Virus genome (UHGV): UHGV-0059692
Length of the DNA stretch: 22,155 nucleotides
Source: a virus
Reading direction: 5' to 3' (one strand)
In this document: positions 1 through 22,155 of the stretch, piece by piece
How the letters are laid out: every line of letters starts with the position of its first letter
How positions within the stretch are numbered: the first letter of the stretch is position 1
The notes under the pieces: model-generated
The model's database searches: none
Told to the model about the DNA's origin: nothing
The model's input: the letters and a program-made list of their open reading frames with translations, nothing else
Position numbers and translations under genes: made by a program

Positions 1-156
<156 letters not shown>

Positions 157-526
157 TTATTTTGTAGTCTAGCCTTCTGGCCCTGTTACGCAACATCTCA
201 TCACCCCATTACCCTGAAATGATTAATAAAATTCTGTCTAAATTGAATACAAAAAGCAAAATGCTTTTCCGTATACAAACCGTGTGAAGTGTTAAATAGC
301 GTCTATCATTATCAGAATTATCTGATCATATGACGTGGCTTTTTTGCGATCGGATAGCAACAAAAATTGATAAAAATAATGGGATCTCAATGATTACACA
401 CAACTTCAATACCCTGGACTTACTCACCAGTCCTGTCTGGAATGATTAGCGCAACGAATAATCATTTATGAAACAGAATGTTATGTTGTTTTTGATTTTG
501 GTTTTTGATATTTGGTCACTATTTGG

Positions 527-560
527 TACACAAAAAGAAACGAGGCGTTAGCCTCGTTTC
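527..560 (-). terminator. Rho-independent terminator ending the tail-fibre transcription unit
   Basis: 10-bp stem gaaacgaggc (537-546) / gcctcgtttc (551-560) with loop gtta; on the minus strand it is followed by TTTTTGTGT. No T-run on the plus strand, so unidirectional. Confidence 0.6.
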
Positions 561-603
561 GCGGCGATGTCTTTAACATCACCATGCTGTTACTATTGCA
601 CCA

Positions 604-870
604 TCAAGCCCACGCGCGGACGCCGGGATCTGGAATGATGAATTTTTCCAGCGGCGACAAATCAACATCGTCACCAGTAATGCGCATGTTGACGTAATAG
701 CCTTTTTTCTCAATCAGTACAGGCGTGTCGCTTTCTGGATCATCGAATACAAGAACAAAACCAATGTCATTAATAAACACGGTTTGCTGATTGGTGTCCA
801 GCCAGCCGCTGTTAATCACGATGTCGTTGTATTGCTGTTTATCAGTAAATTGCAAGCTAACGTCTTTCAT
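604..870 (-). CDS. Hypothetical small protein (88 aa) immediately downstream of tail fibre
   Basis: ATG at 870-868 preceded by AAGGTGG; the track's longer ORF starts at a TTG inside the tail-fibre stop region. Starts 10 nt after the tail-fibre stop (TAA 883-881). Family not recognised. Confidence 0.55.
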   Translation of the reverse strand: MKDVSLQFTDKQQYNDIVINSGWLDTNQQTVFINDIGFVLVFDDPESDTPVLIEKKGYYVNMRITGDDVDLSPLEKFIIPDPGVRAWA

Positions 871-880
871 GTTAACCACC

Positions 881-2668
881 TTAAACAATTTCGCTTAATT
901 GAGAATCAGTTAATGCTTTGTGCCAAATACGAAAATTTCTGATATGTCCGAACAAGTGGCGCGTTCCATCGGATGTCTGACCACCAAAGCGGATGTTTTT
1001 GTCCTGTGTCACACCACCGTAGATACAAGTCGCATCACTAGCAGGTGCACCGTTCATGATCACATGGAATGTTCCATCGCCTTTAACCACCGCGCCAATA
1101 GTGGCGTTATCAGTTAACTTAACACCAGCGGCAGAATTGATGTAAGCACCGTCGCTTTTGGATAGAGACATGTAATACTGACCGCTACCACGGTTAACCG
1201 CAGCGATAACTGACTGCCCATTCTTAGCGTTGGCAATATCCCAAACACGCGGCGCGGAGTTAGGCGCTCTGAACCAGTCCTTGTGAAGTTCGAGCAGGAA
1301 ACTGAACGGAGGACGCGCAAGGTTGTTTTTAGTCGTAATACTTACCATATCGCTCGCACGGGTAGAAGGAGTTGAACCTGAGCTAATATACGATGATGCA
1401 TTCGTACCAAGTTCGACTTGAGGAGTTGCCAGTTCCATGTAGTCGCCGGACACGAACGCGCTAACCGGAGCAAACTGAATTTGCGCGGTAACCAGCGTTA
1501 CGGTTGATTTATACGTCACCACTGCGCGATTCCATCCGGTGATGCTGTCCGTTGTTACGCTAACAGTGAGTTTGTCTGCATCGCCGCCTGTCTTCGTTAC
1601 AGACATGTCGCTTAGTTTGATATACGCATCACACAGGAATGCCAGACTGGAAGTGTCTTCACCACCAGCAAAACGGATACGCAACCGGACGTCGTTTGAC
1701 GAACGAAAACGACAAGAAGCGGTGACGTACTGTTCATCGTGCTGAGTAGTGTCGATAACGTTAGCAGTGATCACTGACGCCATGTTGCAACCACCAGTGC
1801 CGCCAACTGCACTGTCGTCGATCACGAATTTTCCGTACAGGAAACCGTAGCTGTCAGTTTCTGCTGTAGCGGTGACATTAGTTGATCGGCCCCAATTTGC
1901 AGGGACGCTACCGTTGATAAGGAAGTTTGTGCGAGCACCTTCGATTAATAATCCTTCGCGTTCGAAACGTGGCTCGTTAATATCAGCTACGGTTAAAACT
2001 CCTGATTTGTTAATGTAAGTAGCTGTACTTGCGCGGGAGAAAGAAACAACCTTATCTGATGATATTGTTTTTTCTTCACCATCAATGGTTACTTTTTTCG
2101 TGCCTGAGCCGTAGCCAGTGATTATATCCAGAGAATCGTTAAACGGTATCCATACGTCCGGCAGCGGCTGCAAAACATACGCGTAAGGCTGTGCCGTCTG
2201 ATTGGCGTATTCGTGGGCCTCGTCTCTGTATGTCTTAGCTGAATCGGCGGCGGTTGTCGCTGTTGTTGCCGCGTTGGTTGCAGTGGTAGCTGATTCTGAT
2301 GCTAATTTCGAGGCTGAAATAACATCTTTGTTGTCGCTAAAAAATTCAACGGCGTCAGCTATTTCTGATTCTTTGCCCTGATAGTAACGCAGTGTTTCGG
2401 CAACATCCTGAGCAAGGCCATCCACAGAGATCGAATCTGAAAGCAGGATGCTATATTTAGTTCCAGCCGGAATTGCCGGGCTTGCCGCCGGAGTTACTGA
2501 CAAACTTGTCGCGCTTTTTACCTCTGTGATTGAGAAAATCTGCACCGGATTGCTAATGGCAATAAGGGTGCAACCCACTCTAATCATAGATAATGCGGCA
2601 TTGAATTCAGTGCCAGCTCCAGTAACTGTTTTTCCGCTAACGGCTATCGTGCCTGTTGTGTAAATCAT
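881..2668 (-). CDS. Tail fibre protein with probable C-terminal concanavalin/LamG-like lectin domain
   Basis: 595 aa; Thr/Ala/Ser-rich N-terminal region (ATTATNAATTATTAADSAK); C-terminal segment HLFGHIRNFRIWHKALTDSQLSEIV resembles the conserved end of LamG-type jelly-roll domains in phage fibre proteins; GGAG 8 nt upstream of the ATG. Confidence 0.8.
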   Translation of the reverse strand: MIYTTGTIAVSGKTVTGAGTEFNAALSMIRVGCTLIAISNPVQIFSITEVKSATSLSVTPAASPAIPAGTKYSILLSDSISVDGLAQDVAETLRYYQGKESEIADAVEFFSDNKDVISASKLASESATTATNAATTATTAADSAKTYRDEAHEYANQTAQPYAYVLQPLPDVWIPFNDSLDIITGYGSGTKKVTIDGEEKTISSDKVVSFSRASTATYINKSGVLTVADINEPRFEREGLLIEGARTNFLINGSVPANWGRSTNVTATAETDSYGFLYGKFVIDDSAVGGTGGCNMASVITANVIDTTQHDEQYVTASCRFRSSNDVRLRIRFAGGEDTSSLAFLCDAYIKLSDMSVTKTGGDADKLTVSVTTDSITGWNRAVVTYKSTVTLVTAQIQFAPVSAFVSGDYMELATPQVELGTNASSYISSGSTPSTRASDMVSITTKNNLARPPFSFLLELHKDWFRAPNSAPRVWDIANAKNGQSVIAAVNRGSGQYYMSLSKSDGAYINSAAGVKLTDNATIGAVVKGDGTFHVIMNGAPASDATCIYGGVTQDKNIRFGGQTSDGTRHLFGHIRNFRIWHKALTDSQLSEIV

Positions 2669-2865
2669 TGCAATGACTCCATTGTGTTAATTAACGGAAT
2701 AATTCTACCATTTTGTAATCCGCGTTACACTTTGAGCTTATACATAATGTATTTTTTGATCTATATCAACATACGAAATGATAGCTTCTGCGGTGATTTG
2801 CTCATCGGATGGGTGGATCATCACGAACAACAAATGACAGTAAAACAAACAGTAAGGTGAATACA

Positions 2866-3126
2866 ATGAAAAAACTAATTGTTGCTTGCATCTTATCGGC
2901 TCTGTCTTTTGGTGCTTTTGCTTCTGTAAATTCGACAGATAAGAGTGATGCTGGCACTGCTCAATATGGTGATACTAGCCTTGATAACCAACGTTCGAGT
3001 TATTTCAATACTGACTCATGGAAAGAAAAACAACTACAAGGTAAAATTATTGACAGTGAATGTAATTTACCTATCCATTTTTCTGGTGTAAATGATGGGT
3101 GTGAAAAAAATAAAAACAATGCATAA
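2866..3126 (+). CDS. Small secreted protein (86 aa precursor) with two cysteines; moron between J and tail fibre
   Basis: ATG at 2866 preceded by AAGGTG (2854-2859); N-terminus MKKLIVACILSALSFGAFA looks like a Sec signal peptide; opposite strand to all neighbours; AT-rich. Confidence 0.6.
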   Translation: MKKLIVACILSALSFGAFASVNSTDKSDAGTAQYGDTSLDNQRSSYFNTDSWKEKQLQGKIIDSECNLPIHFSGVNDGCEKNKNNA

Positions 3127-3154
3127 AAAAACGGGGCTTATGCCCCGTTTTTTT
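3124..3154. terminator. Bidirectional rho-independent terminator shared by the 2866-3126 gene and J
   Basis: Perfect hairpin cggggc-ttat-gccccg (3132-3147) flanked by an A-run (3124-3131) and a T-run (3148-3154); the stop codons of both convergent genes sit in the flanking runs. Confidence 0.7.
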
Positions 3155-6100
3155 ATGCTGTCGTTGATGTGCTAAATGATCCGGTGCCTCTTGCTACTAT
3201 CATTGTTGGAGAATACAACGCGGTACAATATGCGTATCCTTCAGATGATGATGTTTGAGGACAATATATTTTCCCGATAATATCTGATGCTTTTAAATCA
3301 GAAAAAGCGCATTGCACTGTTAATGTGCATCCACCATAAGGTACGTAATATGAAATTGTTTTGTTTTTACCTCCGCAACTAAACGTTACGTTATAAGTGG
3401 ATCTATATTCACCAGACATTAATGAAATAGTCGCCATAAGCATAACTGATTTCGTCAATGCATTATCCGTGCTGTCTTTATATGTGATGGTTGCGCTATA
3501 ACTTCCGTTATGCCCAAGTACTCGATCTGGACCAACCCCCATGTTAGCAACGTCACCGATAAATGACTTTGCCTCTACTGTACCTTTAAACTTCCCGCTT
3601 GTGGCCTGAATCTCACCAGTGAATTTACCAGATGTTGCGTACACCGTACCGCGTACAGTGACGTTGTTGAACTCCGCATTGCCGTTTTTATTTAGCATCC
3701 AGCCAGCAGAACCAGCTTTATAGTTGGTTGATTGAATTTGCTGCGCAATCTTCGCGGTAGTGATTGATGCGTCTCTGATCCACGCATCACGGATGTAGCA
3801 AGCACCGTTAGTAACATAGAACGGGGTCTGATAGGAGCCACCTGCCGCAGTCATAAGCACGAAACGGTCAACGAGGAAAATACACTGCGATTGAACGTTA
3901 GTCCCGCTACCAGTAAGGCCGAGCGACATTCCTGTAGCGTATTTCATGCCGTTTTTATCAGTGGCAATCTTAATTGAATATGACGCATCAACGTTACCTT
4001 TGAAGTCAGTCAGTGCTTTTGATGTCGTTTCTATCGCCGTTGTGTTTCCGTTAATAGTTACTTTCAACTGGTCGATTCTGGTTGACAATGCCTCGTCTGC
4101 CGTTGCCATAGCCCGCGACCATTCCGTGATGCTTGAGTTTACATCGTCGAAAGATGCCGATATTTGGACAAATTTTTCAGCACTTGATGCCTCGTGAGTT
4201 GCGAGCGCCGTTGATATATCTGTTATTTTTGCTGAAATGTTTTCATTAATATTGGCTTCAAGTGATGATATAGCCTCCGCGCGGGCCTGGGTTTCGTCCG
4301 CTATTGCTGTGTCGATCCTTGCTATTTCCGCTTTTGTTTTTATCTGGCCTTTCCTGTACTTCGCCTCAATAACAGTGCTCGCCTTGCTTTGCGCTATTGA
4401 GTTGTTGATAAGTGCAAGCGAGGCGTTTTGCAGACTTGCTTTCGCCTGATCTATTTCGTCGTTGTTTTTATCAACCTTATTTTCAACAAGACCAAGCTCC
4501 GCACTGATACCTGATATTGCCTGAGCGCGCGCGCTTGATTCGTCAGCGATAGCTTGATCCAGGCGGCTAACACTGGCATTTGTGTTATTTTCAAGCGTTG
4601 TTAAATCAGCTTTAACCTCTGTTATTGCATCGCTTCTTGCCTGCGTTTCATCTGATATTGCTTTATCGAGACGAGAAACGCTCGCATTAGTTTTGTTTTC
4701 CAGGCTGCTGATACTGGCGTTAACGTTGCTTATAGCCTCTGTTCTCGCCTGTGTTTCTGTTGCTATCGCTTTGTCTACGCGTGCTATTTCACCTTTGGTG
4801 TTTGAGTCCATCGCGCTTATTTCGGCTGTGATGGTTTCCAGTGATTCCGCTGTCGATTTTTTCTCCTCTGCGATAACGTTGTCGATGCGGTCAATCTGTG
4901 CCTTTGTTTCGTTGCGGCCTTTCTTATATTGAGCGGTAAGAGTAACCCGCGTGTTAGTTTGAGCAAGCGAGTTGTTGATCAGAGCAAGCGAAGCGTTTTG
5001 TAGACTTGCTTTTGTCTGTGCCAGTTCGTTATTAACGTTTTCGTTTGATACCTCTAATGAGTCTATTCTTACCTCATGTTTGCCTATTTCGTCGGCGTTT
5101 TCTTCGACTTTTTTATAAAGGGCTTCGGTGTCTTTTTTAAGTGTATCTGTATCAGCTTTAAGGCCATCTGTAGCTGTTTTAAGGTCGGCGGTTGCTGTTT
5201 TAAGGTCGGCGGTTGCGCTTTCTATAATATCAGTGCGATCACCAAGATCCTTAATATCACTTACCATTCCCTTAAATTGTTCTGAATTCATCACGTCTTT
5301 GGTGACGTAATCGCTAATTTCATCAAAATTTTCTGTCGGCTTACCTGATGCTTCCACAAAGTCAGACACGCCAAAAGCGTTACGCGTGCGCACATAAACG
5401 TAATAAGTATGGCCTGTATTCATGCCGCCAAACGTCCACTGATACCCGCGCCCGGTAAACTGCGCAGACGTGGTTATTTTTGCAGGATCCGTAATCTGGT
5501 TTTCCCCTGCATAGTAGAATTCATACGCTGTATCAGTTGTTAGCGTTGTCTTGCTTATCGGGTACACTGTAGCCTGAAATACACCTGGAACCCAGTTAAC
5601 GCCTATTGGCGAGTCGGGCGCACCGATAACAAGATCTACTATGCTTTCTGCACCCTTCATGCCAGTGTCATTTCTTCCGCGAACGCCTAACGAATACGCG
5701 CCAGCGTCGATGCCATAAAAATCATAACTGTATTTCGTTGTTTCGTAGCTTTTAACAACCGCACCATCGGCGTTATATATGCGGATCTCAAAGGTCATGC
5801 GATGCGTTGTTGTCTGTGTTTCCCATGTAGCGCGGCATTGAACCGTCTCTGACGCAATGTTTATGACTTTCAGGTTTTCGATGTTCGGAACACGGAAATG
5901 ATTAAGCGTGTCATTGTTGATTTCAAATATTGCTCCCTCATCAACTACCGCTTGTTTGTTCGGGTCATGTTGCGCTGCTTCGATGGTATACACGCTATTA
6001 TTTTCGGTTTCGGCTACACTGGTGATCCGACACAAAACTGGTTTTGCGGATTCAGTGGATACAGCAAAAACAGTGCCGTTGCGAATCCATGCCGGGGCCG

Positions 6101-7736
6101 CTGCCAGTGTGATTTTGTTCCCGTTAACTCCGGTGATCTGATGTTTTTTAAATTTACCATCGCTATCAAGCAGGCTAATGGTATCGCCAGCGGAGATATA
6201 TTTAGCGTCGACCTTGTCTACAGTTACTACTCTGCCATTGTTCGCAACGATGCGACCACCTAAGCGAGCGCCTGCGCGGTTATTGTCCAGGATCTCGATA
6301 ATATCCCCTGGCGTAAAGTGAATAGCGTCACGGGCCATTTTAAATGTGAATTTTGACGGCTCGCGTTTTGCTGTTTCTATCAGCCATTTGCCAGCGCGGT
6401 GCGCTTGCCCGCGTGAAGTGCACCCGAACGCCTCTAGCGTGGTTTCGTTATAACCATCACGGGCAATTAGATCATCATCTGCTACATACTCTTTTGATTG
6501 CTCCCAGCCGTTTTCAGGGTCAGTCCAGGACACAATCACGGCGTTGTAGCATTCCGCGCGGGAGATACTCGATCGAGTGAACGCCCCGTCAACGACGTTT
6601 GCGTTTGTAATGGTGGCGATCGGGTCTTGTGGTGCATCAATCATCACTGTGAGGCGTTGCCCGTCCCATAACGCGATGCCTCGGAACATCCCGGCGATAT
6701 TGTCCAGTAAGTCGCGGGCGCTCATCTGCTCCGTAATGTAAGCATTAAGCGTCATGCGAGGCTCAAGGCCGCCATAACCATCATCGACCAGCTGATCGCA
6801 GTATTGAGAAAGCGTATATAATGCGCCGTCGTCAACGTCAATATAGCCAGCATGACGGGCAAGGCCGAAACGCTTGTTTTTAACCAGATAGCGGAATATC
6901 CAGGCGGGGTTATTACTGTATGCCTGTTTGAATCCGCCAAGCCATAAACCGGAATAAGTGCGCGTTTCCGGGTTATAGTTATCAGGAACATCAACAATCA
7001 GCCCGCGCAGGTGATAAGTGCGAGTAGGCGTGTCAGTGTACTGATCATGATCAATCACAGCGCCAGCTACAGCGGTGTGAGGATAAGACAAATTATCGTC
7101 GATTATTTCGCTGTAACTACTCCATCTCGTATCATTCCGCAATAGATCGCCTGTGCTATCGGCTGTTACACGGCGAACACGAATATCAAATGGCTTTTCA
7201 TCTGGTGCATTGATAATATGCGCTTCAAGATATTCTCCGCTGATCTTGCCCGGGCCTATAGTTACGTCTTTAACAAGCGTCCATGTAGAAGAAGATGAAG
7301 GCTTGACGTCAATCATCATCATAACCGATGTGTTATGTTGATTGCTTTGCTCGTCAGATTGTACAAGTGAATCGACGCCGATGTTCAGGCGAACGCGCGT
7401 AACGTTAGGATCTGATACCGTCCTGATTATTGGTGTGTCATGTTTAACCTGTGCGTTAACAATAACGGTTGACTCAATGGCGTTAAAACCGTTAATAGGT
7501 GATTGATCTAACGTGCCGTTACGCCACGCCACGCTAACACCCGGGACACTTGTATTGCCGTTCGCGTCTGTAACAGGCGTATCATTAAGCATCACGCTAT
7601 TTAATGGCGCTTTTGTATTTACAGGTCCATAAATCGGACCTTCCGAAATAATATCAAGTACACGATAAAATTGTTTATGGTATAGATTATCGTTAATTAA
7701 AGTCGGTGTTTTTGCTTTACCGCCGCCGCTACTCAT
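3153..7736 (-). CDS. J: Central tail fibre / host specificity protein (lambda J family), enlarged by a coiled-coil insert
   Basis: 1527 aa; N-terminal and central regions share recalled lambda J motifs (ISEGPIYGPV, LRGLIVDVPDNYNPETRTYSG, AFGCTSRGQAHRAGKWLIETAK); AGGAGAA upstream of ATG; repeat-rich helical segment at about 4300-5300. Confidence 0.9.
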   Translation of the reverse strand: MSSGGGKAKTPTLINDNLYHKQFYRVLDIISEGPIYGPVNTKAPLNSVMLNDTPVTDANGNTSVPGVSVAWRNGTLDQSPINGFNAIESTVIVNAQVKHDTPIIRTVSDPNVTRVRLNIGVDSLVQSDEQSNQHNTSVMMMIDVKPSSSSTWTLVKDVTIGPGKISGEYLEAHIINAPDEKPFDIRVRRVTADSTGDLLRNDTRWSSYSEIIDDNLSYPHTAVAGAVIDHDQYTDTPTRTYHLRGLIVDVPDNYNPETRTYSGLWLGGFKQAYSNNPAWIFRYLVKNKRFGLARHAGYIDVDDGALYTLSQYCDQLVDDGYGGLEPRMTLNAYITEQMSARDLLDNIAGMFRGIALWDGQRLTVMIDAPQDPIATITNANVVDGAFTRSSISRAECYNAVIVSWTDPENGWEQSKEYVADDDLIARDGYNETTLEAFGCTSRGQAHRAGKWLIETAKREPSKFTFKMARDAIHFTPGDIIEILDNNRAGARLGGRIVANNGRVVTVDKVDAKYISAGDTISLLDSDGKFKKHQITGVNGNKITLAAAPAWIRNGTVFAVSTESAKPVLCRITSVAETENNSVYTIEAAQHDPNKQAVVDEGAIFEINNDTLNHFRVPNIENLKVINIASETVQCRATWETQTTTHRMTFEIRIYNADGAVVKSYETTKYSYDFYGIDAGAYSLGVRGRNDTGMKGAESIVDLVIGAPDSPIGVNWVPGVFQATVYPISKTTLTTDTAYEFYYAGENQITDPAKITTSAQFTGRGYQWTFGGMNTGHTYYVYVRTRNAFGVSDFVEASGKPTENFDEISDYVTKDVMNSEQFKGMVSDIKDLGDRTDIIESATADLKTATADLKTATDGLKADTDTLKKDTEALYKKVEENADEIGKHEVRIDSLEVSNENVNNELAQTKASLQNASLALINNSLAQTNTRVTLTAQYKKGRNETKAQIDRIDNVIAEEKKSTAESLETITAEISAMDSNTKGEIARVDKAIATETQARTEAISNVNASISSLENKTNASVSRLDKAISDETQARSDAITEVKADLTTLENNTNASVSRLDQAIADESSARAQAISGISAELGLVENKVDKNNDEIDQAKASLQNASLALINNSIAQSKASTVIEAKYRKGQIKTKAEIARIDTAIADETQARAEAISSLEANINENISAKITDISTALATHEASSAEKFVQISASFDDVNSSITEWSRAMATADEALSTRIDQLKVTINGNTTAIETTSKALTDFKGNVDASYSIKIATDKNGMKYATGMSLGLTGSGTNVQSQCIFLVDRFVLMTAAGGSYQTPFYVTNGACYIRDAWIRDASITTAKIAQQIQSTNYKAGSAGWMLNKNGNAEFNNVTVRGTVYATSGKFTGEIQATSGKFKGTVEAKSFIGDVANMGVGPDRVLGHNGSYSATITYKDSTDNALTKSVMLMATISLMSGEYRSTYNVTFSCGGKNKTISYYVPYGGCTLTVQCAFSDLKASDIIGKIYCPQTSSSEGYAYCTALYSPTMIVARGTGSFSTSTTA
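4401..4448. repeat. Copy 1 of a dispersed 48-bp direct repeat inside J
   Basis: gttgttgataagtgcaagcgaggcgttttgcagacttgctttcgcctg; matches 4971-5018 with about 6 mismatches by eye; encodes the repeated motif ASLQNASLALINNS. Confidence 0.6.
4971..5018. repeat. Copy 2 of the dispersed 48-bp direct repeat inside J
   Basis: gttgttgatcagagcaagcgaagcgttttgtagacttgcttttgtctg; about 570 bp from copy 1, in frame. Confidence 0.6.
5173..5214. repeat. Perfect 21-bp tandem direct repeat, two copies, in frame within J
   Basis: gctgttttaaggtcggcggtt occurs at 5173-5193 and again at 5194-5214; encodes ATADLKT ATADLKT on the minus strand. Confidence 0.85.
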
Positions 7737-7750
7737 GGTTAATTCTCCTG

Positions 7751-8281
7751 TTAACTTACAACGTCTAAGGCGTCTTTATTGTTTGTTGTGTCTATGCCTA
7801 ACGATCCGACGTTTGAACCTACTTTCATTTCTCCTAATAGGATTGGCACTGGTCTACCCTGTCCTACCCTGTTTTCTATGCTGGTGTAAGTGTTATTAGT
7901 TATGGTGTTATCCTGCGCGCTTTCTGATGATGTTTTTACCTTCATGTTGCGAGACATAAAAATAGAAAAAGCGACGCTGACAACTGATATACCAATCATA
8001 ATCCAGCCGATCACACCAATACCTGCAATACCACCTTCAACTATTGGCGCAATAATTACCGTAGTTCCATCTGGATATTTGCTATTAACAGCCGCTGGCG
8101 CGGTCTTTTCGTTGTAATCTTTCCCGGCAATTCGTAAGCGCAAAGGTGTATTTAAAAACGCCTTTTTAAATTCCTGATTCTGCGCGGTCAATAAGCGAAG
8201 CCCTTGCGCTGGCGTTTCAACGTTTAAACACACTTTGCTGTAATATCTTCGAAGATTGCCCGTAAATCTAAATTTGAGCAT
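7751..8281 (-). CDS. I: Tail assembly protein I (lambda gpI-like)
   Basis: 176 aa; C-terminal GEMKVGSNVGSLGIDT resembles the recalled lambda gpI GEMRVGSRVVSQEIST; glycine-rich hydrophobic central segment; GGAG upstream; overlaps the K 3' end as in lambda. Confidence 0.8.
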   Translation of the reverse strand: MLKFRFTGNLRRYYSKVCLNVETPAQGLRLLTAQNQEFKKAFLNTPLRLRIAGKDYNEKTAPAAVNSKYPDGTTVIIAPIVEGGIAGIGVIGWIMIGISVVSVAFSIFMSRNMKVKTSSESAQDNTITNNTYTSIENRVGQGRPVPILLGEMKVGSNVGSLGIDTTNNKDALDVVS

Positions 8282-8955
8282 TTATCAGATCTCCATATTG
8301 AATGCGTTTGTCGAACATAAGCAGGCCGCATTTGCTCGCGGCGGCTTAATAATCCGGCATGGTCATGATGCAAAACCGTGTTATCACCCAGGTAAATCAT
8401 TGCGTGACACGGGTCAGCGCCTTTGAATGGCTGGCGAATGATCACATCACCAGGCTGTATGCTTTGCGCATCAACCTGATAAAACCCGTTCAATGGCAGG
8501 TTTTTCAAATACAGGTTTTCACCGCGAAGCCACCAGCCATCAAGGCGCTCGACGTCAGGCAGGTCTACACCGCAAAGGTGATATGCGTCGCGGAAAAGCG
8601 CGTAGCAGTCTGTCGTTCCGTGTACGAATTTACGGCCTAGCAGGTGCGCAACCGGACGGAATTTCCTGATCTTGCCGCCGGAATATAAAAACCAGGGTAG
8701 CCCGGAAATAACCTGCTGTTGTCGATCCCGCGCTGACAATACCGGAATATCATCAATGTGGGAGTGGAAAACGGCGGTTATAACGCCTAATTCGTCCGCT
8801 TTGATGTAATCGTCCGGCGAAATTTTGAAGCTGTTGTAAGGCGTTTCAGACACGTTAGCGCACGGGTAAAAATACTCGTGATCTATTACAAGTCCGCAAA
8901 CTTCCTTAAACGGATGTGCGGCGGCATAACGCAACATTTTGTCTTCCATCACCAT
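8224..8955 (-). CDS. K: Tail assembly protein K (lambda gpK-like; MPN/JAB and NlpC/P60-type domains)
   Basis: Start taken as ATG 8955-8953 directly after the L stop (TAATC ATG), with AAGGTAGG upstream; contains HSH..D and a Cys/His-containing C-terminal half typical of gpK. Confidence 0.85.
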   Translation of the reverse strand: MVMEDKMLRYAAAHPFKEVCGLVIDHEYFYPCANVSETPYNSFKISPDDYIKADELGVITAVFHSHIDDIPVLSARDRQQQVISGLPWFLYSGGKIRKFRPVAHLLGRKFVHGTTDCYALFRDAYHLCGVDLPDVERLDGWWLRGENLYLKNLPLNGFYQVDAQSIQPGDVIIRQPFKGADPCHAMIYLGDNTVLHHDHAGLLSRREQMRPAYVRQTHSIWRSDKCSNLDLRAIFEDITAKCV

Positions 8956-8957
8956 GA

Positions 8958-9662
8958 TTAACCTACCTTGCTGGAACCAGGGAAGCAGGAGATAGGCAGT
9001 GCTGCAGGACGCGGGAAACGTAAACGACAACCGCTAAGTCGGTGACTGCATTTGTCTAACGTTGGATTACTTGTCGGTACATCTTTATCCGTTGCGACCG
9101 GGCCGCCAGAATACATGCACCCGTCACCTCTGTATTGCCACTGGCAAACGTCTGCGAGGATGGTGCGCCCAGGAATGACGGCCTTGTCTGCATCAATTGG
9201 CGTTGACAGTTCATACTGAACCTGATCCGCCGTTTCTTCGCTCATGGACTCCACGACGTAAAAAGACACAGCTTCAATAGATGGATCTGCGTCGGGGTTT
9301 CCGTTAGGGAAGTTAACGGCGTCAAGATATTTCACCTCCACCTGGCGGCGCGTAACCTTCATTCCTCTAAGGTCGTTAAAATCGTTGTTCATCCCCGTAA
9401 TGAGTCCGCCGATATTGGCTACAACCATTTGAGGCCGCGAATAAACACCCTCATTTTTCATTTCGAAGCCCGTCGCCTCGATCGGGTAGCTGTTGTAAGC
9501 TACTCCCTTCCAGATAACCTGGCCGTAATAGCCGTTCGCGCCGGAATGGAAGCGGATAACCTCGCCTCCCAGGGGAGTAAGGTCCAGTTCAAATAAGTCA
9601 ATGACCGCGCCAACTCCGGCATCGACGGAATCAATAATCATCTCTCTCGGAATATTGCGCAT
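8958..9662 (-). CDS. L: Minor tail protein L (lambda gpL-like)
   Basis: 234 aa; YLDAVNFPNGNPDADP and the Cys-rich C-terminus (DKCSHRLSGCRLRF) match recalled lambda gpL (FLDAVNFVNGNSYADP, DKCSKCLSGCKFRN); AAGGTGAG upstream. Confidence 0.9.
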   Translation of the reverse strand: MRNIPREMIIDSVDAGVGAVIDLFELDLTPLGGEVIRFHSGANGYYGQVIWKGVAYNSYPIEATGFEMKNEGVYSRPQMVVANIGGLITGMNNDFNDLRGMKVTRRQVEVKYLDAVNFPNGNPDADPSIEAVSFYVVESMSEETADQVQYELSTPIDADKAVIPGRTILADVCQWQYRGDGCMYSGGPVATDKDVPTSNPTLDKCSHRLSGCRLRFPRPAALPISCFPGSSKVG

Positions 9663-9716
9663 TTTCTCACCTTGTCATTTTGTGATCTGCGTCACGCTAA
9701 ATCATACCAAAATGGA

Positions 9717-9745
9717 TTGATCGTGGTTTTTACAATATGTATATT
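9717..9745 (+). promoter_or_regulatory. Putative sigma70 promoter for the plus-strand cassette
   Basis: TTGATC (9717-9722), 17-bp spacer, TATATT (9740-9745), in the divergent intergenic region between L and the cassette. By eye only. Confidence 0.35.
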
Positions 9746-9791
9746 TTACTCAAACGAAGGGGAAGTTAACAAAATGGCGCGGAGATGCGTT

Positions 9792-9980
9792 ATGACTGAA
9801 AAGCTATGGAAGTTGACGGTATTCATGACAGACGGTAGGGAAAAGGTTATCGCCATGTATGACGACGAGGGGGAAGCATTGGTTGACGCGCTTTTACTTG
9901 CTGAGGATGACCGCCTTTTGGGATACCAGATCGAACCTGTCAAATATGAGGCTAACAAAAATGAAAAAATACAGTCTTGA
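9792..9980 (+). CDS. Small acidic protein (62 aa), cassette gene A
   Basis: ATG 9792 with GGAG 7 nt upstream (alternative ATG at 9774); Asp/Glu-rich; its N-terminal half is paralogous to the N-terminus of gene B. Confidence 0.55.
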   Translation: MTEKLWKLTVFMTDGREKVIAMYDDEGEALVDALLLAEDDRLLGYQIEPVKYEANKNEKIQS

Positions 9981-10308
9981 TGTGTGGTTAAGTGGTAGCA
10001 AGGAGTGTTTCGGATTATTTGATAGCGAAGAAGTAGCCCTGGAAGAAGGCAGGATTCTTGAATGTAGTTTAGGCCATCCAGTGAAATATGCTGCTAATCC
10101 GGTACAGATAGTTGATGAGGTGGAAGATATGAACCCGAAAGATATTAATGTTAACTTCAATGTTAATTTTGCAGACTCTATGGATCAGTCTTGCCCTGGT
10201 GAAATACACGCAAAAGGTTTCCCGGCTGATGATCCTGATGCAAAACGCGAATACGAAAAAGCGGCAAAAGATTTCTGTATCGACAACCTGGGCGCGTTCA
10301 ATAAATAA
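9961..10308 (+). CDS. Acidic protein (115 aa) with four cysteines, cassette gene B
   Basis: ATG 9961 preceded by GAGG; overlaps gene A by 20 nt in another frame; N-terminal module resembles gene A; no family recognised. Confidence 0.6.
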   Translation: MKKYSLDVWLSGSKECFGLFDSEEVALEEGRILECSLGHPVKYAANPVQIVDEVEDMNPKDINVNFNVNFADSMDQSCPGEIHAKGFPADDPDAKREYEKAAKDFCIDNLGAFNK

Positions 10309-10317
10309 GGCGGCAAT

Positions 10318-10566
10318 ATGGCGCGGCGCAATAACGGTGACTATGTGTACACGTTGAAACAGGCCGCCCGCCTTATCGGTTATCATGAGCACGAATTTAT
10401 TGATTTGCTGATTGAGCGCGGGATTTTATACCAGGTCTGCTTAACGCTGTACCCGAAAGCAAAATACCTACAGGAAAAGCTATTCATTATCATGACGGAT
10501 GAAAATCAGGTTAATCATTCATTCGTCACTGATAAGGGCGTTAATTATCTGCGTGATAACCTATAG
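10318..10566 (+). CDS. Small DNA-binding-like protein (82 aa) resembling the ANT/KilAC antirepressor C-terminal domain, cassette gene C
   Basis: YTLKQAARLIGYHEHEFIDLLIERGILYQ followed by YPKAKYLQEKLF and VTDKGVNYL, the pattern I recall for KilA-C/ANT domains; starts 10 nt after gene B. Confidence 0.55.
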   Translation: MARRNNGDYVYTLKQAARLIGYHEHEFIDLLIERGILYQVCLTLYPKAKYLQEKLFIIMTDENQVNHSFVTDKGVNYLRDNL

Positions 10567-10576
10567 GTGACAGATT

Positions 10577-10693
10577 ATGAAAATAGAAGTTTTGGCACTA
10601 ATCGTGATGGGATTTATAGTATTCGGTGTTCATGCTGTAGATCTGGACTGGAAAACGATAGCAGAAAATATAGCGTTAATGGAAATGGAATAA
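10577..10693 (+). CDS. 38-aa hydrophobic peptide, cassette gene D
   Basis: Not in the ORF track (too short). ATG 10577 with AGGTGA 6 nt upstream; MKIEVLALIVMGFIVFGVHAVDLDWKTIAENIALMEME has one hydrophobic helix then an acidic tail; terminator follows directly. Confidence 0.45.
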   Translation: MKIEVLALIVMGFIVFGVHAVDLDWKTIAENIALMEME

Positions 10694-10698
10694 TAATA

Positions 10699-10725
10699 AC
10701 CCCGCTTCGCGCGGGGTCGTTTTTA
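10699..10725. terminator. Intrinsic terminator ending the plus-strand cassette; possibly also active on the minus strand
   Basis: Stem accccgc (10699-10705) / gcggggt (10711-10717), then T-run 10720-10724; the reverse complement is followed by TTATTATTATT. Confidence 0.65.
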
Positions 10726-10908
10726 TACGCCATCAAGTAAGAATAAAACTTCCTTGCCTTCCCTTGATCTGCATCCAACATAACCGTCGCCAACATCATG
10801 AAGATACCAGGTCTCACCATTATCAGCTTTTACAGTAAGGTCGTTTATTTCGTAGTCGTCAAACAATGTAAAAGCTCCAGTGCGGTCCACTACACAAATA
10901 GCATACAT
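10723..10908 (-). CDS. Hypothetical small protein (61 aa) translationally coupled to M
   Basis: ATG 10908 preceded by GGAGGGG 5 nt upstream, directly after the M stop codon; no lambda counterpart at this position. Confidence 0.5.
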   Translation of the reverse strand: MYAICVVDRTGAFTLFDDYEINDLTVKADNGETWYLHDVGDGYVGCRSREGKEVLFLLDGV

Positions 10909-10920
10909 ATTGCCCCTCCA

Positions 10921-11274
10921 TTAATTGACAACTTGTTCAAACGTTGCATTCAGCGTGCATACCGGGCCGTCTTTCGTCATGCTCCATTTTCGGCATACAA
11001 AAAGCCTTTGCACTCCGTCCGTTGATGGCGTCCAGTAAAACGCCTCGACCGCGCAACGTGCTCTTAAAAATGCGTCAACCTGGAGAGCCACGTTTCCGGC
11101 GTCACCATATCCGGCGCTCGTACCTTTAAAGACCAGTGTGTAGCTATCGAGCAAAGGATTGATCCCTTTAACCTGCCTTTGCTCGTAGTTGTCGCCCAGC
11201 TTAATGACAGACACGTTAGGCTCGCTGTTTACGCTATAGCTTCTTTGCGGTTTCCATCGGAATACTTCCGGCAT
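10921..11274 (-). CDS. M: Minor tail protein M (lambda gpM-like)
   Basis: 117 aa; N-terminal FRWKPQ and C-terminal ATFEQVVN match recalled lambda gpM (FRWKVKP, EFEQVVN). Confidence 0.9.
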   Translation of the reverse strand: MPEVFRWKPQRSYSVNSEPNVSVIKLGDNYEQRQVKGINPLLDSYTLVFKGTSAGYGDAGNVALQVDAFLRARCAVEAFYWTPSTDGVQRLFVCRKWSMTKDGPVCTLNATFEQVVN

Positions 11275-11441
11275 AAATCCCCCTACAAGTTACATTTTGT
11301 GTGTATCTTTACGCGCTTATACGCGAAAAATGAGATGTATATCACATGAATTATACCTAGTTTTCAAAATGGCTTCACTTTATGAACTCCATATTGTATA
11401 CAGAAAACAAATGAGAAAGACGTTGCACAAAGGGGGATGTT

Positions 11442-11696
11442 ATGAAACTGGTAGCGATTGACAAAAACCTGAAAGCACAGAAAAACGCACCTGAGCATGT
11501 AATCAAAAAAGCAAAAGATCTTCTGAGCGCGTTTTTAAGAAAGGATGTAGCGCCCAAAAAATTGAAAGACGGATACGGCTACGCCTTCCGCGCCAACCTT
11601 GATTGGCGAGTATACAGCCAGGATCTGAAAGCGTGGGTAATCGTTGAACATCATAAATTTAATGAATTATCTGGCGTGCGCGGTTGCCATAAGTGA
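11442..11696 (+). CDS. Hypothetical lysine-rich protein (84 aa); speculative RelE/ParE-like toxin fold
   Basis: ATG 11442 with AAGGGGGA upstream; opposite strand to flanking H and M; C-terminal pattern YAFRANLDWRVYSQDLKAWVIVEHHK loosely recalls RelE/ParE-family beta-strand motifs. Confidence 0.5.
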   Translation: MKLVAIDKNLKAQKNAPEHVIKKAKDLLSAFLRKDVAPKKLKDGYGYAFRANLDWRVYSQDLKAWVIVEHHKFNELSGVRGCHK

Positions 11697-11704
11697 GGCG
11701 GGAT

Positions 11705-11797
11705 ATGGAGGACGATAAATTCACCTGGCGTGAGATCTGGAACATCTGGCAAGTAATGTTTGCTCGCAGCTACATAGCAAGAAACGGAAGATTGTAA
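11705..11797 (+). CDS. Possible 30-aa Trp-rich mini-ORF
   Basis: Not in the ORF track. ATG 11705 with GAGG 5 nt upstream, overlapping the stop of the 84-aa gene; MEDDKFTWREIWNIWQVMFARSYIARNGRL. May be chance. Confidence 0.2.
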   Translation: MEDDKFTWREIWNIWQVMFARSYIARNGRL

Positions 11798-11815
11798 TTT
11801 GCGGAGGAAAATAAA

Positions 11816-11992
11816 ATGAAAGTCACTGCAAATAAAAGCAACGTCAAACGCATGGCCTGGATCGTAAAATGGATGGACACGAAAGGCGATACATACACAG
11901 AACCGTTTTTTAGATATACTGACGCAGTGTTCGCTAAAAGCGTAAGAGGCTGGAAAATTGAAAGAGGATATACAAGTTTTGAGAATGAATAA
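11816..11992 (+). CDS. Hypothetical small protein (58 aa)
   Basis: Not in the ORF track. ATG 11816 with GGAGGA 8 nt upstream; followed immediately by a terminator hairpin; MKVTANKSNVKRMAWIVKWMDTKGDTYTEPFFRYTDAVFAKSVRGWKIERGYTSFENE. Confidence 0.45.
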   Translation: MKVTANKSNVKRMAWIVKWMDTKGDTYTEPFFRYTDAVFAKSVRGWKIERGYTSFENE

Positions 11993-11997
11993 AAGAT

Positions 11998-12031
11998 AAC
12001 CCCGGCATTGTTCCGGGGTTTTGTTTATTTG
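11998..12031. terminator. Intrinsic terminator for the plus-strand small ORFs, overlapping the tape-measure stop codon
   Basis: Stem aaccccgg (11998-12005) / ccggggtt (12013-12020), loop cattgtt, then ttttgtttattt on the plus strand; a weaker U-tract on the minus strand. Confidence 0.6.
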
Positions 12032-14367
12032 CGGCGCGGTTGCAACATTCCGCCAGGTCTTTGAGATTCCCTTGTTATCATTTTCATGGCTACACGTTCC
12101 ATTGTTAATTCAAGTCTGCGGCTGTCTTCGTCGCTGAATCCGTTCGTGGTCTGAATGCTGATACTGACAGGCATACTAATACCGCCACCGCCGCCAATAT
12201 CACGGCCCGGAATAACTCTGCCGTTCTCGCCAGGAATCATATATTGATTCCCGTTAGGCGTCTGGAATAGCTCCGTCCTGTTGTTTTCCCCGACACGGTA
12301 CAAGTTGCCACCAATGACGCTACCACCATTAAAGCGCCTGCCACCGAAGATGGATGTTGCCAGAGACATGATCGCAGTGAGTGCCGCAGAGCCAGCCGCC
12401 GCCCAGCTACCGCCAGTTGATGCTGCTGTTGCCGCCGCTGCCGGGGCCGCTGCCGCAGCGATGCTACCCTGAGCGGCTACCGCACCTGCCGTTGTGCTGG
12501 CCTGCGTTGCCTTGCTTTGTGTCTCCATCATGATTTGATCTGCTATCCAGTTGGCGGCTATGTCAGAAAGCCTGTTGCCGATGTTCCCTAGTATATTGCT
12601 CCCTAAGTTAGCAAAAACATCGCTCAATGATTGAGTGCCGTTAAGCAGGCCAACAAGCGCATTGCTCATGCCACCTTTAAGGCCATTAACGCAATCACCG
12701 ATAAGGCCGTTAGTGTCGCTTTGCGCCTGCCACTGCTCCCATTTCAGATCGCGGATCTGCTGCTCATAGGCTAACAATTCCTGTTTCTGTTGTGCTTCTG
12801 TAGCGCCCAGGTCGATAAGCATTTGCTTACGGACGGCCCATTCATTTTGTGCCTGCTGGATGGGGTCAACCTCGCCTTTTAGCTGGTCCATCGGGCTAAC
12901 TATTTGCGACCATTTGTCACGCAGTTCATCTACCGGGATCTGCGCTAATTCTTCTTTCAGTTCCTTGCCGATCCCTTTTTGCGCGGCGCGGTACTCAAGG
13001 AGCGTGATTTTACCCTGGGCAAATGCAGCATCAATGGCCTTGCCGTTCTCCAACGCTTTGCGCATGGCGGCGGCGTCTTTGTTGTACTGATCAGAAACGC
13101 TTATACCTTTGTCACCAAGCCGATCAGCTTCCGATTTCTTCTCTTTTTTCTGTTTTTTCGGCTTGTCTACTGGCTTGTCGAATCCGGTAATCGCTCCGTC
13201 ATTGGCAGCATTCTGTTCATTTTTCCTTGCTTCTTCTGTAGCCTGGATTGCTGCGGTCAGATCATCCTGTAGTTGCATGACCTTGCCAACGGTCTTCCCG
13301 TATTTCTTCTCGTAGTTGCTGTTATATTCGTCGGTTTGCTCTCCTACTACCTCCTTCACCCATTTATAGGCGTCCATTAGTGCCTTGATTGGCGTCACCA
13401 TTGCGATGATCTTCTCGGCTACCTCGCCAGCCTTGATTCTGACATCTTCAAACATGTCGATGAATTCGCCACCAGCCGTCTTCAGGGTGTTAAAGCAGGT
13501 TTTAGCGAAATCAGTGCCTTCACCTAAATCCTTAACAGCTTTCGTTACAAAATCGATACCAGCAACAACCGTATCGGATACACCGAAAAGATCATCCAAT
13601 TGCTCAACAAGTCCCATAACCTCGACTTTAAGCTCATTCAGGGCCATGCCGGATGTGCGCGGCAACTGCGCAAACTTCTCGTTTGTTTCCTGCGTAGCCG
13701 CCTGGATTGCGTTAACCATCCTTTCTGCCGTGATCTTACCGTCCAGCATTTCGGCGCGGAATTGGCCCATTGATAACCCCATCTGGCGTGCCATTGTCTG
13801 TACGATGGTCGGGGTGTTTTCTAACAGGCTGTTGAATTCTTCAGCGCGCAACACGCCACCGTCGATAGACTGACGGAATTGACGCATTGAGTTTGACATC
13901 TGCTCCGCTGACGCGCCGCCCAACGCCCCCATTTTCTGAATCGTACCTACCAGGTTAAGCAATTGCCCTTCCGTAGCGGAGGTGTTTTTTAGTGAGATAG
14001 CCAGGCCTTGCCATAATTCGCCAGTATCTTTCAGGCTCTGCCCCGTCTCCCTGGATATTTCTTTCAGACCATCAAAAACCCGCCCGGCAGATTCCGCGTC
14101 GCCTGTAAGCATTTTGATTTTGACGCGTAGCATTTTGGCCTGCTCTGCCATTTCCATAAACTGTCTAACGGCCTCGGCAGCAATTAGCAGATGGATAACC
14201 CTGGTCAGTGCTTTGATTGATGTTTTCAGTGTGTTTACCTGGCGATCGGCCTGTTTAGCACCGCGCTCTATACGGTCAAAGGCCTGGTCTGCCTGTCGTT
14301 GTGCTACAAGAAGTTGTCCTGTTTTTGCGTCAACTTCGTAATAAATTGTGCCTACACTGGTAGCCAT
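12025..14367 (-). CDS. H: Tail tape measure protein
   Basis: 780 aa, largely helical, with a Gly/Ala-rich hydrophobic C-terminal region; sits between the chaperone position and M; GAGGT upstream. Confidence 0.9.
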   Translation of the reverse strand: MATSVGTIYYEVDAKTGQLLVAQRQADQAFDRIERGAKQADRQVNTLKTSIKALTRVIHLLIAAEAVRQFMEMAEQAKMLRVKIKMLTGDAESAGRVFDGLKEISRETGQSLKDTGELWQGLAISLKNTSATEGQLLNLVGTIQKMGALGGASAEQMSNSMRQFRQSIDGGVLRAEEFNSLLENTPTIVQTMARQMGLSMGQFRAEMLDGKITAERMVNAIQAATQETNEKFAQLPRTSGMALNELKVEVMGLVEQLDDLFGVSDTVVAGIDFVTKAVKDLGEGTDFAKTCFNTLKTAGGEFIDMFEDVRIKAGEVAEKIIAMVTPIKALMDAYKWVKEVVGEQTDEYNSNYEKKYGKTVGKVMQLQDDLTAAIQATEEARKNEQNAANDGAITGFDKPVDKPKKQKKEKKSEADRLGDKGISVSDQYNKDAAAMRKALENGKAIDAAFAQGKITLLEYRAAQKGIGKELKEELAQIPVDELRDKWSQIVSPMDQLKGEVDPIQQAQNEWAVRKQMLIDLGATEAQQKQELLAYEQQIRDLKWEQWQAQSDTNGLIGDCVNGLKGGMSNALVGLLNGTQSLSDVFANLGSNILGNIGNRLSDIAANWIADQIMMETQSKATQASTTAGAVAAQGSIAAAAAPAAAATAASTGGSWAAAGSAALTAIMSLATSIFGGRRFNGGSVIGGNLYRVGENNRTELFQTPNGNQYMIPGENGRVIPGRDIGGGGGISMPVSISIQTTNGFSDEDSRRLELTMERVAMKMITRESQRPGGMLQPRRK

Positions 14368-14518
14368 GATTTAACCTCATGCAAAATGTGATCTATGTAT
14401 CTATTTTATACAAAATGTCTTTATTTTAACGATACCGTTTTGTATAGATGATGTAGAGAAAGATAGAAGAGATGCAGGAAGGCCGGATGTCCCGGAGGAA
14501 GTGAAAGAGGATAAGAAA

Positions 14519-14602
14519 ATGAGAAACGTAAACTACCGCCCCAACGAATATGAACGCTATGCGAACCTTATCGAAGAAATGTTAAAAACACTTAAAAAAT
14601 AA
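14519..14602 (+). CDS. Possible 27-aa mini-ORF upstream of the secreted-protein gene
   Basis: Not in the ORF track. ATG 14519 with AGAGGA 7 nt upstream; MRNVNYRPNEYERYANLIEEMLKTLKK; AT-rich leader region. Could be chance. Confidence 0.25.
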   Translation: MRNVNYRPNEYERYANLIEEMLKTLKK

Positions 14603-14669
14603 ACAATATGCGTGTATAACTAAGTTAAAGGAAGCATTTAGCAAATCAGAATAATTACAGGGGTTGATT

Positions 14670-15083
14670 ATGAAACGGTTAGCAAAAATGGTGCTTGCTG
14701 TGATTGCTGCACTAGCATTTAACGCTAACGCTAACGAGGCCATAAACATTAACTGTGAAGAAGTGGCAAACCATGTAGCCGCATATCACGACATGATCAA
14801 AAAAGAACCAGCCGCACCCACAATTCTTTTTAAGGCAATTGATAAAAATTTTGAAGGTAAACCAGTTTATGCTCGTTGGTTTAATTATGGCCTTGTAAAC
14901 GAGGCTGCTGTAGGCGTAGTCTTTGAAAACAACAGCGAAATAAAAAACAGGATAGCTAACGAGTGTAAAGCAAATAAAGTTGCTTTCGCTGAAAGAATTT
15001 TTAATGAAGGCGGCGCTGGTGCAAAAAATCACGCAATTGTCGATTTAGGTAACGGTTTTATTGATATTGTTAGAATCAAATAA
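14670..15083 (+). CDS. Secreted or periplasmic protein (137-aa precursor) with Sec-type signal peptide; moron between chaperone and tape measure
   Basis: ATG 14670 (the track starts at a TTG at 14664); MKRLAKMVLAVIAALAFNANA signal-like N-terminus; two cysteines in the mature part; opposite strand to the tail operon. Confidence 0.65.
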   Translation: MKRLAKMVLAVIAALAFNANANEAININCEEVANHVAAYHDMIKKEPAAPTILFKAIDKNFEGKPVYARWFNYGLVNEAAVGVVFENNSEIKNRIANECKANKVAFAERIFNEGGAGAKNHAIVDLGNGFIDIVRIK

Positions 15084-15098
15084 GACAAACGCCCGGAT

Positions 15099-15776
15099 CT
15101 ACCGGACTTTTTCTTGCTTGCGATTTTCCATTCTTTTTAGCGCCTTTTTAGCGGCCTCCATTTGCTCGTCATAAGCACGTTTATTTATGTGAACATTTGG
15201 TCTACTTCTTTCATTTCTTTCGTCTGGCGGCGTTTTAGCGCGCACTGCGGCCCTGTATCCGGTCATTGTCATATTCCATGCTTCTGATTCTGACAATCCC
15301 AGGTGAGCAACGGCAGAATAAACAAACTCAAGTACGTCAAATGTCGGCTTGTACTCGCCTTCCTGGATCGCGCCCGTGTCTTCTTCCGGCCCGTCACCAA
15401 TTAAACCGTGGTACATGCAATGTTGCGCCAGCGTGATAACATCACTTGTAGGCATCAGTCCGGGTTTTAGTCTCAATTTACCAGAAGGAGTAAACCTACA
15501 TTTGCCCAATAACGGGCCTGTTTCGTCGTCTGAGCAACATTTCAGGATGCGCATTGACGTTTGCACTATCTCACCATAACACCGTGCCATAATGCGATTG
15601 CGGAGGTCTGGATCTGTAGGTAATCGTGAAGGGTATTTGCTGCCGTGGATAAGTGCGAAATATTCGACAAGCTCACTATCGTTGCCGATTTTAGCCATCG
15701 CAGCAAAGCAAGGATTAAACTCATAGCGCTTACCGTTCACCACAGCCGCAAATTGCCCTGTACGAACATGGATCAT
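15099..15776 (-). CDS. Putative tail assembly chaperone, assigned by position
   Basis: 225 aa from the first ATG (15776), with AAGGTG upstream overlapping the track's GTG start; lies between major tail protein and tape measure; strongly basic C-terminal tail. Confidence 0.45.
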   Translation of the reverse strand: MIHVRTGQFAAVVNGKRYEFNPCFAAMAKIGNDSELVEYFALIHGSKYPSRLPTDPDLRNRIMARCYGEIVQTSMRILKCCSDDETGPLLGKCRFTPSGKLRLKPGLMPTSDVITLAQHCMYHGLIGDGPEEDTGAIQEGEYKPTFDVLEFVYSAVAHLGLSESEAWNMTMTGYRAAVRAKTPPDERNERSRPNVHINKRAYDEQMEAAKKALKRMENRKQEKVR

Positions 15777-15790
15777 AGTATTCACCTTAA

Positions 15791-15813
15791 AAGAAAAGGG
15801 GCCAAATGGCCCC
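15791..15813 (-). terminator. Intrinsic terminator (attenuator) directly after the major tail protein gene
   Basis: ggggcc-aaat-ggcccc hairpin (15798-15813), followed on the minus strand by TTTTCTTTT, then the RBS of the next gene. Confidence 0.6.
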
Positions 15814-15831
15814 GATTGTTAATATTGGCTG

Positions 15832-16308
15832 TTATGCTGGCGGAACGTCGCCTACCGTTACCTTGCCAGCGCTTTCGCACTCAATAGACCAGGTGGAAAC
15901 ATCATCATGCGGATCTTCTTCTTTAAAGGAAGTGCAAAGGAATGGGCCTTCAGTTACGTCTACAGGAGAAACGATCTTCAGCCATACATAAGGTTGTGAT
16001 CCGGTGGTTTCACCTGGCGTAATTACGTGGCGTTTCAGCGCTTTCTGATTATGGATTTCTTCAGTGCGGGACACACCGTCGCCGGAGAAAGAAACGGATT
16101 TGTAAGTAACCATTGATTCTTTCGTGTAATCGGCTGATTTATCGGCGGTGGCGTCAGCGGTTTCCCATTCAACGGAAAGTGTTTTACCACGCATCATGCC
16201 TAACGCTTTGTACGCTACAGCTTCCGGCTTCGCATTTGGACAAGCGATAGCGAAGAATACAGCAACGTCACGGCCTGTAAACGTGCCTTTTTCGCAAGTC
16301 TGAGACAT
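15832..16308 (-). CDS. Major tail (tube) protein
   Basis: 158 aa; strong RBS AAGAGGT; followed by a terminator hairpin; position immediately upstream of chaperone and tape measure. Confidence 0.65.
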   Translation of the reverse strand: MSQTCEKGTFTGRDVAVFFAIACPNAKPEAVAYKALGMMRGKTLSVEWETADATADKSADYTKESMVTYKSVSFSGDGVSRTEEIHNQKALKRHVITPGETTGSQPYVWLKIVSPVDVTEGPFLCTSFKEEDPHDDVSTWSIECESAGKVTVGDVPPA

Positions 16309-16321
16309 GTTAATTTACCTC

Positions 16322-16708
16322 TTATCTTGATATGATGGTTTGAAAGGCTACGGTAAAAATAAAGCGCCCTTCTCTTGTCTGTATTGCAGGAATAGCGCCA
16401 ACTGGCTTCATGTGTGTAATTTTATCAGTTTTATATTCTGTTAACATACTTTGACGGATGGCATCGGCAAGGTCTTCCACCTCACTGATATTTGCATCAT
16501 TACGCGCTGAAATAACCAGGATGCGGAAATAATCACGGGTTATTGCTTCCTCACCAGCCGCGCCGCCGTTTTGCTGGATCACGATGTATCTGTCATTATT
16601 CGAATTACTTCGCTCATTCCAGAAACGGGCCTGCAAAATATAGCCTTCATCGTATCCGTGGGATTGAATCCAATCCCTTATTTCGTCGTAAACTTCGCTG
16701 CGTTTCAT
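16322..16708 (-). CDS. Putative tail terminator / tail completion protein
   Basis: 128 aa; start overlaps the stop of the upstream gene; position just upstream of the major tail gene. Confidence 0.5.
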   Translation of the reverse strand: MKRSEVYDEIRDWIQSHGYDEGYILQARFWNERSNSNNDRYIVIQQNGGAAGEEAITRDYFRILVISARNDANISEVEDLADAIRQSMLTEYKTDKITHMKPVGAIPAIQTREGRFIFTVAFQTIISR

Positions 16709-17169
16709 ACTTTGTAACCTTCTACAATTTCTTTATAAATATCATCGGCGTGGTTAGGATCTTCGAATGCCTTACGCAAGAATCCAGGCTCCGCATTTGG
16801 ATCCCAATAATTACCCTTTCCAGTACCACCACCAAAACTAATTACCTGTTTCGGTCCGAAATCTGAAAGGTTATTCGTTTTGCCGAAATCTTCGCGCGGC
16901 TGGCCTTTTAATGTACCCGGCATATTGTGCACCCATTCAGCGTAGCGGGCCGTATATCCCAGGCGTAATTGCATACCGTCCGCCGTGTTCCCTATGTACT
17001 GGAACTGACTGTTAATTAAGAAGCCCGTATCGACTGGCGTCATATTAGCCGCGAAGCCACCAGCCAGCATACCGACGCGCCATAAAACTTCGTGCGTCTT
17101 TTTATCGGTGATTTCCTTTAGCTCCTGCTTTAATCTCTCACGGACGCGTTTAACCCCCTTGATAGGCAT
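16705..17169 (-). CDS. HK97 gp10-family head-tail joining protein
   Basis: 154 aa; the motif TPVDTGFLINS matches the conserved P-x-D-T-G-x-L motif I recall for this family; GGGGG RBS. Confidence 0.65.
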   Translation of the reverse strand: MPIKGVKRVRERLKQELKEITDKKTHEVLWRVGMLAGGFAANMTPVDTGFLINSQFQYIGNTADGMQLRLGYTARYAEWVHNMPGTLKGQPREDFGKTNNLSDFGPKQVISFGGGTGKGNYWDPNAEPGFLRKAFEDPNHADDIYKEIVEGYKV

Positions 17170-17171
17170 GA

Positions 17172-17540
17172 TTAACCCCCTGTCACGATCTTATAATCCG
17201 GCGTGTCGTTAAACATGCTCATATCCCATTCAACGATCCCGGTAATAACGTTGGCCCCAGCCACCAGCGGGTCGGAAATATTAGTGGTGTCGCCAGTGGC
17301 AATCATCCAGCCGTTTTTCGGGCGCTGCACTGGCTGCATATTATGAAGCAGTTCGGTAAATACGGTTATTGTATTGCTAACCTCATTACCGTTTGTGTCT
17401 GTTGCAGTGCCGTCGGTGCGCTCCCATGCGCAGTTAATCAGGTATGGTGCGCCGTATACGTCGGCGTTTGTCCAGTCGTCATGCGTTACGGGGTAGATGG
17501 TGGCTAATGCCTTGTAACTGAATCGCGCAATCTTACTCAT
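17172..17540 (-). CDS. Putative head closure / head-tail adaptor protein
   Basis: 122 aa, assigned by position in the connector cluster; overlaps the upstream gene by 8 nt. Confidence 0.45.
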   Translation of the reverse strand: MSKIARFSYKALATIYPVTHDDWTNADVYGAPYLINCAWERTDGTATDTNGNEVSNTITVFTELLHNMQPVQRPKNGWMIATGDTTNISDPLVAGANVITGIVEWDMSMFNDTPDYKIVTGG

Positions 17541-17718
17541 AGCCGTAACTCCAGCTAATGACCTTTGGACGAGTTTTCGCCACGCGCGGGCAAAGAATTA
17601 CCCATAAGCCAGCATCATTGAGGTAGGCCGCCACCTGACGTCCGCTATCCGTTTTAACCCACACGCGGGTAAATAGTTTCGGCAATACTGGATTTGGTAA
17701 TGTCAGGTCGTTCCACAT
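17533..17718 (-). CDS. Hypothetical small protein (61 aa) in the connector cluster
   Basis: ATG 17718 with AGGAGG 8 nt upstream (the track begins at a GTG at 17724); translationally coupled to neighbours. Confidence 0.45.
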   Translation of the reverse strand: MWNDLTLPNPVLPKLFTRVWVKTDSGRQVAAYLNDAGLWVILCPRVAKTRPKVISWSYGYE

Positions 17719-17720
17719 TG

Positions 17721-18107
17721 TCACATCCTCCTGCTCTTACCAATCCACAGCCCGGCGTGCGCGGTGTTTTCTGGATCTGGTGGAATTAGTTCGGCTGTAC
17801 AATGGTGTTTGTCCAGTGAGTAAAGCAACGAATAGGCCGCCTTCCATCGCTTATTAAAATCGACATAGCGGTAAGACTGGCTTGCACCGTTCGGACCAGT
17901 CTGCGAGGAAACGTATTTATCAGCCTGGCTGAGTCCTAACAGGCCAATGAGATAAAGCTGAATCAATGTTGCAGTGGAGGACGGATAATTGGCATCAAGG
18001 CATTCATTAACGCTATTTGCCTGCTCCACCAGCAAAGATAAAACCACGTCTGGTATTTCAATCCCCTGGCTTTCGAGATATTCCCGCGCCTGTTGTGTGG
18101 TAACCAT
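17721..18107 (-). CDS. Putative head-tail connector protein
   Basis: Start taken as ATG 18107 (MVTTQQ) with GGAGAA upstream; the track's longer ORF would start inside the upstream terminator loop; first gene after the capsid terminator. Confidence 0.5.
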   Translation of the reverse strand: MVTTQQAREYLESQGIEIPDVVLSLLVEQANSVNECLDANYPSSTATLIQLYLIGLLGLSQADKYVSSQTGPNGASQSYRYVDFNKRWKAAYSLLYSLDKHHCTAELIPPDPENTAHAGLWIGKSRRM

Positions 18108-18125
18108 TTTGTTTTCTCCACATAC

Positions 18126-18153
18126 AAAAAAAATCCCCGGCATTGCGCCGGGG
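18126..18153 (-). terminator. Intrinsic terminator (attenuator) directly after the major capsid gene
   Basis: 7-bp GC stem ccccggc (18135-18141) / gccgggg (18147-18153), 5-nt loop, followed on the minus strand by a run of about 9 T, then the RBS of the next gene. Confidence 0.65.
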
Positions 18154-18172
18154 AGCTACAGAAACATATCAA

Positions 18173-19237
18173 TCAGGTATTGCTGCCGTAGACCACTCCT
18201 GAACGACCTTCCATGTCACGGGTGATTTGCAGACCCTCAGCGGACATGATGCGGAAGTTGTAGTTATCAGTCGGCATCATGCGCGGTAACGGTACAACAC
18301 CAGTAGTCATACCAACCAGCGGGGTAATTACGCTACGGCTGCGCTGATAAGCAATGAACTCGTTGCCGGACAATGCATGGCTCTGGCGAATCTCACCAAC
18401 CGGAGCGAACGGCATAATGACGCTCAGCACGCTACCGACTACAGCACCATTGACGATGTGCGGACGGGCCAGGTTAGCCATGATCTCAGGCGATACCCAC
18501 ATGACGTCGTATTTAGCTACGAAGTTGGCGCGAGCCAGCTTGCCGAACTCACCAACGGTGAAGAAGTCAATGATCTTGTCGAAAACCGCAGTAGTCAGGT
18601 CGACTTTTGCGACGGTTTTTAGTTTAAGCTGCTGGGTGCTTTTGTGGTTTTTAATACCCATAGCTTTATGACCATCAACCACGATGCGATCGTTACCATT
18701 CAGGTAGAACTGGACGCGTGCTTTGTTGAATTTTTTCAGTTTCAGGCGCTGGCTATCCAGGGCAAGGTCGATGCCTACAGTATTCAAGCCCTGAGCGAGA
18801 CGCCAGTTAACACCGTAACCAGCCGCGAACATCGGGATCGGGTCGCCATCGCTACCGTATTCGGTGTGATCAAAGCCGTGTGGCGCTTGACCATCCATAG
18901 ACATCACAACTTCATCATTGATGTCACCGGATACGTTGTACATTTTCAGCGTTTTACCGACTGGCAGTACGGTTTGTACACCCATCAGGTCGTTTACGAT
19001 CTCAATACCGATTTCTTCGGTGTTCAGTTCGATGATCTGGTTATCAATTTCTTTCCAGAATTCTCTTGCGAAGCCGCCGACGGCGTTACAGGCCAACATT
19101 TCAGCGGTCATGTTTGCTTTGTTTGCTGCAATCATGGCGTTATGCTGATCGTTGAAGATATTGCGTTGCGCCCACAGTTCTTTCCAATGGCTCTGCATCC
19201 GGGAGTTGGCGGCAAGGTTTTCTTTAGTAAAGTACAT
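18173..19237 (-). CDS. Major capsid protein
   Basis: 354 aa; strongest-looking RBS (GGGGA 5 nt upstream); terminator immediately downstream; position after the scaffold and decoration-like genes; resembles capsid proteins I recall as DUF2184-type. Confidence 0.8.
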   Translation of the reverse strand: MYFTKENLAANSRMQSHWKELWAQRNIFNDQHNAMIAANKANMTAEMLACNAVGGFAREFWKEIDNQIIELNTEEIGIEIVNDLMGVQTVLPVGKTLKMYNVSGDINDEVVMSMDGQAPHGFDHTEYGSDGDPIPMFAAGYGVNWRLAQGLNTVGIDLALDSQRLKLKKFNKARVQFYLNGNDRIVVDGHKAMGIKNHKSTQQLKLKTVAKVDLTTAVFDKIIDFFTVGEFGKLARANFVAKYDVMWVSPEIMANLARPHIVNGAVVGSVLSVIMPFAPVGEIRQSHALSGNEFIAYQRSRSVITPLVGMTTGVVPLPRMMPTDNYNFRIMSAEGLQITRDMEGRSGVVYGSNT

Positions 19238-19254
19238 GTTATTCCCCTTTTAAA

Positions 19255-19683
19255 TTAAGCCACGCGAACGCGGATAAAATCTTCCGCTCCCAGGGTTACG
19301 TCTTCCTGGCAGTATGCGATGATCGGATCTGGCGCTGCCTGTTCACTTGGCGCAACAAACAGTTTCACCCCGTCGGCTGCGAGAGCAATAGCTGCACCCT
19401 TAACATAAGCGGCTGCAGGAACAAGGAGAGCAAACTCTCGGCCCTGTTCCACATAATCAGCAACAACAGTTTCATTTGCAGCGATTGCATCAGTAATGGT
19501 TTTGCCTTCGTGGAATGCCGGGTTGACGATGTACAACTGAGCTGCACCGACATCAGCACTGGTTGCTTTTGCAAACTTACCTCCGTCCAGTTTTACCAGT
19601 TCACCTGGTTTTACTGCAACCTTAGCAGTGTAGGTTTCGGTAATGGATTTACCATCAATATTTACACGACGAAAACGAGACAT
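19255..19683 (-). CDS. Capsid decoration/cement-like structural protein (DUF2190-like)
   Basis: 142 aa, Ala/Val-rich; position between scaffold/protease and major capsid; AAGGGG RBS. Confidence 0.65.
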   Translation of the reverse strand: MSRFRRVNIDGKSITETYTAKVAVKPGELVKLDGGKFAKATSADVGAAQLYIVNPAFHEGKTITDAIAANETVVADYVEQGREFALLVPAAAYVKGAAIALAADGVKLFVAPSEQAAPDPIIAYCQEDVTLGAEDFIRVRVA

Positions 19684-19699
19684 TGTGATCCCCTTTTAA

Positions 19700-20968
19700 T
19701 TAGAAATAGGTGTTAAAGTCCGGGACTTCGCCTTTTTTACCTTCGTTTGCTGCGTTGGTAGCCATCGGCGCTGCTTTGCCCAGGGATTTAAACATTGCTT
19801 CTAACGCTTCACCGCTTAATGCGTTAGCAACAATTTCGCCGTGTACTTTTGCTACTGCGGCGCGTTTTTCTGCTTCTTCTTTATTTGCGTTTGCTGCGAT
19901 CTCTTCTTTAATCGCTTTCTGATTGGTCTGTAATTCTTCAACGCTTGCCTGTACTGGTTTTAATGCCTCTGCTACTGCATTAGCGATATTGGCGGATAAG
20001 CCTTCGTTAATTTCTTTTACCAGTTCGGCGCGTTCTTCTTTGGTCAAAGGCATGGGATCGTCCTCCGATTTATTGGCCTTAATTTTTTCATTCAGGGAGA
20101 AAAGATTAGAAAGGTGTTCAGCGAACTGAGTAAACCAGGATTTACTTTCCTCGTTGGTTGTAAGCTCGCCATTATTGAGAATAATTTTATCAGCCTGTTT
20201 TTCGTAGTTGTATCTTTCCGCACAGTTTTCATTAGTGGCGATCGTCACCTCTCTATCAGTGAAGTCCACCACGTATACATAATCAGCGTCAGGGAACATT
20301 TCCCGCGCGGCAGCGGTTAACTGTTTTTCAAGTGTGCGATAGCTATTTTCTTTCATTGCCACCGCCATTAACGGCTTCGCCTGGTCGGTATTAACCATTA
20401 AGCCTACGCCCTGTTCCGGCGAAGCGGCTGGCGGCTCATGCAGCAAGATAGCGTCATGGTCGATCGACATGATTTTCACTACATGGTCAGCACCCTGGGC
20501 TTTCATTTCTTCGGTGGCTGGCATACGCTGGCGATATACAGCGACGGACGACCAGATAGGATCTTTGCTTTCTCCTTTCTCCAGTGCTTTCAGTCGGGCT
20601 AATAATTCGCGGCCCTGGCTTGAATGGCTGGCGGTTTCCACATCCACCCATTTTTCCACATAAACACGGTTGCCGCGTAACTCAACGTTTCTGTTCCACG
20701 CACCACAAAAACCCGTGTTTAATCCTTCCGGGCTAAATGCTGAAACAAATTTACCGTCAACGGTTGGATGGCCCAGCGGTGCAAGTGCACCCTCCAGCGA
20801 CTGATAATTAGCGATAATTTCAGCTTCCGGGTAATACTCGCGATTCATAACAATATTAAATGGCAACGTATATGACGGGACAACAATATGTTCGCGCCCG
20901 TTATACGTTTCCCGGCGAATGGTATTAGCGGTTAATTTGGTATTAACCTGAATTAATTCTTTACTCAC
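19700..20968 (-). CDS. Putative prohead protease/scaffold protein (DUF2213-like) with Ala/Lys/Glu-rich helical C-terminus
   Basis: Start taken as GTG 20968 with GGGAG 8 nt upstream, directly after the stop of the preceding gene (the track starts at a TTG at 20983); C-terminal third is scaffold-like (EELQTNQKAIKEEIAANANKEEAEKRAAVAK). Confidence 0.65.
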   Translation of the reverse strand: MSKELIQVNTKLTANTIRRETYNGREHIVVPSYTLPFNIVMNREYYPEAEIIANYQSLEGALAPLGHPTVDGKFVSAFSPEGLNTGFCGAWNRNVELRGNRVYVEKWVDVETASHSSQGRELLARLKALEKGESKDPIWSSVAVYRQRMPATEEMKAQGADHVVKIMSIDHDAILLHEPPAASPEQGVGLMVNTDQAKPLMAVAMKENSYRTLEKQLTAAAREMFPDADYVYVVDFTDREVTIATNENCAERYNYEKQADKIILNNGELTTNEESKSWFTQFAEHLSNLFSLNEKIKANKSEDDPMPLTKEERAELVKEINEGLSANIANAVAEALKPVQASVEELQTNQKAIKEEIAANANKEEAEKRAAVAKVHGEIVANALSGEALEAMFKSLGKAAPMATNAANEGKKGEVPDFNTYF

Positions 20969-20973
20969 GATTT

Positions 20974-21915
20974 TTACTCCCAATCTTCGCCATATTTAGA
21001 GTGCGCAACCTTATAGTTTTCTTGCGCCCGATCTAATATTCGTTCGTTTAATATGTTACCGTCTTCGTCAACTAATACGGTAATCGTGCTACATTTGCAG
21101 TTAATAGAATTTGGGGATCTGCTCCACCATTCGCGCTGCTCATCTATGGTGTATGTTTTCCCGTGCCGCTGCGCGTGCGATAGCCTGGTAGTCGGTGACA
21201 ATGCCGAAATGTGCATTTGCATAGTGCGCAGATTAAATTCTTCTGTCGCCGCTTCTGCCTCATCCATACGCGCTGTGCGTAACGCTGTGCATATTTCAGT
21301 TCGAGCAATACGTTTGCATCTGTATAGCGGTAATTGCGTCTCCTGATTCAATGTGCGCGCTATTTCCAGTGGGTTTAAACCACGGGCCATACCTTCAGTT
21401 AATCGCCGGGCCATATCCTTTTTGATCTGTGCTGTCAGCCCGCGCATTTCCTCAAATACACGGGTACGGACCAGGGCAAGGCGCGTGCGGTAAGTCGTGC
21501 TGGATAGCACGGCAGACACATCAGGATAGGCGCTTGAGTACGTGACAGACTGGTTAGCGAGGTTGGCATATTCCTGTGCCGTGCCGCGCTGATAAGCCAC
21601 CTTCACGTAATTCTGCCAAAACCAAAAACTTTCCGGGTCGGTTAGCTCGAATATCTCATCAATCATGTCGCTGGCATCCTCCAGCATGTCATGCAGTTCA
21701 TCCATGTAAATCTGAAAGGTGTATTTCTTATTAACAGCCAGGCTATATTGTATTCTGTCAAGTATGGCGAGATATGGATCGGCTATTTTATTCAGGCAGG
21801 ATTTGAAACGCTTAATAGCCCCCGATCGTAACTTCCCTGTCATGGTCGGATCTTCGGTGTTAGATGGCATTATCGCGGCTGGAGGTATTCGCCTGATTAT
21901 TTTCTTCACCTTCAT
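20974..21915 (-). CDS. Head morphogenesis protein (SPP1 gp7 / Mu F family)
   Basis: 313 aa; the C-terminal half (LYRCKRIARTEICTALRTARMDEAEAATEEFNL ... NCKCSTITVLVDEDGN) matches recalled features of minor head proteins of this family; GAGGAAAA RBS. Confidence 0.8.
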   Translation of the reverse strand: MKVKKIIRRIPPAAIMPSNTEDPTMTGKLRSGAIKRFKSCLNKIADPYLAILDRIQYSLAVNKKYTFQIYMDELHDMLEDASDMIDEIFELTDPESFWFWQNYVKVAYQRGTAQEYANLANQSVTYSSAYPDVSAVLSSTTYRTRLALVRTRVFEEMRGLTAQIKKDMARRLTEGMARGLNPLEIARTLNQETQLPLYRCKRIARTEICTALRTARMDEAEAATEEFNLRTMQMHISALSPTTRLSHAQRHGKTYTIDEQREWWSRSPNSINCKCSTITVLVDEDGNILNERILDRAQENYKVAHSKYGEDWE

Positions 21916-22155
21916 TATCGTTTTCCTCGTCGTCCAGTTCTACTTCCTGCGTTGGCCCTTCATATCCGGCAGCTTCGCGGATCTCGTCACCGTCAAACAC
22001 CTGTTCACCAGTAGCGAGACATGCCTGATTGATTTGTGCCATTTTGTATGCCGCGTCGAGTAGCTCGGCTTTCGTCATGGCGTTAAGGTCGTCCCACAGT
22101 ACCGACACATCGACTGGCGTACTGATAAGGCGAAGGTCTGCCATCTTGCGGAATA
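21860..22155 (-). CDS. Partial CDS, probably the C-terminus of the portal protein (open at right edge)
   Basis: The frame stays open beyond the first ATG to the window end (FRK upstream of MADL); acidic C-terminal tail (ELDDEENDNEGEENNQ); overlaps the start of the head morphogenesis gene as portal genes often do. Confidence 0.4.
   Translation of the reverse strand, partial: FRKMADLRLISTPVDVSVLWDDLNAMTKAELLDAAYKMAQINQACLATGEQVFDGDEIREAAGYEGPTQEVELDDEENDNEGEENNQANTSSRDNAI

Follow-up and report, generated by a model that had tools for sequence, protein, structure and literature searches.

Probable moron-type transcription units set antisense in the tail operon of an mEpimmI-group phage

What are genes that read against a phage tail operon doing inside it, and how do the tail genes on either side of them come to be expressed? 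The question is raised by a 22,155-nucleotide stretch of viral DNA (UHGV-0059692, here called the window), whose host phage is a temperate siphophage of E. coli from the mEpimmI (mEp021-like) group, a recently described set of phages (PMC11893012); the match is 87% to MagusPhagus and 82% to mEp021. The window covers the genome's structural arm, with the head and tail genes all on the minus strand. Within about 12.4 kb, the tail operon is interrupted by four plus-strand cassettes with 10 genes in total, and these occupy the four tail junctions at which a first-pass annotation of the sequence had reported antisense inserts (Table 1). We read the cassettes as four moron-type transcription units inserted antisense into the lambda-like tail operon of an mEpimmI-group phage, and put the probability of this reading at about 0.7.

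At one of the four junctions the description needs adjusting. The insert reported between L and M is at that junction, but M itself is not its direct neighbour: the cassette adjoins a conserved gene for a 61-aa protein (10723-10908, minus strand), which follows M. The impression that the inserts are AT-richer than their surroundings was correct: the slot values in Table 1 compare with a GC of 0.478 in the structural genes, every slot falls in the lowest 0-0.4% of GC among core windows of the same length, and low slot GC is also seen in 10 relatives. The flat GC profile that had been named as evidence to the contrary is not what was found, since the slots lie clearly below core GC. On their 5' (divergent) sides, the cassettes have regions of 111-302 bp with 34-35% GC. 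Each of the 10 plus-strand ORFs has a Shine-Dalgarno-like sequence 5-13 nt before its ATG, as expected from the claim that the inserts carry their own translation signals. These observations support inserts that are real, compositionally foreign and independently signalled.

Table 1. Features of the four cassettes, in window coordinates. Mismatches of CRP-type sites are to TGTGA-N6-TCACA; a slash in a signal peptide marks its end.
Feature	Coordinates	Strand	Description
Slot 1	2669..3152	+	fibre/J junction; AT-rich cassette; GC 0.351
Slot 1 CRP-type palindrome	2714..2729		TGTAATCCGCGTTACA; 2 mismatches (1 in several relatives)
Slot 1 FNR-type box	2756..2769		perfect TTGAT-N4-ATCAA
P1	2866..3126	+	86-aa predicted exported protein; signal peptide ...SFGAFA/SV; two C-terminal Cys
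T1	3121-3158	both	strong intrinsic terminator; overlaps J stop codon
Slot 2	9663..10722	+	L/61-aa gene + M junction; four genes; GC 0.420
Slot 2 CRP-type palindrome	9681..9696		TGTGATCTGCGTCACG; 1 mismatch
Slot 2 predicted sigma-70 promoter	9717..9745	+	TTGATC-17-TATATT; CCAAAATGGA just 5'
P2a	9774..9980	+	small acidic protein, 62-68 aa; PHROG 29559
P2b	9961..10308	+	115 aa; PHROG 38567; in 13/13 loci
P2c	10318..10566	+	82-aa stand-alone KilAC (ANT C-terminal) domain protein
P2d	10577..10693	+	38-aa hydrophobic peptide; AGGTG RBS; in 10/13 loci
T2	10698-10718		GC hairpin; good terminator on cassette strand, poorer U-tract on tail strand
Slot 3	11275..12024	+	M/tape measure junction; three genes; GC 0.409
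Slot 3 CRP-type palindrome	11331..11346		TGAGATGTATATCACA; 1 mismatch
Slot 3 predicted promoter	11374..11402	+	TTCACT-17-TATACA; TCAAAATGGC just 5'
P3a	11442..11696	+	84-aa ParE-like toxin-domain protein; in 13/13 loci; fast-diverging
P3b	11705..11797	+	30-aa ORF with RBS; in 10/13 loci
P3c	11816..11992	+	58 aa; no family match; in 7/13 loci
T3	11998-12020		GC hairpin; 5 nt from tape-measure stop codon; bidirectional terminator-like
Slot 4	14368..15098	+	tape measure/DUF6246 'chaperone' junction; two genes; GC 0.369
Slot 4 CRP-type half-palindrome	14387..14402		AAAATGTGATCTATGTATCT; 3 mismatches
Slot 4 predicted promoter	14420..14448	+	TTTATT-17-TATAGA; ACAAAATGTC just 5'
P4s	14519..14602	+	27-aa ORF; AGAGGA RBS; in 10/13 loci
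P4a	14670..15083	+	137-aa predicted exported protein; signal peptide ...AFNANA/NE; helical bundle
T4	15091-15107		weak hairpin, -8.6 and -12.9 kcal/mol; overlaps DUF6246 gene stop codon

The cassettes are not bracketed by terminators on both sides, as had been proposed. Each has a single terminator-like hairpin, at its convergent 3' end only, and no terminators were found on the divergent 5' sides of the four cassettes. T1 has a 17-bp stem (-29.3/-30.0 kcal/mol, z -5.8/-8.9) and U-tracts on both strands. The GC stems of T2 and T3 are 7-8 bp long (about -15 to -16 kcal/mol), with U-tracts that are clean on the cassette strand and interrupted on the tail strand. A predicted factor-independent terminator of its own, one of the marks of a moron, is found with each unit, good for T1-T3 and weak for T4. 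More tail-strand hairpins follow the capsid gene (18154-18134) and the tube gene (15813-15798); in all, the late unit contains hairpins after the capsid, tube, DUF6246, tape-measure, 61-aa and J genes.

A new point is the predicted layout common to the 5' regions of all four slots, in which a CRP-type palindrome and CAAAATGG are followed by a -35 element and, after 17 bp, by a -10 element of the TGTATA type. Two CRP-type sites with at most one mismatch occur in the window, where 0.73 would be expected by chance over its whole length, and both lie inside the 5' regions, which total 777 bp. In each of the four slots the half-sites vary less than the spacers (entropy 0.08-0.21 vs 0.47-0.86 over 13 loci; 0.08 vs 0.57 in slot 2 and 0.10 vs 0.83 in slot 3). 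The slot 4 site has one good half, and its left half and centre fit the 22-bp consensus; the slot 1 palindrome is degenerate in L011, the relative in which slot 1 is empty. The FNR-type box of slot 1 is present with 0-1 mismatch in 10 of 12 occupied slot-1 regions, the window counted, and its spacer varies. Conserved sigma-70-like -35/17/-10 elements are seen in slots 2-4, and the core promoter of slot 1 is not clear-cut. Measured from the predicted -10 elements, the centres of the CRP-type sites are at -63.5 (slot 2), -70.5 (slot 3), -60.5 (slot 4) and about -69.5 (slot 1), so that they miss the canonical class I centres (near -61.5, -71.5 or -82.5 from the transcription start) by 1-2 bp. A generic promoter scan of the window gave no enrichment, with 23 promoter-like sites vs 33 in shuffled sequence. 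The protein that binds the palindromes could be a phage protein instead of CRP.

The cargo differs from slot to slot. Slot 1 carries an antisense gene in 11 of 12 relatives, and among 13 loci it is found in four alternative allelic states and one empty state, a 112-bp spacer in L011. P1 has no Pfam or NCBIfam match, and neither Cor nor any other slot-1 allele among the 13 loci is detectably similar to it; P1 clusters with L003 and L004 only (family F19), separately from the Cor, F13 and LppA families. Read by eye, its signal of 19 residues ends in AFA/S and is of the signal-peptidase-I type. P1 does not look like a lipoprotein, because its sole candidate lipobox (IVAC) is complete by residue 8, which is too near the N-terminus. 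The slot-1 allele, P1 included, co-segregates with the C-terminus of J, its receptor-binding end. Two other alleles of this slot, Lpp021 and Lpp010, act in superinfection exclusion experimentally (PMC11893012, section 3.7), and Cor is annotated here in UMNK88 and MFDS1019527. Since these proteins hold the same slot in relatives, we infer that P1 is a candidate receptor-linked superinfection-exclusion factor. In mEp021, one antisense gene of slot 1 (mEp021_80) bears the annotation of a virion structural protein, and so at least some slot genes may serve the lytic cycle. At least four alleles of slot 4 occur across the 13 loci. P4a belongs to an ORFan family seen in E. coli only, and the short P4s peptide is conserved, with differences that look mostly synonymous in an alignment judged by eye.

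In slot 2, P2b combines a hypervariable N-terminal beta-beta-alpha-beta domain with a highly conserved C-terminal stretch of about 45 aa. P2c matches KilAC (PF03374) with 30.1 bits vs a curated cut-off of 25.3; the match spans residues 10-82 of 82, and an N-terminal Bro-N, KilA-N or ANT module is absent. The P2d frame stops shortly before T2. In slot 3, P3a matches ParE_like (PF24732) with 30.2 bits vs a curated cut-off of 24.4 (E 4.5e-7), and NCBI names its relatives 'ParE family toxin-like protein'. No constant antitoxin partner was found for it in the operon among 13 loci, the downstream partners being variable. A 51-aa gene 5' of P3a is found in 11 of 13 loci; the window and UMNK88 (L008) have lost it by deletion.

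When were these genes acquired? The insertions predate the radiation of the mEpimmI group: antisense genes fill slots 2-4 in every one of 12 relatives, and slot 1 in all but one. Alignment to related modules without the inserts, suggested as a check in the first-pass annotation, points the same way. Eight cassette proteins were queried against ten related tail modules from other genera, in which the L protein is about 70% identical, and no homologues were found. Between L and M the gap measures 6-45 bp in three modules (L014, L019, L021), the gap between M and the tape measure is 3-70 bp in five (L016-L020), and that between the tape measure and DUF6246 is about 60 bp in L023. The cassettes thus sit between genes that are adjacent in relatives, as morons do, and since the modules of other genera lack the cassette genes and often have tight junctions, they are old, lineage-specific insertions.

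The annotation had further called the region a hotspot for accessory functions. This fits slots 1 and 4, which have alternative alleles among the 13 loci and, as judged from their sequences, carry interchangeable predicted exported proteins. It does not fit slots 2 and 3, which carry genes fixed in the lineage: the observation named in advance as speaking against accessory cargo, conserved core genes in the relatives, was made for the KilAC, 115-aa and ParE-like genes. These genes are present in 12-13 of 13 loci. Among complete E. coli genomes with this tail module (n=35), KilAC is found in 34 and the ParE-like gene in 35, at one place per genome and only together with this tail module. The three genes are fixed components of the lineage and not floating accessory cargo. 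No match to defence-system families (PADLOC) was found among the cassette proteins.

How far does this fixation alter the reading? The universality of the slot 2 and 3 genes, together with a KilAC protein about as conserved as tail protein L (94.5% vs 94.8% identity), suggests phage-essential rather than accessory roles. At somewhat under even odds, then, the genes of slots 2 and 3 may be integral regulatory or host-takeover genes, such as a DNA- or repressor-binding KilAC protein and fast-evolving inhibitors of host proteins, with only slots 1 and 4 being true moron hotspots; antisense placement would permit their expression early or independently of the late operon. In the describers' manual analysis the KilAC-like protein is core, although it is outside the confirmed 50-gene set (PMC11893012). 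The identities of P2a, P2b and the ParE-like protein (65-69%, with a mean of 65% for the fast-diverging P2a) compare with 83-95% for structural proteins, as expected under molecular conflict, and the fold of the P2b N-terminal domain bears a weak, non-significant resemblance to the T7 Gp2 RNA polymerase inhibitor. However, all of these genes are absent from the ten other-genus modules and are therefore not needed by this tail type, the deletion of the 51-aa gene makes at least that slot-3 gene dispensable, and low GC with a terminator of its own is moron-like.

Two further readings concern the spaces between the tail genes. It is unlikely, to our mind, that the tail operon is segmented, with tail-strand promoters in the divergent AT-rich regions, hairpins that are genuine operon ends, palindromes that act as operators downstream of those promoters, and no dependence on antitermination. 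Tail-strand -10-like elements can indeed be seen (CCATTTTG, then TATAAA, TATGAT or TAAACT), 40-110 nt before the start codons of the genes for the tape measure, L and M; relatives show, in slot 4, a perfect 12-bp inverted repeat made up of such an element and its cassette-strand counterpart, and the scan gave minus-strand candidates at 9772-9743 and 11464-11437. T1 is also strong on the tail strand, and in L011, which has no cassette there, a terminator still separates J from the fibre gene. Yet promoter-like matches are no more frequent than in shuffled sequence, -10-like hexamers on both strands are a necessary outcome of AT-rich palindromes, and the U-tracts of T2 and T3 are interrupted on the tail strand. 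Constitutive sigma-70 promoters before tail genes would also give expression in lysogens, and in mEp021 a gene annotated as 'putative late gene regulator Q' (mEp021_37) precedes the lysis and structural genes. Hardly credible is the idea that the plus-strand ORFs arose by chance in AT-rich spacers that are merely attenuators between tail genes. Several are very short (27-38 aa) and five of 10 have no family match; for the larger genes, however, chance is already refuted by KilAC and ParE-like Pfam matches above curated cut-offs, by PHROG matches of 1e-15 to 1e-74 for four cassette proteins, by the homologue clusters of P4a (17) and P2b (58), and by conservation of the proteins across 13 loci. 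The ribosome-binding sites before all 10 ORFs and the experimentally shown function of slot-1 alleles in relatives argue the same.

With moron-type units as the preferred reading, each would consist of an AT-rich control region of about 110-300 bp, one to four small RBS-bearing genes and one hairpin adjoining the upstream tail gene at its stop codon. Host sigma-70 RNA polymerase would transcribe the cassettes from paralogous promoters. If this is true, their expression would be under catabolite control, exerted by cAMP-CRP or a CRP-like binder, and would not depend on the late operon. In the lytic cycle, a Q-modified, terminator-resistant polymerase would read the tail genes as one late transcript, continue past the hairpins, cross the cassettes in antisense and silence them by collision. 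The first-pass annotation had tail expression depend on antitermination or internal promoters. The first of these is favoured, as the tail transcript is obliged to pass the hairpins and mEp021 has its putative Q regulator; most likely, tail expression relies on Q-type antitermination. The Q homologue and the qut site of this phage would be located beyond the limits of the window.

Among known systems, the closest are the lambdoid morons, a term said to have been defined on HK97 and HK022 (reportedly by Juhala et al. 2000, Hendrix et al. 2000 and Cumby et al. 2012). As with lambda lom and bor, extra genes separate structural genes that relatives have side by side; they come with a predicted promoter and an intrinsic terminator of their own and a deviant base composition, and are likely to encode exported or exclusion proteins. 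The window differs in having four units in about 12.4 kb of tail operon, all antisense and with a single control-region layout; one of them separates the tape measure from the gene in the chaperone position, and two are fixed in every group member instead of sporadic. Temperate-phage hotspots for accessory and defence genes are reportedly located at fixed genome positions, as in P2 and P4 (Rousset et al. 2022). Slots 1 and 4 are likewise fixed positions with alternative cargo alleles and conserved flanks, but their cargo is small exported proteins and not recognised defence systems, and they lie within the tail operon. Morons of the cI-N region have been mentioned, and antisense accessory loci inside lytic genes have been described (PMC7067206).

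Individual genes also have known counterparts. The exclusion genes Cor (phi80, N15, HK022, mEp167), T5 Llp and mEpimmI Lpp021/Lpp010 lie beside receptor-binding genes (PMC11893012). Slot 1 directly adjoins J and the fibre gene, its allele varies with the J C-terminus, and relatives hold Cor or a tested Lpp in it, so that the P1 gene has the placement and allele linkage of this class; P1 itself has no detectable sequence similarity to these proteins and is apparently secreted through signal peptidase I, not a lipoprotein. P3a shares its toxin domain with ParE/RelE toxin-antitoxin systems, but has neither a constant neighbouring antitoxin nor a PADLOC match. P2c has the KilAC domain of Bro-N or KilA-N antirepressors with KilAC/ANT, but consists of the C-terminal domain alone and lies inside the tail operon, not in an immunity or early region. 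The cassettes as a whole are a dense case of the already known moron phenomenon, and ordinary in kind.

The four antisense cassettes are moron-type transcription units in an already described phage group. By megablast, the window belongs with the mEp021-like temperate siphophages of E. coli; it matches MagusPhagus at 86.8% identity over 77% of its length, and mEp021 and five further mEp phages at 82-83% identity. These phages were described in 2025 as the mEpimmI group, and in faecal isolates from humans mEpimmI prophages are reported to be as frequent as lambdoid phages (PMC11893012). A related prophage is present in 35 of 5426 complete E. coli genomes; no identical copy of the window is found among them, the best match having 94.7% identity over 90% of the query. 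Between 881 and the right end, every long ORF is on the minus strand, in a head-and-tail gene array. Window positions 1-441 are host chromosome rather than phage, with 99.3% identity to a stretch annotated 'zinc transport protein' and 'diguanylate cyclase', and in two relatives (L005 and L006) zntB-ynaN adjoins the fibre gene; this puts the end of the prophage (att site) within about 441-880. The I-J gap of the window is 14 bp and is without the HNH endonuclease gene that mEp021 carries there as a co-directional insert (mEp021_78, 8132-8698 in record L002); another HNH gene is located in slot 3 of one relative (L010).

The first-pass annotation had described opposite-strand inserts at four tail-gene junctions, AT-rich, with their own translation signals and bracketed by terminators, and the observation is real apart from the bracketing. 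The gaps (slots 1-4 in the table) hold ten plus-strand ORFs, each preceded by a Shine-Dalgarno-like sequence. Structural sequence has a GC content of 0.478, and each slot falls within the lowest 0-0.4% of core windows of equal length; the same depression is found in ten relatives. Only one hairpin belongs to each cassette (T1-T4); it marks the 3' end, which faces the stop codon of the tail gene upstream in convergent orientation, and the 5' sides (111-302 bp, 34-35% GC) are free of terminators. In MagusPhagus (L001), small minus-strand ORFs are annotated at 11834-11932 and 15829-15933, where the conserved plus-strand genes for P2d (slot 2, 38 aa) and P4s (slot 4, 27 aa) lie; the strand of these annotated ORFs is probably wrong. 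The ten small genes of this region are easily overlooked or put on the wrong strand in annotation.

Tail genes in the direction of tail transcription (tube protein first, fibre/spike last), with the cassette slots and their predicted control and termination elements
Feature	Position	Strand	Remarks
Tube protein	16308-15832	minus	
DUF6246 protein, chaperone position	15785-15099	minus	Pfam E 3.5e-54
Slot 4	14368-15098	plus-strand ORFs in gap	GC 0.369
CRP-type palindrome, slot 4	14387		3 mismatches; left half AAATGTGATCTA perfect
T4			weak hairpin
Tape measure	14367-12025	minus	
Slot 3	11275-12024	plus-strand ORFs in gap	GC 0.409
CRP-type palindrome, slot 3	11331		1 mismatch
T2, T3			7-8 bp GC stems; U-tract clean on cassette strand, interrupted on tail strand
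M-like protein	11274-10921	minus	
Conserved 61-aa gene	10908-10723	minus	
Slot 2	9663-10722	plus-strand ORFs in gap	GC 0.420
CRP-type palindrome, slot 2	9681		1 mismatch
L, K, I, J	9662-3153	minus	
T1	3121-3158		17-bp stem, U-tracts on both strands, -29/-30 kcal/mol
Slot 1	2669-3152	plus-strand ORFs in gap	GC 0.351
CRP-type palindrome, slot 1	2714		2 mismatches; 1 in several relatives
FNR consensus box, slot 1	2756-2769		TTGATCTATATCAA, perfect; 41 bp from CRP-type palindrome
Fibre/spike gene	2668-881	minus	

To compare slot content across the group, the flanking tail genes were mapped in the window and in 12 relatives, two of them phages and ten of them prophages of E. coli, and all plus-strand ORFs of the four gaps were clustered. 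Antisense genes occupy slots 2, 3 and 4 in all 12 relatives and slot 1 in 11; the exception, strain 127, has a J-fibre spacer of only 112 bp and an empty slot 1. There are two content classes. In slots 2 and 3 the genes are group-wide: P2b and the ParE-like P3a occur at 13/13 loci, the KilAC-domain protein P2c at 12-13 and P2a at 12, and the counts in complete E. coli genomes are 35 for the M gene, 34 for the KilAC gene and 35 for the ParE-like gene, each in a single copy. Slots 1 and 4 hold alternative alleles. Those of slot 1 are the P1 type (three loci), an 82-aa lipoprotein type (five), Cor (two) and the mEp021 lipoprotein with a DUF6453 gene (two); those of slot 4 are P4a (seven loci), a 100-aa protein (five) and a TagO-like lipoprotein (two), with other genes elsewhere. 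The first-pass annotation had named one finding that would refute its reading as an accessory hotspot, namely the same genes being conserved core components in all related phages; this is what slots 2 and 3 show, and slots 1 and 4 do not. A KilAC-like protein is also named among the core genes in the group's published manual analysis (PMC11893012). P2d, P3b and P4s, all of them small ORFs, are present at 10 of the 13 loci each, and some genomes carry variable extra genes, among them those for an HNH endonuclease and a zinc-ribbon protein. These comparisons identify the positions that hold exchangeable cargo in mEpimmI prophages.

The differing slot-4 cargoes that were read begin with a similar MKRL(A/I)K signal-peptide start. 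This common start of unrelated cargo suggests that alleles are exchanged by recombination in the signal-peptide/promoter region. The start is near-identical (MKRLAK...) in P4a and the unrelated TagO-like lipoprotein (window 14670-14735; slot 4 of L003, L007 and L010). The mEp021-type slot 1 also contains an antisense 311-aa DUF6453 gene (mEp021_80, 1980-2915 in L002; 5122-6057 in L006), labelled 'virion structural protein' in GenBank; should that label be right, one virion component would be encoded on the strand opposite the tail operon.

Tail modules of other genera bear on how the cassettes arose. Ten prophages of other Enterobacterales genera (one record is labelled Chryseobacterium) have L proteins 67-72% identical to that of the window and the same tail gene order, and none of their tail modules contains a homologue of the eight cassette proteins queried. 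The L-M distance is just 6-45 bp in three of the ten, the M-tape-measure distance 3-70 bp in five and the tape-measure-DUF6246 distance about 60 bp in one. Missing homologues and tight junctions together indicate that the cassettes are genuine insertions relative to the ancestral module, which predate the mEpimmI radiation and have been retained since. In most of the remaining modules, co-oriented lipoprotein genes occupy the tape-measure/DUF6246 gap, so this junction is a cargo hotspot well outside the mEpimmI group too. One such lipoprotein, MKKVVA..LLSGCT...TKNYNLN, recurs in four to five loci of L014-L021, and some of these gaps also contain anti-repressor-like and HTH genes that extend over up to 3.8 kb.

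The cassette proteins belong to narrow families of E. coli phage ORFans. P2c consists of a KilAC domain alone (PF03374, over the curated cut-off), and P3a is a ParE-like toxin domain (PF24732, over cut-off); P2a, P2b, P2c and P3a match PHROGs of unknown function. The cassette proteins give no match to the PADLOC defence models, NCBIfam gives just sub-threshold noise at the signal-peptide level, and PDB sequence searches with the ParE-like and KilAC proteins return nothing meaningful. P3a has no constant partner gene. Directly before it, 11 of the 13 loci have a 51-aa gene (MKRYVVVMLNNAFEQVE...), whose deletion in the window and UMNK88 rejects it as a general antitoxin; thus, this is not a classical toxin-antitoxin pair. 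The deletion (window 11297-11461 vs L001 12641-12796) fuses a conserved leader to the ParE-like start codon.

Rates of divergence differ among these proteins. Mean identity to the window is 94.5% for P2c, against 94.8% for tail protein L, and 65-69% for P2a, P2b and P3a, which are far more diverged than any structural protein (83-95%). The N-terminal beta-beta-alpha-beta domain of P2b is hypervariable and its C-terminal 45 residues are highly conserved. The AlphaFold model of P2b is confident in the N-domain only, and its best compact Foldseek match, the RNA polymerase inhibitor T7 Gp2 (4llg_M, TMt 0.64, E 1.6), is not significant and serves as no more than a lead. By eye, P2a (9774-9980), the P2b N-domain (9961-10120) and the 51-aa slot-3 protein (L001 12641-12796) resemble paralogous small acidic proteins of 50-65 aa; the predicted fold is that of the P2b N-domain only. 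P1 and P4a are predicted to be exported, with signal-peptidase-I type signals. The P4a family comprises 17 clusters, in E. coli only; its AlphaFold model is a helical bundle (pLDDT 79.6), for which Foldseek finds nothing in the PDB with E below 1.

Each of the four 5' regions is conserved from genome to genome and, what is more telling, the four are alike within one genome. Their common layout runs from an A/T run through TG(T/A)(G/A)AT...(T)CAC(A/G), about 10-20 bp and (T)A(C)CAAAATG(G) to a predicted promoter with a -35-like hexamer, 17 bp and a TGTATA-type -10 element. The TG(T/A)(G/A)AT...(T)CAC(A/G) element fits the CRP consensus, TGTGA-N6-TCACA. Sites with up to two mismatches are not enriched in the whole window (11 vs 10), so that weight rests solely on where the best sites lie and on how they are conserved: just two sites with at most one mismatch exist in the window (0.73 expected), both inside the 777 bp of 5' regions, and in all four slots the half-sites have an entropy of 0.08-0.21 over the 13 loci compared with 0.47-0.86 for the 6-bp spacer. 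Conserved half-sites around a free spacer are as expected for binding by a protein dimer. In strain 127, the sole genome with an empty slot 1, the site is degenerate. With the -10 elements that are predicted at 9740, 11397 and 14443 as reference, the centres of the palindromes are at about -63.5, -70.5 and -60.5, near, but not on, canonical class I positions. On the whole, cAMP-CRP control of the predicted cassette promoters is plausible and testable, with a probability of roughly 40-50%; the main alternative is that a phage-encoded protein binds the palindromes. The FNR-type box of slot 1 is kept in most relatives, with a variable spacer; the mEp021-type slot 1 and the empty slot lack it. CRP-type control, if real, would tie expression of lysogenic-conversion genes to gut nutrient status and is easily tested.

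Another string, ACAAAATG, occurs nine times against 1.7 expected. Some copies are plain RBS-spacer-ATG contexts, and in mEp021 the string stands ahead of the -35 element of a putative early promoter as well, so it was rejected as a stand-alone repeated element and treated as part of the promoter layout, possibly UP-element-like. In mEp021 (L013; 11929-11965 and 20080-20155), TATACAAAATGG followed by TTGAC is located before a putative early promoter that lies between the repressor and N-like genes, and at the nutR2/TERM_4 region a pair of copies stands on either side of a GTGATGTGGATCAC palindrome; the motif thus also occurs outside the tail slots.

On the tail transcript, hairpins follow the capsid, tube, DUF6246, tape-measure and 61-aa genes and J. 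Those at 15798-15813 (after the tube-protein gene) and 18134-18154 (after the major capsid gene) are co-directional GC hairpins, attenuator- or terminator-like, within the late operon. The economical explanation for tail expression is that Q-modified polymerase reads through them. In mEp021, a putative Q gene is annotated ahead of the lysis and structural genes, and the group also uses an N-like early antiterminator. Internal tail-strand promoters within the AT-rich regions are a less likely alternative; these regions contain -10-like elements on the tail strand, and strain 127 keeps a J/fibre terminator even without a cassette. Q-dependent read-through, the preferred explanation, entails head-on transcription through the cassettes late in infection.

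It is possible, if on the whole unlikely, that the cassettes form one co-regulated set. Paralogous promoters with a CRP-type operator (and the FNR box in slot 1) would let a gut prophage turn on envelope, exclusion and small cytoplasmic effector proteins by host carbon and oxygen status, and the late Q-modified tail transcript, running head-on, would silence all four at lysis; P2a, P2b and the ParE-like protein would then be conflict proteins of an undescribed kind. If true, a physiological regulon lies antisense within a tail operon and is conserved over a whole phage family. The region is in any case a very clean natural case of accessory genes colonising a tail operon, in which insertions can turn into fixed lineage components. 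The published description (PMC11893012) makes no mention of morons, antisense or opposite-strand placement, or CRP; the four-slot architecture, the division of the slots into fixed and exchangeable ones, the link between slot 1 and the end of J and the shared CRP-type layout go beyond it.

For one of the four slots, slot 1, experiments in relatives have assigned a function. Lpp021 (mEp021 gp81) and Lpp010, slot-1 alleles in other members, exclude superinfecting phages, and the exclusion tracks receptor use, OmpA users vs LamB users (PMC11893012). Cor is annotated by NCBI at the slot-1 position in UMNK88 and MFDS1019527. Across the 13 loci, the slot-1 allele goes with the C-terminal 200 residues of J: the J ends of the three P1 loci are 98-100% identical among them, five loci of ORF family F13 form a second class, and the Cor and LppA loci form a third. 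Given exclusion by the alleles of relatives and this linkage, P1 is best read as a putative receptor-linked exclusion factor of a new sequence type, and the tie to the receptor-binding end of J makes it directly testable as such. Unlike Cor and the Lpp proteins, P1 has no lipobox, and it differs from them also in being without homology to either.

Follow-up and report, generated by a model that had tools for sequence, protein, structure and literature searches.

A conserved antisense four-gene operon at the junction of tail genes L and M in mEp021-like temperate coliphages

What is a compact set of plus-strand genes doing between two phage tail genes that are both read from the minus strand? 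This question is raised by the virus genome UHGV-0059692, a stretch of 22,155 nucleotides that we analysed as a whole and refer to as the window. The window represents a prophage from the mEp021-like (mEpimmI) coliphages of gut E. coli, which have recently been proposed as a new family and are frequent in human gut E. coli (PMC11893012). An original prediction had placed here a self-contained antisense cassette with a promoter and a hairpin terminator of its own, encoding two acidic proteins, an antirepressor-like DNA-binding protein and a hydrophobic peptide, a combination in which it recognised no described system.

An accessory operon in the tail module

The cassette extends over window positions 9717-10725 (+) and comprises a promoter, four tightly packed genes (A to D) and a hairpin terminator. 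Both of its neighbours belong to the late operon on the minus strand, namely the tail tip gene L (8958-9662, −; PF05100, E 3.7e-69), whose product is 93-100% identical in amino acid sequence among relatives, and the tail gene M (10921-11274, −; PF05939, E 2.1e-28). Because the cassette interrupts this Q-dependent, opposite-strand operon, the locus has the layout of a noncontiguous operon. The four plus-strand genes antisense to the late operon are indeed present in the sequence, and promoter, genes and terminator together form one predicted transcription unit, self-contained as had been described. The moron-like arrangement is real. The inventory of the L-M gap was incomplete, however, as it contains five accessory genes rather than four, the overlooked one being the 61-aa late-strand gene E. 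Nor did the notion of a one-off insertion survive: the cassette is a fixed feature across the whole phage family, and it is one of four plus-strand (antisense) islands carried by the tail module, among which it is the most conserved.

The order L-[A,B,C,D]-E-M is kept at 97 of 98 related loci, and in the fuller form L-[A,B,(X72),C,(D3),D or D2]-E-M it was recovered at 57 of 57 loci anchored on B and at 40 of 41 anchored on M. GC content is 0.40-0.44 within the cassette as compared to approximately 0.50 in the flanking DNA, and GC skew changes sign. Across nine divergent loci, dN/dS was 0.23 for A, 0.24 for B, 0.08 for C and 0.21 for D, and all four genes are therefore under purifying selection, while their alleles reassort as a mosaic among relatives. 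Minus-strand ORFs within the cassette were ruled out as true late genes, given that they are broken by stops or frameshifts in relatives, and Rfam returned zero matches across the whole window. We interpret the cassette as a moron-type accessory operon that is autonomous and located at a fixed hotspot at the M-L junction of mEp021-like temperate coliphages; this real and conserved four-gene operon has a layout and an evolutionary history that suggest, short of proof, a role in phage-versus-phage conflict.

Control regions and gene products

The candidate promoter TTGATC-17-TATATT (9717-9745, +; inferred transcription start at about 9752) was recovered by a scan as a predicted sigma-70-type promoter with 9/12 matches, and it is kept in relatives, where 41 distinct upstream sequences have an invariant -10 hexamer and an almost invariant -35 hexamer. 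Upstream lies Box 1, CATTTTGTGATCTGCGTCACGC (9676-9697, +), which contains a CRP-like TGTGA-N6-TCAC motif at 9681-9695 that is the sole such site in the window (one observed versus 0.18 expected) and is centred at about -62/-63 relative to the inferred start. In 41 distinct relatives its half-sites GTGAT/TCAC are invariant and its spacer is variable, and a near-identical copy of the 22-mer is found at 2709-2730 (0.01 expected). Overlapping the -10 hexamer is Box 2, the palindrome TTACAATATGTAT (9730-9748, +), a candidate operator of the family ATACA-W3-TGTAT. This family has three matches in the window (2740, 9730 and 14408), each upstream of a plus-strand island, such that the palindrome is common to three of the four antisense islands; 0.17 matches were expected and 0 of 100 shuffles reached three. 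In mEp021, Box 2 is confined to the three equivalent places with none in the immunity region, and we rejected the idea that Box 1 and Box 2 are CI operators on the grounds that they do not occur in that region. Inspection of the cassette promoter by eye found no LexA box. At the other end of the cassette, the predicted hairpin terminator (10699-10725; stem 10699-10717, with a T-run on the plus strand) was confirmed with a folding energy of -18.9 kcal/mol (z -3.1); it is kept in relatives and, since the minus strand folds too, is predicted to act as an intrinsic terminator in both directions. A promoter-like sequence within D (TTGGCA-17-TATAGT, 10592-10620) is not conserved in relatives and was set aside.

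Box 1 and Box 2 also occur together upstream of the island that occupies the gp81 slot of mEp021. As CRP sites, the Box 1 counterparts at the other islands are poor. The gp81 lipoprotein of mEp021 excluded phages when expressed from a plasmid (PMC11893012 section 3.7), and in the window this slot is filled by an 86-aa exported protein that is not a lipoprotein. The cargo of the neighbouring islands is typical of lysogens and includes exported proteins and a ParE-like protein, the latter matching at 11442-11696 in a neighbouring island and hence outside the cassette. The genes of the cassette itself are not discussed in the mEpimmI paper (PMC11893012).

The two proteins described as acidic are indeed so. 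Gene A (9792-9980, +; phrog_29559, E 3.6e-46) encodes 62 residues with a pI of 4.43 and exists as at least three sequence types and as an unrelated replacement, A2; the start previously placed near 9774 is less likely than that at 9792, which is preceded by the ribosome-binding site GGAG at 9781-9784. Gene B (9961-10308, +; phrog_38567) overlaps A by 20 nt and encodes 115 residues with a pI of 4.45. An alignment of 33 homologues divides B into a variable beta-beta-alpha-beta N-domain (residues 1-50), a linker and a conserved 59-aa C-terminal module, Bc (10129-10308, +), which begins at the nearly invariant Met57 and in which C78 and C106 are invariant and H83 almost so. The two parts evolve very differently, with a dN/dS of 0.62 for the N-domain versus 0.10 for the C-domain. 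AlphaFold2 modelled residues 1-50 with a pLDDT of about 90 and the C-terminus with low confidence, and the predicted fold of the N-domain resembles that of small DUF7336-type phage proteins. Weak similarity to A (BLASTP E 1e-4; hhalign E 7e-4) indicates that A and the B N-domain are probably related in sequence. Alleles of A and of the B N-domain reassort freely, with no specific pairing seen in an analysis of their co-variation. Several genomes separate Bc from the remainder of B: it is a stand-alone gene for 56-60 aa in two virulent-phage contigs (L061 and L063), its ORF is intact in a locus with a frameshifted N-domain (L015), and loci bearing A2 have a broken B N-domain together with intact Bc, C and D. 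An exhaustive search of 1.84 billion representatives with the B profile gave 12 matches only, which argues that B has no distant annotated relatives, and a PDB sequence search with this profile gave only noise (HepS, E 0.2).

The best conserved gene of the cassette is C (10318-10566, +), whose 82-aa product shares 89-100% amino acid identity among relatives (dN/dS 0.08, dS 0.36). The claim that C is an antirepressor-like DNA-binding protein goes back to a match to the ANT/KilAC family PF03374, which scores 30.1 bits (cut-off 25.3; E 6.5e-7) and is the only domain match in profile searches of the four proteins. The claim was not supported, as the protein is KilAC only and none of the N-terminal partner domains of antirepressors (AntA, Bro-N, Rha or KilA-N) is present. 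An AlphaFold2 model (pLDDT 70) places a helix-turn-helix at residues 13-33 of what is a predicted beta-HTH protein; Foldseek comparison of this model to the PDB gave nothing below E 0.8, its MerR-, RacA- and Xis-type matches being non-significant, and a PDB sequence search gave only noise (E 0.29). C is the sole predicted DNA-binding protein of the antisense islands and is a candidate regulator of the operon. Gene D (10577-10693, +; dN/dS 0.21) is a tiny membrane peptide. Its 38 residues, hydrophobic as described (GRAVY 1.08), form one hydrophobic segment followed by an acidic tail, and the sequence is similar to a signal anchor or signal peptide with a possible cleavage site between VHA and VD. 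D takes a longer form of 45-47 aa in mEp021 and L006, its slot can instead hold an unrelated 24-aa peptide, D2, and some loci add an extra peptide of 23 aa, D3.

Gene E (10723-10908, −; phrog_3249, E 1.5e-21) encodes an acidic protein with a pI of 4.2 and has a dN/dS of 0.09. Homologues with 43-51% identity are present in virulent T1-like phages, and in Rtp, the one T1-like phage examined, the homologue lies in the early region, indicating that E is an accessory rather than a tail gene. E is a candidate partner or counter-factor of the cassette. In a 53.9-kb phage contig (L098), A to E are all absent and are thus dispensable there; its M-L gap measures 131 bp and retains the promoter region, raising the possibility that the conserved boxes serve the opposite-strand gene L. 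In sister lineages M and L are 43-45 bp apart or are separated by other cargo, which includes other pairs of small sense and antisense genes at this same junction.

The absence of a described system was corroborated. At E <= 1, PADLOC-DB v2 had no match to any of the five proteins (A-E), Pfam, NCBIfam and PADLOC gave zero matches to toxin or antitoxin families for A, B and D, the PHROG families of the cassette proteins include no structural family and have no assigned function, and taken together Pfam, PHROGs, NCBIfam and PADLOC gave no match to a known defence, toxin or virion family; no literature account was found either. The expectation that the four genes might co-occur at other loci was not borne out, because the full set is confined to this locus in this lineage (98 loci). 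Outside the lineage only Bc or B with D was found, in virulent phages and without A, C or E. By the standard that the original prediction had set for itself, a mobile system of four genes has thus become less likely. Two or three unrelated types of phage have Bc next to D.

Weighing possible functions

We tentatively favour, at somewhat less than even confidence, an interpretation of the cassette as an operon for exclusion or defence that is expressed from the prophage and has a noncontiguous layout like that of Tab/anti-Tab or Tai/Ati. In a repressed prophage, host RNA polymerase would transcribe the cassette, probably boosted by cAMP-CRP, and C might tune the operon by binding the shared palindrome, although binding of C to Box 2 is pure inference. 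Q-antiterminated late transcription, running head-on through the cassette, would silence it. Its products would act in phage-versus-phage conflict, whether by exclusion or defence, with the conserved acidic Bc cooperating with the membrane peptide D at the inner membrane and the fast-evolving A and B N-domains setting specificity, and late-strand E would neutralise the system in the phage's own lytic cycle, just as anti-Tab, AtiEcA and Ith counteract Tab, TaiEcA and Tha.

Several lines of evidence argue for this interpretation. These are the anatomy, coding and family-wide conserved order at the M-L junction, the low GC content and skew flip, and the preservation, across 41 distinct sequences, of a promoter region whose CRP half-sites do not vary while the spacer between them does. 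Box 1 and Box 2 recur at the slot of an exclusion lipoprotein, gp81, the neighbouring islands carry lysogen cargo, and mEp021 encodes a Q-like late regulator. The difference in dN/dS between the B N-domain and Bc is consistent with it, as are the reassortment of alleles, the accessory nature of E and its joint loss with A-D in L098, the sense/antisense pairs of sister lineages, and the published precedents for such layouts (PMC10884400, PMC11364771, PMC11087260 and, for HK97 gp15, PMC3594210). Against it stand the lack of a significant PADLOC match and of similarity to TaiEcA or AtiEcA, the poor CRP sites at other islands, and the retention of the promoter region without its genes in L098. E and the cassette were lost jointly in a single case (n=1), which could be one chance deletion, and some prophages (L004 and L009) retain the cassette although their E carries a frameshift.

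The main rival, which we consider rather doubtful, is an acr/aca-type operon for anti-defence or host takeover, in which a strong host-type promoter would fire right after DNA entry, A and B would be acidic inhibitors of host immune or other proteins, C would be an Aca-like autorepressor acting on the -10 palindrome, and D and E would be further small effectors. Variable, reassorting, acidic small proteins upstream of a most conserved, HTH-like gene and an inverted repeat over the promoter are what such an operon would look like; the acr/aca architecture was reportedly set out by Stanley and colleagues and by Birkholz and colleagues in 2019. In virulent phages (rV5-like, Sasha-like and Rtp), homologues of B(c)+D and of E are surrounded by small genes for non-structural proteins, and the presence there of B(c)+D without A, C or E fits host takeover or anti-defence at least as well as it fits exclusion or defence. 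Yet the cassette is antisense in a late operon and adjoins an exclusion-gene slot with common promoter boxes, a CRP-dependent promoter would be odd for a gene needed at every infection, anti-defence loci do not usually have a conserved slot for membrane peptides, and C, a KilAC domain, probably falls outside the known Aca families.

The remaining alternatives are less probable still. A toxin/antidote or abortive-infection module, in which the peptide of the D slot (D, D2 or D3) would be a type I-like membrane toxin that is checked by Bc/B or by antisense late RNA and freed upon infection or prophage loss, is quite unlikely. It would explain why this slot always holds a hydrophobic peptide of 23-47 aa while non-homologous peptides interchange, and it is in keeping with the recurrent adjacency of Bc and D, with the ParE-like toxin domain of the neighbouring island and with the A2 loci, which break the B N-domain and spare Bc, C and D; nonetheless, there is no homology to toxin or antitoxin families, no conserved antisense sRNA promoter and no Rfam match, the acidic tail and possible signal-peptidase site of D are unlike typical type I toxins, and the Bc-D pair also occurs in virulent phages. 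We regard as very unlikely a regulatory antirepressor module in which C would inactivate the repressor of its own or other prophages, modulated by A and B and controlled through the CRP-like site and palindrome, thereby offering a second route to induction or anti-immunity as in P22 immI and the Gifsy antirepressors. C does score above the PF03374 cut-off, the tight conservation of the promoter is accompanied by signs of regulation, and P22 immI likewise lies in the late region. The extreme conservation of C is also like that of the family's repressor, with repressors of the mEpimmI group sharing 96% similarity (PMC11893012 section 3.3). However, C has no antirepressor-type N-terminal domain, the promoter has no LexA box, the S24 self-cleavage domain of the family's repressor means that SOS induction needs no antirepressor, and both B/D in virulent phages and the membrane-peptide slot would be left unexplained. 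Finally, that A-D are structural or assembly proteins of the tail or virion, peculiar to this family and only placed on the other strand, is suggested by their location among tail tip genes and by the presence of the cassette in nearly all family members, but this proposal is largely refuted and highly improbable. The genes run opposite to the tail genes and have a promoter and terminator of their own; MH706966, a record whose annotation followed mass spectrometry, does not have gp70-74 of mEp021 among its marked virion proteins; L098 does without all five genes, M and L are adjacent in sister lineages, and homologues of B/D and E reside outside tail modules. We do not regard the cassette as a virion or assembly module.

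An extension of the exclusion or defence interpretation, which we deem unlikely, is that the cassette and E constitute a new kind of immune system of prophages, one that brings its own antidote. Bc and a membrane peptide of 24-47 aa would then be an effector core that is also found in virulent phages, the hypervariable DUF7336-like A and B N-domains would be sensors of rival phages, E would be the antidote, C and cAMP-CRP would coordinate the four islands via a shared operator, and the M-L junction would be a general docking site in many siphophages.

Comparison with known systems

The broader interest of the locus lies in a tail module broken by four antisense islands, one slot of which holds a proven exclusion lipoprotein in mEp021, and in a cassette that sets a hypervariable domain beside a highly conserved one, has a two-gene core in common with virulent phages and seems linked through its promoter to host catabolite control. 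Like acr/aca operons, it has variable acidic small proteins upstream of a small HTH protein that hardly varies, a promoter inverted repeat and mosaic reassortment, but it differs in that C is a KilAC protein of no described Aca family and in its antisense orientation, CRP-like site and membrane-peptide slot; were anti-defence its true function, C would become a new Aca-like marker for inhibitor discovery. With KilAC/ANT antirepressors and P22 immI it shares an ANT match above cut-off and embedding in the late region, whereas C consists of KilAC only, Arc/Mnt-type partners are absent and the family's repressor is of the self-cleaving CI type.

Further parallels are found with the morons of lambdoid phages, of which HK97 gene 15 is the archetype. 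Four of the marks of a moron in the sense of Juhala and Hendrix, namely a predicted promoter, a predicted terminator, distinct base composition and absence from relatives, are found in the cassette. HK97 gene 15 is likewise extra DNA in a tail operon relative to relatives, with its own promoter and terminator, a GC content below that of its flanks and a small membrane protein as its product, and gp15 made by the prophage prevents the injection of genomes, resulting in superinfection exclusion (PMC3594210). The gp81 Lpp (Cor-like) island downstream of J in mEp021 belongs to the same phage family as the cassette, is also antisense to tail genes and has Box 1 and Box 2 upstream (PMC11893012). Gene 15 is a single gene as opposed to four antisense to tail genes, gp15/YebO has no Pfam or PHROG link to the cassette, and gp81 is a different protein; exclusion by gp81 is experimental, whereas exclusion by the cassette is a prediction.

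The layout is similar to that of Tab/anti-Tab in JBD26 and TaiEcA/AtiEcA in phi80, in which one or more opposite-strand genes with their own promoter interrupt the late operon next to a small late-strand gene, here E (PMC10884400, PMC11364771), and the same antisense principle operates in the cI (lysogeny) operon of 80alpha as Tha/Ith (PMC11087260). The joint loss of both parts in L098 parallels the atab/tab double deletion. BLASTP of A-E against TaiEcA and AtiEcA (phi80 orf63 and orf64) gave no match at E < 0.01, and the cassette differs from Tab, Tai and Tha in having four genes, among them one for a candidate regulator of the KilAC type and one for a membrane peptide, and in its position at the M-L junction rather than in the terminase/packaging region. 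If a defence and counter-defence function is true, the noncontiguous-operon principle of Tab, Tai and Tha would reach the tail-tip junction, and the M-L junction would be a hotspot of many unrelated sense/antisense gene pairs.

A plus-strand cassette between tail genes L and M

The window covers the minus-strand tail module of a prophage. The gap between tail genes L (8958-9662, minus strand; PF05100) and M (10921-11274, minus strand; PF05939) holds four plus-strand genes: A (9792-9980; 62 aa, pI 4.43), B (9961-10308; 115 aa, pI 4.45), which overlaps A by 20 nt, C (10318-10566; 82 aa) and D (10577-10693; 38 aa, hydrophobic with an acidic tail). A predicted sigma-70-like promoter, TTGATC-17-TATATT, lies upstream of A on the same strand (9717-9745), and a GC-rich terminator hairpin with a T-run, which folds on both strands, lies downstream of D (10699-10717). 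The original prediction of such a four-gene cassette with candidate promoter and hairpin terminator, encoding two acidic proteins and a 38-aa hydrophobic peptide, is thus borne out in the sequence, although its gene inventory overlooked a fifth gene, E (10723-10908; 61 aa, pI 4.2), which occupies the late (minus) strand between the cassette and M. The GC content of the cassette is 0.40-0.44 compared to approximately 0.50 in its flanks, and the sign of the GC skew flips. The sequence evidence shows that the cassette genes are genuine. Among nine divergent relatives, dN/dS values are 0.23 for A, 0.24 for B, 0.08 for C, 0.21 for D and 0.09 for E, compared to 0.04-0.06 for L and M. Minus-strand ORFs within the cassette were ruled out as genes because of stops or frameshifts in relatives, and an Rfam search across the window gave no match.

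The region is 80-88% identical to mEp013, mEp021, mEp515, mEp554, mEp010, mEp044 and MagusPhagus, has prophage matches in 35 of 5426 complete E. coli genomes and is present in identical copies in E. coli assemblies. These phages make up the mEpimmI group; a 2025 study proposed this group as a new family and does not discuss the cassette genes (PMC11893012). In the mEp021 record the genes appear as gp74-gp70, under the labels hypothetical protein or 'putative antirepressor'. In a survey anchored on B (44 loci from IMG/VR, the remainder from phage records, E. coli genomes and metagenome assemblies), all 57 mEpimmI-type loci examined share the arrangement L-[A or A2, B, (X72), C, (D3), D or D2]-E-M. 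X72 is an optional 77-79-aa gene without a family match, located between B and C in mEp021 (gp72; L001 3823-4056) and in loci L014, L022, L043 and L048. Anchoring on M recovered the same order in 40 of 41 mEpimmI-type loci. The exception, L098 (IMGVR_UViG_3300045988_076424, a 53.9-kb contig; 3848-3980), has an M-L gap of just 131 bp. All of A-D have gone from it, along with E and the terminator, and what it retains is the cassette promoter and leader (as far as GTTAACAAAAT), which now abut the M stop codon. In a sister lineage whose M is 62-70% identical (L109-L147), M and L are separated either by a lambda-like 43-45 bp or by 335-737 bp. The longer gaps mostly hold unrelated small-gene pairs, in which a tail-strand gene right after M, from a family starting MTLEQRVEALE, faces a convergent opposite-strand gene (phrog_35718, 6806, 21164, 10490 or 36400). 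Because of this survey of the cassette family, L098 and the sister-lineage gaps, the M|L junction appears to be a general accessory-gene hotspot, often hosting sense/antisense pairs.

Toward the left end of the window, a prophage boundary probably lies within 1-900, and GC content falls to 0.35 at 201-600. In an identical locus (L008), corA lies just beyond 88-aa and 595-aa (Laminin_G_3) genes of the tail-fibre region; near this region, an otherwise identical prophage carries an inserted IS-type transposase (DDE_Tnp_1; L010 1866-2846).

Cassette proteins and their distribution

Alignment of homologues divides B into a variable N-domain (residues 1-50), a two-allele linker and a highly conserved C-terminal module, Bc, which starts at a nearly invariant Met57 and contains invariant C78 and C106 and a nearly invariant H83. 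The B family is tiny: its 58 clusters come exclusively from E. coli or gut samples, and a profile search returned just 12 matches among 1.84 billion representatives. Weak similarity (BLASTP E 1e-4; hhalign E 7e-4, probability 27%) makes protein A a probable relative of the B N-domain, and alleles of the two reassort freely. Where the unrelated A2 takes the place of A, the B N-domain has lost its start or is frameshifted; Bc is an intact ORF in both such loci examined (L015 and L016), and all three A2 loci keep C and the D slot.

The complete set A-D was found nowhere beyond this lineage. What recurs is smaller: contigs with affinity to rV5-like virulent myoviruses (L006 and L007) carry B and D without A, C and E, and a 121-kb contig (L061) has a 60-aa Bc-only gene with D downstream. 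In a 58-kb contig (L063), a 56-aa Bc-like gene lies amid tiny hydrophobic ORFs; both this gene, there a short ORF, and the one downstream of it are shared with Sashavirus BDX09P1. Stand-alone Bc genes of 39-60 aa in virulent-type phages (L061 3971-4153, in an rV5-like contig; L063 5001-5171, in the 58-kb contig; L012 2777-2941, minus strand, in Sashavirus BDX09P1) suggest either an internal start at Met57 (10129) or an origin of B by gene fusion. From these out-of-lineage patterns and the A2 loci, Bc and a membrane peptide constitute the conserved core, to which C is an addition in this family.

C consists of a KilAC/ANT domain alone (PF03374, above cut-off) and is the most conserved cassette protein, with 89-100% identity across loci and 95-99% in the first five relatives; its dS is 0.36 compared to 0.7-1.1 for its neighbours. 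In a structural model (pLDDT 70), a beta-strand precedes a helix-turn-helix (HTH); the model returned no significant structural matches, with MerR/RacA/Xis-type DNA binders at the top of the list. An alternative frame at the 3' end of C (10499-10570, plus strand) contains a 23-aa hydrophobic ORF, MKIRLIIHSSLIRALIICVITYR, which is open in most relatives; it could contribute to the low dS of C or may be a mere by-product of strong C conservation. A longer D of 45-47 aa is present in mEp021 and in other relatives. In some loci D2, an unrelated 24-aa hydrophobic peptide, takes the D slot instead, and a further 23-aa peptide, D3, is present in some. Homologues of E with 43-51% identity occur in virulent T1-like phages, and that of Rtp lies in the early region, outside the tail genes. 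E is apparently frameshifted in some prophages with an intact cassette (L004 3627-3810; L009 10766-10949), and NCBI annotates no gene at the L004 position.

Promoter boxes and other plus-strand islands

Comparison of 41 distinct upstream sequences shows an invariant -10 hexamer, a nearly invariant -35 hexamer and a leader that is conserved as far as AACAAAATGGC, past which the sequence is allele-specific. Box 1, TGTGA-N6-TCAC (9681-9695), is the sole such site in the window (expected 0.18), and its invariant half-sites and variable spacer are as expected for a dimer-binding site of CRP-like specificity; its centre would lie approximately 62-63 bp upstream of the inferred start, near the class I position. 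The surrounding 22-bp box has a second copy at 2709-2730 (expected 0.01). Box 2, an ATACA-W3-TGTAT palindrome (at most one mismatch) overlapping the -10 hexamer, has three copies in the window (2740, 9730 and 14408; expected 0.17), each upstream of a plus-strand island. Across the divergent intergenic regions of the tail module, degenerate box 1 is found in four of four and box 2 in three of four; other box 1 copies are poor CRP sites. In mEp021, both boxes precede gp81, a lipoprotein whose plasmid expression excluded phages (PMC11893012), and the gp74 cassette, the tape-measure island has box 2 without box 1, and neither box occurs in the immunity region. Since L098 keeps this region without its cargo, gene L, which lies opposite, may be what part of the promoter-region conservation serves. 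Given the Q-like late regulator of mEp021, late transcription would presumably run head-on through the islands.

Three further plus-strand islands punctuate the window. The second, between M and the tape-measure gene (11442-12020), encodes an 84-aa protein with a ParE-like toxin domain (PF24732, E 4.5e-7) together with 34-aa and 58-aa ORFs and ends in a bidirectional hairpin (11998-12020); most relatives have an additional 51-aa gene upstream of the ParE-like gene, which is missing here, and some (L005 and L009) carry an HNH endonuclease insertion. The third, upstream of the tape-measure gene (14368-15083), comprises a 27-aa ORF (14519-14602) and a gene (14670-15083) for a 137-aa protein whose N-terminus is signal-like; in L010 and L011, a VasI-like 219-aa protein and a 106-aa protein take the place of this cargo. 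The fourth (2669-3155) encodes an exported protein of 86 aa (2866-3126), includes a terminator, occupies the slot of the gp81 exclusion lipoprotein in mEp021 and has near-copies of box 1 (2709-2730) and box 2 (2740-2752) upstream.

Candidate roles and relation to known antisense operons

We tentatively favor a reading of the cassette as a prophage-expressed exclusion or defence operon, in which Bc and D would form the core, the N-domains of A and B would set specificity, C would regulate the cassette and E is a candidate antidote or counter-factor. The main rival, an acr/aca-like anti-defence operon, strikes us as rather doubtful; in its favour are the small, acidic and variable A and B, the conserved HTH of C, the palindrome at the promoter and the presence of homologues in virulent phages. 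A small-toxin module is improbable, and the chance of an antirepressor circuit is slim. That these are structural genes is very improbable and largely refuted, and the mEp021 record places no virion-protein marks on gp74-gp70.

No description of the cassette was found in the literature searched. The original interpretation is partly supported: the gene combination matches no described system and the layout is moron-like, while the idea of a mobile four-gene system is weakened, as the set is found only in this lineage. In Tab/anti-Tab and TaiEcA/AtiEcA, a prophage-expressed defence gene lies antisense in the late operon beside a late-strand antidote gene (PMC10884400, PMC11364771); Tha/Ith follows the same antisense principle, but in the lysogeny operon (PMC11087260). 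The cassette proteins have no detected sequence similarity to TaiEcA/AtiEcA and no significant match to PADLOC models, and membership in Tab/Tai/Tha-type systems would therefore be by architecture only. The cassette proteins are new families, and the kind of element they belong to, a moron or antisense accessory operon within a late operon, is already known: the anatomy fits both the classical moron definition (PMC3594210) and the noncontiguous-operon layout of Tab/anti-Tab, TaiEcA/AtiEcA and Tha/Ith.

What the first reader, a model, noticed from the sequence alone, without database searches (positions are those of the whole stretch)
10318..10693. Antirepressor-like DNA-binding protein followed by a 38-aa hydrophobic peptide
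Gene C has the helix-turn-helix-like segment and the Y..K..YL ... VT.KG..YL pattern I associate with KilA-C/ANT domains, but as a standalone 82-aa protein. Gene D is a single hydrophobic helix with an acidic tail, the size class of membrane-active type I toxins or small exclusion peptides; alternatively its N-terminus is a signal peptide releasing an 18-aa acidic peptide. Regulator plus membrane peptide is a recurring architecture for toxin or exclusion modules.
Basis: inference. Interest (0 to 1): 0.5.

Follow-up and report, generated by a model that had tools for sequence, protein, structure and literature searches.

The report
Phage accessory operon: KilAC protein, membrane peptide
Both genes are real: a small stand-alone "antirepressor-type" (KilAC) protein and a 38-residue membrane peptide sit at the end of a four-gene accessory operon wedged backwards between tail genes of a temperate E. 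coli phage. They are neighbours rather than a matched regulator/toxin pair, and their function is untested.

Summary
Gene C (10318-10566, 82 aa) passes the Pfam ANT/KilAC threshold. It is 35% identical over 72 residues to a bona fide KilAC domain, and its model resembles phage antirepressors and MerR/excisionase-type winged helices. Gene D (10577-10693, 38 aa) is a real gene: pN/pS is 0.17-0.22 in frame and about 1 out of frame. It has one hydrophobic helix and an acidic tail.

The window is the tail region of an mEp021/mEpimmI-type coliphage. C and D are the last two genes of an operon A-B-C-D on the strand opposite the tail genes. The operon has a conserved sigma-70-like promoter with a CRP-like site, an intrinsic terminator and lower G+C than its flanks, so it is moron-like.

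The proposed C-D pairing is not supported:
- Next to a nearly invariant C, D is replaced by unrelated 23-24-aa hydrophobic peptides or joined by extra ones.
- D has lost its start codon in one clade while C stays intact.
- D's family also occurs in contigs of a large phage distantly related to rV5-like myoviruses, without C. There it lies directly after a homologue of gene B's conserved C-terminal domain, as a self-contained promoter/two-gene/terminator unit.

Most likely these are host- or envelope-directed accessory proteins, with D a small inner-membrane protein of the superinfection-exclusion type. This is a new member of a known kind, of moderate interest.

The parts
9681..9696 (+). CRP-like site TGTGA-N6-TCACG upstream of the operon promoter
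   Evidence: This is the only match to TGTGAN6TCAC in the window (0.18 expected; 14 of 100 shuffles have at least one match). In 13 distinct related loci the half-sites are invariant while the N6 spacer varies. CRP binding is inferred, not shown.
9717..9745 (+). Candidate sigma-70 promoter of the A-B-C-D operon: TTGATC, 17 nt, TATATT. An alternative -10, TACAAT, lies at 9731-9736.
   Evidence: Consensus scan. The L-A intergenic region is nearly invariant across loci. Variation falls within the -35/-10 spacer and after the presumed transcription start.
9792..9980 (+). Gene A: 62 aa, acidic (pI 4.4), function unknown, phrog_29559
   Evidence: The GGAGG-type RBS before ATG 9792 is conserved across loci; the one before ATG 9774 is not. 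A shows a weak hhalign match to the N-terminal domain of B (E 0.014, hhalign probability only 3%). A is present in all loci inspected.
9961..10308 (+). Gene B: 115 aa, acidic, phrog_38567. The N-terminal domain (residues 1-56) evolves fast. The C-terminal domain (residues 57-115, coordinates 10129-10305) is highly conserved: ADSMDQSCPGEIHAKGFPADDP..EYEKAAKDFCIDNL.
10318..10566 (+). Gene C: 82-aa stand-alone KilAC/ANT domain protein
10565..10570 (+). Shine-Dalgarno AGGTGA of gene D, overlapping the stop codon of C
   Evidence: Read from the sequence. It is conserved in the mEp phages.
10577..10693 (+). Gene D: 38-aa hydrophobic peptide (type I). It has a TM or signal-like segment at residues 5-21, V-H-A at 18-20 and an acidic tail VDLDWKTIAENIALMEME.
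   Evidence: It has no Pfam, PHROG or PADLOC family; NCBIfam Phr_nterm scores 14.1 bits against a cut-off of 25. It is not annotated in the mEp021 record or by PGAP.
10699..10727 (.). Bidirectional intrinsic terminator shared by the operon and the convergent 61-aa gene/M transcript
   Evidence: It is annotated as a terminator in the mEp phages. A similar hairpin sequence ends the B-C-domain/D unit in L102.

Best explanation
The finding is the 3' half of a four-gene accessory (moron-like) operon, A-B-C-D. The operon is inserted antisense between tail genes L and M of an mEp021/mEpimmI-type temperate coliphage.

Shown:
- The operon has its own conserved sigma-70-like promoter preceded by a CRP-like site, its own intrinsic terminator, and lower G+C than the flanking tail genes.
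- C is a stand-alone KilAC (ANT) domain with a winged-helix-like fold.
- D is a protein-coding small hydrophobic peptide under purifying selection.
- C and D are not an obligate pair. D's conserved genomic companion is the C-terminal domain of gene B. That domain and D travel together, without C, as a promoter/two-gene/terminator unit in contigs of a large phage distantly related to rV5-like myoviruses.
- The slot after C is a swap-in site for at least three unrelated tiny single-helix peptides.

Inferred:
- Host RNA polymerase transcribes the operon independently of the late operon, possibly with cAMP-CRP activation.
- D inserts into the inner membrane N-in/C-out, with its acidic Trp-rich tail in the periplasm. 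There it acts as a small membrane protein that interferes with an envelope step. The most likely role is superinfection exclusion at the DNA-entry stage, as for HK97 gp15, which is also a tail-region moron.
- C acts on a host process, as other KilAC-only proteins and domains do (cell-division block by CreP and by the phi11 Gp07 KilA-C domain; SOS damping by the AriS KilAC domain), or it binds DNA.
For: Context: about 80% nucleotide identity to the mEp phages, with the cassette lying between tail genes L and M.

Operon signals. G+C is 42.0% in the cassette against 46.5-51% in the flanking tail genes.

C is a KilAC domain. Its fold.

D is coding and hydrophobic. The type II replacement peptide is also under purifying selection (0.33 in frame, 0.69 and 1.57 out of frame).

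Modular slot and decay cases.

B-C-domain plus D without C:
- L059/L060: full-length B followed by a 47-aa D homologue.
- L102: 60-aa B-C-domain followed by a 45-aa D homologue, with TTGACA-17-TAAGAT upstream and a terminator downstream.
- L131: 50-aa B-C-domain, then D, then a lipoprotein gene.
- L102 shows only short, distant matches (5-7% of the query at about 66-73% identity) to rV5-like/Vequintavirinae phages.

B's C-domain is constrained at the protein level.

Literature:
- HK97 gp15 is a small inner-membrane exclusion protein encoded by a tail-operon moron (PMC3594210).
- A stand-alone KilAC protein, CreP, is bacteriostatic and causes filamentation (bioRxiv 10.1101/2024.01.05.574328).
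- The phi11 Gp07 KilA-C domain alone inhibits E. coli growth (PMC5944126).
- The AriS KilAC domain alone suppresses SOS (PMC9043618).
Against: - No expression, localisation or phenotype data exist for any of the four genes. The function is argued by analogy.
- D has no sequence relationship to gp15/YebO, Imm, SieA or any family.
- The cassette is present in every group member examined, unlike a classical presence/absence moron.
- mEpimmI phages already carry a lipoprotein exclusion system (PMC11893012).
- D's hydrophobic stretch is short (about 17 residues) and ends in a canonical V-H-A. It could be a cleaved signal peptide rather than an anchor.
- D also occurs in contigs of a large phage whose only known relatives are virulent myoviruses. 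That argues against a purely lysogen-benefit role, although virulent phages do carry exclusion genes such as T4 imm and T5 llp (from general knowledge).
- C lacks the first ~22 positions of the KilAC profile and scores only 5 bits above threshold. The activities reported for other KilAC domains may not transfer.
- The CRP site rests on a consensus match and its conservation pattern only.
Confidence: 0.42

Rival explanations
1. C (a DNA-binding regulator or antidote) and D (a membrane-active toxin or exclusion peptide) form a two-gene toxin/immunity or abortive-infection module.
For: The two genes are adjacent and translationally close in all mEpimmI-type loci. D is the size and hydrophobicity of type I toxins. 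Loss of D with C retained is tolerated, as expected if D were the toxic partner. C has a winged-helix-like fold.
Against: - D is exchanged for unrelated peptides beside an almost invariant C.
- D's family occurs without C in another phage lineage, paired instead with the B C-domain.
- No antisense RNA or Rfam family was found.
- D is the last SD-led cistron of an operon, not an independently controlled toxin gene.
- All D types are acidic and lack the basic flanks common in pore-forming toxins.
- There are no PADLOC hits.
Confidence: 0.12
2. C is a genuine antirepressor. It would be the induction switch of these prophages, whose repressor lacks a RecA cleavage site and which UV does not induce. 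It would be expressed from a cAMP-CRP-dependent promoter, and D would be unrelated cargo.
For: - ANT/KilAC domain and 'antirepressor' structural neighbours.
- Annotated as a putative antirepressor in mEp021 and listed as a core gene of the group (PMC11893012).
- UV non-inducibility and the missing cleavage site are reported in PMC11893012.
- Conserved CRP-like site.
Against: - Characterised KilAC antirepressors have an additional N-terminal domain (AntA/B, Bro-N, KilA-N or pRha). In AriS that N-terminal domain, not KilAC, regulates the phage (PMC9043618).
- C is only 82 aa and lacks the start of the domain.
- It lies in the late region, antisense to the tail genes, far from the immunity region.
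- I saw no LexA-box-like sequence in the promoter on reading it.
Confidence: 0.1
3. D's hydrophobic segment is a cleavable Sec-type signal peptide. The active product would be a free 18-aa (or 25-aa in the long allele) acidic, Trp-containing periplasmic peptide.
For: - The n-region contains Lys, the h-region is about 14 residues, and V-H-A lies at -3 to -1.
- The juxtamembrane motif D-W-x-x-I-A-x-N is conserved while the C-termini are allele-specific.
- There is a weak Phr_nterm match.
Against: - The hydrophobic segment is the most conserved part of the protein (pN/pS 0.12, invariant G12 and G17). That is unusual for a mere export signal.
- The interchangeable type II and III peptides have their hydrophobic helix at the extreme C-terminus and cannot be signal peptides.
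- The Phr hit is far below its cut-off (14.1 against 25 bits).
- No signal-peptide predictor was available.
Confidence: 0.12
4. D is a dispensable, decaying or non-functional ORF that persists only because it sits between gene C and the terminator.
For: Start-codon loss (ATG to ATA) in a whole clade, a frameshift in L015 and an aberrant L038 allele. D is not called by PGAP or in the mEp021 record.
Against: - Frame-specific purifying selection is as strong as for gene C.
- SD and start codon are conserved in most loci.
- Homologues are retained at about 60-70% identity in a different phage lineage with their own promoter and terminator.
Confidence: 0.05

Closest known systems
Stand-alone KilAC-domain proteins, e.g. 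CreP of Acinetobacter baylyi ADP1 (bioRxiv 10.1101/2024.01.05.574328). Also the isolated KilAC domains of phi11 Gp07 (PMC5944126) and Listeria AriS (PMC9043618).
   Same: C is a single KilAC/ANT domain with no N-terminal partner domain. It has the A-[KR]-x-L and T-x-K-G motifs (A17-R-L-I-G and T71-D-K-G74 in gene C), is of phage origin and is about 80-100 aa.
   Different: C is shorter (82 against 103 aa) and lacks profile positions 1-22. It has no CRISPR/creA context. It forms a very narrow family: only 7 clusters at 90% identity, all 82 aa and, where named, all from E. coli. Toxicity, filamentation and SOS effects are untested here.
Classical two-domain phage antirepressors and KilA proteins (P1 KilA/Ant, AriS, Gp07). 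They combine an N-terminal AntA/B, Bro-N, KilA-N or pRha domain with a C-terminal KilAC domain.
   Same: The C-terminal KilAC domain is homologous: 35% identity to the KilAC domain of a 264-aa protein.
   Different: C has no N-terminal domain. It is not in an immunity region and has no SOS box. It sits in a tail-region cassette on the opposite strand.
HK97 gp15 moron: a small inner-membrane superinfection-exclusion protein of the YebO family (PMC3594210; Cumby et al. 2012, as cited there).
   Same: Both are small membrane proteins encoded inside the tail-gene cluster of a temperate siphophage, in a unit with its own promoter and terminator and atypical composition.
   Different: There is no sequence similarity and no Pfam hit of any kind for D. 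This cassette is antisense to the tail genes, has four genes and is present in all group members. No exclusion phenotype has been tested.
Type I toxins of E. coli (Ibs, Ldr, Hok, TisB, ShoB, DinQ)
   Same: Size class (19-50 aa), a single hydrophobic helix and frequent prophage location. Type II peptides at this slot (e.g. MEVIIIIIGLLCILLSTL) look Ibs-like in composition.
   Different: No antisense RNA gene, no independent promoter or long structured 5' UTR, and a canonical SD within an operon. The peptides are net acidic. No Rfam family matches.
Small bitopic regulators of inner-membrane proteins (MgrB, AcrZ, MgtS and similar); comparison from general knowledge
   Same: They are 30-50 aa with one TM helix and a short periplasmic or cytoplasmic tail. 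This size and predicted topology match D.
   Different: There is no sequence relationship, and no target is known for D.

Membership tests
Pfam PF03374 ANT / KilAC domain | Profile HMM score above the curated gathering threshold | tested here: met
   30.1 bits against 25.3, E 6.5e-7. Precomputed PF03374 hits on 6 of 7 homologue clusters.
Pfam PF03374 ANT / KilAC domain | Reciprocal similarity to an undisputed KilAC domain | tested here: met
   A family profile searched against 1.84 billion representatives hits P0009 at E 7e-5. P0009 scores 99 bits on ANT. Pairwise: 35% identity over 72 aa, E 3e-12.
Pfam PF03374 ANT / KilAC domain | Coverage of the whole domain | tested here: not met
   Only profile positions 23-105 of 108 are matched. 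The first ~22 positions are replaced by 11 unrelated residues.
Phage antirepressor (functional class) | Two-domain architecture: N-terminal AntA/B, Bro-N, KilA-N or pRha plus C-terminal KilAC | tested here: not met
   The 82-aa protein has a single domain.
Phage antirepressor (functional class) | Binds and inactivates the prophage repressor | not testable with these tools
   Needs pull-down or induction assays.
CreP-like stand-alone KilAC toxins | Single KilAC domain with A-K-x-L and T-x-K-G motifs | tested here: met
   A17-R-L-I-G and T71-D-K-G74 read from the sequence. The motifs are as described in bioRxiv 10.1101/2024.01.05.574328.
CreP-like stand-alone KilAC toxins | Growth arrest or filamentation on expression | not testable with these tools
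   Requires an experiment.
Type I toxin-antitoxin | Small hydrophobic toxin peptide (<60 aa) | tested here: met
   38 aa, GRAVY 1.08, negative insertion-energy sum.
Type I toxin-antitoxin | Overlapping or adjacent antisense RNA antitoxin | tested here: not met
   No Rfam match at E<=1 in 9400-12200. Only 5 nt separate D's stop from the shared terminator. Only weak 9/12 promoter-like matches lie on the minus strand inside C.
Type I toxin-antitoxin | Independent toxin transcript with translation-inhibitory 5' UTR | tested here: not met
   D is the last cistron of A-B-C-D, with an SD 6 nt before its ATG that overlaps C's stop codon.
Moron (Juhala/Hendrix sense) | Own promoter and terminator, located between late genes | tested here: met
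   Conserved promoter-like region and intrinsic terminator between tail genes L and M. The signals are sequence-based only.
Moron (Juhala/Hendrix sense) | Nucleotide composition different from the neighbours | tested here: met
   G+C 42.0% against 46.5-51%.
Moron (Juhala/Hendrix sense) | Present in some relatives and absent in others | tested here: inconclusive
   The A-B-C core is present in all ~80 related loci. Only the peptide slot and the insertions between B and C vary. The B-C-domain/D unit does appear in an unrelated phage.
Moron (Juhala/Hendrix sense) | Expressed from the repressed prophage | not testable with these tools
   Needs RNA-seq of lysogens.
HK97 gp15 / YebO exclusion proteins | Sequence homology to YebO/gp15 | tested here: not met
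   D has no Pfam, PHROG or NCBIfam family at E<=1.
HK97 gp15 / YebO exclusion proteins | Blocks DNA entry of superinfecting phage | not testable with these tools
   Needs plating and injection assays.
Sec-type cleavable signal peptide | Positive n-region, 7-15-residue h-region, small residues at -3 and -1 | tested here: inconclusive
   K2 (but also E4), h-region V5-G17, and V18-H-A20 with allowed substitutions across alleles. No predictor was available. The hydrophobic part is the most conserved part.
Phr / AimP-type secreted signalling propeptides | Family profile match; cognate TPR-type receptor next door | tested here: not met
   TIGR04429 Phr_nterm scores 14.1 bits against a cut-off of 25. 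The neighbouring genes have no TPR or receptor domain.

The most novel reading that the evidence does not exclude
D is a secreted propeptide. After cleavage at V-H-A it would release an allele-specific 18-25-aa acidic peptide (C-termini ...ALMEME, ...LMYINY or ...LMHMNF). This peptide would act as a phage-encoded periplasmic or extracellular signal or decoy in a Gram-negative host. The operon would be nutritionally gated by cAMP-CRP, and the stand-alone KilAC protein would link it to the lysis-lysogeny switch of prophages that UV cannot induce. That would amount to a peptide-based decision system in a coliphage.
Probability: 0.03. Interest if true: 0.85.

Novelty: new member of a known kind. 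Interest (0 to 1): 0.35.

Why it matters
- Small membrane proteins of phages are systematically missed. D is unannotated in RefSeq and in the mEp021 reference record.
- This locus offers a compact, experimentally tractable case: a conserved slot where at least three unrelated 23-45-aa single-helix peptides are swapped or stacked.
- It also offers a two-gene unit (B C-domain plus D) shared by a temperate siphophage and a large phage distantly related to rV5-like myoviruses.
- If D or its alternates block phage DNA entry, they would add new inner-membrane exclusion factors. They would also help explain cross-immunity patterns in a phage group common in the human gut.
- If C behaves like CreP, Gp07 or AriS, it would extend KilAC-only effectors to coliphages.
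- Practically, the result corrects the attractive but unsupported reading of C and D as a regulator/toxin pair.

Tried and rejected
- Ipe. I suspected that the haemolysis-inducing Ipe protein of mEp021 (ORF-4, with products of 83/82/77/72 aa, PMC6379469) was gene C or the 77-aa insert next to it. The mEp021 record places ipe at 17562-17795 in the early region. Rejected.
- Solved structures by sequence for C. Only a spurious hit at E 0.09.
- PADLOC, NCBIfam and Pfam for A, B and D. Nothing above threshold.
- Rfam over 9400-12200. Only two sub-threshold chance hits.
- Profile search of C against 1.84 billion representatives. Besides the family itself there was one true KilAC protein and one low-complexity false positive, P0008.
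- Species-representative genomes scanned for the B C-domain. None found.
- Metagenome scan for the B C-domain. 22 loci; 21 checked and all mEpimmI-type, the remaining one a 1.4-kb fragment.
- Megablast and tblastn of the alternative-context locus against phage and plasmid collections. No close relative. Only short, distant rV5-like similarity.
- The afdb50 fold library was unavailable.
- A vs B N-domain paralogy. Only a weak hhalign signal (E 0.014, probability 3%). Left as a possibility.
- LexA box in the operon promoter. None seen on reading the sequence.
Full report
**1. What is at the coordinates**

The two ORFs are exactly as described.
- Gene C runs from 10318 to 10566 and encodes 82 aa.
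- Gene D runs from 10577 to 10693 and encodes 38 aa: MKIEVLALIVMGFIVFGVHAVDLDWKTIAENIALMEME.
- D has an AGGTGA Shine-Dalgarno 6 nt upstream of its ATG; this overlaps C's TAG stop.
- D ends in three consecutive TAA codons.
- An intrinsic terminator follows 5 nt later (10699-10717 plus a T-run). Its hairpin is -18.3 kcal/mol with z -3.1.

**2. Genomic setting**

- The window is the head-tail region of a siphophage. It contains a Mu-F-like protein, a DUF6260 protein, a tail tube protein, the tape measure, M, L, K, I, J and a Laminin_G-domain protein. All of these are on the minus strand.
- Coordinates 9600-11400 are about 80% identical to the Mexican E. coli phages mEp021, mEp013, mEp515 and mEp554, and in part to mEp010, mEp044 and MagusPhagus. 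This is the 'mEpimmI' group of Nus-dependent temperate coliphages (PMC11893012).
- In all of these, a plus-strand cassette lies between tail genes L and M, and a second one between M and the tape-measure gene.
- About 34 of 5426 complete E. coli genomes carry this region.

**3. The operon**

C and D are the last two cistrons of a compact four-gene unit:
- A: 9792-9980, 62 aa.
- B: 9961-10308, 115 aa.
- C: 82 aa.
- D: 38 aa.

Its signals are as follows.
- The L-A intergenic region is almost invariant in 13 distinct loci. It contains TTGATC-17-TATATT (9717-9745).
- Upstream lies TGTGA-N6-TCACG (9681-9696). Its half-sites never vary while its 6-nt spacer does.
- That pattern occurs once in the window, against 0.18 expected; 14 of 100 shuffles have at least one match.
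- The second cassette has an analogous TGAGA-N6-TCACA (11331-11346) with the same conservation pattern in 39 distinct loci.
- G+C is 42.0% and 40.9% in the two cassettes, against 46.5-51% in the flanking tail genes.

Own promoter, own terminator, odd composition and a position between late genes are the hallmarks of a moron. This one points against the late operon. CRP control is an inference from sequence only.

**4. Gene C**

Sequence evidence:
- Pfam ANT/KilAC (PF03374) scores 30.1 bits against a gathering threshold of 25.3. The match covers profile positions 23-105 of 108.
- PHROG 5689 (unknown function) matches at 1.5e-21.
- The family is very narrow. There are seven clusters at 90% identity among 5.8 billion clusters, all 82 aa.
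- A family profile searched against 1.84 billion representatives finds only itself, one false positive and P0009.
- P0009 is a 264-aa protein whose C-terminus is a clear KilAC domain (99 bits). C is 35% identical to it over 72 residues, including the A-[KR]-x-L-G and V-T-x-K-G motifs.

Structure evidence:
- The AF2 model has pLDDT 73.6. Its order of elements is strand, helix-turn-helix, short helices, beta-hairpin, helix.
- The top Foldseek hits in the viral structure library are 'antirepressor' proteins, with TM 0.72 and E about 2e-3.
- Individually these scores are weak, but they agree.

So C is a stand-alone KilAC domain that lacks the domain's N-terminal start. DNA binding is plausible but unproven, and the protein is charge-neutral (pI 6.8).

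Published work on KilAC alone points to host-directed activities:
- CreP, a 103-aa single-KilAC protein, is bacteriostatic and causes filamentation (bioRxiv 10.1101/2024.01.05.574328).
- The KilA-C domain of phi11 Gp07 retains growth inhibition in E. coli (PMC5944126).
- The KilAC domain of Listeria AriS suppresses the SOS response, while its N-terminal domain regulates the phage (PMC9043618).

**5. Gene D is real**

Conservation:
- Thirty-five related loci carry it, as 28 distinct nucleotide sequences.
- There are two alleles. They share residues 1 to about 33 and differ at the C-terminus. The 38-aa form ends ...IALMEME; the 45-aa form ends ...MAHAHPMSLMYINY.
- pN/pS is 0.19 and 0.17 for the two alleles, and 0.12 over the first 20 codons. 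The shifted frames give about 0.6-1.7. Gene C gives 0.15.
- A database search finds only 38-49-aa relatives of the same family, plus a few longer gene calls (61-72 aa) that extend or read through the same ORF.

Annotation:
- D belongs to no Pfam, PHROG, PADLOC or NCBIfam family.
- It is absent from the mEp021 record and from PGAP annotation.

Predicted properties:
- The hydrophobic stretch V5-V21 should insert into a membrane.
- K2 at the N-terminus and a -4 tail predict an N-in/C-out orientation. This is an inference from the positive-inside rule.
- V-H-A at residues 18-20 fits a signal-peptidase I site, and allelic substitutions there are the permitted ones.
- However, the hydrophobic segment is the most constrained part of the protein. 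This favours a functional transmembrane helix over a disposable signal.

**6. C and D are not a matched pair**

Three lines of evidence speak against the pairing.

(a) The slot after C is modular.
- Besides type I (D), many loci carry instead an unrelated 24-aa type II peptide, MCEHYVLEVIIIIIGLLCILLSTL or MFEHYAVEAIIVMIGVAVLLVATL. Its pN/pS is 0.33 in frame, against 0.69 and 1.57 out of frame.
- Others carry a 23-26-aa type III peptide, M(NRV)DEVIENVLVVAGAIAIVYAFLN, in front of type I. Some add a 67-aa soluble protein before that.
- C stays 73-99% identical throughout.
- All three peptide types combine one hydrophobic helix with a short acidic segment.

(b) D is dispensable.
- One clade has ATG changed to ATA at the start codon, followed by further changes (G12W, E4K).
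- L015 has a +1 frameshift.
- C is intact in all of these.

(c) D's family occurs outside mEpimmI phages, in contigs of a large phage.
- L102/L104 comes from a 121-kb contig whose only matches in the phage collection are short and distant (5-7% of the query at about 66-73% identity), to rV5-like myoviruses of about 131-140 kb. L059, L060 and L131 share its neighbouring genes.
- No KilAC gene is present in any of these. D is always immediately preceded by a homologue of the conserved C-terminal domain of gene B: the full-length B in L059, a 60-aa version in L102 and a 50-aa version in L131.
- In L102 the pair is a self-contained unit: TTGACA-17-TAAGAT with an upstream TG, the B C-domain, D, then a terminator whose hairpin resembles the window's.
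- In L131 a lipoprotein gene follows D.

B's C-domain is constrained at the protein level (pN/pS 0.14 with pS 0.42). Its N-domain evolves fast (0.45). The conserved genomic partner of D is therefore B's C-domain. C, and in some relatives a 77-aa gene or an HNH endonuclease, lies between them in the mEpimmI lineage.

**7. Most likely mechanism**

Shown:
- The anatomy above.
- The coding status of C and D.
- KilAC membership of C.
- The mobility of the B C-domain/D unit.

Inferred:
- Host RNA polymerase transcribes the operon independently of late transcription, possibly under cAMP-CRP.
- D and its alternates are small inner-membrane proteins that expose an acidic segment to the periplasm.
- Their position in the tail cluster, their occurrence in both a temperate phage and a phage lineage related to virulent myoviruses, the lipoprotein neighbour in L131, and the precedent of HK97 gp15 (PMC3594210) make interference with an envelope step the best single guess. 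The most likely form is superinfection exclusion at DNA entry.
- C probably acts on a host target, as other KilAC-only proteins do, or binds DNA.

I put about 0.4 on this composite. The anatomical part is much firmer than the functional part.

**8. Rivals**

- C as a true antirepressor for these UV-non-inducible prophages: 0.10. It is interesting because the group's repressor lacks a cleavage site (PMC11893012). It is weakened by the single-domain architecture and the location.
- D as a cleaved signal peptide releasing a free periplasmic peptide: 0.12.
- D as a decaying ORF: 0.05.

Type I toxin-antitoxin membership fails on the antisense RNA and independent-transcript criteria.

**9. Novelty and verdict**

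- C is already annotated as a KilAC-domain protein and listed as a core gene of the group.
- D, its alternates and the B C-domain/D unit are undescribed. They still fit a known kind: small membrane proteins in phage accessory cassettes.
- The finding is a new member of a known kind and of moderate interest. Its main value is as a tractable small-protein locus and as a correction of the regulator-plus-toxin reading.

Noticed in passing
window 11272-12024 (plus strand): A second opposite-strand cassette lies between tail gene M and the tape-measure gene. It contains an 84-aa ParE-like protein (11442-11696; PF24732, E 4.5e-7) and small ORFs at 11693-11797 and 11816-11992. It ends in a bidirectional terminator at 11998-12020. 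Most relatives have a 51-aa first gene (MKRYV...) before the ParE-like gene. The window, L042 and L043 lack it, so the ParE-like gene directly follows the promoter.
   Followed up: partly
window 11331-11346: A CRP-like TGAGA-N6-TCACA lies upstream of the second cassette. Its half-sites are conserved and its spacer varies across 39 distinct loci, mirroring the site at 9681-9696. Both backward-facing cassettes may be under cAMP-CRP control.
   Followed up: partly
window 10723-10908 (minus strand): A 61-aa gene (phrog_3249, E 7e-21) lies between M and the shared terminator, on the tail-gene strand. It is conserved in all relatives. PGAP did not annotate it in E. coli strain 190.
   Followed up: no
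window 10699-10717 and 11998-12020: Both cassette terminators score as terminators on both strands and sit inside the tail-gene cluster. Late transcripts must read through them, and through about 1 kb of antisense cassette, to express M and L-K-I-J. This presumably needs the group's N/Q-type antitermination. Late transcription would also be antisense to the cassettes.
   Followed up: no
window 9961-10128 versus 9792-9980: The fast-evolving N-terminal domain of B (pN/pS 0.45) and gene A share a strand-strand-helix-strand pattern and a weak hhalign match (E 0.014, probability 3%). They may be paralogues. Both are strongly acidic (pI 4.4).
   Followed up: partly
L102 2382-2831; L059 3001-3490; L131 2517-3098: In contigs of a large phage distantly related to rV5-like myoviruses, a homologue of B's C-domain and a D homologue form a stand-alone promoter/two-gene/terminator unit. 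In L131 an 82-89-aa lipoprotein gene (lipobox LAGC) follows D.
   Followed up: partly
L001 3228-3461, L052, L051 (relatives): The B-C junction is an insertion hot spot. mEp021 and L052 carry a 77-aa gene (mEp021_72) there. L051 carries an HNH homing-endonuclease-like gene there.
   Followed up: no
window 2866-3126 (plus strand): Downstream of J, on the opposite strand, there is an 86-aa protein with a clear N-terminal signal peptide (MKKLIVACILSALSFGAFA/SVN). It sits roughly where the mEpimmI paper places its exclusion lipoprotein genes. Homology to those was not checked.
   Followed up: no
L056 1993-2148 (E. coli strain 190, NZ_CP020520.1): RefSeq names the 51-aa gene A homologue (WP_086611599.1) 'transporter'. 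This looks like a misnomer for a small acidic soluble protein.
   Followed up: no
L019, L030, L032, L034-L036, L143, L146, L147, L149: A whole clade carries ATA instead of ATG at D's start, with the reading frame otherwise open. Some members have additional changes (G12W, E4K). This could be recent pseudogenisation or very low-level non-canonical initiation.
   Followed up: partly

Follow-up and report, generated by a model that had tools for sequence, protein, structure and literature searches.

In the RNase branch of the RelE/ParE toxin superfamily, a conserved Arg, a conserved His and an aromatic residue are typical, and toxins of the YoeB, RelE, HigB and YafQ type usually begin with a strand and two helices. 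Partners of superfamily members may be small: PaaA2, which is comparable to the 51-aa protein described below, lacks a recognisable DNA-binding domain. A further family with a ParE-like label, PF24732, is already recorded in Pfam, PHROGs and NCBI naming, and published phage genomes already contain a cassette encoding one of its members, annotated as “hypothetical proteins”; our literature search found no experimental work on PF24732, and the mEpimmI genome paper does not discuss the cassette. For the position of such a cassette, the closest described architecture is the non-contiguous taiEcA/atiEcA operon of phage phi80, in which an antisense gene lies within a Q-dependent late operon and is expressed in the lysogen (PMC11364771); its expression falls when Q, which drives late transcription, is supplied (PMC11364771). 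Here we describe a locus of an E. coli prophage at which an annotated, uncharacterised phage-borne toxin-fold family has naturally lost its conserved upstream gene, and this loss is what sets it apart. Since orphan toxins, such as OrtT (PMC4344625), are already known, a toxin–antitoxin (TA) specialist would be only mildly surprised.

The analysed DNA, hereafter the window, is a stretch of 22,155 nt from the virus genome UHGV-0059692. It represents the structural-gene arm of an E. coli prophage belonging to the mEp021/mEpimmI group and is 82–87% identical, over about 70–80% of its length, to MagusPhagus, mEp021, mEp010, mEp044, mEp013, mEp515 and mEp554, with nt 1–441 matching E. coli chromosomal genes. 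The tail genes of the window are on the minus strand, and the cassette (11275–12031) is on the plus strand between the genes for the tape measure protein and minor tail protein M. On its left, in the late operon, lies the gene for M (10921–11274, minus strand; PF05939, E 2.1e-28; phrog_14), and on its right that for the tape measure protein (12025–14367, minus strand; PF20155, E 9e-50; phrog_1538, E 1e-154). The cassette has a GC content of 37–45% versus 51–59% for the flanking tail genes. As the earlier note had described, this plus-strand unit contains ORFs of 84, 30 and 58 aa. The first (11442–11696), hereafter the ParE-like gene, encodes a lysine-rich protein (14 of 84 residues are Lys) and is preceded by a strong ribosome-binding site, the Shine–Dalgarno (SD) sequence AAGGGGGA (11430–11437), both again as noted earlier. 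The second, p30 (11705–11797), encodes a Trp-rich peptide (MEDDKFTWREIWNIWQVMFARSYIARNGRL) and has its own SD, GAGG, 6 nt before its ATG. The third, p58 (11816–11992), encodes a basic protein and has its own SD, GGAGG. All three are on the plus strand. An Rfam scan of 10500–12600 returned no known RNA and a sub-threshold chance match alone. Although the Trp-rich ORF is genuine, the overlap with the 84-aa ORF that had been proposed for it does not hold with the conserved ATG, which begins 8 nt past the 84-aa stop codon in the window and 8–11 nt past it in most loci; an overlap would require the GTG start at 11693, which is not conserved.

To judge the coding status of these ORFs, we collected 55 homologous loci, comprising those of 7 isolated phages, of E. 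coli prophages and of 46 IMG/VR contigs, and calculated substitution rates by the Nei–Gojobori method from 27–53 homologous loci per ORF. In the annotated frame, dN/dS is 0.083 for the 84-aa ORF, 0.036 for the 30-aa ORF and 0.131 for the 58-aa ORF, with synonymous divergence of 0.41–0.70, whereas in the two shifted frames dN/dS is 1.1–2.2; the sequence pairs are not phylogenetically independent, yet the contrast between frames is large. Because the in-frame values lie far below those of the shifted frames, the three ORFs are protein-coding and constrained, i.e., genuine genes. The amino-acid conservation of the 30- and 58-aa ORFs, which the earlier note had wished to see checked, is thereby borne out.

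The 84-aa protein matches PF24732 (ParE_like) over residues 18–74 with 30.2 bits against a cut-off of 24.4 (E 4.5e-7), its mEp021 homologue scores 47.2 bits against the same model, and PF24732 is the sole meaningful Pfam match in all 27 family members. The protein also matches phrog_1525, and PGAP names its homologues “ParE family toxin-like protein”. The family is small: when 1.8 billion representative proteins were searched exhaustively with a profile, just 11 relatives reached E ≤ 0.001, and a word-indexed profile search retrieved 28 at E ≤ 0.01, annotated as PF24732 wherever a domain is recorded. With a 27-sequence alignment, AlphaFold2 (AF2) gave a confident model (pLDDT 85.2, pTM 0.74), which took the place of a poor one built from just 10 sequences (pLDDT 56.8). 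The resulting model contains a β-hairpin (residues 3–13), a helix (18–32), three strands (47–69) and a second helix (70–77), in line with the RelE/ParE fold of solved toxins, in which one or more helices pack on an antiparallel sheet of at least three strands. When the PDB was searched with this model using Foldseek, the top 20 matches were YoeB, YafQ, HigB, RelK and similar toxins, with a probability of up to 0.98, and the top 50 were nearly all YoeB, YafQ, HigB, RelK, GraT and ParE2, with weak E-values of at least 0.04. Among the viral models of BFVD, it comes closest to proteins labelled “ParE-like toxin domain” from Yersinia phage fHe-Yen9-04 and Klebsiella phage RaK2 (TM 0.72–0.83). At the sequence level, neither the protein alone nor either of two profiles had a significant match in the PDB, where YoeB came closest (E 0.38), and NCBIfam and PADLOC gave no usable match for the cassette proteins. 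A DrmC match (E 0.052) was dismissed as noise, and a marginal Faecalibacterium match from a scan of genome contigs, covering residues 8–44 alone, was not used. Collectively, the predicted model and the family match make the assignment to the RelE/ParE-superfamily fold sound but distant, and the loose resemblance to RelE/ParE toxins guessed at from the sequence alone proved well founded.

Within this fold, the pattern of conservation bears on the kind of activity. R56 never varies among the 27 family members and additional phage homologues, K40 and H70 hardly vary, and position 73 is conserved as Y/F; Y/F73 is followed by a conserved N/D74, a pattern also found in homologues from Serratia, Kosakonia, Escherichia and Aeromonas phages. 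The 84-aa protein shares the PF24732 motif P-K/R-K-L ... W/Y-R-L-L-S ... W-x-L-x-x-H-E-x-Y-N. In an hhalign comparison with YoeB, residues 17–61 align with YoeB residues 19–69 at a pairwise E of 0.017, placing R56 on R65, the catalytic Arg of YoeB; the position equivalent to Glu46, the catalytic Glu of YoeB, is occupied by Lys. Since R56, H70, Y/F73 and K/R40 are conserved, an RNase-type activity is preferred over gyrase poisoning, and the 84-aa protein is probably an RNase-type effector. That it is instead, in keeping with its Pfam and NCBI names, a true ParE and poison of DNA gyrase is very unlikely: HigB, YoeB, RelE and YafQ all score above every ParE in the Foldseek ranking, the classical ParE_toxin Pfam family matches none of the 27 members, and the conserved Arg, His and aromatic residue are typical of the RNase branch.

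In most relatives the ParE-like gene does not stand first. A gene for a 51-aa protein, p51 (MKRYVVVMLNNAFEQVEVAIVKGFDDAFKYGQFMMNAKEDEYRDFFLKVVN), lies 17–24 nt upstream of it in 50 of the 55 loci, and in 14 loci nothing but p51 and the ParE-like gene separates M from the tape measure gene. The dN/dS of p51 is 0.056. A search of 5,426 complete E. coli genomes found the ParE-like gene in 35 and p51 in 34, always adjacent where both occur, and a reverse search of IMG/VR found p51 at 44 loci, solely on contigs that also have the ParE-like gene. Annotated versions of p51 with 68–89 aa, which carry an N-terminal extension, were rejected, as indels of 1–2 nt shift the frame of the extension between loci; the 51-aa start is the one with the strong SD. 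The stable pair thus consists of p51 and the ParE-like gene, with the putative antitoxin ahead of the toxin as in the canonical type II TA layout. E. coli strain PAR has an intact p51 beside a frameshifted ParE-like gene. Position and linkage are what mark p51 as the putative antitoxin; compared with Pfam, NCBIfam, PADLOC and PHROGs, it has no similarity to an antitoxin or DNA-binding family at meaningful E-values, and it belongs to a narrow, unnamed family for which we found no relatives outside the mEp021-group clade.

In the window, p51 is missing. Alignment of the upstream regions of four loci lacking p51 (the window, E. coli UMNK88, i.e., L005, and the viral contigs L037 and L038) with those of seven p51-bearing loci reveals a clean deletion of about 175 nt that extends from just after the p51 SD to just before the ATG of the ParE-like gene. 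The junction lies between 11438 and 11439 on the plus strand and reads ACAAAGGGGGAT|GTTATG identically in all four. Because the four share the same junction, the loss of p51 points to one ancestral event. The SD of p51 has thereby been fused to the start of the ParE-like gene, which would now be translated from the ribosome-binding site that serves p51 in relatives. Upstream of it, the control region (11275–11441, plus strand) aligns block by block with the region preceding p51 in relatives, whether p51 is present or not. An ORF within this region, ending at 11461 and starting at 11297 (54 aa, TTG) or 11370 (30 aa, ATG), was considered as a partner and rejected, as it falls in conserved non-coding control sequence and has no equivalent frame in relatives.

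The ParE-like gene has outlived the deletion. In UMNK88 it is intact, and p51 occurs nowhere in the whole genome. Between L005 and L037 the gene differs by 7 synonymous and 3 non-synonymous changes (pS 0.141, pN 0.015), a split estimated from a binomial to arise about once in 1000 under neutrality. The allele of the window is 62% identical to that of L005, L037 and L038, while its p30 is closest to that of L005 and its p58 to that of L037; this mix of affinities shows that recombination took place later. Relative to the nearest p51-linked allele, the window allele shows three amino-acid replacements over 31 nucleotide changes (A26D, N29S and N33R), all at variable helix positions and none at conserved ones. 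Strain MFDS1019527 carries a second, independent lesion of p51, a 1-nt deletion at codon 5 that may be a sequencing error, again with an intact ParE-like gene. As judged from these comparisons, the ParE-like gene stays intact and under purifying selection after the loss of p51. Set against what is expected of type II TA systems, an adjacent, co-inherited gene pair is found in relatives and is broken in the window by the deletion of p51; the putative toxin is kept without its antitoxin in the window, UMNK88, L037 and L038; and none of p51, p30 and p58 has a recognisable antitoxin or DNA-binding domain. Several readings of the p51 loss remain: the toxin may be mild or conditional, it may be neutralised by another product (p30 or p58), or it may not be an addiction toxin.

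The second of these readings concerns the two downstream genes. An intact p30 occurs at 32 loci, in versions that amount to 26 different nucleotide and 16 different protein sequences (pS 0.70, pN 0.068), and p58 is present at 27; neither matches a family in Pfam, PHROGs, NCBIfam or PADLOC. They lie in a hotspot of variable content, in which p30, p58, an acidic 60-aa gene, HNH endonuclease genes and zinc-ribbon genes occur in many combinations. In mEp021, for example, a diverged p30-like ORF (70% identity) is present and zinc-ribbon genes replace p58. On L055, a 140-kb viral contig, a p30-like/p58-like pair lies 2.3 kb from the ParE-like gene, the p58 relative being 75 aa long and placed after the p30-like gene; tblastn of this 75-aa protein against isolated phages found nothing. 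A layout in which the 84-aa protein is a toxin encoded first and neutralised by downstream p30 (or p58), rendering p51 dispensable in the lineage of the window, would explain why every locus without a working p51 has both p30 and p58 (the window, L005, L037, L038 and L006, in which p51 is frameshifted). It would also fit the placement of p30, with its own SD, 8–11 nt after the ParE-like stop codon in most loci, and the confinement of p30 and p58 in E. coli genomes to ParE-like loci (both in 16 genomes, all within the set having the ParE-like gene); in the reverse IMG/VR search, p58 was likewise found at 21 loci, solely on contigs that also have the ParE-like gene. Farther afield, in L061, L063 and L065, a distant PF24732 gene is followed by an overlapping gene of about 92–93 aa, itself a toxin-first layout, and p58 has a weak local match to the downstream gene of L063 (30% identical across 30 aa, E 0.003 against a very small database). 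However, p30 is absent from 22 of the 50 p51-bearing loci and both genes are absent from 14; an HNH gene and another ORF intervene between the ParE-like gene and p30 in mEp515, L011 and L008; mEp021 has no p58, and the L055 pair stands 2.3 kb away; and neither protein has a family or domain match. Moreover, the association with p51 loss amounts to about 2 independent events against a background of about 40%, which gives a chance probability of about 0.07–0.18 and is not significant. We therefore hold a toxin-first TA system to be decidedly improbable here, and a neutralising action of p30 or p58 on the 84-aa protein finds weak support. The suggestion that the 30- or 58-aa ORF is the partner gives way to p51 as the conserved neighbour: p30 and p58 come and go and, by their distribution, are separately mobile accessory genes of the hotspot.

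Relatives of the 84-aa protein elsewhere bear on the third reading, in which PF24732 members serve phages as accessory proteins, with the RelE/ParE fold put to uses other than addiction, p51 is an unrelated or regulatory neighbour, and its loss costs nothing. Tasks of this kind in infection or lysogeny could be, for example, ribosome or nucleic-acid binding or counter-defence. PF24732 members are encoded by the virulent jumbo phages RaK2 and fHe-Yen9-04, where plasmid-style addiction makes no sense, and others lie in long early arrays of small phage genes that all point the same way, overlapping varied neighbours by 4 nt; a ParB-like gene is the neighbour twice, once in Serratia phage OS31 and once in an Enterobacter island. 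Members preceding an overlapping gene of about 92 aa adjoin Tn7-like or BrxR-like genes. The jumbo-phage and early-array members thus fit a non-addiction role, as do the tolerated loss of p51 with continued purifying selection on the ParE-like gene, and the lack of a PADLOC or NCBIfam match. Against it speak the tight and exclusive linkage of p51 and the ParE-like gene within the mEp021-group clade, the invariant Arg and conserved His and aromatic residue where RelE-type RNases have catalytic residues, and the decay in strain PAR, which is classical in losing the toxin frame and keeping p51. On balance, we regard a non-addiction accessory protein as a rather unlikely explanation. A bolder proposal, to which we give slightly less credence still, is that PF24732 proteins are phage-specific RelE-fold effectors that can work without an antitoxin, with p30 as a tiny antitoxin or with an RNase that stays inactive until a cue from phage infection. 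If PF24732 were indeed antitoxin-free, the p51 deletions and the MFDS1019527 frameshift would be natural knock-outs in which the “toxin” remains under purifying selection.

How the cassette might be expressed is suggested by signals at its two ends. Upstream, direct repeats of TACGCG at 11310–11315 and 11320–11325 are spaced with a 10-bp period, i.e., one helical turn, and a weak candidate promoter (−35 ATCACA at 11341–11346, an 18-nt spacer and −10 CAAAAT at 11365–11370; score 8/12) is found at an equivalent position in the majority of 48 distinct upstream sequences, some 100 nt ahead of the first start codon at most loci. A stricter consensus scan returned no plus-strand promoter. From the conserved position, we infer that the cassette has a promoter of its own. 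Downstream, a bidirectional intrinsic terminator spans 11998–12030 and consists of a stem (11998–12020) and a T-tract (TTGTTTATTT); the hairpin has 8 bp, 6 of them GC, a dG of −14.7 kcal/mol and a z-score of −2.28, and it scores as a terminator on both strands. The previously noted overlap of this terminator with the tape-measure stop codon (12025–12027) applies to the T-tract but not to the stem. Of the features that define a moron, a terminator, a GC content below that of the flanks and variable gene content are found, and the promoter is a weak candidate at a conserved position.

The explanation that we favour, with a likelihood somewhat above even, is that the 84-aa protein is a RelE/ParE-fold, RNase-type effector carried in a moron and derived from a p51–toxin pair by deletion of p51, with p30 and p58 as accessory genes. 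The cassette would be a moron of the lysogenic-conversion type, carried by an E. coli prophage of the mEp021 group (mEpimmI) within its late tail operon but against the direction of that operon. In the lysogen, a weak promoter belonging to the cassette would drive transcription as far as the bidirectional terminator, and in lytic growth late transcription from the other side would dampen it. The 84-aa protein would act, like YoeB, RelE and HigB, as a translation-directed RNase and not as a gyrase poison, with an activity mild or conditional enough to be carried without p51 and compatible with viability of the lysogen, and prophage-borne defence or host modulation is a plausible use. Some observations pull the other way: a potent type II toxin would predict the opposite of what is seen, p51 being lost beside an intact “toxin”; the position of Glu46 holds Lys; p51 lacks antitoxin similarity; and the promoter is a weak match to consensus.

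Morons that prophages carry in their tail operons have been rich in genes for defence and host modulation, and the natural variants with and without p51 constitute a ready-made genetic test of whether an antitoxin is needed, an easy one given that mEp021-group phages grow on E. coli K-12. Were the protein to prove a weak TA toxin of the ordinary kind, this would amount to routine annotation; its value lies in the easy experimental entry that the locus offers into a phage-borne RelE-fold family.

A comparison with the known systems sets the locus in place. As in phi80, the cassette is an oppositely oriented, autonomously terminated, low-GC unit in an antiterminated late operon; it differs in its site, at the junction of the tape measure and M genes, and in its proteins, which are unrelated (TaiEcA is a 26-kDa protein). 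Tai and Ati of phi80 were accordingly set aside as homologues and serve as an architectural precedent only. With ParDE and with the three-gene prophage system PaaR2-PaaA2-ParE2 of E. coli O157:H7, the locus shares the superfamily fold, a prophage-borne location and, in relatives, a small upstream partner. To YoeB, RelE, HigB and YafQ the 84-aa protein is moderately similar, yet it has an N-terminal β-hairpin and one long helix in place of their strand and two helices, carries Lys where YoeB has Glu46, has no Pfam match to their families and has no YefM-, RelB- or HigA-type antitoxin nearby. Its closest described kin are the members of PF24732/phrog_1525, with which it shares a score above the curated cut-off, the 70–90-aa length class and the common motif, and from which the window copy differs in standing without the upstream 51-aa gene found in 50 of the 55 related loci.

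Just upstream of the candidate -35 element of the cassette between the tape measure gene and M, two TACGCG hexamers lie 10 bp apart on the plus strand (11310-11325). The pair is kept in nearly all loci, whether p51, the 51-aa gene that usually precedes the ParE-like gene (PF24732), is present or absent, and it could be an operator for some regulator. At the downstream end of the cassette, codon 46 of the small accessory gene p58 (11951-11953) encodes Trp in the window (SVRGWKIERG), whereas all 18 other distinct p58 sequences carry Gly (SVRGGKIERG).

Lesions in either p51 or the ParE-like gene are found in two compared E. coli prophages. In E. coli MFDS1019527 (locus L006), p51 (1851-1988) has a 1-nt deletion at codon 5, reading MKRYE followed by two stops, and the ParE-like gene downstream is intact; either p51 has been lost here a second time, independently, or the assembly is at fault. 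The reverse of the window pattern is seen in E. coli PAR (locus L007), in which p51 is intact and the ParE-like gene downstream of it (2004-2257) is frameshifted, with PGAP calling only a 53-aa fragment.

In three loci, an HNH endonuclease gene directly follows the ParE-like gene (L003, 2747-3253; L011, 3243-3746; L008, 2744-3226), its start overlapping the final codons of that gene, and the insertion cuts p30, the small accessory gene otherwise downstream, off from the ParE-like gene. HNH genes also occur at other places within the same tail region in L010 and L033, and the overall pattern suggests homing-endonuclease traffic at this hotspot between M and the tape measure gene.

Related genes are also carried by IMGVR_UViG_3300045988_159287 (L055), a 140.6-kb viral contig of a type without counterpart among isolated phages. 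There, p30-like (36 aa) and p58-like (75 aa) genes adjoin as a pair (325-707), and 2.3 kb beyond them comes a ParE-like gene for an 88-aa protein (3001-3267). All three belong to an extended series of small genes on one strand, a pool that may have supplied the prophage cassette. In two unrelated elements, Serratia phage vB_SspS_OS31 (L131, 368-1401) and an Enterobacter asburiae island (L057, 1897-2713), the last 4-20 nt of a ParB-like/HTH_ParB gene are shared with a PF24732 gene, and such ParB-like/ParE_like pairing may be recurrent. The authors of the Serratia phage named its PF24732 gene "HigB-like".

At the left end of the window, nucleotides 1-441 are 99.3% identical to a stretch of phage record ON470595.1 annotated "zinc transport protein | diguanylate cyclase", and are probably host chromosomal DNA where the prophage ends.

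Tail genes L and M are separated by the first antisense insert in the window (9780-10566, plus strand). Its three genes, all kept across the mEp021 group, are a small gene (MTEKLWKLTVFMTDGREKV...) with a 51-aa homologue in mEp021-group phages, a 115-aa gene (phrog_38567, E 2e-73) and a gene for an 82-aa KilAC/ANT-domain protein (PF03374, E 6.5e-7; phrog_5689). Immediately 3' of M, on the late-operon (minus) strand, the window has a 61-aa ORF (10723-10908; phrog_3249, E 1.5e-21), which carries the annotation "hypothetical" in every related phage. Lambda has no gene at this position.

Follow-up and report, generated by a model that had tools for sequence, protein, structure and literature searches.

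The window analysed here, the whole stretch of 22,155 nucleotides, comes from a temperate mEp021-like (mEpimmI) siphophage of E. coli, and in its tail region a small cassette is read from the strand opposite to the tape-measure and DUF6246 genes that bound it. The genes at this locus are as follows.

12025..14367, minus strand: tape-measure protein gene (TMP), 780 aa (PF20155, TMP_3, E 9e-50), left boundary of the slot
14519..14602, plus strand: mini-ORF, 27 aa, hydrophilic, MRNVNYRPNEYERYANLIEEMLKTLKK
14670..15083, plus strand: main ORF, 137 aa, ATG start, antisense to the TMP and DUF6246 genes
14712..15032, minus strand: opposite-strand ORF, 106 aa, overlapping the main ORF
15099..15785, minus strand: DUF6246 gene, 228 aa (PF19759, E 3.5e-54; phrog_791), right boundary of the slot
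15832..16308: tail-tube gene, which the DUF6246 gene follows

The ORF coordinates and Pfam assignments agree with an earlier note on this DNA as to the 137-aa ORF, its orientation and its neighbours. That note had put the ORF antisense between a tail chaperone and the tape measure; the antisense placement stands, while the chaperone label is unproven, the DUF6246 product being probably the tail assembly chaperone on the strength of its position and a weak Phage_TAC_6 match (E 0.2). GC content is 34-39% over positions 14300-15100 versus 45-55% in the flanks, with the main ORF in a 36-39% island, and the AT-rich leader described previously is indeed present (about 270 nt counted from 14400, with a GC content of 34-38% versus about 50% in the flanks). 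The distance from the TMP start to the ATG of the main ORF is 302 nt, and Rfam gave no match within 14200-15250.

The program-made list of reading frames starts the main ORF at a TTG (14664); its homologues all begin MKRL, and we therefore place the start at the ATG at 14670, which has a Shine-Dalgarno sequence (AGGGG, 14659-14663, plus strand) 6 nt upstream. For comparison we used 19 loci examined by hand and 46 close IMG/VR loci (65 in all), together with 12 distant phages that carry DUF6246. The main ORF is under purifying selection, with dN/dS of 0.07-0.23 across clades, between which synonymous change is saturated. That it is decaying and non-functional, or a mere shadow of the opposite-strand ORF, is a reading we regard as virtually untenable: the promoter-like hexamers and the terminator are weaker in the window than in its relatives and a 106-aa ORF does lie on the other strand, but the dN/dS values effectively refute decay and the product has a confident fold prediction. 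Moreover, the ORF is intact in every retrieved locus that carries this protein family (class A below), namely 6 of the 19 hand-examined loci, window included, and 15 of the 46 from IMG/VR, as well as in each of the 24 inspected contigs that encode protein P0001.

Control elements and the mini-ORF

The non-coding part of the slot holds a promoter-like core at one end and a terminator-like hairpin at the other.

14387..14448, plus strand: promoter-like core, adjoining the TMP start codon and containing TGTGAT
14407-14415 and 14438-14446: inverted repeat, TATACAAAA / TTTTGTATA, exact in the window
14420-14425 and 14443-14448, plus strand: -35-like TTTATT and -10-like TATAGA, separated by a 17-nt spacer
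14506-14511, plus strand: Shine-Dalgarno sequence of the mini-ORF, AGAGGA, 7 nt upstream of its start
15091..15115, plus strand: terminator-like hairpin, GCCCGG-ATCTA-CCGGAC followed by TTTTTCTT, directly after the stop codon of the main ORF

The core does not vary among the 19 hand-examined loci, and all 46 IMG/VR loci carry it together with its inverted repeat; over the relatives the hexamers follow the consensus TT(T/C)ACT-17-TATAA(A/G). A consensus promoter scan of the slot reported no promoter, because position 6 of the plus-strand -10-like hexamer is not the T that is usually essential there; the hexamer reads TATAGA in the window and, in most relatives, TATAAA. The -35 and -10 hexamers of the window are the weakest versions seen among the loci. 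The window has another antisense island, and a paralogous core lies there at 11310-11401 (its local alignment scores 56, compared with a maximum of 38 in shuffled sequences, 0/500). This was the only convincing further copy of the module in the window, a match at 2738-2753 being weak (E 0.16). The inverted repeat could instead serve the minus strand, where TAAAAT lies 35 nt upstream of the TMP ATG, or it could bind a regulator. Since the core is only promoter-like, expression of the cassette in the lysogen is assumed in what follows.

At the other end, the hairpin loop contains the stop codon of the DUF6246 gene (15099-15101, opposite strand). The hairpin of the window was picked up by a sequence scan and has a folding energy of -10.1 kcal/mol (z -1.3). 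A hairpin of the form GCCCGG-loop-CCGGGC-T4-6 occurs at the same position in the other 18 hand-examined loci and was matched in 45 of 46 IMG/VR loci, and the depositors of mEp phages annotated terminators at this site. A G-to-A change in the 3' arm weakens the stem in the window, compared with -18.0 kcal/mol in phage MagusPhagus; the terminator of the window is the weakest version seen among the loci.

The mini-ORF is a real coding sequence under purifying selection: its pN/pS is 0.12, variable columns are distributed 8/6/20 over the three codon positions, and a 3-nt indel keeps the frame. It is present in 14 of 19 hand-examined and 30 of 46 IMG/VR loci. The earlier description of a well-positioned mini-ORF in the leader is borne out as to coding, but not if it is taken as a leader specific to the main ORF, for it stands in front of unrelated cargoes (classes A, B, C, D and F, below) and is missing from some loci that do encode the focal protein (for example L016). 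It is thus best described as an optional, independently conserved small gene of 27-29 aa across loci. By tblastn it was found only in six mEpimmI phage records, and most RefSeq genomes leave it unannotated; it would represent a conserved phage micro-protein missed by standard annotation.

Variation of cargo among related phages

The slot is filled in all 19 hand-examined and all 46 IMG/VR loci, with gaps of 640-1275 nt in the latter set. In the 12 distant DUF6246 phages the distance from the DUF6246 stop to the TMP start is only -4 to 99 nt. Because the flanking genes abut in these distant phages, the focal cassette is a true moron, as had been proposed; it is extra DNA relative to distant relatives, and its deviant GC content, opposite strand, conserved upstream module and terminator all agree with that status.

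What fills the slot varies. Class A is the focal family and, like classes B and C, consists of Sec proteins; class D, found more often than any other alternative, is a VasI/TagO lipoprotein (PF11319, E 2e-16); class E is a BamE/OsmE-like lipoprotein and class F a protein with two transmembrane segments. PHROG annotation of the other cargoes was uninformative. Among the cultured phages, mEp021 carries class A, mEp515 class B, mEp044 class F and mEp013 a lipoprotein. When classes A, B and C were aligned by hhalign, similarity was confined to the signal peptide (residues 1-26/32), and we therefore rejected a single diverged family. At the DNA level, the signal-peptide sequence of one locus with a B-type mature domain (L008) is 94% identical to that of mEp021, which is A-type. 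The signal peptide thus appears to act as a handle common to unrelated cargoes. Cargo class is also independent of TMP type, with TMP N-termini that are 94-98% identical accompanying A, D plus E, D plus a 106-aa protein, or B plus F; linkage therefore gives no support for a TMP-specific target.

About two thirds of the close relatives carry a cargo other than the focal protein. The earlier note had named absence from closely related prophages as a point against the gene, and formally that absence is found; it makes the gene accessory, not unreal. The slot as a whole has fixed ends and a variable middle, the shared parts being the core, the optional mini-ORF, the common signal peptide and the terminator. 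It is a concrete example of how cargo destined for the envelope is shuffled among temperate phages while its signals for expression and export stay the same. A bolder extension, which we consider possible but doubtful, is that the slot serves as an export-ready docking platform, with a constant 5' handle (core, optional peptide gene and signal peptide) and, as its 3' handle, the terminator lodged in the end of the chaperone gene; unrelated mature domains would be swapped between them by recombination at or within the signal-peptide sequence. The focal protein would then be an effector that acts in the periplasm against phages (or competitors) and has a fold not seen before, while the peptide of 27-29 aa would be a new conserved micro-protein with a role of its own.

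On another reading, the cassette serves the lytic cycle of the phage itself. The protein would then be made late, from a phage-specific promoter, the TTTTGTATA motif being a late-type element used in both orientations, and it would act in the periplasm on lysis timing, the envelope of the infected cell or exclusion during infection, and not from the prophage. The conserved motif is a poor sigma-70 -10 element and is found, in either orientation, where antisense islands border on structural genes, and T4 Spackle provides a precedent for an exclusion protein expressed during infection. However, the extra motif matches are statistically weak, an antisense position within a strongly transcribed late operon would be expected to hinder late expression, and the gene is not needed for growth, since some two thirds of sister phages have an unrelated cargo in its place. 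In mEp021 itself, the homologue (mEp021_63, gp63) is annotated as hypothetical, whereas neighbours whose products were seen in virions by mass spectrometry are designated as virion structural proteins; gp63 is mentioned neither in the mEpimmI paper (PMC11893012) nor in its supplements. We consider a role in the lytic cycle very improbable.

The predicted exported protein

Within the main ORF, the following parts can be distinguished.

14670-14732, plus strand: signal-peptide coding part, MKRLAKMVLAVIAALAFNANA, with an (AACGCT)n repeat at 14721-14736
14733..15083, plus strand: mature domain and stop codon; 116 aa, 12.8 kDa, pI 6.3
14754-14756 and 14964-14966, plus strand: codons of Cys29 and Cys99

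The Sec-type signal peptide claimed for this protein is upheld by rule-based analysis, which finds the features expected for Sec export and signal peptidase I: an n-region (MKRLAK), an h-region from M7 to F17 (MVLAVIAALAF; Kyte-Doolittle 2.95) and a c-region (NANA), with alanine at -3 and -1, so that cleavage is predicted after A21 (NANA|NE). Among homologues the c-region varies in length (NANA, NANANA or NANANANA). No second hydrophobic segment was detected in the protein on the Kyte-Doolittle scale. The lipobox [LVI][ASTVI][GAS]C is absent, the first cysteine being residue 29, eight residues past the predicted cleavage site, in the context ININC. Lacking a lipobox, a beta-barrel or an anchor, the mature protein is predicted to be soluble in the periplasm and not surface-exposed.

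The two cysteines noted previously, C29 and C99, are invariant in 15 homologues. We infer that they pair with one another. Structure prediction, which the earlier note had proposed as a check, gave a confident helical model in which residues 1-20 have low pLDDT (58-62). The mature domain is accordingly modelled as a conserved, helical protein of 116 residues with two invariant cysteines.

Searches with the focal protein returned no match in Pfam (E <= 0.1), PHROG or NCBIfam and no relative in the PDB or BFVD, and PADLOC-DB (E <= 0.1) gave no match for it or for eight alternative cargoes; with no family, fold or PADLOC match for the protein, homology does not assign it a function. In a word-indexed search of 5.8 billion proteins there were only 17 matching clusters, each of them from E. 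coli or Caudoviricetes, and an exhaustive profile search of 1.84 billion representatives recovered only the focal family itself and weak EF-hand-like repeat matches. No homologue was found outside the mEp021-like phage group, in other species or in pathogenicity islands. The EF-hand candidate arises from residues 39-75, which bear a weak resemblance to the EF-hand repeats of P0019 and P0020, both eukaryotic. In the loop, DKNFEGKPVYAR, position 8 is P and position 12 is R (T or K in homologues), where the canonical 12-residue loop DxDxDGxIxxxE has Glu; there is no Pfam match, and no EF-hand protein is among the PDB sequence or fold matches. Since the residues that define such a loop are missing and neither Pfam nor the PDB supports it, we do not count the family among EF-hand proteins.

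Proposed role and known systems

Taken together, these observations suggest a self-contained, horizontally exchangeable moron cassette at a fixed hot spot between the DUF6246 and TMP genes, and by analogy with known systems its product may most likely be a periplasmic superinfection-exclusion or anti-phage factor of the prophage, a reading that we favour tentatively and with rather less than even confidence. On this model the cassette would be transcribed from its own promoter in the lysogen, and the terminator would end its transcript before it enters the tail genes in the antisense direction. Transcripts of the late operon would pass through the terminator, since these phages use Q-like antitermination. 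The protein would be exported, cut after A21 and oxidised to form a C29-C99 disulfide, yielding a soluble periplasmic protein. Its target, judged by genomic position and analogy, could be the tail tip of an infecting phage or its tape-measure channel, once the phage has adsorbed but before its DNA is in the cytoplasm. Confinement of the family to one group of E. coli phages is easier to reconcile with a role directed at phages than with a general function in the host. Should it prove to be an exclusion factor, the protein would be a soluble periplasmic addition, with a new fold, to the few factors known to stop phage DNA from entering after adsorption, and the cargo classes, at least six of them in phages that are otherwise nearly identical, would form a natural panel, three of them available in cultured mEp phages. 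Without a phenotype, the gene would be one more uncharacterised moron.

The polymorphism of the slot also invites a different explanation, which we consider unlikely, that the slot collects orphan genes for envelope protection, which would make the lysogen a fitter competitor, the focal protein giving periplasmic immunity or protection against attack from sources other than phages (type VI effectors that target peptidoglycan or membranes, colicins, lysozymes or envelope stress). A small, predicted periplasmic protein with two invariant cysteines, drawn from a polymorphic cargo set, would suit this; the commonest alternative cargo, VasI/TagO, is otherwise known from type VI secretion clusters, and another cargo resembles BamE/OsmE. 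VasI/TagO is itself listed as being of unknown function (PMC13584744), however, and the focal protein resembles none of the known immunity or inhibitor families or folds; its family is found only in this phage slot and never beside effectors.

The earlier note leaned towards lysogenic conversion, and that alternative would have the protein work on the animal host or at the surface of the cell, in serum resistance, adhesion or receptor masking, on the model of lambda bor and lom. These are likewise morons in or near the tail genes of a temperate coliphage, and both are exported and prophage-expressed (PMC3594210). In its favour, the focal protein is a predicted exported prophage moron in gut E. 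coli, and mEp021 is known to alter host phenotype through another small protein, Ipe (PMC11893012, PMC6379469). Ipe is a separate protein of 72-83 aa, which also eliminates it as the identity of the focal gene. Bor and Lom both belong to the outer membrane, the former as a lipoprotein and the latter as a beta-barrel, and both act on the animal host, whereas the focal protein has neither feature and is predicted to be soluble in the periplasm, and its homologues are missing from pathogenicity islands and other species. The carrier hosts are mixed (commensal, animal, food and STEC isolates), and those from cockatoo, cattle, deer, lettuce and human sources show no pathotype pattern; of 5426 complete genomes, only 5 have the gene. 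Lysogenic conversion in this sense therefore looks distinctly improbable, and the suggestions of serum resistance and receptor masking are not borne out.

The tentatively favoured exclusion role has closer parallels. The mEpimmI phages themselves encode envelope lipoproteins for exclusion and both N-like and Q-like antitermination (PMC11893012). Their Lpp proteins (mEp021 gp81 and mEp010 gp116) and receptor blockers of the Cor/Llp type resemble the focal protein in being envelope-targeted, polymorphic and encoded in the structural cluster, and exclude phages experimentally (PMC11893012). They are lipobox lipoproteins at another genomic locus, unlike the focal protein, which has no lipobox cysteine, so that the latter is not an Lpp exclusion lipoprotein.

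Gene 15 of HK97, the first moron to be described, lies between the tail assembly chaperone and tape-measure genes, and its product is an envelope protein, expressed from the prophage, that blocks genome injection in a tail-dependent manner (PMC3594210). The focal gene shares its genomic position, deviant GC content and small product, the HK97 unit being autonomous in transcription and its protein located in the envelope. HK97 gp15 is an inner-membrane protein related to host YebO, whereas the focal protein has a predicted cleavable signal as its sole hydrophobic segment, no membrane segment in its mature part and no Pfam match (E <= 0.1), to YebO or to any other family. HK97 gene 15 lies on the same strand as the tail genes, in contrast to the antisense focal cassette. 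Another precedent is Sim of P1, a prophage protein whose signal peptide is processed and which stops infection once the phage has adsorbed; at about 25 kDa it is larger than the focal protein and is not known to resemble it.

T4 Spackle (gp61.3), a small helical bundle in the periplasm, has one disulfide and keeps out superinfecting phage by binding to the gp5 lysozyme of the tail tip (PMC7677548). Comparison of the focal model with the Spackle fold (PDB 6X6O) found no structural similarity. The two proteins are nevertheless alike in being small and phage-encoded and in their signal peptides, cleaved in Spackle and predicted in the focal protein.

The focal gene and its predicted product

The focal gene lies between two minus-strand genes, those for the tape-measure protein (TMP) and for DUF6246, a probable tail assembly chaperone:

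12025..14367, minus strand, tape-measure gene (PF20155)
14519..14602, plus strand, 27-aa mini-ORF, AGAGGA 7 nt before its ATG
14670 (ATG) to 15083 (stop), plus strand, 137-aa focal ORF, AGGGG 6 nt 5' of its ATG
15099..15785, minus strand, DUF6246 gene, downstream of the tail-tube gene
15832..16308, tail-tube gene (PF06199)

The earlier note described a 137-aa ORF opposite to the tail genes with a mini-ORF upstream, and this is correct: the mini-ORF lies within the 302-nt gap 5' of the focal ORF, and GC content is 34-39% over 14300-15100 versus 45-55% in both flanks. Both ORFs are real genes. Nei-Gojobori dN/dS for the focal gene is 0.07-0.23 among five sequences of its family (class A) from two clades with ~73% protein identity, with synonymous sites near saturation, and a non-functional ORF is most improbable. 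A 106-aa minus-strand ORF wholly within the focal gene (14712..15032) is probably a shadow ORF, since the selection pattern fits the plus frame.

The Sec-type signal peptide noticed earlier is borne out by rule-based features of the N-terminus (MKRLAK / MVLAVIAALAF / NANA|NE): the n-region is charged, the hydrophobic core spans 11 residues (Kyte-Doolittle 2.95) and positions -3 and -1 are both alanine, and rule-based inspection found no lipobox or further hydrophobic segment. By these rules, signal peptidase I would cleave the protein after A21 and leave a putatively soluble mature product of 116 residues (12.8 kDa, pI 6.3). A hexanucleotide repeat, (AACGCT)n at 14721-14736, encodes NANA at the signal-peptidase site; the repeat is longer by one unit in the homologue P0003 (NANANA) and by two in P0004 (NANANANA), and this in-frame length variation coincides exactly with the predicted cleavage site. 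The two cysteines of the earlier description, C29 and C99, are among 66 columns invariant across 15 homologues. The AlphaFold2 model is confident (pLDDT 85, pTM 0.83); in it, five helices lead into a beta-hairpin at the C-terminus, and only the signal peptide has low confidence. A weak similarity links residues 39-75 to the EF-hand repeats of two eukaryotic proteins; Pfam and PDB gave no support for an EF-hand here, the loop does not have the Glu at position 12 that defines the motif, and we keep the resemblance as a tentative lead. The family is without known relatives.

An exchangeable slot between DUF6246 and the tape measure

Hand inspection covered the window, six phages and twelve E. coli chromosomes, 19 loci in all, and a script covered 46 close relatives from IMG/VR. 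An antisense insert occupies the DUF6246-TMP junction in all 65, with a length of 640-1275 nt in the IMG/VR loci. In 12 distant IMG/VR phages with DUF6246 26-41% identical (L075, L080, L081, L083, L087-L091, L094-L096), the DUF6246 stop and the TMP start overlap or lie next to each other (-4 to 99 nt), which is presumably the ancestral arrangement; the insert is therefore "more DNA", a moron in the original sense. This abutment also supports a chaperone-like role for DUF6246, for which the sole other hint is a Phage_TAC_6 match (E 0.2).

Both ends of the insert are fixed. The 5' core adjoining the TMP start (TGTGAT..CTATTTTATACAAAATG..TTTTGTATA) is invariant in 19/19 hand-inspected loci; all 46 IMG/VR loci contain the inverted repeat of this core, TATACAAAA-22 nt-TTTTGTATA. 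At the 3' end, a hairpin (GCCCGG-loop-CCGGGC, then T4-6) whose loop contains the DUF6246 stop codon keeps its position in all 19 hand-inspected loci and was matched in 45 of the 46 others; in the window, a G-to-A change (CCGGAC) weakens its fold energy from ~-18 to ~-10 kcal/mol. The junction is thus a well-defined exchangeable slot (slot 1), of which the focal gene is one allele.

Cargoes of slot 1 in the 46 IMG/VR loci
Class A: focal family; 15 loci
Class B: Sec protein, 116-119 aa; 5 loci
Class C: Sec protein, 160-165 aa; 1 locus
Class D: VasI/TagO-family lipoprotein (PF11319); 17 loci, 9 with class E and 7 with a 106-aa protein
Class E: BamE/OsmE-like lipoprotein, 124 aa; 10 loci
Class F: 100-aa two-TM protein with a 35-aa TM peptide in front; 9 loci
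Other: odd cases; a few loci

The combinations A+F, A+E and B+F were also seen. The commonest cargo is the VasI/TagO-family lipoprotein, from a family known elsewhere as accessory to type VI secretion clusters; it is often paired with the BamE/OsmE-like lipoprotein and also occurs in L007, L011, L015 and L018. Cargo class does not track TMP type, so this linkage gives no clue to a target.

When the profiles of classes A, B and C were compared, similarity was found at residues 1-26/32 only. In L008 (strain 127, class B), the signal-peptide DNA matches that of mEp021 (class A) at 94% identity and that of mEp515 (class B) at only 56%; the mature part resembles class B (55%) more than class A (48%, which is background). 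The first 25 nt match exactly between the class-A locus L016 and class-D loci. The predicted signal peptide is part of the slot's constant handle, and the DNA shared across classes places recombination joints inside or at the end of its coding sequence.

The mini-ORF occurs in 14/19 hand-inspected and 30/46 IMG/VR loci, in front of class A, B, C, D and F cargoes. Fourteen loci carry 13 different DNA versions of it, with a mean pN/pS of 0.12, variable columns by codon position of 8/6/20, and a single, frame-keeping 3-nt indel. The distance from its stop to the cargo ATG is 13-14 nt in most loci, with ~55 additional nt in the window and MagusPhagus. "Short-leader" loci lack it and start their cargo ~45 nt past the -10-like hexamer; L016, with a class-A protein, is one of these. 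We therefore rejected a leader peptide specific to the focal protein. The mini-ORF is a conserved, optional gene that encodes a predicted hydrophilic 27-29-aa peptide (consensus MKNVNYRPNEHERYADFIEEMLKALKNKN), detected by tblastn in six mEpimmI phage records only and unannotated by RefSeq in nearly all genomes.

Putative transcription signals and other antisense islands

The core reads TT(T/C)ACT-17 nt-TATAA(A/G) on the plus strand, the window having the weakest variant (TTTATT-17-TATAGA). A consensus scan found no sigma-70 promoter in the slot-1 upstream region, and position 6 of the -10-like hexamers is not T. A paralogue of this upstream module at 11310-11401 (local alignment score 56; the best of 500 shuffles reached 38) contains AAAATGGCTTCACT-17-TATACA and precedes a second antisense island, which supports the module being a putative plus-strand promoter. 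Read on the minus strand, the inverted repeat's left arm gives TAAAAT 35 nt upstream of the TMP start, making a divergent promoter pair or regulator site possible. We infer that the cassette may be expressed in the lysogen. The mEpimmI phages use N-like and Q-like antitermination (PMC11893012), which would let late transcription pass the 3' hairpin. A lytic-cycle role for the focal protein is quite unlikely.

Copies of the motif (C)ATTTTGTATA(A/C)A lie in both orientations where antisense islands meet minus-strand structural genes (14407-14446; 2738-2753, minus strand; 11389-11401). The two slot-1 copies make the inverted repeat, which does not vary among the 65 loci; statistical support for the other copies is weak (6 matches versus 3.0 expected; blastn-short E 0.16).

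Two further antisense islands and another antisense ORF lie in the window:

881..2668 and 3153..7736, fibre gene and J-like tail fibre gene
2684-3150, plus strand, ORF between these two
9672-10740, plus strand, third island within tail genes
9859..10308, plus strand, 149-aa ORF of the third island
10318..10566, plus strand, 82-aa KilAC-domain ORF of the third island (PF03374, E 6.5e-7)
10921..11274, minor tail gene (PF05939)
11300-12020, plus strand, slot 2, between the minor tail gene and the tape-measure gene end, opening with the module paralogue
11442..11696, plus strand, ParE-like toxin-domain protein (PF24732, E 4.5e-7)
11693..11797, plus strand, 34-aa ORF of slot 2
11816..11992, plus strand, 58-aa ORF of slot 2
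~11992-12020, plus strand, strong GC hairpin with T-run ending slot 2

Slot 2 may be a toxin-antitoxin-type moron. From internal ATG 2863, the 2684-3150 ORF encodes 87 aa beginning MKKLIVACILSALSFGAFA|SVN.. (phrog_2243, E 2e-4) and looks like a second exported protein, at the position expected for the group's Cor/Lpp-type exclusion genes.

Phage group and candidate function

The window is 87% identical to Escherichia phage MagusPhagus over the focal region, with further relatives in mEp021, mEp515, mEp044, mEp554 and mEp013. MagusPhagus, mEp021 and related phages are members of mEpimmI, a group of temperate siphophages of human-gut E. coli that are Nus-dependent and non-lambdoid (PMC11893012). 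The mEp021 homologue, mEp021_63, is labelled "hypothetical" and is not discussed in PMC11893012 or its supplements. The full cassette is rare, being found in 5/5426 complete E. coli genomes (the leader in 35), and the same gene context surrounds protein P0001 in all 24 contigs read. The family is restricted to the mEpimmI-type phage group, and the host-directed conversion factor proposed in the earlier note is unlikely.

All cargoes with a recognisable targeting signal are envelope-directed, and they substitute for each other in near-identical phages. The VasI/TagO cargo prompts the reading that the focal protein protects against non-phage envelope attack, which we regard as rather improbable. 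We tentatively favour superinfection exclusion, in which the focal protein would act in the periplasm to block a superinfecting phage after adsorption, on the basis of envelope targeting, cargo replacement, restriction to one phage group and analogy with three known systems. HK97 gene 15, the first moron described, occupies exactly the same genomic position, and its envelope product prevents injection of the genome in a way that depends on the tail (PMC3594210). T4 Spackle, which is small, helical and periplasmic and has a single disulfide, excludes phage by binding a tail-tip component (PMC7677548). The mEpimmI phages themselves already have exclusion lipoproteins, encoded at another locus. 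The focal gene is a real, conserved moron for a predicted exported protein; prophage morons at the chaperone/tape-measure junction are a known kind, and this one carries a protein family without known relatives.
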